A stretch of DNA of 48,593 bases, filler included, from Sphacelaria rigidula (GCA_964200075.2; 3 parts of 3 records of this genome joined end to end with filler, not necessarily neighbours in it), one strand, 5' to 3'. Shown: positions 1-48,593, counted from the whole stretch's first letter. Made by a program: numbers and translations. The notes: a model not told the origin generated them from the sequence alone.

Positions 1-86
1 GCGAAAACCCGGCGTGCTCCGTCCCGGCTTTGTAGGGATGCGAGGTCAATGGTCCTATGACTGTGGCATGCATGATCATGAGTACA
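1..86 (+). mobile_element. 3' end of ~600-bp structured non-autonomous retroposon (same family as 7615-8260)
   Basis: Matches the 3' terminal block at 8163-8260 and the reverse complement of 16309-16406; followed by a C-run. Confidence 0.75.
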
Positions 87-99
87 CCCCCCCCTGGAA

Positions 100-164
100 T
101 GCTCCGTCTCGAGAGGGATGCATGGTCAATGGTCAAACGACTAAGGCAAGCAACAAGTAAGTAC
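100..164 (+). mobile_element. 67-bp structured mini-retroposon copy
   Basis: Near-identical to 24937-25003; flanked by direct repeat ~CCCCTGGAA. Confidence 0.75.
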
Positions 165-584
165 CCCCCCTCCCCTGGAAAGGGGATCAAATACGGCCAT
201 TTTTGGCCTGACTCATTTTTTTTCAGCCGTTGGCCCATGCAGCGTAATGCGCAAGAAAAGAAAAAAATGATTTCAACCCGAAAAACGCTCAAGATTTCAA
301 AAAAATCATCGCCTGAGACTGGACAGTTGAGAGGCCGTACAAACATAACTATGCAGACTTATGAGACAGAGGAAGTGCAAGCTGGGCCAGCAGTAAATCC
401 CGCGTTCGCGTTCCACACCACAACTCCCCAAGTTTCCCAAACCAGCGCGACTTGAGCATACTGCTGTGAAACTGCAGACCAACCTGGTTACACACGGCAC
501 CGCCGCTGAATGAAGAAGAAAACATGAAAAAAAAACTGCACCATATCTATGACCTTCACGACGGATGCGAAAAAAAATGAGAAT

Positions 585-652
585 CTGTCAGGATTTGAAC
601 TCCCAACCTCCATAACCGGAGTCTCCTGTATCACTCGGACTACAGGGTTGCC
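585..652 (-). repeat. Possible tRNA-derived SINE head (pol III A/B-box-like)
   Basis: Minus strand reads TAGTCCGAGTG (A-box-like) ... GAGTTCAAATCC (B-box); no complete cloverleaf. Confidence 0.35.
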
Positions 653-1050
653 GCCGTGTCACACGAAAAGTGCGGTACGGCGCATAATTTGAGGTACTTT
701 TGGCCGAAACTCGATCAGGATGTACTGGGTGCGAGTGCCCACAACGTCGTCCGGGGTGCAGCCGTATCATCATTTTATCAGGGAGTTATAGCATTATTAA
801 TGTTCTTGCTGAAGCTTCAACTCGCTCCAACTTCCTGTTTTTGTTTTTGTTTTTATTTCCCTCCGCGCCGCCAATAGGATCACGCGGGTTGATGATGAAA
901 ATATCGTGTAAAATGTTTAGCGCCTAATTCTTCGAATTACGAATCGCATCGCTATTCTCCATTCAAAAATCACTGTCAGCGGTCAGCGGGCCCAACTCGT
1001 ATCAATCGTGAGGAACGGTCTTATACCACACTATTGATTGTACAGTACAG

Positions 1051-1380
1051 CTCTAAGCCGGTTGCCCTGGAGGCTCAGTTGGTAACCTCGAAACCTTCGG
1101 ATGGTTGGGGCATGAGTTCGATTCTCGAAGAGATCTGGGATTTTTCTCCCACAGTGTTCAACAATGGAGAGCGACTATGTCGTGGGTACACAATATTCGA
1201 CTTGATGGTCGACGAGGGAAAGGGATCGCTGAACCCCTCTCGCGATGAAAAATATAAAGGTAAGCACCGCAGAAGGGAGGGTTGAGTACGAAAAACAAGA
1301 AAAAAAAACTCTCGTGTGACCCCGGCTAGTGCGCCCAATTACACCGAAAGATGTAGACCGCCGCCCAGAATCGATGAGAC

Positions 1381-1423
<43 letters not shown>

Positions 1424-4400
1424 CCCTGCACCACTACCGCATACATCTTATTCCACGTTTGACGAGGAAGGCCGCTCGCACACCCAGCCTGCAAAACAAA
1501 TGAAATTCCTTCTTCTCTCGATTGCGCCATTGTCTGATAACAGGAGCTCAAGTACCTCGTGCGCATTCGCTTCATCGTGGTGTCACCTTTCAAAAGTCGT
1601 CACCAGATGGGGCATGTTTTGTCGGAAGAGATTTGTCGTTCGCAGATAGTTGTGACGGGGTAAGGCCCAACAGAGAAGGGCGGTTTTCGTCTCGACCTGT
1701 TTATTTAATTTTCGAGTTGAAAGCACAGCGTTGTCAACCGCAACGTTATCGGTTGCTCGCACATGCGTAATTCGCCATCGTTTTTTTTTCCTCGTGTTGA
1801 ACCCGCACTGACCGTCACCGCGTTCGGCTGTCACATGTTTCGCAGGGTACCGAACTGGCCGCGGCGCACGGGACCCCTGTATCCTTCGCGGATGTGGGTC
1901 AATTTGCATTGGGAAAGCTGGGAGCGATGTTAGTTCACATCAGGTGAGCGATGCACAGTGCGACAGACGGTCCCGTGCAAGAAGACTATAACCCTGAACG
2001 TTAGCCCTGGCAGAGGGGCATGTAGGGATTTATTGTTCGGGACCGGTACCAGCCCTTAGGCGTCTGCTGTCTACGTCCCTGCTGTCTACGTCGCTTTACT
2101 CTTCTGTATCCGTTTTTATCTCCCGTTTTCCCTCTTCACTCGAGTTTCCTTAGCAACGTGCTTCGTTCGGTTTAGTCCATTTCTGTTTCGAAGTGTATGC
2201 AAACGTAAAAACAAAGCTCGTACGTCAAGATCCTTCACGTTTTTACCTTCTTGTAAGTATGAATCCCGACAATATCTACACTACTGGCAGATCAGTTACT
2301 GTACCACATGAAAATCTTTGCTAATTTACGGATATTGGTATATCCCGTTGTATCGAGTATCATAGGAGGCTATCTTCGGCCTCTGATATAAATTCATCGT
2401 GAAAGTCCGCACAGGGGTTGGTCAGTCTTGCGGAATTGCAGTGGTTTCCGTTTTGCCGTCGTCCTCTCTCCCTATGCAGCGCTCTCTGGAGGCTAGGTCC
2501 GTGGCATCATATCGATCATGCCGTGATAATATGGTGTGCTGTACTGTCTTTTCGCCCTTGCGTTTCTTCACACTTTCAACTCCTCCCTCCTCGGGATGCG
2601 TCCTTAGTGCCTTGGTGCCTTATTGTCTTGGTCTCTTGGGGTGTCGAGGGATGAAATGCCATTTCCCACAGTACATGCCTGACATGTTGATATCGTAGAT
2701 TAAATCATGACCAACTCTCGCGCACCGCGTCGATTCTCGCAACATTTCTTCACTACTCACCCGCTCACGTTGTGAAGTGCGAAAACCACAAACTTCCCAA
2801 CGACAAGAAACGAATTTTCCGGGTTTCGCACGCTCAACGTTCCACCCGAGCCAGCTATAGATGAACCGGTTGGACCATAGGGCCGCGGCGGCAACTACAC
2901 TTGACCACCCTGCCTCAGTTTTTGACATCATAACGAACACGCGGCGAGGGTATCCTGAAAATTAGCCGCTCTGTAAAGGGGTCTACGTTCAAGACACTCG
3001 CGGGAAGTACTCTCTATTTTTTACTCACGTACAAGTACGTACTTCCAACGTCGCTTTGTGTATTGCTCTTTCCATTGCCGGTTTGCGGACCTATCTTTAT
3101 TCATTCATCGCGGTGGTTCGAAGCCGGGACCTGATGGTCGTCAGACACCTGATATCTCCCCAGGTTTGTTGCCGTTGTACTGTATGCGAGGTGCTGTTCA
3201 GCTCTCAACGGACGCTTGTGGTAATTTTGTTTCCCTTCGGCAGATGGGCGGTCTCGACCGCTTCATGTTTCGGTATTAGCAATTTACGTTCTCGGAAAAT
3301 CGCGTTAACCCCTTCTAAGCCTGCTTCTAGTAGGGAGTCATTCGTGAGGAGGTAGGATACGGCGACCTGACTGTGGATCGCTCACCAGAAATGATGACAT
3401 GATACGGAGCAGTAAGTAGAGCGGTCAACCCTTTGAAGGCCGCCACACGTCCACGCCTTGTTGCCCTACTGGTGTGCCGGACTGGTCGTAGATTATTAGC
3501 CGGCTTTACGATGGTAAGGCCCTTTTGAAACGAAGGGGGAGTAATTTCCTCCTCCAGTGTTACACGGTCTTGTATCATTGGGCAAGCAACAAATGGGAGT
3601 ATATCTGGACGTTTTTCGGCCACAAATAGATGCAGGCTGTGTCGCAATACAATGACGTGGAATCGCGGCCATGTGATTGGCCGAAATAGCACCAGACCTG
3701 GTTGTGGCGAGAGATACCGTAGATGTTACTGAGTCTGTAAGTCTTATCTCCTAATTCTATACCTGATGGTGTGGTAACCCCCCCTACACACACAAAAATC
3801 GCTGCTTGGATGGTGCAAAATCCACATGCGGTTCAGAATGTCGGAAGCCGAACACACCTAGCAGCTGGGAGCTCCCACGCTCGGGATCGTTCTCGCCTAT
3901 GTCGCTCATATGGGGTGCTTCATTCAGTCTGAAATCAGCTGTCGTGCGCTACATGGTCGTTTTTTTAGTGACAGTTTTGAGGCTGTTTTTTTGTTTTTGT
4001 TTTTTGGGGGGGGTGCTATCGCGGCACCACTCAACAGCAGAACAAAATGGTTGACCGTTGCGCTGTAATGGGTAGTGTGAGTGGTCTACAACCAGACTGA
4101 CAAGCTCGTCTACCTTGTTAGTTCTTCAGAATACGTGAAAACATGTATCGAACCAAAATATAAAAAAGTTTTTGGCAATGTTCTCTGCCCAACTACAAAT
4201 GCACCCACAGTACGTGCATCGAGGAGGAGCCTGTGAGTAGAGCTTTCGATTGATACCTGGTTCATGATGGGATTCGACGTGTTCTACACAGTAAGGGGAT
4301 ATGCAGTGTTGTTTATACTTGGTGCCGGTACAAAGCTCTCAACAGACATGTCGGGCGATGAAATGGTGGTCCAAAACACAGGGGGAGCTTGCACTAAGAT

Positions 4401-7400
4401 ATTCAAATGAATCACGGGACTGTTCCTATCCTACTTCCCTGCAGCACTGTGGACAGGGCACGCTGTGTATGGAGCTTGAAATTCGCACAGGAGCTTCTCT
4501 GACTTCCGGCAAGCCTGAGAGAAAACCGTCCCCGACTTTTTCGACAAAAATTTCGTCGGAGATGAAGATTGGGGCAAAGATCATGGACATGCCCGTCTTT
4601 TTTTCCCCTCTCAAATGATGACAAAATACGGAGGTGCACGGCTTTTTAGTTGGGCGAATTCCACCACCTTACAATTTCCGCCACGTGCAGGTAGGTATAG
4701 ACTTTGGAGAAATGACGGGGGGAAAAAAGTAGAGTCGTTTACCTCAAACAATGGGAAAAGGTTGCCGTATGCCTCCAGGCTCGAACGTTCTCTTGTACAG
4801 CATTTCTACTCATCGTCCGAGGCATGTTGGCCGCTCATCTACGCCTGCAATAATCATCTTCCAAAAATTCGCCGGACTACCAATTTCGGTACAAATAACA
4901 TGGGTATTCAAAGGGACAAGCCTTCAACTACGTAGCTTGTGGGGCATTTCCTGCAGGAGCATATGTGCACTATTACATTCGATCAATGAACTTTTGTTCT
5001 GCCATACATGTGCTCGAGATACCTACTACTATTTGGTAGTTATGGCTTAGGGCGGAGCCACCGAATACCGGGAAAATTGGGGTGGTGGGCCTTAGGGAGG
5101 CGACCGTTGAAAGTGCGCCTGGACTCTACCGACACGTCGGAATGCGGTGGTGTGGCTTGCTTGTTTAAGTTAATATGTGATGTTTCGGACGCGCGTCTGC
5201 CTATTTCACGTTTTTTTGCCACTGTGATGCAATGGCAAACGGCTGCTTGGTTTTCTGCCACATGAAGCACGCCCCGCTAATGAATGTCCCGTTTCTTCGG
5301 GTGTGCCTGCACACGGACAGCACTTACCAAATACATAAGCTGGAGGGTCAGGATGAGTGATACTACGGTAGGGGTGCACAAATATTTTCTGAGGTTGGAA
5401 TTGTTAGGAGCCCTTTATCTCACCCAACACACGACTTCGAAAAATATGTGAGAGTACGCCTGGATTACTATTCCAAGGTGCTATGAATATCTCCGATGAA
5501 TTTGCAAACGGGGATGCCGTGACCCATAGTCTTGTGATTTAGAATCGTTAGGAACCCCTGAACCAGACAACATCTTGCAAAAAAATGTACCCCCACGGTA
5601 GCGTCGCTCGCATGAGGGCTCCGACCATACTTTGGGTGCGACCCTTATTCCTGCGCACATGTCCAGTATCACCGTTGTTCGGGCCCCACTCGTGTACGGT
5701 GCAGTTCCTGGAGAATAACTCCCACCATGTTATCAAGCTCGGTGTGTCGGGCAACCTACCGAAACCGAATATCTGCGCAGAATTTCCCCGAGTTCTCTTT
5801 CTCACTGCTTGATGAGCACTGCTCCTCGCTGAATTTTATGTTACCTTTGCCTCTCCACTCCCCTCGCGTGTGCTATTTGCTAATCCCAACGAAAATATTC
5901 GGGGTGGGGTGGGGGGGGTCGCGTTGGTATCTCTCATACGCGGTCGGCTATAGCGTGATCACAACTCTTCTGGGGGCGGCAACGGCGTACTTCATTACGG
6001 CTAACCAGCTACTGAGACAGACGCATTTCTATATCCAGCCGGAGGCTATGTCCGACACAACGGCGATGTACGTCAACACCTTGCTCTACATGTGCTTCAT
6101 GTACCCCGTCGCGTGCATCAAGTGAGTATCCACGTACAGCAGCACAAATATCTCGCATCGTACCCCGCGTGCCGTAAGAGCAATCATGCAGTATAAGTAA
6201 CGCTGCTATTATCGGGGTATCGGTAAATCGGGGAGATGAGAGCAAGACTGGGACAGCACCGTGGTCTTCAACCACCCCGCCGAGGGACACAAGGGGGGCC
6301 GTCAGCGACTGAACATGATATGCCGACAGAACAGCATGCTACGACATGCAGAGAGAACAATACAGAAACAAACCCATGAGGGCCCACAAGTAGCACTGTA
6401 CCGTACGCTTTGAGGGGGGACATGCGCGACCATATCTAACTCGCGTCTCGCTCCCCTGGCTGAGATCGCTCTCGTTGAGCGCTGTGGCGTCCGTCCCGGG
6501 AGACTTGTACTAAAATGTAATTACGGTCGGCGAGTTTTGGAAACACAAACACCCCTCTTCTGCTGTTACTGACTTCTGCTACGATGATTCCTCGGCTGCT
6601 GTCTCTCGCCGCAGGTCTCTCGCTCCTCTCTCTAAGTTCTCCTTCCCGGCAATCGTGGCAATCTTGGCCGGCTTTGGCGTGATAATCAAGCTCGGCCTTG
6701 ATGCGTGAGTTACCGAGTCGTCGATGGCGAGGATGGTTCGTTTGGTTTGATGCATTGAGATTTTTTCATGTTGAGGTAAGGAGCTTGTCCCAAATTGTCA
6801 AGTGTTACCTGTTGCTTCGTCAGGTTCTCCGCAATGAAGCGTACTCGAGCAACGGAACTGCTCCCTCCCTACAAATTGCGGGATATGTACCCTTTTCTAC
6901 AACTTCTCCATTTGTACTATTCACCTCCTTCAGTGTGTTGCTCAACTGAAGCGGATGGTTGTTACTCGAAATTAGGTACGGTTTTCCATCCATGGACGAG
7001 ATCATGTCCTGGGACGCCCTGTACGTGCCGCAGTCATTCCAGGGCTTCAGCGCATTCTTCGGAGTGGCGGTTTTCAGTTACGGAGCCACCATCATCATCG
7101 TGGAAATCCAGGTGATGACACGGCGTCCCATGTGCACGACCTCCCGTGCACACGAATGACAGCACGTCAAGACAGAGGAAAGGCACACGCATCCTGTAGG
7201 CGTGCCATTCTCCAGTACCACATATGAATGGTGTGCCTCGTTCACATGTTCTTTTCTGGCAGCTCTGCTCTGCTCTACGACGTATCCCAAAGTGCGGGAG
7301 ATGAACCGATTACACAAAGTCCCTAGAGAGCGAGCATTTTCTTCGCCCCTTCATCATTTCAGCCAAAGTGCCTACCGTTATTTGTTCAAAGTAGCTCTAG

Positions 7401-10400
7401 CAGCATCCTCCAGCGCATTGTGAACGTTTTCGCAGCCCACCCGTCCCTACAGCTACCGTTGACTGCTTTTCAAAGCTTTGTTATATCAGAGTGATGACGC
7501 GATGTTCCCCACACCTCGCCCAAATCAGCTCCGTCTCGAAAGGGATGCGTGGTCAATGATCAGACGACAAAGGCAAGTAAGAAATGGGTACGCCCCCCCC
7601 CATCTCTCCCGCCCTTAGCCTGGTCCGGCGAGAACCCGGCGTGCTCCGTCCCGGCCTTGTAGGGGCGGACCCCCGATGGGGTTGGCGTCGGTTGGCGATG
7701 ACGCTATAAAGCACGCCACTCACTGCGGAAGCGAGGCANNNNNNNNNNCCCCCGCGGGGGGGGGCGCCGGCTGGCGCTGGCGCTACCCTGCGCGCGCCTC
7801 GCTGCGGAAGCGAGGCAACCATGTTACCGTTTTTTTTTTACGCGCTTGCGTTTTTTTCGCGGTAACCACGATGGTAGTCGAGCTAGATCATGTTGTGCGG
7901 TGTGGGATAATCTCAACTCCGCACAGTAGAGATGATCGTACCACGTGATGTTTAAATGGTGAGGTACCCATGACGCAGTGTATGAGCCGTGGCTGTTTCT
8001 GGAAGTGGCGATACCAGACAATGAAGCAACTCATTATATGCTGTCATTCAAATGCAAGATGATCACTGGGCTTCGGGCCGAACAATCTTAGCAGGATGCA
8101 GCCCACCCTTCATGCAATTCGCCGAACATACCACGGCGCTTCGCGCTCGGTAATTGAGAGCGAGCCTAGTCCAACGAAAACCTGGCATGCTCCGTCCTGG
8201 CTTTGTAGGGATGCGAGGGCAATGGTCTTATGACTATGGCATGCATGATCATAAGTAAACCCTCCCGCCCCCCAGATTAGCGCCAAAACTATCACGAAGA
8301 GCCATATTGCGCATGATAACTTGTTCCAGATTGCATGGAGCGTCTCGTATGGGTGACATTGGCGAAAACTATCCCAAGCGTGGGAGTCATCAGCTGCTCG
8401 GGGTGCTCGGTATTCCGTCATTTCGATTCGTACGTAAAGCTTGCCTCCTCAAATTGGTCATGCAGTAGAGTTAACCGGCCTTAGGCTTCAAATGTTCATG
8501 GTTGATATTACCCGATTTGAGTGTGTACAACGAGAATCGAATCTCAAGGAGGGTTGACAGTCTCGTGTGCTCCTCGTGTGCGTAGAACGCGCAGGCGCCG
8601 ATTTGGGGTCTACCAAGGCCGCACTTTTCCGAGGGAATGCTATGTACCGCCCTTGCCCGGGGGTTCTCGGATTGCGTTGGGTTGGGGTTAGGGTTAGGGG
8701 TAGCGATACTTGTAAAATGTGTCAACCATGGACATTTGTAGCCCAGCGCCGGTTCACTAGCCTCAATTTTCGTGGAGGGGGGGTTACCGCTGCATCACTC
8801 ACCAGCAGAAGTTGACGTAATCGACCTAGAACCGGCTGGAAGCAAGGTACACCACGCTGCTAACCGGTTCGTACAAATGAAAATCTGAAGGATAGCAGAA
8901 CATGTGGCGAACCGGTCCCGATTGCAGCATGTCTAGAAACACTCTATTATACATGCTGCCGATCACATGGACACGTATGCTTACACTCTAACCCCGAGTT
9001 TTTGTGCACATGCCAACCTGTCTACTCATTTCCAGGAATCGATGGCCAACACGGACGAGTTCGTGCCGACACTCAGTACATCTCTGTGGATCATCTGGGT
9101 GGCCTACGCATTACTCGGCGGCCTGACCGTGCTCATATACCAACAGGCTGGCCCAGTGAGCGACAACGTCATGGAGGATCTCAGGGGCGGCGAGGCTGCG
9201 CAGGAGCCGCTCAGGTACCTGAACTATCCAAGGAATGACGTGGTTCACGTTGATCAGTTTGCCCCTCATGGAATCAGACATACCAGCTACCCCGACAAGT
9301 ACATGTTCATCGGGCAGTGTGTGGGCTCGGGTGCTCTGCCATACTTTGCCGAGAAGAATGCCGAGTGCAAATGGGCGGAAGCTGGGTGGCATGTTGATAG
9401 AATATATTATATCTAGACGCTGCTGGGCACGGTAGGGAGCAAAAAACCATGCCGATCGCTACACGCGTCTGCAAGTGTACTGTTCACGAGTGCGTGCTTG
9501 TGTCTGGTGGGAGATTCCGGGCTGTCGACCTCACACCGCAATCTGCCGACGCTGTCATTTTCTAATTTCCGCCTGAACCCCAATGTTTTTCGGCGTCCCC
9601 CGAAGTTATTTGCCGAGATCCACCATTTGAGAGTTTCGGGAAAAAAAAATAAACTCGGGGATGAGCGAAAAACGGATGGATTGTCTACGCTTAAACCCGA
9701 GGTTATTTATTTTTTCACCAGGTAGGTGTGGACCGTGGCCAACTTTTCGGGCTCAAGTACTTTCTGTTCCGAATGCCACGTGATCGGTGTCATGAGTTGA
9801 GGGGGTACAAGTCGCGCCGTACTATTCTGCGTTTGTACTCTGCGCCTTCCCCTGCGGCGCTACCTATACAGTGCGGAAGAGCATATATAGAGTTGTCTGT
9901 GCTGTCCCCGTACCGCTGAAATACGCGGCAACAGTATCGTCAACACAGCCTCCGGGTACGAATCCGGCACAGTACACAGCGTTGGGCACACAAACAGTGC
10001 ACCTCGGCGCCCGCTAGTCGTTCACAAGTCCTGCTCCTGTCGGGTCTTTTTCAGCACTAGTAAAAGTTGTGAGAACTGCACTGTTGCACTGTCTGTATAC
10101 AGCCCTGTACTGTCTGTAGTACAAGTGTACACATGCCTGTGTGTGTGCATGTACATACGTTGAGCAAGTGCGTTCATCCTCAGCAACATGCACGACGCAG
10201 TTATTCTAGCTGCGTGGAGGCGGACGGGGGAGCCGAGGCAGCTGCCGACCTGGCTGAAAATGAGGTGGAAGGGCGGAAGTCGGCGACTCATGCAGCCACT
10301 ACCAGGACATCGACAAAATGGCCACCCAATGGTGGTGTACCCGCGCGAGCAATCGCAAGCTTGACGTTTGGTGACCATTTGGTGCATGTCCTCTGAGCTG

Positions 10401-12894
10401 CTGCATGAGTGGCCGACTTCCGCCCCTCCGCCCTTCTGCCTCGTCTTCGGCCAGGTCGACTGGTGTCTCGGCTCCCCCGTTCGCCTCCAAGTCTTCCTCG
10501 TAGTCTTGGGTGACCCTCGTGAACGAGCTGATTCGTCATATTCTGGTCTTGAGAGGGGGAGACATCGTTAATTATCCCTTAGTTTTTCTGTTATGTTTTT
10601 TTTTTCTCCTCAACTCTCTATTAGAGAGTTTCGGGAAGAAAACCCCAGAACTCAGGGATAGGCAAAACACTGCTGGATTGTTTACGCTTGAACCCCAGGT
10701 TTGTTTTAATTTTTTTACGAGGTAGGTAGGGACCGTGGCCAACCTTTCAGGGTTCAGTATTCTCTGTTCCGAATGCCACGCGATCAGTGTCACGAGTTGG
10801 AGAGGTAAAAGTCGTACCGTGCTGTTTTGCATTTGTACTCTGCGCTCACCAATGCGGTGCTACCCGTACAGCGCGGAAAAGCATGTACAGAGTCGTGCTA
10901 CGATGGGTTGGGTGTTTGATTCTAGGAAAAAAGGACTCATGAATATTTCGGACAACCTGATACACTCGCGGCGCGCTTTTGTTTGGGTAAAACGGCGTCA
11001 AGCAGTATGAATGAGCGTTATTTATCGGTAACACGCGCGTTCGGACGATCCTTGCTGCTAACAGCGATGATTCAAACTTGAATTTCGTGGAAGCAATGGA
11101 CCATAATACCCTTCGTCCTATCTTACCATGGCTACAGTTGTTTGTGCTGTTCCCGTGCCGTTGATTACGCGACAGCAGTATCGTCAACACAGCCTCCGGG
11201 TACGAACTCGGCACAGTACACAGCGTCGACCATACAGGCAGTGTACCTCGGCGCCCGCTAGTCGTTCACAAGTCCTGCACCTGTCGGTGTGTGGTACAGC
11301 ACTATTATATTACAAGTTGTGACAGTTGAGAGTTGTGCTGTTGCACTGTCTGTAGACAAATCTGCATACTGACTGTAGTAGGTGTTCTGTACTGTACCGT
11401 CTCTAGAACAAGTGTGCACATGCCTGTGTGTGTGCGTGTGCATATTTGAGAAAGTACAGTCATTCTCGGTAAAGATCCACCACGCAGTAATCCTAGCTGC
11501 GTGGAGGCGAACGGGGGAACATACACCTGCCGACCTGGCTTATGATGACGTGGAAGGACGGAAGTTGGCCACTCATGCAGCCGCCACGAGGACTTCGACA
11601 AAATGACTACCCAATGGTGGTGTACCTGCGCGAGCTAACGCAAGCTTCACGTTGGGTAGCCATTTTGTGAAGTCCTCGTGGCGGCTGCGGCCGACTCCCG
11701 CCCTTTCGCGTCATCATAAGCCAGGCTGACTGGTGTCCCTCGGCTCTCCCGTTCGCCTCCAAGTCCTTGTCGTAGTCTTGAGTCATCCCGTGAACGAGCT
11801 GCCATCATCAGCACTGTCGCGGGCGTTCACGGCATCCGCCATCGCCCCACTTGAGAAATTTGTCCTGGCTGTGTTCTGTAACCTTGGTCGGTATGGAGCA
11901 GGCTGTATAATTCCGTTTTCTAACCCTGAACTGGGCACCAACGCTTCGGGGTGTTACGCAACTCAGGGTTAATTTTCAAATTTTCGAATCAATCCTGAGT
12001 TGCTGCGCACGTCTCTTCTCAGGGTTCAGTTTTCGGGGTTTAACTAGGGAAATTCGTCATATCCTGGCCTTAAATCCCAACTTCTAAACCCTTACCCTGA
12101 GTTTTCCGGCTGTTTTTTGTTTCCGGAACTCTCTATTGTCAATGCTCAGATGACTAAGGCAAGCAAAAAATGAGTATGTCCCCGAGATCCATTATGTCGG
12201 TTTCTCGCGTGGCGGCCATGGCGAAGTAGGCAACAGCGATCACATGTAGATCCTGAACTCACCCCTTTCCCGTCGTCGTGTGAATGCGTACACTGTTGAC
12301 GAACTAGATTTTGCCGAGCACTGCATACGTTGCGCCCTGTACACGAATGTCCCAGAAACAACCACCCACCACCCACACCTTTATGATGCTTCCCAACAAC
12401 ATCGCATCGGCAGGATTTTCGTCGTGATGGCGACCCTGCTAACCTGGCCCCTAGCAATGCAGCCGGTCAGCACCGTGTTCGGTAAGGCCCTCATCGGCAT
12501 GGGCTTCGGTGTGACCCCGAAGCCAAGCGAACCGGGCTATGGCGCCGTCGAGACCGGGACCGTCCAGGCGGCCTCCGGCGTGAACGGAGATAAGGATAGC
12601 CCGAAGGAACTCCCCCCTACCTTGTACTACGGCCTTAGGCTTGTGCTGGTAATCTTCTGCGGCGTGTGTGCCACCAGCGTGCCGAACTTCGGGTTGGTTG
12701 TGTCGCTATTGGGGTCGTTTGCGGTGACTCTCGGGAGCTTCGTCTTACCGCCCCTGTTCCACATGGTGGTGTTTAGCGGACACCAGTCCAAGATGGCGGA
12801 AGTGGCGGATTGCGCGCTGTTTGTTCTGGGCGTTGCGACTTGTATCTTCACCACTACCACCACTGCGGTCGGTGTGTTTAACGGCGACGCTTGA
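1051..12894 (+). CDS. Amino-acid transporter (Aa_trans / AAAP, SLC36/38-like), multi-exon, 5' part not found in window
   Basis: Phase-compatible GT-AG exon chain: 1051(or 1046)-1259, 1544-1659, 1846-1943, 5954-6121, 6615-6704, 6976-7111, 9036-9214, 12414-12894(TGA). Spliced product has AAAP motifs SFADVGQFALGKLGAMLVHISVITTLLGAATAY, CIKSLAPLSKFS, FFGVAVFSYGATIIIVEIQESM, TWPLAMQP and SVPNFGLVVSLLGSFAVTLGSFVLPPLFH. No start exon (TM1-2) found. Confidence 0.9.
1382..1422. repeat. (CA)n microsatellite in intron
   Basis: About 20 CA units seen directly. Confidence 0.95.
5355..5609. mobile_element. ~255-bp MITE family A (GAG...CTC termini, 4-bp TSD; Sola2-like)
   Basis: TIR GAGTGATRCTACGGTAGGGGTGCAC; flanks GGAT/GCAT; homologous to 23228-23734, 23859-24114 and 32308-32362. 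Confidence 0.8.
7528..7592 (+). mobile_element. 67-bp structured mini-retroposon copy
   Basis: Matches 24937-25003; followed by C8. Confidence 0.75.
7615..8260 (+). mobile_element. ~600-bp non-autonomous element with ~45-bp direct repeats near both ends and structured 3' end
   Basis: Colinear with the reverse complement of 16309-16873; repeat AGCCTGGTCCGGCGAGAACCCGGCGTGCTCCGTCCCGGC..TGTAGGG near both ends; TSD CTCCCGCCC (7606-7614 / 8262-8270); contains a 10-N gap. Confidence 0.8.
9628..10619. mobile_element. Non-autonomous TIR element (AGAGAGTT termini, ATT TSD; PIF/Harbinger-like), copy 1
   Basis: Left (T/A)GAGAGTTTCGGG, right ..CAACTCTCT; ATT at 9625-27 and 10620-22; colinear with copy 2. 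Confidence 0.7.
10623..12134. mobile_element. Non-autonomous TIR element (AGAGAGTT termini, ATT TSD), copy 2 in tandem
   Basis: TIR AGAGAGTTTCGGGAA / TTCCGGAACTCTCT; ATT at 10620-22 and 12135-37. Confidence 0.75.
10890..11133. mobile_element. Diverged MITE family B copy nested in TIR element copy 2
   Basis: Colinear with 23320-23570; absent at the equivalent site of copy 1 (~9890). Confidence 0.65.
12138..12178 (+). mobile_element. 5'-truncated copy of the 67-bp retroposon
   Basis: GTCAATG..GACTAAGGCAAGCAA..ATGAGTA followed by a C-run. Confidence 0.55.
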
Positions 12895-15043
12895 GTGATT
12901 GTCGGGAAATACGGAACGTGGCTCGTGTCGGCGGTTTGCACGGAAGGTAAAATGTTTCGAGGTTCTCTCGGAAGGTGTTATTCTGTCTCACGACCGTCAA
13001 ACTGGACTACCTAAAAGCTTTTTTGATTTTCTTCTTTTTGCCTTGTATTGTTGCGTTTCGCGGTCATGCTGTATAGCATCATGCTTTCAACGTCAGAGGT
13101 GAGGCACAATCTGCACGTTACTTGTACGCGAGGTGATCTAGACATCGTGCCGGGTATTCGGATCGACGTTGTCCGGACTGATCCTTTTGTCGCGGGGCTT
13201 GTATGACAAGCTTTGGTAGGCCAGGTTGTTACACAGTTGAGCTCCAAGTTGGTGCTTTATTATTTACACTTGGGATGAAGCGAAATCGAAGGAGGTTGGG
13301 CGTTGTCACCGTCGCTGGGCTTTGTCCCCAGCTAGGTGCTTGCTATCCGTCTTCTCACTGGTGGAGGTTGACTTCCTCGCATGTTCGCTCTACACGTGGT
13401 CAATATTGGCACACTAAATAGGTGGGTATTTCTTGTCGAGCTGCAGTTTGGGTCATTTTGTCTTTTTGTAGGCTCATCTTGCTGCACGGTTCTAAACGGT
13501 ACGGACCTTCCAGACATATCACTCCTGTGTTTTATCCCAATATACCCCGAAGTTTTGATATGTCGTGAAACGTTTGTTTGTGAAACTTTGTGCACGTCTG
13601 TTTTCACACCCTGGACAAGAGAATACACAGTCAAAAGTTGTACTGCGTACAGTATCGACTATTGTGCCTATTGCGATAGACAATAGATTCCATACTGTAC
13701 GCAGTACATTTTTTTTACAATAGAATCTATTGTTCAGGGTGTGCTGTTTCTCACTCGCGGTTTTTGAAGGGGCGAGAGAGGTGATTGATGTGTGTATGTC
13801 ATTGTGTATGTTCCTCAGTACTGTCTCGCAGGAAGACTCGCGTCGTTTTTGTGAGGCACCTACCGTTCTGTTTTTCTTGTTGTATAAAGTTTCTGATGTT
13901 CATCAGAGTGGTACAGTGGTCAATTGGCGGCCGACGTGCAGTGCACATTTCTGTCGGCATTGCTGGATCGACCCGGAGTTCATTTCATTTGCCTTGGTTG
14001 GATGCCTCTTCGCACTCCTTTTATGTCGCTACTTGAAGTGACGCTGTGATACCTGCGAGCTTGAAGTTCGCGTGTTCACGCAATTGAGCATTCGGTAGTT
14101 TGGACATTATTTTGCTCAACACTGGCTCCCAGTACGGCTTTGATCCCATTTGTTCTTACGCATGGTGTTTTTTTTACGAAGTACCCTTAACTTTGCAATT
14201 GTTGTTCCCACGCAAATGTATTTGTAGACCGGGGAGCAATCGAACTTCTCTGATAAAAGGATGGCGTGCACACGGGGTTCGTTTGTTGACCTCAGTTTGT
14301 AATGTGTTTGTTGGATACCCGAGAAACTCTGGCGCAGTATTCCAGTCCTGAGTAATATTCCGCATGTGTTTATGTATTTGTATTTTTGATTAATGAGGTG
14401 ACCCCCCCCCCCCCCTCCCCCAAGCATCGTGCTGACTAGAAGTTCACCACCCTTCAGTTGCAGCTTCCTGCTCTAAGGAAAGGTGTAACTACGTTGTTTG
14501 TATAGCACTAAAGCATTTCGTAGCGCAGGGGCGACATACAGAAGAGTCCCGAACCAAAAAGACGGTCGGCATCGGGCGTAAAACCTACCCGTGCTGGGTG
14601 ACTGCACAAAACACACGTGGTGAGGGTGTCTTCCATTTTTTAGCGTTCAGTGGTACGGTCGGTTGAAGTTTGTTCCATCCATTTCGTAAAAAGTATGACA
14701 AATCACGTAGTCTTTATCTTGTCCGGTTGAAAATGAGCTCTACAGCAAATTGCGGTACCTTGTAACGGTTCAACGAAATCTTCATTCGTGTAACCGTTCA
14801 GGAGATATTTTTTACTTTCCAGTAAACTAAGAAGATTCTATGTACATTGAGTGTGCAGGCACGGGTTGCAGTAGGATGTCGTAGCTTGGAAAGTTTAGGA
14901 TATGCAGCTTGCAGTAGATAAATTGTACAAGTTGACACGCCAAACACGTCAGTCATGGGTTGAATCAGACGATACAATCTGAGTTGACGTACGTCCAGTG
15001 ACGCAGAAATGATAGTGTGTTCACGAGAAGTGAAAGCCTGGGG

Positions 15044-15110
15044 CGTACTCATATGTTGCTTGCCTTAGTCGTGTGACCATTGATCACGCATGCCTTTCGA
15101 GACGGAGCAC
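15044..15110 (-). mobile_element. 67-bp structured mini-retroposon, full length
   Basis: Reverse complement of 24937-25003 with identical ends; ~15-bp TSD AGTGAAAGCCTGGGG / AGTGAAACCCTTGGGG. Confidence 0.85.
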
Positions 15111-16131
15111 AGTGAAACCCTTGGGGTGGCGGTCTTCACCCCCCCTTATCTCCTCACTCTCCAACAGTTCCCTGCTTTCAGAAGAGACCGTGTGTTTTAT
15201 TCTGTCTTGGCCAAATAAGCGCTCATAAAACACATTTTTTTACACCTTTCATTTACTGCAGCAACAACTGCGCCTCATGGCCACTGCGTCTTCTAACGCA
15301 TCCGTGTTGTTTCCTATCAAGTGCCGACCGCTGTCGAGCTTTCTTGTCTCTGCGCGTTTTGCCCCGACGCAACCGTAGCCCATACACACTGTGGTCATCA
15401 TGGTGCACGGTGAGAGTGCGTTGTACCGTACTTGCGGGAGAACCTGGCCTGGAGGTGCTGGTGGGCTTGCGTAGGCAATCATATTTTCCCTTAAAATTTG
15501 TTAACGCCATCAGTGCCTTTACTCTGAATTATTACGTGTTGACATCGGAAGACATCGCATATCCTCAACAGTAGATCCTGGAAAATGGGGTCCATCTCAA
15601 AAATGAGGTAAAAGTGGCACTTCTTTTTGCAGGGATGGCGCGAAACACCGACGACCGAGCGAAGCCATCTTCCCCCCAAATATCCGCAGCAGTTAAGCAG
15701 CTGTGGCTAGGTGAACCTAACGAATGCGGTGTACACGCGTGTCGATGACGATATCACCAGAGAGAGAAGCAACGACAGAGAGTAAGCTCCTCGCCCGTGT
15801 CATTTGTGTGTCCTCGCTCGGCGATTACCAAACTGTCGAGGGACTGGCATCATCGATGTTACCAGCATTTGCCCAATTTCCCATGTACCGAAACATCGAG
15901 CTGCGGAGAGATTTTCTCACGTCTTACAATTGCCTGTCGAGCTTACGAATGCGAAGATCGATTTCTCTCTGCCTCTCCTTTTGGACAGGACGCGCATCTG
16001 TGCGCTGAAAAACATGTTGAAAAACAGGGCAATGTACCCGTCATCGCTACTACTGTTCCATGTCACACACATGCCAGCAAGGGCGGTGGTGCGGCCATAA
16101 CAAATAGATTCAATTTGAACTTGGGGAGTGT

Positions 16132-16231
16132 NNNNNNNNNNNNNNNNNNNNNNNNNNNNNNNNNNNNNNNNNNNNTTAATTAATTAANNNNNNNNNNNNN
16201 NNNNNNNNNNNNNNNNNNNNNNNNNNNNNNN
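16132..16231. other. Artificial scaffold-joining spacer
   Basis: N44-TTAATTAATTAA-N44. Confidence 0.97.
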
Positions 16232-16308
16232 CGTGAAGCAGGGAGCGTGAGAGTGTCGGGAACGAGAAACCAACCGTCGGCATGAGGCGGGCGCATGGGA
16301 TGGAGCAG

Positions 16309-16873
16309 GTATACTCATGACCATGCATACCATAGTCATTAGACCATTGACCTCGCATCCCTACAAGCCGGGACGGAGCACGCCGGGTTCTCGCCGGACC
16401 AGGCTTGCACTCAATCACCAAGCGCGACGCACCGTGATGTGCTCGGGGAGTCGCATGAAGGGTGAGCTGCGTCCTGCTAAGATTTGTTCGGCCCGAAGCC
16501 TACGGATTATCTTGCATCTGGGTGACAGCCTTCAATGAGTTGCTTCATGATCTGGTATTGCCACTTCCTGAGACAGCCACGGCTTATACACTACCTCATG
16601 GGTGTCTCGCCATTTAGACACTACGTTGTACGATCATTCCCATTGTGTGGAGTTGAGGTTCTCTCACGCCGCACAACATGATCTAGCTCGACTACCATCA
16701 TGGTTACCGCAAAAAATAAACGCAAGCGCGCAAAACATACTGTAGCCTGATAGCTTAACTGACACAGTGAGGGGCGTGTTTTATAGCCTCATCGCCAACC
16801 GATGCCAACCCAATCGGGGGTTTGCCCCTACAGCCGGGACGGAGCACGCCGGGTTCTCGCCGGACCAGGCTAA
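16309..16873 (-). mobile_element. ~600-bp structured non-autonomous element, second copy
   Basis: Reverse-complement match to 7615-8260 over its length, including both direct repeats. Confidence 0.8.
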
Positions 16874-18070
16874 GTTGGATGGGGAGGGGAGGGTTGATCA
16901 CCAATGGAGCGACAAACTCCACCTTCCCTCGTCCCACGCCACCCCATTTTGGTCCAAAGTTTCGTTGTTGTCTTTTTGCGCTCACATGTGCAACACATTG
17001 CAGTCGTTCTCATAACTGGTTATCGTCCCTGTGTGCCCTAGTTGGCCGTGACGAAATGGGGGTCAAGAGTGCAGCGTATAGCCCGAACACCCGCGATATT
17101 CACCGTCCAAGAAAATAGAGAGGCGCCACGTCGGTAATTCAAAAGAAAATGAGTGGCCTCTGCAAAACGGTGAGAGTTCTTTCATCTGAGCACCCGAACA
17201 GGATATGCGATGCACAACCATGCATTTTGATTTTTCCAGGGACTTGTCATGGGGAAATGATGACGGGAATTGAATCCTGATGCGGTGGACAGATTGTCCC
17301 GTCTCATTACCACATATGACAAAAATTCCCGTCCCTCTTTTCTTCCTTGGGTGCAAGGGGATTCGATCTCGTGCTGCATTCGTTGATCTTGATATTACTT
17401 GCTTCTTGGGCTGCTCGGCGAGCCATAAAACCTTCGCGCCGTCCATGCTAATTGTTCGAATTTGTTATCCGGTGACAGCCGGCGAGGATTTGGAGGATGA
17501 CTCACATCGGCGAAGATGAGCACCAGGTGAACAGTTGTCAACCGTGAGCGTTCAGATGGTTTCTTTCACTGTCAGGACCTCTCGTCAGGCGCCAGATGAA
17601 CAGGGACCTTCTCAGGGTTCGGCAGACTTCGTTTCAATGGAAGCACAATCGCCCACGCCGTCAGGTCGCAAATACCGTGGGTAATAGGCACACTCAGTGT
17701 TCCTGGGCGCAGTGATTGCCGTCCCAGTACTGTACTACAACAGGGGCGGTGCACGCGCAAGCCATTGCATTTATACATCATGTAGCCATTCATGTACGCA
17801 CAATTCTGCACAGCAGACCGTTGCAACGAGGGGGGAAGCGCACCCTCATGTAGTCACCCTTGCCTTCGATCATTATTAATATAATATTTTGTGCAACTCG
17901 GGCTAGCCACCCATGTCCGATGTCATTATTCTAAGTTCGGGAAATGGTATACTGTAGGTCCACCAACCTACTCTACCCTGGGTCCTGGGTATTTCTGTAG
18001 ATGGTTGTTCCAGCGGTCGATCATCCTCCAGGTGCTCCGGAATGCTTCGCATGTTCGGAAGTTGATACTG

Positions 18071-18675
18071 TAGGGACTCTGAACTACTGAGTATGCCCTG
18101 GAGTTGGTACTCCGAGTACTGCGGGTGCTACTGAGTACTGGACTGAGTCCAGTACACCCGAGTACTAAATTAGGTAATTGGGATCGGTTCTCTCAGTATT
18201 GCTCTGGAGTACTGAAAGCGAGAAATACCCTGAAACGCACGAGTACAGGTACCCTGAGTGCGAGTTGTCTACACTGTACAGTACTCGTGTACACCACATG
18301 AACTCGGTGCCGAGCATGTGCCATCGATTTTTTCGGGTACCATACCCTGTAATTTACGATTATTCGGCAAGTTTTGGGTAAATTGGGCACCATATCAAAA
18401 TCTACCCATATATGTGGGCAATGTCATTACAGTTCTCGGGTATGGATTGTCACTCGGGTATGATCTCAACTCTCTACATCTTGTATTTGGTCGACTTGGG
18501 CACTACTGTATGCTTTCAATGCTTTACCCAAATATTGGGTGATTGAGTACAATCTCAATGCTCTACAGTACGAGTACTCCATTTTGTGCTCTAAACAGTT
18601 TAGACAACAGTATGACTGTTCAAAATACCCCGCCGCGCGTACGGGGTACATAAATACCCTACCCCCACGTACCCT
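18071..18675. repeat. Probable non-autonomous DNA transposon remnant rich in GAGTAC/GTACTC motifs
   Basis: Dense GAGTAC(T) and TACCC motifs; TAGGG...CCCT ends; no TSD seen. Confidence 0.35.
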
Positions 18676-19710
18676 TGAAATTCAGAAAATCCTCCAAGAA
18701 GTGGAAACCGTACGTCAATCCGAAAGGGTGCACGGTTAGGACAAATCATCACGACTAAGCGAGACTGTCATCGACACAACCCTCGGGACAACTGGCAATT
18801 GTGAACGAGGGGTAATTTCGTATAAAATCTTGCACCGCAGCAGTATATATATACGGAATTCTTGGATGCAATGCACTTCATACGTTACCCTTACAGCGGC
18901 AACAGCTGTATAGCCACCGCCGAAACATGTGATAGCCTTCCACGGTAGAGGCGTTGGGCTAGGTCATGACGTGCTGCTATATTTGGTGTGAATAGTTCGT
19001 AAAGCAACGTTATGAAAAGTGAAAAGGGGGGCTTCACGTGGGGCGCGGGCAAGAACTCCTGTACTTGTGCACCGTTGGCAAACGGTGTCTGGACAACGGT
19101 CAGTGAAGTGCACTATTATGCAGTATTCAAAGTCAGTACAATAGTAGGTGCAGAGGTCAACCGAATTGCCGTACAACATTTTCCTCAAATATGAACGAGC
19201 TCCTCGAGAATAAAAATGAAGGAATAAAGCACACCGTGCCCGATCGAACAGTACCAAGGTGCTGATCTGTCTTGACCGTGCTCGTTTTCTCTAAAGGCTG
19301 GTGATACGTACACTTTGTCCAGAATAGATGAAGCAAGGCAAAGCAAAAAAACACTGTACATGTTGAACCACAATGCTACCCCACAAACTACCACTGTTGT
19401 TGTTATACTGCCGTGATCTCGATGGGAGATGACGTGTTCTTGCGCCACGAAACTCAACGAAGGCAAACAACCAGCAGTGAAGATACTGAACTGCTCTGCA
19501 CATATGCGCATGATGGATCAACCAGTAGACCTCCTTACAGTAGACTGGGATGGCACTCCAACAAGGTACCGTACAGAGCACAGGCTAGTCACCCCCTTCG
19601 TCTGCAAAGGCTGGCGCACACTCGAGTTCGATGTTCTTGTCCAATGGCAACCTTGATACCTGCTCCCTTCGACATTTAGTATCAGCGTCCACCCAGTGCA
19701 GGTTCCCCAC

Positions 19711-19929
19711 TCAATGGCTCAGGATTTGCATACCTGAGCGTCGCATGAAGTACAGCGGTGTTGGAATGGTAAACCTCAAGTCCAGGCGGCTTGAGAGCAT
19801 ATTGTATTCCATGGCCTGGATCTTGCTTCCATGCTCCTTCTCCAAAGTCTCCATGACACCGCAGCAGCACCAAACGGACTTGCTAGAGCAATATCGGACG
19901 GCGCAGTGAGAGGTTGCTTGCTTGGCCAA
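19711..19929 (-). pseudogene. Possible degraded cyclin fragment
   Basis: KIQAMEYNMLSSRLDLRFTIPTPLYFMRR resembles the cyclin-box end motif I..ME..IL..L.F....PT...F.RR; flanks are broken. Confidence 0.35.
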
Positions 19930-22018
19930 CGCACGGAGCCGCGTCGAGATTTATCCGAAAATGTTGAATTTCAAGACGTTGGGGAGGATGGGCAGAGGGT
20001 CGGTGATTCAAAATATCGTTGTTGCGAACAGAGCAGTCAATACAGGGCAAACGATAATACAGGGTATCCATAGATACAGCAAACCCGACAAAGCGAACCG
20101 GAACAACATGGCACTAACAGGGAGTGGTTACCCGTTCGACCGCGAACCAGTCCATTCAACTCCCATGTAAACGCATGCACCACTCACTCGGCTTGCAATT
20201 ATTACACGAGGTAACCGTTCGAGCAAGATGAAGACCGAGATTCCAGACTCCTTGTGTGTCGTGGGTGGAGAAGCCAGTACATTACAGCCATGGTGGGCCT
20301 TTTATTGAACTGACATCATATATGTTCACCTTAAAAAAAAAGAGTTTCGGACGTATATGATGAGAGCAATTTCACAAGCAAGCAGTGAGTGACAGCATAT
20401 GTACCCCTGTACAAAGAATAAAACGGCAGAGATCCGCATTGGTTGGAGGGCAAGAGAAGAGTTCTTCCATTGCCACTGTCCCCTGCAAATACGTACGTGC
20501 GTTATTGTTGACGAAATATTATAGCTGTATTGACAGTCATAATCTGTTTCGGCCTATTTTGATAGGGTGTGTGAGAGACGACAGCAACAGCCTCTTCTGC
20601 ACAGGTGCATGTCATTTGTACCCACCTTATATAGGGATTTATCAGTAGAATTCTCTGAACTGCAGAACAGTTAGTGATTCCGATGAGGGGTGCTGACGCT
20701 CTCCAGGAGAAGGAGGCATCCTTACGGTCTGGCTGACAAAAGCATTCTCGGAAATTTATGATTATTAAGTAACGCAACCCTAACTCCAACCCTGAAACCT
20801 AAACCCTGATCCAGACTCAGGCATACGAGAAGCCTCGGGTAAGGAGGATGCAAAATTTGCTCTACGCAAAGTGTGGGTGGCCTGCGGCACCGATTTGGAC
20901 GAAAATACATCCTGCACGTAAGCTCGTAAGCTATACTCCGCGCGATCAAGGTATACGAGAACCCTGGGGTGATGGGGGTGCAAAGGTTGTTCCATGCAAA
21001 GTGTTGGCTACAGAAATAGAATCGGCGACGAGACACGTTCTGGGTAAGCAAGGAGCACTTCCGATTGTCAGCCCTTTAGAAGATCCGCATATCGGTCTTC
21101 AGGCTCAAATGTAGTACAGTACAACCGAAGGGTGTGACATACAGTCTGTATGCCACACCCTTTGAGTACAACAGTATCGTAATCAAAAACTCGTTTTCTC
21201 TCGACCAATGCCCGTAAGCTCGAGTAGACGTGTTGAGGTACATATTCCCATCCGAGCAGATCTGATGGACGCTGACTACCAGATCTTCATAACGTCTTCC
21301 ACCTGGTTTTCATGACACCCGTTGCATCACGCCGTACCGGAACACGTTCTTACTCAAATCTCGTGGACGCCATGGATTGGAGCTCAGGACACCGCCGACT
21401 TCGGAGCGTGGGTGCGGTGTACACTCTCGTTGCTCAACAGTCAAGGGTCAGCGTTAGGTTGTAACGCTCTTATGAAGAAGATCCGGATTTGTTTTCTACA
21501 CGTGGGTGAGTAGTTCATTGGCAGGTCAAGAACATCGCTCATTTGAGCTCTGACAATAGCCCATACTTTGCCGACATCATACACAGATACTACTTAGTAT
21601 GAGATTTGTTCATGTGCGAGTACCAGGGTAGTCCACAAGTCGTATCCACAACCGCGACGGGACCATATCTCCCTCGGCATACGAGTAGTTCCCGAGAATA
21701 TCTCATGGATCCCTCCGCTCCTTCCCATAAATGTTCTTATCTCCGGCATAGTTCCGGGAACGTTCTCTCTGGAGCACTAGAATATCCCTTCAGGTCATTG
21801 TCTATCCCGTCCCCAGAGTTCTAGTCATACTCCAACAATCGTCGTTACGACCCTAGAGCCTCTCTTCACACAAGAACGAACTGTCTAGGCACGTCCCACG
21901 GCCAAGTCCGTGGCTCCCTGAGACTACTTCTCCCACTCTTAGGGGTAGTAGCCCTAAAAGTAGGGTTGTGAACTGGTTTGGCTATCCAGTGAACTGTTTG
22001 CAAAAATTTCCAACCAGG

Positions 22019-22357
22019 GCAAATGAAAACTTCAGAAAACACTCGGGACGCACGAGCTACGGCAACAATTCGAGATGTTGTAACTCGCTGATAGTCGCGA
22101 CGCCCGTATCCCGTAATTCGCACACCTCGAGCTTACTCCACACCCCACCACTGTCTCTTAGTCGTGCTTGGACTTGCCCTTGTATCTCGGCTGCTTCCTA
22201 CACACTGAGGCTCTGAATTGACTCACACAATCGATCATATCACATCTGTTCTGAAACGACTTCAAGATACGTGAACCGCAATAGAGATATGAAAAATTCC
22301 TATCTGCTCCTGCTCAAAAGCTCGATTTTATTCAAACACAGAATCGAACATTTTTGC
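22019..22357 (-). repeat. 3' direct repeat (A2) of YR retrotransposon
   Basis: Direct repeat of 29035-29372; about 18 mismatches in the first ~255 bp by manual count, more diverged in the last ~80 bp. Confidence 0.9.
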
Positions 22358-23227
22358 AGTTGATTTCGAATTTTGTCAAATTATGCACTTCTGCCCTCCC
22401 CCCCCTGGAGTGGGGGGGGGGGGTATGGGGGTGTAGCGAAAATCTCATTAATCACCCATTCAAAAACAGGGTGACCTCACGTATCCGACGTTGGCTGCCA
22501 CCTGGAGATTGCACTGAGCACAATCGCCCCAGCCTCCACGCGAACCAAGCCGACGTGCGGATACCCCCCCCCCACCCCTACGTTTTCCAAGCGCCGCAAT
22601 GCAGTCCGCCCATAGGGTCATGTCCCTTCTGTGCATATATAATCAACTATTCCACCTCGGTTATCATCTCTTCCATCTAACATACTCAGATCACTCCTCC
22701 TTGATCCAGCGTGTCTACTCCCGTGTGTTAGTTTCACTATTCATCGCCACTTCTGACGACCCCATCCAAATCACCCCTCCATCTGCAAATACACCACGTG
22801 CGTCGGCGACATGAGTCGGCCTCCCCCGAGTGCGGTCACTACTCACCCCTCCACTCGGTGCCCTGCTCAGGCTGCCGATCCCCGCTTCTACGCTTGTCGG
22901 CAAGGGCTTCTGACATTAGGTCGCAACTGGCGTCGTTAGCCCGGACGTATGGCTTGTATGCGTCCGATTTCCATCTACCCTCTTTTTGCAACTCCTCTGG
23001 AGGCACTCCTGCTGCCGACAAGCGGGTGGCGCCGCCGCTCCGCAAAGAGTGCAATGTGAACTCTGCGGGCGGGAGCCCAGCCAACGCCACCACTTGCCGT
23101 AGCGCTGCCACAGCATCATATCGATTCCACACCACTAATTCCCCGAAGTCCCGCATGATACGTCATAGGCGGGGTCTCAGCGGGGAACGAATCCGAAAGA
23201 GGCATTAGTTCAGTTATTAGCGCGACT

Positions 23228-23734
23228 GGGTGATGCTACGGTAGGGGTGCACAAATATTCTCTGAGGTTTGAATTGTAAGGAGCCCGGTATCTCATCCAA
23301 AACACCACTTACGAAATATGAGTCATCCTACGATAGGGGGGGGGGGTATTTGGTCGCACGAAAAAACAGGCTAATAAGTGTGTCAGATGACCTACAACAG
23401 TCGCGATGCGCTTGTATTTGGTTCAAAACGGTGTCAGTCGGTATGAACGAGCGTTATATATCTAGAACAAGCTCGTTCGAGCAACCGTTGCTGATTTCAG
23501 CGGCGATTTGTCTTGGAATTTCGTGCAAGAAATGCCCCAAAATACCCCCCCCCCTATCGTAGGGTAACTCATACGTGAAAGTACGCCAGGACTACTATTT
23601 CAATGTGATTTCCCGAATGGATTTGCAAACGGGGATTCCCTGACCCATATTCTTGTGCAATCTTGGATTGTTAGGAGCCCCTGAACCAGACAAGATGTCG
23701 CACAAAAAGTGCACCCCTTACCGTAGTATTGCTC
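23228..23734. mobile_element. MITE family A copy (with nested family B MITE) in YR gene
   Basis: TIR GGGTGATGCTACGGTAGGGGTGCAC / GTGCACCCCTTACCGTAGTATTGCTC; perfect TSD GACT. Confidence 0.88.
23320..23570. mobile_element. MITE family B nested in family A
   Basis: TIR GAGTCATCCTACGATAGGGGG / CCCCCTATCGTAGGGTAACTC; flanks ATAT/ATAC; removal restores the family A sequence seen near 5440. Confidence 0.85.
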
Positions 23735-23858
23735 GACTGCTCCACCCCCTACTTGAAATGCCAAGGTAGGACCCGCGCAAACGCACGTTACTACCATTTT
23801 GACTCGTAACTGATCTCCTCTGGAAGCTCGGAATCGCACTTCCACCCGATCTGCTGTA

Positions 23859-24114
23859 GCGCAATGCTACGGTAGGTGTGCACTTTTTTCGCGAAAGTTC
23901 GTCTGGTTCAGGGGCTCCTAACGATTCTAGACGCACAAGAATATGGGTCAGAGCATTCCGTTTGCAGATATATTCGGGATACCCCCAGCACATTGGAATA
24001 GTAATCCTGGCGTACTCTCACACATAGTCATAAGTCGTGTTTTGGAGGAGATGAAGGGCTCCTAACCATCCTAACCTCAGAAAATATTCGTGTACCCCTA
24101 CCGTAGCATCACTC
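23859..24114. mobile_element. MITE family A copy (opposite orientation) in YR gene
   Basis: 256 bp, same TIRs, perfect TSD TGTA. Confidence 0.88.
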
Positions 24115-24699
24115 TGTACCCCGCTCAGGTCGACGCAATTGCGTCCGTCACTTAAAAAATGCTACATTCATTTTACGCAAACAATCAAGTGGGTGATAAG
24201 AACGAACAAAATCCGCAAAAAACTCGGAAGACCTCGTCAGAAAGAAAAATAGTGCACACAAGACCAGCCACAGCACGCGGCCACCTGGACCCCATCCAAG
24301 CGACAGATGTTCTCCGTCCAAAGCACTGACAACGACACCGAACGTCTTACCAGCTGCTGTGATCCTATCACAGCGTGACTACGCTCAATCCCATCAATGC
24401 ACTTTGAATTAACCTGTGCTGAATGTCCAAGTCGACATCCCTCTTCGTTTGATGGAAATATGCCACTGCAGCTAAATGACTTGCCACGGTGTTCGACCGT
24501 AACCCTTCCTTTGCACACGCATAACCTATGTACTCAATCAATGACCACACGTTATGTATCGCCTCATCGTGGCCACTCAAAAACACTACTTGATTCATCT
24601 CCCGCCGGAACTTAACCCCAGGACCCAAAATATCCTTCGTGAGTTCTCGCAGATGACGGCGCAATGGCATTTCGGACGAGCCCGCGGCCGAAAGGCATG

Positions 24700-27015
24700 A
24701 ACACAGATGCCTCCCCTCTGTCCCGATGTCCTGCATATGCCATTGAACATCGGGACGACGGGACGAGAGGTTAGCGGAGATACGATTGGTTGGCCATCGC
24801 GAAATACCATCAGCAACATCATTCAGAATCCCCGTCACGTCTTTCGCCTCAAACACCCATCCGGACGCTATTTCCAACATGCCAAGTATACGCATCAGAG
24901 CGCCCGATCGCGGCTCCTTCCCCCCTCTGCACTTATGTGCTCCGTCTCGAAAGGGATGCGTGGTCAATGGTCAAACGACTAAGGCAAGCAACAAATGAGT
25001 ACGCCTCTGCACTTATTCACCCAAGTCACGGCGGCTGAATTTTCTCCACGCAGCAGCACGCAATCAGTGCGATGTCGTGGTCGTCTCCCACCGAGAACAA
25101 ATATCACCCACGCCGACATGACCATACCCAACAGTTCCAGGACATTGATGGAGATGTCTTCTTCCGAGTGCACCGTATCACCTTTAAACTGATAACGTTC
25201 CTCACCGGAAAAGTCATAGCGCCACCACAAGCCCGACTGCAGACAATATCCGCCAACCGCAGCACCCGATGCGCACGAAAACAAGGACAGCTTGGGTGGG
25301 CGCAACACTAACTGGTACACCGGGGACGATAACACTGCTCCATCCCGCGACGAACCGTCACTAACCAGCCAACGCCACACGTTCAAATCATCGTGAAACC
25401 CCGGCCTCAAAACCACCACTCGCGACTTCCTCGCCGCCCTCTTTTGAAAATCACCCCCCGTCACAACACGGGACGAGGAGGGGTGGCGCACTCCTGCTGA
25501 TGCGAGCATGCGGTGCACAAAAACTTACCCGGACGCAAAACGTAGGAGACGTGTAGCAGGAAACCGGTCAACGAGGAAATGTCGCTCACTGTTACACCTT
25601 GCGGTCCTGAGCCCATTGCAACACCAACTTTTGCACTTTTGAGATTTTTGCCCTTGACGGCGAGATCGACAGAAAGTCAGTATCAATTATCCATCCCAGT
25701 ACTTCCAACCGGGTGTCCCACGCCGACATTTTGTTGGCGTCTAACAACGGGGGGTCATCCGCCCCCCTCTCACCCAGTAAACGATAATGATCTGATATCG
25801 AGGACCTCGACGCGCACAAACATCGCCTGCCGTCAGGACAATATTGTACTTCCACCAATATAGTGGCGTCAATGTAGATGCACATAAAAAAGGGATCGCC
25901 CACCCCGCCACCAACTCCCGGAACGGTCTTACAGTCCGGGGGCAGAGTTGCAACGCGTTCCTGTCGGCGTGATGCCATCTTGATAGACTGAGCATCATGG
26001 CGGCCGACATCCGTCACCGCGTGCGTGAAAAATGATGTGTTGTTGTGCGAGTGTTTCAAGGCTGCCACTAGTAACTCCCAAAGCCGGGACTGCTGCGCCA
26101 ACCGAATACCAGACACGGATCAACTACCGCCATATCACCAAACACATACCCGAAATAAGCGACGCGGACTGGGTCCACCAACACCTGGCGAAATGCCTCC
26201 TTGACATCAAGTTTACTCAGCACAACGCGGGCCGCGGGGCCAGATTTCTGTCGCAAGAGCAAAATCCGCATCAGAACTTTACGCAGCACCCCACCGATGT
26301 CACACGGCGGTGCCTACAAGACATCTGTGTCCGCATTAACACTGGTGTGCGGCGCTCGACGCGGGGGAAAAGTGAGATCATGTATGATACGAAATTTGGG
26401 GTGCACCACCACCCCAAGTGGGGAAACACGAAATAATTTAATATCGAAGATCAGCCTCGCGTCGAATACCAGTGTGCGACCGTTCATAACATCCAGGCGC
26501 AGCTGTTCATATATACGGTCCTGGTACTTATCCACCCTACTATGATTCCCATAGTTAATCGCATTAACCGAATCACCCCCGGGTTGGACATCAACTGGTA
26601 CACCCCGTTCTAGTACATCGACAAACAAAGTGATTCCGGGAAACCCTTGAGGTCACCAAACCATCGACGAACACCTTCAACGTCTACTTGCGATCCGAAA
26701 GGTTCTCGCCCTACTTGGTTAACGAAAACTTCAACCGTCATCACACGCGTGAAGCATGGTCGAGCCTATATCTGCAATGCGGGTAAGGTGCGCTACTGCC
26801 TGCGTGTCAGTCAGATTACCTAACTGCTTAACCGAATATTTCCTCCTCTTACTGCAGCATTGAAAATTAACGTCATCCCACACATCCAAGATACCAGAAT
26901 CACAGTTCGCCATGGAACCTGGGGCCAGCATATCACTCTCGCATCCGCCTTGCTGCCATCCCAGAGCGGCGCGTGCCAAGTCCCGCAACCCCATCTTATT
27001 TAGGTACGTGCGCAT
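24700..27015 (-). pseudogene. Reverse transcriptase + RNase H of YR retrotransposon (frameshifted)
   Basis: VSPLGVV..KFRIIHDLTFP; LSKLDVKEAFRQV; FGWRSSPG; YIDA (degenerate YxDD); LEVLGWIIDT; RNase H LFSCASG, INVLELLG, LRGENSAAV, NDVADGISR. Confidence 0.9.
24937..25003 (+). mobile_element. 67-bp structured mini-retroposon inserted in RNase H
   Basis: Perfect 13-bp TSD CCTCTGCACTTAT (24924-24936 / 25004-25016), duplicating the codons for KCRG. Confidence 0.9.
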
Positions 27016-29069
27016 TCCGACGCTCCTGTCCAGGATTGGCCCCGCCTCAACGCGAAGCCCGTCCCCCTAGCCCGACCTTCCTGCACGCGCCGCCGTACTA
27101 TTGCCACCGAGTGAACCCCCGTCCCCACTAGAACTCCCCCGCAGTCATTGCTCCCCTCGGCAATCCGAACTCGCGGCCCCGATACCTGCGTGGTCAGGGA
27201 CCGACTGCTGCCGCTGGTCCCGGAAACAGGGACCCCGGTGTCGGAGGTGCGGGTTCCTATGGGCCGGCCGGCACCACTACCGCCACTACTGGTGGCGACG
27301 CTGGAGTTGCCATCCCCTCCCGATTGTGGCACGTCGTGGCTGAACCTGCATCTGTCCCCCCACCGACAGTGGCCGTAGTCCAGAAAAACGAAGCATGGCT
27401 GCCTCCGTCGCAATCGCTTGGCCGCCAAGGACTCGCCGTCTCCGGCTGCGGTGCCCCAATTCCCTGCACCCCGGTTGCCGGAGCCCGATCCTCTCCCCCA
27501 CCCCCCCCCAGGGGTGGCGCTTTCTGTCCCCCTCCCTTCCGACGTGTCAAAGTACTCCGCTCTCACCATTCGTGCAGCGTTGACCCCGGTCTCGATGAAC
27601 GAGCGTAGCTGAGGAAAGGCGGAAACAGGTGCAGAAGGGAGAACGCCTGCCGGCGGTGGCGGAGAACGATTGTTCGCGAACAAGTGCTGCGATCACTGTG
27701 CCGAGGCGTCATACCACTTGCCGAAGTCAGAGTTGATGATGAGGGTCGTGGTATCAGTACCCGCGCGCTGCATCATCATATCGAAGTGGGCATTGGTGTA
27801 CGACCGAAGATCAGAGGTCATCTTCGCAAAGGCCGCTGTAAGCGCCCCCACCCGGCCGACACACATCGCGTCCTCTGCCCCGGATGGCGCTCCCAGACCG
27901 GCACCCAGCAAGCGCCCGAAGGCTTCACCCATCAGACCCAAACGGTGCGGCAGGGATATCTTGTCGCTCGAACTAGAACCCGCAGCACCGTGCGGCATGA
28001 TTGCTGCAACGTCGAGTAAGGAGAGAGTGCGAAAAATGCTCGCCAACTTCGAAGAGACATGCATCATAGCACCCAGGTCCCCCTGTAACCCAGGTGGACT
28101 GAATGACTGTGCCGGCGGTTTGCCGGTGAGGAGCCACCACTTGAGCGACGCGGCGTCCTGCCAAAGCTGCACACGATCCCGCACCTCGTACTTTCGTCGC
28201 TGCTCCACTTCCGCCCAAGCTGCAGCCTCGTTTGCCGCCTCCTGCTGTTCATCCCACGGCTGCACACTGGTCCACGACCCGCCTCCACTCACGGGTTCCG
28301 AACCGGCAAGGTTTGCAGTCTGCAGGTCGGTGTTGTCCCAACGAGCAGCGGGGGGCGCGGGTTGTGCTGCCGTCGAACCGATGTGGAAGGTGCTTGATCC
28401 GCAGCCAGCCTCTTCAAATTCCCCGCGCGGCTCAGCGCGTACCCCTGGAGTACCTGGCCATAGCACCGCTGGACGGGCTGGTGACCGCAGGGACACATCA
28501 CCAGCGACGGTAGTGAGCGGCCTAGCCGCCTCTGTGCCAGGACCCCTTACCGCCGCGTGGGAAAAGTTACCATCATCAGGGCGGCTGATAAATGCCACGG
28601 GCCTCGCCCCTGATGAAACTAACTGTTGGACCACCTCCCTCAACTGACGATCCTCGTCTGTAAATGAGGTCATCTTGGACCTCGAACCCTTCACGCTCGT
28701 CTTGGTGCCCTCAAGGTTGGCGGCGATGGCGTCCACGCGTTCGCTGATGCGGCCCATATTTTCGGTGATGTCGCCCACCTGGTTGTCCAAAGTATCGATT
28801 TGTTGGATCTTAGCCCGCGGCAATCCTACCGCCATCCTATCGTCGAGGGCGAGCCACCCCGACGCACGGTCATCAATGTGCGCGTCCCCGCTGTGTGCCG
28901 CAGACCTGGTGGAAGACGACCTCGTCTGGGGTGCAGGCGCGGAAGCGGGCGCCGCGGCCTTCTGTTTACCATTACTCCCCGCCCCCGTCGACGCTCCTCT
29001 GGACGACGGCATGTTGGTCAGAGCCGTGAAAACTGCAAATGAAAACTTCAGAAAACACTCGGGGCGCAT
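27000..29069 (-). pseudogene. ORF1/gag-like protein with coiled-coil segment and CCCH zinc finger
   Basis: ORFs 27693-29069 and 27000-27683 are the same frame split by one TGA; CFVFLDYGHCRWGDRCRFSH = C-x8-C-x5-C-x3-H; first ORF upstream of RT. Confidence 0.8.
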
Positions 29070-29372
29070 GAGCTACGGCAACGATTCGAGATATTGTAAC
29101 TCGCTGATAGTCGCGACGCCCGTATCCCGTAACTCGCTCACCTCGGGCTTACTCCACACCCCACCACTGTCGCTTAGTCGTGCTCGCACTTGCCCTTGTA
29201 TCTCGGTTGCTTCCTTTACACTGAGGCTCTGAACTGACTCACGCACTCGATCACATCACATCTGTTCCGAAACGACTTCAAGATACGTGAACCACAATCT
29301 AGGTCTGGAAAATTTCTATCCTCTTCTGCACAAAAGCTCGGCTCTTTTTAAACACAGAAATGAAGATTTTGC
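29035..29372 (-). repeat. 5' direct repeat (A1) of YR retrotransposon
   Basis: Direct repeat of 22019-22357, directly upstream of ORF1. Confidence 0.9.
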
Positions 29373-30712
29373 GTTTGCAATTGAAAACCCGAAGCGGTGA
29401 GAGTTGTGCAATATACATGGCGTTTCGCATGTGTACCACCCAAGCGCCAGGAACTGCTAGGAGCACGACATCTTGATAACGTTTTTGACTGTGACTTCGT
29501 CACCGAGGAAAATTTGAGAGAAATCTTGACTCTTCTTCATGCTTCGGTATCACATTGACCAGCCACCACTGAGCGCTCAACGCGTGATGTCGACAGAATA
29601 AAGCAAAGCATACACAACGACGCTAAGGAACGCAGTCTTGCTCCACATTTAATATCCGTTCAATCAACATCTGTCCATACCCAATCTCTGTTTGTTGGGT
29701 TATAATATGTTGTCTGCGATATTCTTGTCACGTCTAGATGTGTGCGCTGTGTGGTCATGTACTCGCCTCTGTAGCAGCGTCCCTACGGTCATTGTAGAAC
29801 GTCAATACTTCAGAAATTTTGGCTTGAGTATGGCACATATATGTACACATAACACTTTGGAGTATGACACATATATCGGGTGAAATAACTGGTTTAACTG
29901 ATTACACAACCGGTCAGGTAACCAGTTGTACCACTTAACTGTAACTGGTCAGTTAAGCTGGCAGCCAGTTCACAAGTCTACTCAAAAGAACTGTCTGTAG
30001 TAGAGGTTACTCAGCTCGAGATTCTTCGCACATTTAACAGTTGTTTACAGTCAAATATATCGGGAACCTCGAGCTTGAGATATCTCTATGTAGTAGATGC
30101 ACAGATATGCACAGTAACCCCAACACAAGACATACATACCGACAACGTCCAGGCAAAGGGGCGTCGATGTTGGCGAAGACGCGTTGTGCGATCTGTGTAG
30201 CCAAAAGATACCAAGCCGTAGGTTTCAGTATAACCGCATGCACGACTGGAGCAGTGGCAGGGGACAGGGGATCCTGAATTGATGGCCCTTATCTGTGTAG
30301 CCCCTTGCTGGCTGGCTCGTGATCTGTTTCTGGATCACTCCGTGGTAATAGCAAGTTAGAAGAAAGGATTTGTCGAGCACGAGGCCGGTGATACTGGAGG
30401 ATTCCCTCGTTGAAAGTCCCCCTGTCCAGATCGTCTGGCAGAGGCTATCATATCTAGATATTTCTTGTCGGCACTCTGTTGGAGGATTTTAGCTGAGGAG
30501 AAGAGGCCGCAGCCGGAAGCCAGTTTGGGCCGCGGAGGGGAGGAGACCAACTTGAAGCGCACAGCAGTGGGGGACACTCCGTGGACTGAAGAACGCACAA
30601 GTCAGGCAAGATTCTCTCCGTGAAGTGTTTAAATCCTAGACGACATGGCTCAAGCGGCGGCAGCGCCGCTGGTGTTTGGTGAGCCGCGAGACTCGCCGAA
30701 GTATGGCGAGGT

Positions 30713-32307
30713 GTGGACCGAGGAAGCATCAAGCGTTTTCTACGTCAAAGATCTCGACTTTTAGAGAGGTTGTATCTGGCAAATGCACAAGGAGTCATAC
30801 AGCATGCTAGGGTGAGCATTGGACAACTTATTCCTACATACATTCACCGGTGCTTTGAAGGCATGTTCAAGGACCGTCGGGCTATGCCCCCCGACGAATT
30901 ACCAGACGCTGTGAAGCAGCATGCCGGGTACACCACAAACGGCGGCAAGCATGATACTGCGCGGGCTGCAGCAGACCTGCGTAGAGTTGTGACTGTGCCG
31001 CAAGGCGGTGGAACATCCGTCAAGGATAGAGCGATGATGGTCAATTCGTTGATGGAAACGTTTCTCGTGGAAAACCTCACGGTACAAGCCATGTACCGTG
31101 CGGAGGGCAGAAGCTGGTTGCCATGCCCGGCCGAGTCGGTTTCCAAAGCTTTGGTTGACGGGATTTCGCCTCCGGAATTCAAGGCGTACGTTAGAAGCGT
31201 ACTAGTGTATGTAGGCGTTTGGGAAAAGAATCCGACCGTGGTGTTCAACAAAATATTTGATGCCGCCGACCACTGGAAGTTCATTGAGGCGCATAGCCTG
31301 CGCGATTCTGCGGCAAGTGCAGGTGGTGCGCGCCGCAAACAACAACAGCACCAGAAACAGCAGCCGTCTTCGTGAGCTTCATCCACTCCCGCATGTTACA
31401 ACTGCGGCGACAACGGACACCTGGTGAAGGATTGCCCCAAGCTTCGCGCTCAAGGCGATACTCAAGGAAATGCGCGAGATTCATCAGGATTTCGCGGCGG
31501 TCGCCACAGTGGACGGGGCGTCCCGACCATGAAGGCGGGCGCAGCGGCCGCGGTAGCAAACGATCGACGGCGGATGGTGGTTCCTCCGCTGCTTTTTCGT
31601 CCACTACGTCATCAGGTGGTGACTCTGGACTTTCTGGTTCGTCCGTGTCGGGGCGGACAGTGCACGTGGGAAATGCAAATACTTCCGTGGGGAGTGCTGG
31701 AACGAATAGTTCGCAACCCCTCGGCCAGGCAGGATCCGTGCCTGGTGCATCTCCTACTGCTGCGACGGCTGTAACAGCGCTATCTGCATATTCGGGGACG
31801 TGGTCTGGGCGGACCGCCGATCCACGAACATTGATGCCAAGTACTGGAGCGCAGCCCTGGCGTCAGGTGACTCTTGGTACCAACCAGGGTTCATCGGTAG
31901 GTGTGGTACCTGTTGATCGCAATGCAGAGTGTTGACGCGCAGATCTTCCCTTGCCTGGTTCCGTAAGTTCGTTCATGGCCCGCGTTATTCTCAATTCTGG
32001 GTCCGCGCTCACGTCCATCGGTGTGGGGTCGCTAGAACAAATGTCTTCGCAGTTTGGAGGCGCTCAGCTGCAGATTCCGTTCGAGAATTGACCACAAACG
32101 GCACAGACCGCCACGGGTGCTCCCGTGACGGTGACACATGAAACTGTGCCGGTTTCTGTTGGCGTGCGTACGCCGTGGGGGGCTGTGGAGTTGCAGCCCA
32201 TTACTTTCGCTGTCATGCTCGGTAGGGACAACGTGGTTCTATTTGGGATGACGACGATGAAGGAGCTCGGGATTGGTTTGTATCCGCTGGCGTTGGATAA
32301 GTTACAC
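30713..32307 (+). mobile_element. Ty3/gypsy LTR-retrotransposon remnant: gag (CCHC knuckle) + aspartic protease
   Basis: Gag-like ORF continues in frame past one TGA into CYNCGDNGHLVKDC (31394-31435); VILNSGSALTSIG (DSG to NSG) at ~31984; cut by a MITE and the segment end. Confidence 0.8.
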
Positions 32308-32362
32308 GAGCAATGCTACGGTAGGGGTGCACTTTTTTCGCGAAATTTTGTCTGGTTCAGAG
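32308..32362. mobile_element. Partial MITE family A copy at segment end
   Basis: GAGCAATGCTACGGTAGGGGTGCACTTTTTTCGCG matches 23859 onward. Confidence 0.8.
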
Positions 32363-32462
32363 NNNNNNNNNNNNNNNNNNNNNNNNNNNNNNNNNNNNNN
32401 NNNNNNTTAATTAATTAANNNNNNNNNNNNNNNNNNNNNNNNNNNNNNNNNNNNNNNNNNNN
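32363..32462. other. Artificial scaffold-joining spacer
   Basis: N44-TTAATTAATTAA-N44. Confidence 0.97.
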
Positions 32463-33511
32463 GCCACTTCAGCCCCATATTTTTGTATGAACCCCAAAAT
32501 ATAAAATCGGCTGTTAAATGCTTGTTGCACCTCCAGCGCGTCGCTCTGAGGCGCGATTCTTGTACTTGGTTCTTGAAGTGCGTGGCAGTATTACTAACTC
32601 ACTCACGACGCACCCCCAAAGTCTTGCACCATTGCAACGAATACTTAGCCGTAACCTCGGCAGTGCAAGCCCGGGTTGGTTCCAACTAAACGAAATTCGA
32701 CAAATCATCCGGGATCACAAACATACAGCAAATCATCAGGCAGTTAGTACCGTCAAGTTTGCTTCTTCCGACGTACAAAAATCAAATAGAACAACCTCAC
32801 CTGACGCAATACCTTGAAAAGTATCGCCAAAAACGTGCCACGGGCAAGGATCAGTCTTCATACGTGCATAATTTATTAGATCCTCAAACACACGAAAACT
32901 TGTGCGATCTCTGCTCACAGACAACGAGCCTACGCATTTCTTAATTTCAGCTATTTTCACGTCATCAGCAACAATCACCGTCTCCTACAGTCAGTACGAG
33001 CCGACGCATTTTGCTCATCATTCAGCAGTATTTTGTTAACTGCCTCACCCTTACGGTCATCAGACACCATGCACATCAGTAGCATTCAAGCGAAAATTCC
33101 ACACATGCATGCCAAGATCCCACTCAGCATACGAAAATTCGTATATTCCAACCAACACACGAAATTTTGTACACGCGTGCCAATATTTGACTCAGGGTCT
33201 CCAATGCAACCCGTGTTGCACAAACCATGCACCATGCATGCTATTCAGAGCAGCACAACACACGCATACCAAATTCCACGCGTACACCGGCATTTTCCAG
33301 CGAACGCAACAGGAGCACACCCGCTCTACTGTAATGCTTCATGTGCGAGCAGCGACACAAAAATGACCCAAAAAGCACACCATAACAACTTTTAATCGTC
33401 AGAAAACGATTCGGAAATACCAGTCATCACGTGTGTCCTCATGCTCAACAAGCACCCTCACAAGTACTTGCTCCTCAACAATATTCAATCCGGAGCTCAC
33501 CACTGTATCAC

Positions 33512-35130
33512 TCATCTCAGGTGATCCCCGCTTTGTAGGCTTCCAGTCCGCTCCTGCGAAGTAGCAGCACCGGAACCACTACCTTCTGCACACCATAGAG
33601 CAACAATTCCTATGGTACGGTAGCTCCTAGCAGCCACATCTAGCACCCCCATGATGCATCTCAGCATGCCATCAAACAGCATATCCTTACTGCCGAACCA
33701 ATGCGACAAAAAATCTGCCTCAACACAAGCTTGCGCATCTACGATTTCTTCTGTTTCAGTCGCTTTTTTAGGCGAAAGGAGAGGTGAAACGGGAAGAACC
33801 ATACAGTCCCGCATAGCAACAGCTTTCGAAGGCACCACATCATCCTCTTTAAGCACCTGACCTGATATCATATGAAATATCACGCATCATTCGCTTACAT
33901 TTACGATGGGACAACGGCGAATTGACCATCCGAAATCTGCGATCCATCAGCGCCTTAAACGCTCTCACCGCACAATTCTTCACATGCCATCCCATATTGC
34001 CGACCTCCATACCTCCGGCGATCCCATCACGTATGCTTTGAACCATGTCAGAAAATGCTCCACCTTCTTCGCCTCCACACTTGACTTTGTGGGCTCCAAC
34101 CACACGAAGTTGCTTACACCGTCTTTGATCACCAAATTATCTTGGATCGGATCTCCGTCGTCCAACCCACCATTTTCCAGCTGACCACTCGCTCCATCGC
34201 TGAGGAAATTGAATTCCATCACCTCCTCCGGGCGAGTACCCTGCACCTTATCCCCACCATGCACCATATCCTCGTGGGGAGGGGGGATGTGTGCCCCCAC
34301 CTTGGATTCGCTCACCCGTCGCGAGCAGAAATTTCCCAGCATTTCCATCGCCGCTCTCTCCAAGCTTGACTGCAAACTGCAGTATAGTAACCTAAACGCC
34401 ACTAGAACTGCAATGCACGAAGCTAGCCACCCGGCCTTGACCGGATCGTTGCAATTAGGCTGGGCCTTCGCAGCCGTCAGCTGTGACTGTGGCTGCACCT
34501 TCATAGGCGGTACGGCTCCACTCTCAGGCGCTTCCTCTTCCTTTCCACCTGCATCCTTCTTGCTCTCACTTTGGAACGATCACTCAGGGACGATCACCCG
34601 CCTTGCCGAAAGATAACTAGGGTTGTTCACGCCGGTCTGCACCGGCACAGCACGCGGGCGTAACTCTTCCAACACCAGCGGATACGAATCAATTCCCAGC
34701 TCCTTGATTGTCGCCATGCCGAATAAAACCACGTTGTCCCTACCGGGTATGACAGCGAAAGTAATGGGCTGCAACTGCACCGCCCCCAACGGCGTACGAA
34801 CGCTAACGGCAACTATTTTAGTGTGTAACCGTCACGGGAGCACCCGTGGTGGTCTGCACCGTTTGCGGTCTGTTTTCAAACGGAATTTGAAGCTGAGCGC
34901 CGCCAAACTGCGAAGATATTTTCTCAAGCAACCCCACACCAATCGACGTGAGAGCGGACCCAGAATCCAGAATAACGTTGGCCATAATCGAACCTACAGA
35001 ACCAGGCGAGGCTAAATCTGCGCGGAAGCATTCGCCCTTGCGATCGACAGGTACCACGCCTGCCGAAGAACCCTGTTCTGTCCCAATAGTCACCTGACGC
35101 CAGGGCTGCCCTCCAGCACTTGGCATCGAT
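33512..35130 (-). mobile_element. Ty3/gypsy remnant: protease joined to integrase fragment, RT/RNase H missing
   Basis: VILDSGSALTSIG protease, closely similar to 31830-32305; integrase-like HG..RPEEVMEFNFL, LVIKDGVSNFVWLEP, SPLSHRKCKRMMRD. Confidence 0.8.
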
Positions 35131-36249
35131 AAACAGGGTTTTTTTATAAAATGAGGTTCATCAATGAAATGAGGTTTGAAGACCCTAGCCGTTGAATGAC
35201 AAAAAGCCCTCAAGAGTACCGCACGAGCACTGATGTGCAATTTTGGGGAGGAGTAGGCAGTACGTCCGTGGTTGCACATGCCGCCCATCCCTGGTTAGCT
35301 GCGAGCGACGGACCATAACAACGTTTGTTTGATTGTCGACGAAGTTCTCACTATTGCTTGTTTCGAGGCTCGTGTCCAGACAAAACTCTCGGGCGTCAAG
35401 TTGCTCGTCAGTGACGTGCTGGGGGGATATCACTGCCAACGCAGTGATGTGCCGAGCGGATGATTGGGCGTCCACTGTCCTGAAGAAGGGCACGTAAAAA
35501 CGCATCATTAATCTTCTTCATTGACGGCCGATGCACAACGTGAATAATGTTTTGCACGACTCAACCGTACTGCAAATAGCTGTCGAGCTTTCCAATCCGG
35601 TTCGAGCATATATGATGCGGCAATGTCTCAGTCGAAAGAGAAATCATTGGCATCCACCCCATCATCGCTTGGTACGGTCCCGTCATACACACCATCGCAA
35701 CACCCCATCATGCTACATGACAGCATCTCGACCCCGCCCTGAACTGTACGTTCGCGTCCGCATCCCGACTAGTATATGAACCTATTGCTTTCACTCTCCA
35801 ACTGCGCCACTGTAACTCGAGACTCCAGCGTCATCACTATTACTATCGCAATCACCACCATCATCACCATCGCCATCACTTCCAGTATTACAGTCGTCAT
35901 GGTCATCATTGAGGGCTACCTCATCCTCCAACACTTCTCGACTCGTGTCGCGTCTGACCCTCGGCCACCTTTGCTCGAATCCCGGCCCCCCGGCCCACCT
36001 ACGACCAGATCCCCGGGAGTGACCGTGATAGGCTGCTTCGCGGTGAGCCTCCCTTTCATCTTTCGACTCTCTTGCACATTGGCTATTACAGCATGCTGCG
36101 TACCATCTGCGCTGCCTATCGCAGCGGTAACGTACGAGTCTCTGGGGCCGTTGTGAGGTTTTTTGGACCTTATCCCTATCACAACCCCCTCCCCGCCCGT
36201 TTTGATTGCATGCCACCTTTGTTCACGTCCCGGACTTCCCCCTCTAGCA

Positions 36250-36322
36250 CGTCCCGTCCCGTCCCGTCCCGTCCCGTCCCGTCCCGTCCCGTCCCGTCCC
36301 GTCCCGTCCCGTCCCGTCCCGT
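36250..36322. repeat. (GTCCC)n pentanucleotide microsatellite
   Basis: About 14 tandem units seen directly. Confidence 0.95.
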
Positions 36323-36505
36323 TCGGGTAGGGGAGGGAGGGGTTCATAGGTGTGCGGGTTTTGTTTTCTAGTGCACCCCCGACATCCCTTCAAATCATGA
36401 GACACCCGCGTAAATATCAGGACGCAAACGGCGGTAAAAGTCGAGGGAAAAGAGGACGACGGGGTCACAGTGTCTTTATCGCCACCCATGCAGCGCTGTC
36501 CGTAC

Positions 36506-38233
36506 CTCCAGCTTGTGGCAGAAAGTCTGTGAAGCACCCGTCATGATCTTTTCGGTCGTGTCTGCCGGACCCCGAACCAGCAATCCTCCCGGCGTAGTGT
36601 CTGTGGGCAGCGCTGATGGGAGCAGCGTCGGCCCCACGTACACCTCGCCGCTGATATCATACTGCCGGCAAAGGTGACGCATGAACACAGGCGAGGTCGG
36701 GGTCATTGGTGTGAGATTCATCTGGCACATCAGATATAAGTCGCGAGTAATCAAATCCGACCTGGTGCCTGCGCATCGGCCAAAGACGCGGAGTAAGGAT
36801 CGCGATACCTCGAGCAAGCATTCGGTTTTTCGGGGGCTTGCCTTCAACATCCCCGACATGAAAGCCTTCTGAAATGCCCTCTCCATACGGCCCCCAACCT
36901 CGGTCGTGAGACCGCGGTTGTGGAGGAAGAGCTCCGTGGGACGGCCAAGCTCGAGAGCGACTTCCAGTAGCTGCGTGCTCTCCATCCCGATCCCCATCAC
37001 GGCATCTCCTGCCAGGGGGAACCTGTCCGATGACAGTACGATGATCCCGACGTCATGAAAGATTCACCACAACTTATCACTGTGGGGAGCATTCTGAGTT
37101 TGATGATTCCTGCTCGAAGCTTTTGCTGAGACTTGTCCCAACATGTGTTACCACGTGCATGCATTCCTCGGATCTCTCGGGTATTTCGGACTCCCCTCTG
37201 TCTGACAAAAGCACGACATCCAGAAGTAACACACATATATATGCGGGTGTTGTTGGCCACAACGCCTACAATGACGTCGATTCATCTCATGTCTTTCACA
37301 GCGTGGCATGTTCCAGCGCCACCCGCCCACCGGAAGTGAAATTTCCACTAGGATCGTCGAAAGGGCATACGGTGTCACATGGGAAGGAGGATACGGGGTC
37401 AGAGAATATGTAATCACCTGTTGATGAACGTAGTCAGAACCCGCGGCGGGAAGGAATTCACAGGCCCCCCAACAGACCCGCCCTGCTTGTACGCAAGCTT
37501 GTCTTCTGCCCCCCCGCCCATCTTTTGCCAGCATTCCGGCACTTTGCCATTGCTCTTCGTGCCGTAGGGATCGGCGAAGGTCATCCTTGGGTTTACCGTG
37601 AATGTTTTGTTCTCCTCGCTCGGGTGCTTGTGTGCCATCATAATGCCCTCCGTGTGAGGGTAAAAATGATACTTCTTGTGTTTCTTTCGGGAGCCTCCGT
37701 GGCGGTTGGAGTACTCTACTAGCACGTAGTCGTCTTCGACCACCATGGAAGGGTCGGCTTCGATCGCGCCTGCGTAGGGGTGCGCACCGCGGTGGATCGC
37801 AGCGACGGTGGATGTTCAGGGGGTGCGAGGGGAATATCTACATCATCACAGGACGCCGTATCAGAGCAATGAATCATGTAGGATTGCGCCGATGCAATGT
37901 GACGGACTAAACGAAGCAAGCAATTTACCCTATCCGCGCTCGTGTGGCGGATCCCAACTCAGACGTGTCTACCCTGTTATCAGCAACATCGATGCCGTGG
38001 TTTTGCCCGCCACGAACCGCGCAGACCGTGATACCTTGGATACGATGTCCGTGTCGATTCCAGGGCCGCGGGACTGCAAAGGCGATAGTGCCCATCGGGT
38101 GCAAGACTTCCAGCGCTTTTTCAACGAACCGCCTGAAGTATCCCTTGTTGTCATCGTTTGTCGTGCTCAGCATTGTTTTCTCGACATGGATGTAGACTAT
38201 GATGAGCTTCGGCGGTCTCTTCACAGGGAGTGG
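36506..38233 (-). CDS. Degenerate N6/N4 (beta-class) DNA methyltransferase-like domain, three exons
   Basis: Open spliced frame: KLIIVYIH..YFRRFVEKALEVLHPMGTIAF..FYPHTEGIMMAHK..SFPPRVLTTFINRFPLAGDAVMGIGMESTQLLEVALELGRP follows the N6_N4_Mtase motif order; DPPY and FxGxG not conserved. Confidence 0.65.
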
Positions 38234-41200
38234 CTGTTGTTGGTCAACAAGAGTGCAGTGGCGGCGGAGTAGATTATCCTCGTGTATGCTCGTGTGATGA
38301 GCCCTGTGCAATATCACGTCGTAAGCACGCAATAGCATCGTCAGGTTCCCTTCGTCGCGCGCTGGTCGTCCGCATGTCGCGGGGTGTAGTGTGTGTTCTC
38401 CGATATAGCCCCCTCCCGAGAAAGTGGTTGGTTTGGGGGGGCAACAACCAACACGTAAAATCGATATGAAAAATACCCTCATATTGAGCAGTTTGGAATA
38501 TTAACGCTTCTGTTTGTTTTCGCCCATATCGAGTAAACAAGGCCCTCCATGCACTCTAAAATCGATCATTACGCGGTGGATAGCCATTGTTTTGGTGGCG
38601 GTTTTGGGCTGGCGTTGGGGTTGGGGCTAATCCGGTGTAATTGTTCGGCGTGTGTTCCACTACGGTGGCTAGGCTGGCGGCTGTGCCGCCAGGTTTTCAT
38701 AGTCGAGCAGTGCGCGAGGTTGATCGAACTCGTCAACGGCTACCAGGATCATACTCACCGCCTTCCCCATCATGTATCACTGGAGATGGTATACATGGAT
38801 ATTTTCGAATTCTGCCGTACCAATGGCGGTCAAAATTACCGCGCACCGTCGTCCTCAAGGGCCGAAATTTAGGGAAGGCACCTACGAACAGCTGCGCTTG
38901 ACAGTCCAAGTGTTGCATGTCGACCGACTTATGCATGCTGTCACAACCATCGTCGAAAGAAACAATCGAAAGGCGAGCTTCAGTCGATGACACCGTCTCC
39001 ACAACGGCATCCTATCCTCGCACCTTCTGCTTTACACGGTGGGACCGGCAGGGGGGAGCAATTGCCCTGCTTGTGACGATTTCTTCCCTTTTTTCTTAGG
39101 ATTCCCTCCGCCTCTGACCCCGTCAGTTTTGTCCCTTTTCCTCTTCTGGCGCCCCGGCTCGTTCTCGCAGACCAGGCGAAGACATCGCTTCCTCTCGGCA
39201 AGAGACGCGTCCTCGGAGATAGGCACAAGCAGCTCACAGAAGGTCTGGTGCTTCATCCCGCAATATACGCAATGGTATCTGCAATTGCGAGGACGGCATG
39301 ACAGTGTCGAGCGGTTGGCGGTGTTCCAGGCAAGGTGATTGCTGTTTCAATCATTACACGAAGCGTTATTGCGGACGGTAGCATTGTGCTCCGCGAAGTC
39401 AACTGGTGTGCTCGGCATCGTCGGAACGGCTTGCATTTTGATTCATGCTATCCCTTCTCACCTGACGTCTGATGATGGGTTGCACGATGGGCACGATTCG
39501 TCTTTGCGGCTGCCCTCAGCCGGTCGTTGACAATCGCTATCATTCTCCCTAGATTCACCTGCATCCTCGTCGTCGCTTTTCTCGCCGCCCGCATTCGCCA
39601 ACTTCAAACGAGCGATGGTGTTGTTGGCCTCGTCTCACCTCTTCCTCCAGGTGTCGTTGTACCGCCTCAGGGCCCCTCTGTGTGCTTTCTGCGAAAACGG
39701 GCGGTGGTTGAAAATGTAGGTGGGCAACCTCGTGGAAATGTTTCAATTGTCTCCCGATCACGTTGCTTGATCAGACATTCACCCTTGTTGTGCCCATGAC
39801 TGCGCGATGACTGGCATGCGCCAATTTCGCGCGTCACAAGCCCGTTCTGCGCGATTAGGATATATTCATCACAGCAGCATGTCCGATCCACCTTACATTT
39901 GTATGGTCTTGGTGACCTATCGCCCGAATTACTCACTATCCAACATCCAACTCTTGACTTTTGTGCGTCGATAACGTACCGGGTCCAGCCGCCGATGGAG
40001 TTTGCCCAAATAGACATCTTCGAACTCCTTCATGGCTGCCCCGTTCCGTTCTTCCTCGGGCAAGCTTGCCCGTGTCTCTTCTATGCTGTTGTCTACTGAT
40101 GTGATGAAGTCCGTGACGTGCAGCTTGAATTTCTCCAGCCCGTATGTGCCGCGTGTCAACTCGCGAGAAGCCCTAGTTGCAATGATGTTCGCGGAGCGCA
40201 AAATACATCCCGTGAGCGTAACTACGCTTTTGCTCTTCATGCTAGTAAAGTCATTTTTTGATGCTAGTAATTTCACTAAAGGTTCAGGTCGTGGAGTACA
40301 ATTTATGCTCGAATTTTCACAAAACATGTTCTCGATTTATGCTCGCAAGATGGGATTTATGCTCAATTATGCTCGCAATATCCAACAAGCGCGCCATTTT
40401 CGACCGGATGTAGACCCACCGATCACTACATGCACATTACACACAGTGAATATATGTTTAGATATGTGAAGTGAAACAAAGAAACGAAAGTCAGACCGGC
40501 AGTTTGAATGACTGGTTCCTCAATATTCACGTATTTCAGACCCCGGTTTGAAAATTATTATCGAGTACGCTACTTGCTGAAACGCTGCGCTATTTATACC
40601 ACCTGCTGAAACGCTACGCTTTTTATGCAAGGTGGAATGATGCCAGAAAGTGTGCTAGCATAAGGGGTGCAAGCCTAAGTGTGACACAAACATGTGCTGC
40701 ACACGCAATCCTTACTTTCGAAATTCTGTAGCCTACGACAACCGTTGTGGTCCACCGCAGTCGACGCGCGTGTTACAAATAATGCAAACTTACTTTTCGA
40801 AGACGTCGGTCCACGCCTCACGAGGGATCTGCCTCTCTGAACGTTCCAGGAGGGTTGCGGTTGTTTGTGCATCAGTGGAGATACGTCCCTAGTCACTTGC
40901 TTTAGGATTCGTCTTGTTCGCCGTTTGGAACCTGCAAGCAACGCGAATATATAATGTGTGCTGTGAAGAGTACATAAGACTTTTCACCCGTTAGATGCTG
41001 CATGACGGGACCAAGGGAAACCGCGTGTGGCGGAACTGATGTCCCGCCCAACGGCAATTCTGTCTGGTGCTCTCGTTTTCGGAGGCCTTTCCACGGGATC
41101 TTGAATGTACAAGAGTCCGATGTTGATGAGAAACATTTTCGTCTGAAAACGGTCATCATCGCCGATGTGCAATAAGTGATGTCATGATCCATGTTGAGCG

Positions 41201-42250
41201 GTGTGTGGTTAGAGGGAGGCCGCTCCAGCGCGTTCCTCAGCGATGCACGGTCGGCGTCTGTATTTTTGTGGGCGTCGGGTTCGGGTGCGTTACACTACGC
41301 ATCGTACGTCGAAATCCTCAGTGATTCACCCTGACGCAAGATGTGATAAAGTAAGGGTCATGGGATTATCTGGCCGCATTAGACAGGTGGTGTGTACCTG
41401 ACGAGCATGTTGATCGCGGTGGCTTGGGTCTGGGGTTTATCATGTAGGTTTGCGTACTGCTTGCTTTTGAGAAAAGCCAGGGATATGGCTCCCGAGTCAA
41501 CGCCTCGGTTGTCGCATTGAAACGCCCAAGCGATGGCCTTCATCGCTTCTGGCGATGTCGACACAACCGCTATTTTCCAATGCCGCAGCGTCATGGACGG
41601 GACCCGCACGTGCAGCTGTCGGTTTCAAGAGGGGGCGGGGGTACCGGCACGCATTGGGGGACGAAGGAAACTTGTGTTACTGTCGAGCATTTCCGTTTTT
41701 GCTCGGGCCATCGTCACGCGATTCAAGTTAACCCGCGCGCGCTGACAGAGCGCAGTGGACGAACAATACGGAGTTCAGGCGGGCAGAATAACCGGGCGTA
41801 ATCCAACACCATCAACCGTTCTCTAGTATCTTCATCGGACTTATTCGGAAACCGTGGGTGTAAGCAGTGAGCGTGAGAGATGATCGGACGAAGGAAGTGA
41901 TCCACTGACTCCAGATCCGAATCAAGCAACCTCAATCAAAGCCACACACGAAAAGAGCAACTTCGACTGCAATACGCGAAGTTGACGACAACCATACTAG
42001 CGACGACAGCATTTATGGTCACACCGCGGCCGCGAGGGTGTTTATTTGATTGGGGGTGCTTATTTTTAACCCGGGTTGTGCGTTTGTAGAGCGGCAATAG
42101 GAAGTGGCTTCAAATTTCCCGGAAAAGCCGCAAGGCACGTGGGGGGGGGGGGGGGGGCCCGGCCAGGGAAAGATGCGTTAGGTAGGTTCGAGGGAAANNN
42201 NNNNNNNGGGTGGGGAGGCGCGAGGTGGGGGTGGGTGCTAGTCGCACGGA

Positions 42251-42282
<32 letters not shown>

Positions 42283-43024
42283 GTTCCTGCCATGGACAGA
42301 TGCTGTATGTACGTTACAGGGTAAACAGTACTGCATTACTTCGTTGTGTTCTCAAATCTTGTAGCAATGTTCAGTCTTGGCGAAAAAGCAAGGGATCGTG
42401 TAGTCACTTCCCTTGCCAAAAAAGTGCTGTAATAAAAGTGCGCATGGACTGCCTGCAGATACCTTTTTTCTCACTCCGATGTGGTGTTCATCTCCAAACC
42501 TTATCGTCGGACCCCCGGGCACGTACGTGCGAGTCGCAAAAGTCGGGAAGTCCCAGCGGATCGAGGCGATGCCGAGTGCCAACGAGGTGTGGTGGCGACA
42601 CAAACGTCTCCGCGAGCCGCGACCGTGTGGAAGTCGCCAGAGTGGGAGAAAATATCCTAAGAAAGTGTTGGCGACAGCAACTACCCTGGGGCCGCTTGTC
42701 GTGCGTTGCCGCAATGGGGTGCGGATTGTATGGGCTAGTCACCCCCGCTCACATGTGGATACAAACATATACACGCCCCCGAGCCCTGGCAATAAGTGAA
42801 GTGACAACCAAAAGAGCAGGCGTATGTACTCTTCCTGCAGCCGACTGCCGCGTCGGACCGTAGTGTAGGGCGTAGCATCATGGTCTGTGTCATACAGTGC
42901 ACGCCACACTCTAGTGGAGTCAGCAATGCGGTACAGCAGCGGTGTCGGTCCCGTGAAACGGTATACTCCGATCTACTCGAGCACGCCACTCAGGCCGCTT
43001 CTTATAACAAACTGAAATCAAAAC

Positions 43025-43440
43025 CTGGAAAGCTGCTTTTTTGGAGCTCTGGCATAGTTTTACGCCTCAACAGAGAGCTAGGCGGAATTCGACACCTTGT
43101 AATGATTCGCTCTACTCATTGAGGTGGGTCCAGGACATTTCCCCCGTTCTCCGTGGCCGCAGTTTTTATTTTGATCAGAGAAGAACTTTTGTCCAGGAAG
43201 GGTCAGGTCCAGAAAAATATGGCGAATATATGGCGAATTTCTCTGTATTTGACCGTATTCGACTCTTCTTGAACTAGAGTTCTTGGTTGGCGAAAACTAA
43301 AACTGCGGCCACCGGAGAACGAGGAAATGTCCTGGAACCCCCCCAACGAGTAGAGCAAATCATTCCAACCTGCCGGTGTCCGCCTAGCTCTCGCTTGTGG
43401 CTTACGACGACGTGAAAGCTCCAGAAGAGCACTTTTTCAG
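43025..43440. mobile_element. Foldback/MITE-like element with long imperfect inverted arms in intron
   Basis: GAGAGCTAGGCGGA..GCTCTACTC..CCAGGACATTTCC..GTGGCCGCAGTTTT mirrored at 43299-43392. Confidence 0.75.
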
Positions 43441-44206
43441 ATTCCCACTCACCTTCATAAACTTCTCTGCAATCGCTTCCGCTCCGACGTCATTTTTTTT
43501 CGAGCGACCTTGTACGGAGCCGAGGATCCCCATGAACATATAAAGTTTATCGTATTTGTTCCGTTCTGACAGCGTCTCTCCCACCTCGTTCAAGGCTGCG
43601 CCGTTGTGCCGACATGGATACGTGGAGAGGGAACGTTTTGACGAGGTTGATTATGGATAATGACTCGTGAAGTCGGTGTTTTGTGGGCTCCAAATTTAAG
43701 AACTGAGGAAAAACTTCATTTTTTGAATTGTAAATAATCAACAAAGCTTCGAATGCCCAACTTATCGTCTTGCCCTCATACTAGAAGGCGCGCCTCGTGA
43801 GGGGATACTACTACAACGCCACAACAAAGACGGGAATAAGGCGCATAAAGCACGCCTGATTTAAAAAAGCTGGAAACGGGTCTTACAAACAAAAAATAGT
43901 TTATAAAAATAAATGGAGCTTGATTTCAACACAAACACGCACATACGCCAAATAACACCTGTTTACAGGATCATTCAAACTCCATCCAACTCATTCTCAG
44001 CTACGACCGCAACCCTGCAGCATAGAGCACGAGTTGAGCACAAGGATGGATACCCGTAGGAGTTGGGTGTGCTTTGTTTATTTTTTCTTGGCGAAAACTT
44101 GGGCACATTCTCTCATGGCGCAGGCATTAGGGACGAAACTGCGTGGTACGGTGGGCACTCGAGTTGCGTGCACGCTATTGGACGAAGCAAGCAGTCCAAA
44201 GCTGCA

Positions 44207-44515
44207 AGGGTAGGTCGAGTAGAGTATACACAATTGCGGGGTATTTTGCAAGACTAACTTAAGGTACTCAAAATTTTGTAGATTATTCGGAGTCGTACCC
44301 ACAAAATAACTGGAGCGCGATCCTTGCGGACTGGGGCCCGAAAAACCAATCCACGGGAGAAAATCGCCTGTAGACGGGCTGAAATCCTCCTATTTGTAAA
44401 AATCAGGGTTTGTTGCCGTAAAAGTCGGTCTAAAACCCTACCCTCAATCCGTGTACTGTGAGTACGACTTTCAAAATACCCCGCAATCGAGTGTACTCTA
44501 CTCGACCTGAACTTG
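44207..44515. mobile_element. MULE-like MITE in intron
   Basis: IR AGGTCGAGTAGAGTA..TTGCGGGGTATTTTG; 10-bp direct repeat CAAAGCTGCA at 44197-44206 and 44516-44525. Confidence 0.7.
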
Positions 44516-44742
44516 CAAAGCTGCACTGTCTTTTTGGGATCGAAAGCTTGAAAATCCATACGCACCCAACTTCATCAAAACGAGAAATTTTTGCTTGGAT
44601 CGATCCTACCGCCCCAGCGCCGGGAGGTGCGGAGTAGTTTTGGGGAGGGGCTGACCCTGTGCAGACTACTGCGAAATCAGAACAAACACCTGCCGAGCAC
44701 CAAACCACAAGGTGCGATTTCAGGTGTGAAAGTGCGACTCAC

Positions 44743-45160
44743 CGTCTCCGATAATGCGCATTTCGCTGGTCGATATATCCCTGTACACATTGCATGGAAT
44801 ACGCTTCTCCAGCCCGAAGATGCGCTGTCTTGCTTTGACTCGGTGGTTGCCGTCAAGAACACGAAAATAAGCGCCTGCCATGGCCTCAGCAGTGGCCAAA
44901 TTACCTGCCTCGCTGCTAAGTACGACGGCTGGTGGGTTGTGAGTAAGCCACCCATTCATCTTTATAGACCTCATGACGTCTTGTAGTCCTCGCGGATTCA
45001 GTTCCCTCGACAGCGACGTTAGAGTCAGCTGGCTTAGAGGGATGTCGAAACGTCCAACGTGCCGTTTGTGCAACCAAGCCTCCAGCTTACTGCTTGCCCC
45101 TGCCGTATCGAGGGGGGAGGGTGGAACGCCTTCATCGGCGACCCTGAGAGCCGCGGCCAT
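44743..45160 (-). CDS. ParB/Sulfiredoxin-like domain exon
   Basis: SRELNPRGLQDVMRSIKMNGW...PAVVL...YFRVLDGNHRVKA...IPCNVY matches the ParB/Srx signature; ends at G|GTGAGT donor. Confidence 0.85.
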
Positions 45161-48088
45161 TCCGCTGTACTACAGGTCGAGTATCAGGATCGCGCTAGCT
45201 GTGACTTACTGCCCGGATGGAATGGGTGTGATGTGAAATGGTCTGGACGGTGTGCGGGGGCGGGCGCGTTGGGTGATGCCCCGGCGTTTATTTTCACGTT
45301 GTGCGCAGGCATAAGCACGTACGGTGCACATCCCGGGACATCTTCAACCTTACCCCTCAGGGGCGACGTGCGGACATGTCACCGCACAAGCGGGTGCTTC
45401 CAAGTTCACATGCCCGTTGTTTTGAAAATCAGAAGGTTGCAGGGCTCATACGTTGCGTGATGTTGACACGACAAGACGGATAAGACAAGGTGTCGTGACT
45501 TCATCGTGCGTACTGTTGCGTTCGGTCCCCGTCATGAGGAATGCTGCAGAGGAATTTCGGTTATGCAATTCGCCTGAATACCATCCGTATATACGGCATG
45601 TAGTTGCAAAAACTTTTGCCCCGCAGAATTTTGACCGCAGAAGCACAGATTTGAACTCGAAATTTCATTTTCGATCTGTAATGAGTTTTCTGGCGGTTAT
45701 ATGCCCCTACGAGTGTACAGATGACCAAGGGGGTTTCGATCGAAGCTGTACATATGCCTGTATGCCTGTGAACAGTGCTTCACAATGCCACCTAAAAAAT
45801 TGTGGTCATCACGGAGTACCGGTTCGCGGAGATGCGCTTGTCCACTCGACACCTACGTCCACCCCCATGAACTCAGTGTCCCCTGAGCCACTCTTTCCTG
45901 TATCCGCTCCATAAACAGCAGTCTTCACCACCCACCATGCCCTTGACCGAGGCTGGCCGCCTTTTGTTCTCGCGCGTTTTGCAGAACACTCCACCCCTTG
46001 AGGCGGTCAACAACGTTTCCAACATAAAAACCGAAGCTGCCACCGCCCCATGTACAACCCCTCTACCTGGCCCCAAGTGCATAAAGCCGCGAACCGACCT
46101 CTGCACGATGATGGCTACGTCTTTCCGCTGCTGCACGACATTGGACTGTGTCGGGAAATTGGTCAAAGGGACGCATGATGCGCAGCGGCTGGAGCTGGAA
46201 CAGCAGGACTGCGCTAGGTTGATCACGTCTTCAGCGAGATTTGCCTGAGTTCAACGGCAAGTGCCATACGAGAAGCTCGGGCCGCGCAAGGGCTCTATGA
46301 TTGCTGCGGGGAAGTACGTTTGTAATCGTTATTTCTCGCAGGCGTATCGGGTGTCGAGTAATCTACTGGAGAACGCCAAGCACAACCCAAAGGCACGCCG
46401 GAGACGGGGTATCTCGTGAGTACTGCTATGTGGCATGCGATCGAGCACGTGTTTAGATAGGCAACGCCCTGAAGTGTGTCCCGCCCAGTATGTCTCCGAG
46501 CCGTCATATATTTTCGCGGCTAGCCGTGTATATTCAAACCTGTGCCGGAGGTAAGGTGCATTTCGGGCATGCCACCTTCGTGTACGTTGCTGGCGACTCC
46601 CCCCTCGATGACTCATTTCGCATATTTGTTTCGCTGACATCCCTCATAATTCGGGCCCCCTTTTCACACGTGCTCTGTCGCTCCAATGTTGTGTCAGTGG
46701 GTGGGGCTTATGGGCCCCGCTTGTCTTCGTCTTGCGTGGAAGCACAGTGTCCTCGCCTGCTCCCAAATGCACACCTCAGGCCGACCGCGGAAAGTGTGAC
46801 TGTACATGTAGCGACTGACCCCTCGGCTGCAACTTGAACTTGAAGTAGCGTATTGAGTATGTCAACGGAGATAGGCATTAGCTCCATGAACCGGTTTTTA
46901 CAAAAAAACTAAGCTAATTTTTAGATTTTAATAAACACTCCCCCCTTGTTTTATGCCTCACTTTAGGCTTTTTTCAGCGAAAATATGCCCCTTCGCGTCC
47001 TTGTTGTGGCGTTCTGGCAGTATCCGCTCACGAACCGCGCCTTCTAGCATGAGGGGACAATTTGGGTATTCGAAGTTTGAAAACATGTTCTTGCTTGAAA
47101 AATAGGACTTTCCTCTGATCATTGAGTTTGAACGCCACCCCAAACCACCTATCGAAACAACGTGTCCGTACAAAGGGTATGATATATATATACCATATGG
47201 TATATATGTCATACCCTTTGTGTCCGCACTACGTACACTCATGATATACATGATGCAGCAGTGGATCATTGCAGCCTCTGGATACAGGGTATTGCAGCCT
47301 TTGGCCTCTCGCCATATAGCTTCAAGCTACAAGCTATAGCCCCCCCCCCCCCCCCCATCATCTACCACCAGTCGACATGTGAAATCACATTGTCACGAGA
47401 CTGTCTCCTGCTGCTTTCACTGCTTACCCCCCCCAGAACGCCGTAGGTTGTACGCTATACGCTGTACGCTGTATAATGTACAATGAACCCCATGGTACAA
47501 CTTTTGTACAAAATATACATTACATTTTTCCATTCAACCTAGTATCGAATATATATACAACATAACACAAACAGAAACGTCTTCCGGATCAGGCCCGCAA
47601 CCATGGCAGTTTGGAGTACTGCAGTACTATATTGAATATTGAAGTCAGTCCGGTGACGAGTGATGCCATGGGTCGTAGGGAGCACTTTCGAGCAGCTGAT
47701 ACACTGAATGCAGGAGGCGCGTAAAAAAATATATCGCAATTTTATGCGCGTTTCGAGCACATAATAAGCTATTCGAGCATTTTAAGCTCTCTTTGAGTTT
47801 TTCGATAAAAAAGCTTAGTTAAGCCCGATAACCCCAAATTAAGCTAAACCTCAAGCGCGCTTACGGAGCTAATGCCTAAACGGAGAGCGTTTAAAGTATC
47901 GCTGGAATCATGATATCATGTGGCTTTGAAATTCAAAACGGGAGCCCGCCGGATGTTGCCGTCGCTGGCACAACTTCGATCCCCCCCGAGAGACGAGGTG
48001 GTTACATACGATGGTGCGTGGGGTTGTTGATGGGTTCACCCCCTCTCGGTGGCGACACGAAGCTATCCCCTCTGGCCCCAGCTTCTAA

Positions 48089-48479
48089 ACTATATTCGTG
48101 AGATTCGGAGTGTAGTTTCAGATACAGAGTCAGGATTTCAGACGGAAGAACTGTTTTCTTTGTGGTCGATTCTTATGCGAAACAGTTCGCGTCACTAATC
48201 CACCAACATTGGAGGCTGTGAAAACACGCACGTTCATTACTCGGATTGGTTGATTGGTGACGCGAACTGTTTTCTTCGTGGCCGACTCTTATGCAAAACA
48301 GTTCGCGTCACTAATCAACCAATCCGAGTAATGAACGTGCGTGTTTTCACAGCCTCCAATACTGGTGGATTAGTGACGCGACCTGTTTCGCATAAGAATC
48401 GACCACAAAGAAAACCGTTCTTCCGTTTGAAATCCTGACTCTGTATCTGAAACTACGCTCTGAATCTCACGAATACAGT
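48089..48479. repeat. Near-perfect long inverted repeat (~185-bp arms, ~20-nt loop)
   Basis: 48089-48272 is the reverse complement of 48295-48479 with few mismatches. Confidence 0.92.
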
Positions 48480-48593
48480 GTTTCTTCCTTTTTAAGTTTT
48501 CATCACGCCTTTTTCGGCAGGTGCCAGGAATGCCCCCCCCCCCCCCCCCGCAATCGGGGGCCGCGGGCAGGGGGGGAAGAGGCAAAAGAAGAA

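Follow-up and report, generated by a model that had tools for sequence, protein, structure and literature searches.

Nucleotide switches of the ParB fold are well studied in bacteria; among eukaryotes, to our knowledge, almost only sulfiredoxin has been characterised for this fold. What, then, is a gene with a ParB-like front end in the genome of the brown alga Sphacelaria rigidula (GCA_964200075.2), and does it belong to the host, to a virus, or to a mobile element? The window, i.e., the whole stretch of 48,593 nucleotides analysed here (three parts of three records joined end to end with filler), carries on its minus strand an open frame split over three exons, which a preliminary description had read as the intact ParB CTPase-like core plus HTH of a nuclear, nucleotide-dependent DNA-binding protein. 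Our answer, to which we give a probability of roughly 0.7, is that the gene is a decayed copy in a repeated family and that it best fits the published ParB-plus-DNA-methyltransferase accessory genes of giant algal DNA transposons.

The front end consists of exon 1 (44743–45160, with its ATG at 45160), which ends in phase 1 and encodes the predicted ParB/Srx-fold N-terminal domain; exon 2 (43453–43595), which ends in phase 0 and covers the conserved-Asn helix (ALNE, N142) together with the first part of a DNA-binding-like helical region; and exon 3 (41398–41615), which ends in phase 2 and encodes a helical, HTH-like segment. Joined together, they give 779 nt, i.e., 259 codons plus 2 bases, without any stop, and the borders of intron 1 (gtgagt...gcgcag) and intron 2 (gtgagt...cgacag) are both GT-AG, the donor of exon 3 being gtacac. 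Both motifs pointed out earlier are present in this open frame: DGNHR occupies residues 103–107 (44854–44840) and is followed by A110, and ALNE lies at residues 140–143, straddling the exon 1/2 junction; the Box I-like Arg is R52. In tblastn, the homologue P0004 (301 aa; NCBI name, unnamed protein product of Sphacelaria rigidula) matches exons 1, 2, and 3 colinearly, with E-values of 6e-31, 1e-13, and 2e-16 (residues 136–189 on exon 2 and 196–253 on exon 3), a homology signal that, at the level of sequence, is far beyond chance. Contigs from the public runs X4 and X6, which we only guess to be RNA, break off at the predicted exon borders: X4 record 24 covers 44743–45183 with 40 extra letters that are absent from the intron, X6 record 31 covers 44745–45034 with 109 extra letters, and X6 record 30 covers 41396–41621, i.e., exon 3. 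The borders and phases given in the preliminary description proved exact, and the contigs of these possible RNA runs agree with splicing of exons 1–3 via GT-AG.

A search of 1.84 billion representatives with exon 1 gave 97 proteins at E ≤ 1e-3, 21 of which reach E ≤ 1e-10. For the fold, we used an AlphaFold model (96-row alignment) of P0004, which is 46% identical to the window protein and itself reads DGNHE. The N domain of this model has a pLDDT above 90; helices are also predicted for the HTH-like segment that had been proposed, but their pLDDT is only 46–76, and the helical region after the N domain is probably of the HTH type and DNA-binding. The best VIA-align matches of the model were 6sdk_A (Z 11.9, rmsd 2.4, 95 residues), 7bnk (Z 11.9), and 7bm8 (Z 11.6), followed by PadC (Z 11.0) and KorB (Z 10.0), and then by sulfiredoxins (Z 9.1–7.7) and SerK/SbnI (Z 7.3–8.6); only the alignments to pNOB8 ParB and KorB extend to residues 195–199. 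Over the Spo0J/ParB, Noc, and KorB chains (6sdk, 7bnk, 7bm8, 7ng0, and 8qa8), the same N-domain fold is recovered at Z 10–11.9, with an rmsd of 2.1–2.5 Å for 91–97 residues. Foldseek returned 17 matches in the PDB at E ≤ 1e-3, with ParB, Noc, and KorB on top (6sdk E 1.2e-5 vs. at least 3.6e-3 for Srx), as well as 58 matches among viral structures at the same threshold, phage Spo0J/ParB leading. In this model, the N domain adopts the ParB/Srx fold, and it resembles the CTP-binding proteins ParB, Noc, KorB, and PadC more than it does sulfiredoxin.

Srx is a single-domain enzyme of roughly 100–130 residues, and its motif is GCHR. Could the gene nevertheless code for a small enzyme of this fold that uses ATP, be it a sulfiredoxin or something like SerK/SbnI? 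The fold is common to all of them, and the G-x-H-R phosphate-binding motif is shared with Srx, GNHR and GCHR being one residue apart; yet the catalytic Cys of sulfiredoxin is found in 0/96 family rows and GCHR in no row, ParB-type chains score higher in structural comparison, and the protein continues for more than 700 further residues. We consider this reading practically negligible, and the choice of ParB over sulfiredoxin made in the preliminary description was sound.

We assign roles to individual residues, including the catalytic Glu, as is done in the ParB literature. Box II of the window copy reads G104-N-H-R107-V-K-A110, so the GxxRxxA motif announced for this locus is there, with a helical region after it, as in ParB. 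In alignment A1, the G of Box II is conserved in 96/96 rows, the H in 94/95, the R in 90/95, the D and the N in 87/96 each, and the A in 74/95; the Box I Arg is conserved in 90/94 rows, with no Gln before it, and the Box III Asn is kept in the six rows out of six that reach that column, the flanking Glu and Arg being absent (L-N-E-V-G in the window). Every residue of the N domain that is conserved in the family is kept in the window copy. When the family was aligned to seven plasmid ParBs with hhalign, an E-value of 4.8e-4 was obtained over 92 columns, from Box I to Box II, with the GNHRVKA region of the window paired with GERRWRA of a Deinococcus plasmid ParB; phrog_1033, a “ParB-like partition protein”, was matched with E 0.013 by exon 1 and 0.0024 by P0090. 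The pattern “G-E/K”, as expected of read-through into the intron after exon 1, occurs in 23/96 family rows, a count from which we claim no conservation of the position of that intron.

Domain databases see little of this. Pfam and NCBIfam gave no ParB match for the three exons, which do not reach the curated cut-off of ParB_N (PF02195), and no Pfam family at E ≤ 1; the same threshold left P0004, P0026, P0016, and P0090 without any Pfam family, and over 96 members the Pfam matches were weak and to related families (DUF1015 in 6, GmrSD_N in 5, and ddrB-ParB, DndB, and DUF6551 in 1 each). None of the HMMER searches of PDB sequences, for which exon 1, the profile of the family, P0090, and P0016 served as queries, found a ParB; the matches they returned at E 0.13–1.6, tyrosine kinase CapA/B and phycocyanin among them, are due to chance.

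Compared with bacterial ParB clamps, the family has in common the GxxRxxA motif with the Box II Arg, an Arg at the place of Box I, an Asn at the place of Box III, and a helical region after the N domain; it differs by a long tail of eukaryote type and by Pfam and HMMER/PDB sequence matches that are not significant. It also differs within Box II, where the GERR of the clamps becomes GNHR: the place of the catalytic Glu is taken by Asn in 87/96 rows (Glu in 1/96) and that of the first Arg by His in 94/95. Nucleotide binding by the N domain is plausible, and hydrolysis as in ParB is probably absent because the catalytic Glu is Asn. One of the paired Arg is changed to His, and Box III lacks both its Glu and its Arg, so the term “CTPase” is not supported. 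Which nucleotide a ParB fold prefers is predicted neither from sequence nor by AlphaFold3, according to a recent survey (PMC12704722).

These features bear directly on the idea that the host has here a working gene, present once, for a nuclear DNA clamp of the ParB type that depends on a nucleotide (CTP). In favour of it are the ParB-like fold, GxxRxxA, the conserved Arg of Box I, and the Asn of Box III, as well as open exons 1–3 with all family-conserved residues kept; the replacement of the catalytic Glu in 87/96 rows argues against it, as does the fact that we identified no ParA partner, parS site, ParA-binding motif, or C-terminal dimerisation domain. A complex prediction for two copies of P0026 25–265, run without an alignment, gave a score of 0.25 and a mark of 0.32, which is evidence neither way. 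The remainder of the gene and its other copies weigh further on this idea.

Exons 1–3 are the intact 5′ third of a longer gene, modelled with about ten exons from 45160 to 36476 on the minus strand, for 919 codons. Exon 4 (40794–40931) is supported by tblastn with P0101 and P0004, by the gene model, and by X6 contig 29 on 40796–40933; exon 5 (39980–40172) encodes a coiled/helical middle and is matched by residues 179–237 of P0101 (tblastn E 2e-14); exon 6 (39462–39688), placed by comparison with P0101 and by the gene model, encodes an acidic linker; and exon 7 (39024–39278), placed by the gene model and comparison with P0026, encodes a Cys-rich segment and a basic stretch (KRKR/KKKGKK). The methyltransferase-like C-terminal region would begin in exon 8 (38035–38303; …LEVLHPMGTIAFAVPRP…), colinear with P0026 590–650, and continue through exon 9 (37418–37769), its middle part, colinear with P0026 650–723, into a probable last exon (36476–37022, stop codon 36478–36476), all on the minus strand. 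Nine exons have canonical AG/GT borders and frames that join, and three introns agree with spliced X6 contigs, at the joints 40167>40796 (exons 5/4, with 7 letters that fit neither side), 39689>39982 (exons 6/5), and 38303>39025 (exons 8/7). The putative acceptor of the last exon (37024–37023) was picked from the frame and a visual comparison with P0026; X4 contig 18 runs unbroken over 36998–37164, contrary to it.

Model residues 29–684 align with P0026 31–723 in a single colinear alignment. Taking P0026 as a full-length relative, we combined it with the gene model to propose the architecture of the family protein: its N domain, with the signature R…DGNHRxxA…N, would have the ParB/Srx fold, and would be followed in turn by the helical region, the coiled middle, the Cys-rich/basic stretch, and a methyltransferase-like C-terminus. 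As a protein homology query, P0026 found no relative other than itself, and the window frame 37417–37815 found no longer protein.

The nature of the C-terminus is suggested by language-model features: in the ESM Atlas, all 30 neighbours of P0026 residues 560–843 belong to PF01555 clusters (scores 0.90–0.92), so that the region looks like an N6/N4 DNA methyltransferase in those features, with catalytic motifs that cannot be recognised. Pfam gave no PF01555 match at E ≤ 1 for P0026, motif IV, (D/N/S)PP(Y/F/W/H), is absent from both the gene model and P0026, and nothing significant came out of comparisons of the C-terminal region with three bacterial PF01555 reading frames (blastp and hhalign), the best being E 0.12 over a 22-residue “LHPRGT/LAPGGK” stretch. 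In favour of the assignment, a G-x-G stretch, DAVMGIG, is found in the last exon at about 37006, the AdoMet motif of such enzymes being FxGxG. An AlphaFold model of the last 281 residues of P0026, built without an alignment, had a pLDDT of 34.9, too low for use.

The window copy of this long gene is interrupted by three in-frame stops at codons 274, 388, and 528. The first is a TAG in exon 4 (40891–40889), where both Sphacelaria homologues have Trp; the second is a TGA in exon 6 (39637–39635), where P0101 has Trp; and the third is a TAA in exon 7 (39034–39032). At two of these three sites, most other copies have sense codons, judging from the contig depth of public runs: at 39635, contigs read C (TGG) for 1211.4 of 1211.4 of the depth in X1, 39 of 60.9 in X2, and 25.5 of 25.5 in X6, and at 39034 they read C (GAA) for 1175.2 of 1279.1 in X1 and for all of the depth in X2, X4, and X6. 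The window copy is a pseudogene: it cannot make the full protein but at most a 273-residue fragment with the ParB-like and helical parts. The word “intact”, as used for this locus at first, holds for exons 1–3 but not for a gene that continues over some ten exons with three stops in its frame.

One may ask whether that fragment is itself the product, the exon 4 TAG being a real stop and the locus being used as a truncated gene for a 273-residue ParB-plus-helical repressor or competitor at the DNA sites of the family. The N domain keeps all its conserved residues, no stop interrupts the frame before codon 274, and contigs of the possible RNA runs lie over exons 1, 3, and 4, though at 92–99% likeness they may come from other copies and none was shown to be this exact copy. 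A stop upstream of further spliced exons normally leads to nonsense-mediated decay, and here it precedes six more of them; moreover, constraint appears relaxed on the whole window copy because two further nonsense codons follow downstream. We judge a truncated functional gene quite unlikely.

The other copies are visible as short contigs that fall on an 8.9 kb stretch with 92–99% likeness, 4468 of them in X1 and 3394 in X2, some of which cover exon 1 or exon 3 and differ there by about 5%. The whole 37.0–45.3 kb stretch has a repeat character by the contig depth of the runs, it being kept in mind that summed contig depth is not copy number. Other repeats are nested within the gene: very high-copy repeat(s) in intron 1 (43825–44715), recognised by word depth and by an inverted pair (44192–44267/44453–44528), where the summed word depth in X1 reaches 6e4–2.5e5 vs. 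about 1–2.5e3 over the exons, and a foldback (MITE-like) insertion in intron 2 (43022–43443) with 205-nt arms that are 71% complementary, to which corresponds a high summed depth in the bin 42934–43230. Elsewhere in the window, an inverted-repeat array lies at 48089–48479; to link it to a parS-like role would be speculation.

What the window holds is thus a decayed member of a repeated and apparently transcribed family, with many diverged copies and a methyltransferase-like C-terminus, and not a single “nuclear” gene of the host. Together with the three stops further down the same gene, the many diverged copies on this stretch make a host-encoded clamp very unlikely. Instead of coming from a transposon, the gene might be what is left of a large DNA virus (a phaeovirus or another giant virus) that had integrated; brown algae do carry integrated phaeoviruses, and the 58 viral fold matches include proteins of Orpheovirus, Cafeteria roenbergensis virus, Faunusvirus, and Bodo saltans virus. 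The nine spliceosomal introns, at positions used in spliced contigs, the many diverged copies, the unrelated repeats nested in introns, and the lack of any viral hallmark gene among the 84 open frames scanned speak against such an origin, which we hold to be highly improbable.

There remains the transposon reading, for which close parallels are published. In Ectocarpus, the transposon Sola1-1_Ec32 (21.5 kb) carries a ParB-like plus DNA methyltransferase gene (PMC12477816), chlorophytes and chytrids have fusions of ParB-HTH with Dam-type methylases (PMC4738411), and red-algal Plavaka elements have an accessory gene with a ParB domain (bioRxiv 10.1101/2025.02.11.637652). Since accessory genes that combine ParB with a methyltransferase have already been described from giant algal transposons, the window gene is, in the preferred reading, a further, decayed case of a known class. 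As described in PMC12477816, the Sola1-1_Ec32 gene is likewise brown-algal, multi-exon, transcribed, and located in a repeated element with other repeats nested in it, a likeness that is one of description and not of compared sequences; its protein has 1104 aa vs. 919 codons in our model. In the window gene, unlike in Sola1-1_Ec32, the methyltransferase motifs are unrecognisable and neither domain is detected by Pfam. A wider survey (PMC12704722) finds the ParB fold widespread on mobile elements, able to bind CTP, ATP, or GTP, and describes phage/prophage fusions of a ParB fold with an N6_N4 methyltransferase that have their domain order and association with mobile DNA in common with the algal family. 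In an example of the bacterial fusion, the Ralstonia megaplasmid loci L015/L017, DPPY and FGGSGTT motifs are clear and Pfam recognises both domains, whereas the algal family passes for neither and differs further by its introns, an insert rich in Cys, and the coiled middle part.

Within the window, neither a transposase, terminal inverted repeats, nor a target-site duplication was found around the gene, nor were a Sola1 transposase or AACCG…CGGTT termini; there is no flanking inverted-repeat pair in the window, and 35100–36500, inspected by eye, has no clear terminus. Because these hallmarks were not found in the window, the probable residence of the gene in a transposon rests on its repetitiveness and on analogy. 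The element could extend beyond the end of the window at 48593.

How would such a protein work? In intact copies, the ParB-like module may bind a nucleotide through the Box II arginine, probably without hydrolysing it as ParB does; together with the helical domain, it could anchor the protein on the DNA of its own element, and this anchoring would bring the C-terminal methyltransferase-like domain to that DNA. Both the DNA target and any methyltransferase activity of the intact copies are ones that we infer. One may go further and imagine that intact DGNHR members are a eukaryotic, nucleotide-gated DNA switch of the ParB type acting at the repeats of their own transposon and holding a degenerate methyltransferase-like domain as a reader or decoy rather than as a writer; we regard this as unlikely, but, if true, the switch would serve the transposon for self-marking or against silencing, in a way whose details have no counterpart in bacteria.

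The window copy itself matters only as a pointer to its family, which Pfam does not see although its phosphate-binding motif is strongly conserved. In this group of organisms, DNA methylation is still poorly understood, and the attached methyltransferase-like domain raises the question of 6mA/4mC writing. The DGNHR family would offer a tractable eukaryotic test case for a transposon-borne ParB module, for its binding of nucleotide as well as of the DNA of its own element.

On the minus strand of the window, exons 1 (45160-44743, donor gtgagt), 2 (43595-43453, acceptor …gcgcag, donor gtgagt), and 3 (41615-41398, acceptor …cgacag, donor gtacac) splice into 779 nt, or 259 codons plus two bases, with zero stops; the DGNHR motif occupies residues 103-107 in exon 1 (44854-44840), and ALNE is encoded across the exon 1/2 junction. 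This frame, with its canonical splice borders, is not due to chance, since all three exons are matched colinearly in tblastn (E 6e-31, 1e-13, and 2e-16, respectively) by P0004, a 301-aa protein of the brown alga Sphacelaria rigidula listed at NCBI as an unnamed product, and since exon 1, as a protein query against 1.84 billion representatives, retrieves 97 proteins at E ≤ 1e-3, of which 21 reach E ≤ 1e-10 and one reaches E ≤ 1e-30. The three-exon open frame put forward in the preliminary description is thus confirmed.

P0004 and P0101, a second Sphacelaria protein, match additional exons downstream of exon 3. From these matches and canonical splice sites, we built a ten-exon model that adds, on the same strand, exons 4 (40931-40794), 5 (40172-39980), 6 (39688-39462), 7 (39278-39024), 8 (38303-38035), and 9 (37769-37418) and a probable exon 10 (37022-36479, stop codon at 36478-36476); the frames join throughout, giving 919 codons. 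The model is supported by spliced contigs from public sequencing runs: in run X6, the joints 40167>40796, 39689>39982, and 38303>39025 correspond to introns 4, 5, and 7, base-exact when mismatched end letters are allowed for, and contigs of runs X4 and X6 terminate where exons 1, 3, and 4 begin or end. The sole full-length relative that we found, P0026 (843 aa, EukProt), aligns with the model in a single colinear stretch (residues 29-684 against 31-723, 23% identity, E about 5e-35); the score comes mostly from the N domain, and the alignment covers a Cys-rich and a basic stretch as well as blocks such as LEVLHPMGTIAFAVPRP against YDILHPRGTVIVAMPNP. The real length of intron 2 is uncertain because of an N run at 42198-42207, flanked by long poly-C runs; another N run lies at 7739-7748, and N44-TTAATTAATTAA-N44, at 16132-16231 and 32363-32462, is the linker between the joined parts. 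A short way downstream of the gene's stop codon is a perfect (CGTCC)x14.6 microsatellite (36250-36322).

Exons 1-3 matched no Pfam family at E ≤ 1 and no NCBIfam family at E ≤ 10, the only family-library hint being PHROG 1033, “ParB-like partition protein” (E 0.013), which reaches E 0.0024 with the family member P0090; another member, P0016, also touches several ParB PHROGs. Among the 96 members of the family alignment A1, weak Pfam matches (E 0.004-0.03) go to DUF1015 (6 members), GmrSD_N (5), and ddrB-ParB, DndB, and DUF6551 (1 each), which we take to be families of the ParB/Srx clan. The fold was modelled on P0004 with the 96 rows of A1, standing in for the spliced protein of the window; the mean pLDDT is 75, with values above 90 in the N domain (residues 20-140) and of 46-83 in the helices that follow. 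Foldseek against the PDB gave 17 matches at E ≤ 1e-3, headed by B. subtilis ParB-CDP (6sdk, 1.2e-5) and followed by Noc, Myxococcus ParB, KorB, Caulobacter ParB, and PadC, while sulfiredoxins appear from E 3.6e-3 upward; against a viral library, 58 matches passed the same threshold, with phage Spo0J/ParB at the top and a few giant-virus proteins among them. VIA-align on residues 26-145 ranks the candidates likewise: Z 11.9 for 6sdk_A (rmsd 2.4 Å over 95 residues) and 7bnk, 11.6 for 7bm8, 11.0 for PadC, and 10.0 for KorB and pNOB8 ParB, against 9.1 for Arabidopsis sulfiredoxin, 7.7-8.2 for the human one, and 7.3-8.6 for SerK and SbnI. The family profile also meets that of seven plasmid ParBs, chosen via PF02195, over 92 columns that begin at Box I and end a little beyond Box II (E 4.8e-4, probability 32%), and a single Deinococcus plasmid ParB at E 0.065, placing GERRWRAA over the family's G-N-H-R/E-x-x-A-A. 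These comparisons support, for the modelled N domain, a ParB/Srx fold closer to ParB clamps than to sulfiredoxin, in agreement with the initial proposal and its call against a sulfiredoxin.

The “CTPase” part of that proposal is not supported. In A1, the arginine at the place of Box I is found in 90 of 94 rows and the Asp preceding Box II in 87 of 96; within Box II, Gly (96/96), Asn (87/96), His (94/95), Arg (90/95), and Ala (74/95) are conserved, as is the Asn of ALNE in the six rows extending into exon 2 (6/6), and the window copy keeps every one of these residues. P0004, the closest named homologue, reads DGNHE and is the sole row of 95 with Glu in place of the Box II arginine, so P0004 may have lost function itself. 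In ParB, the Box II Gly is followed by a Glu needed for hydrolysis, then by Arg; in the family, these two are Asn and His, and the Glu and Arg of ParB Box III are missing. The residue after the Box II Gly is, in sulfiredoxin, the nucleophilic Cys, which occurs at this column in 0 of 96 rows. Judging from these residues, nucleotide binding by the DGNHR module is plausible and ParB-type hydrolysis doubtful. According to PMC12704722, binding hinges on the Box II arginine, and the ligand of orphan ParB-fold proteins is CTP, ATP, or GTP, a choice predicted by neither sequence nor AlphaFold3.

For the C-terminal region (P0026 residues 560-843), all 30 ESM Atlas neighbours are PF01555 (N6_N4_Mtase) clusters, with scores of 0.90-0.92, a lead rather than a proof. 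Pfam gives no PF01555 match on P0026, the (D/N/S)PP(Y/F/W/H) motif is absent from both P0026 and the window model, a G-x-G stretch (DAVMGIG) is present only in the window's last exon, the single-sequence fold of the region is unusable (pLDDT 34.9), and comparison with three bacterial reading frames holding PF01555 matches found no significant similarity. We therefore describe the region as methyltransferase-like and of doubtful catalytic competence. A bacterial ParB_N plus N6_N4 methyltransferase gene lies on the Ralstonia megaplasmid NC_003296 (loci L015/L017, about 711.0-712.1 kb); its DPPY-bearing and FGGSGTT-bearing parts are in separate reading frames, which points to a frameshift in the gene or an error in the sequence.

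The gene had been described as intact, which holds for the open frame of exons 1-3 and fails for the full gene, where in-frame stops occur at codons 274 (TAG, 40891-40889; Trp in P0004 and P0101), 388 (TGA, 39637-39635; Trp in P0101), and 528 (TAA, 39034-39032; GAA in most contig depth). Contigs from four public runs of one organism were mapped to 36400-45300. Position 39635 is C, restoring TGG, in 1211.4/1211.4 of the depth in X1, 39/60.9 in X2, and 25.5/25.5 in X6; position 39034 is C, giving GAA, in 1175.2/1279.1 in X1 and in the entire depth of X2, X4, and X6. The codon 274 stop is outside the 40 of 389 contig-versus-window differences listed. Short contigs of 92-99% likeness number 4468 (X1), 3394 (X2), 241 (X4), and 240 (X6), those that cover parts of exons 1 and 3 diverge from the window sequence by about 5%, and nested intron repeats (43825-44715 and 42934-43230) are far more abundant. 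Clearly, many diverged copies exist, some of them spliced, although summed depth does not equal copy number. A reading as a nuclear host protein is not supported; the locus is best explained as a decayed copy of a ParB-plus-DNA-methyltransferase accessory gene of the transposon-associated kind.

Neither transposase nor terminal repeats were found within the window, and the element may extend beyond 48593. As a published parallel, Dinatale et al. (PMC12477816) describe a ParB-plus-DNA-methyltransferase gene of 1104 aa, against 919 codons here, opposite the transposase of the 21.5 kb Sola1-1_Ec32 of Ectocarpus; they also report nested insertions in giant elements, whose genes are frequently pseudogenised. 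Chlorophytes and chytrids (PMC4738411) are reported to have related fusions, as are red-algal Plavaka elements (bioRxiv 10.1101/2025.02.11.637652) and phages (PMC12704722). A foldback array (48089-48479; 185-nt arms, 95% complementary) on the upstream side of the gene, about 2.9 kb from its ATG, carries the 20-mer AACAGTTCGCGTCACTAATC four times on alternating strands (0 expected from shuffles). A MITE-like element is one possibility for this array; another, by analogy with the inverted-repeat arrays reported beside red-algal ParB-domain accessory genes, is a binding site.

Elsewhere in the window, two adjoining long minus-strand frames (27003-29072; 459 and 230 aa), the second with a CCCH zinc finger (zf-CCCH_DUS3L, E 3.8e-8), and a separate plus-strand frame with a CCHC zinc knuckle (31376-31771, E 1.2e-7) are probably gag-like retroelement genes. 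Inverted repeats at 31830-32305 and 34660-35130 (about 470 nt total, 83-86% complementary, enclosing about 2.3 kb, arms on different records) have the look of a further DNA transposon or foldback element. A plus-strand open frame at 12250-12891 matches Pfam Aa_trans (amino-acid transporter, E 8.8e-17) over the family's C-terminal portion and is probably an ordinary host gene exon.

The gene class is already published, and the locus is a new, broken example of it.
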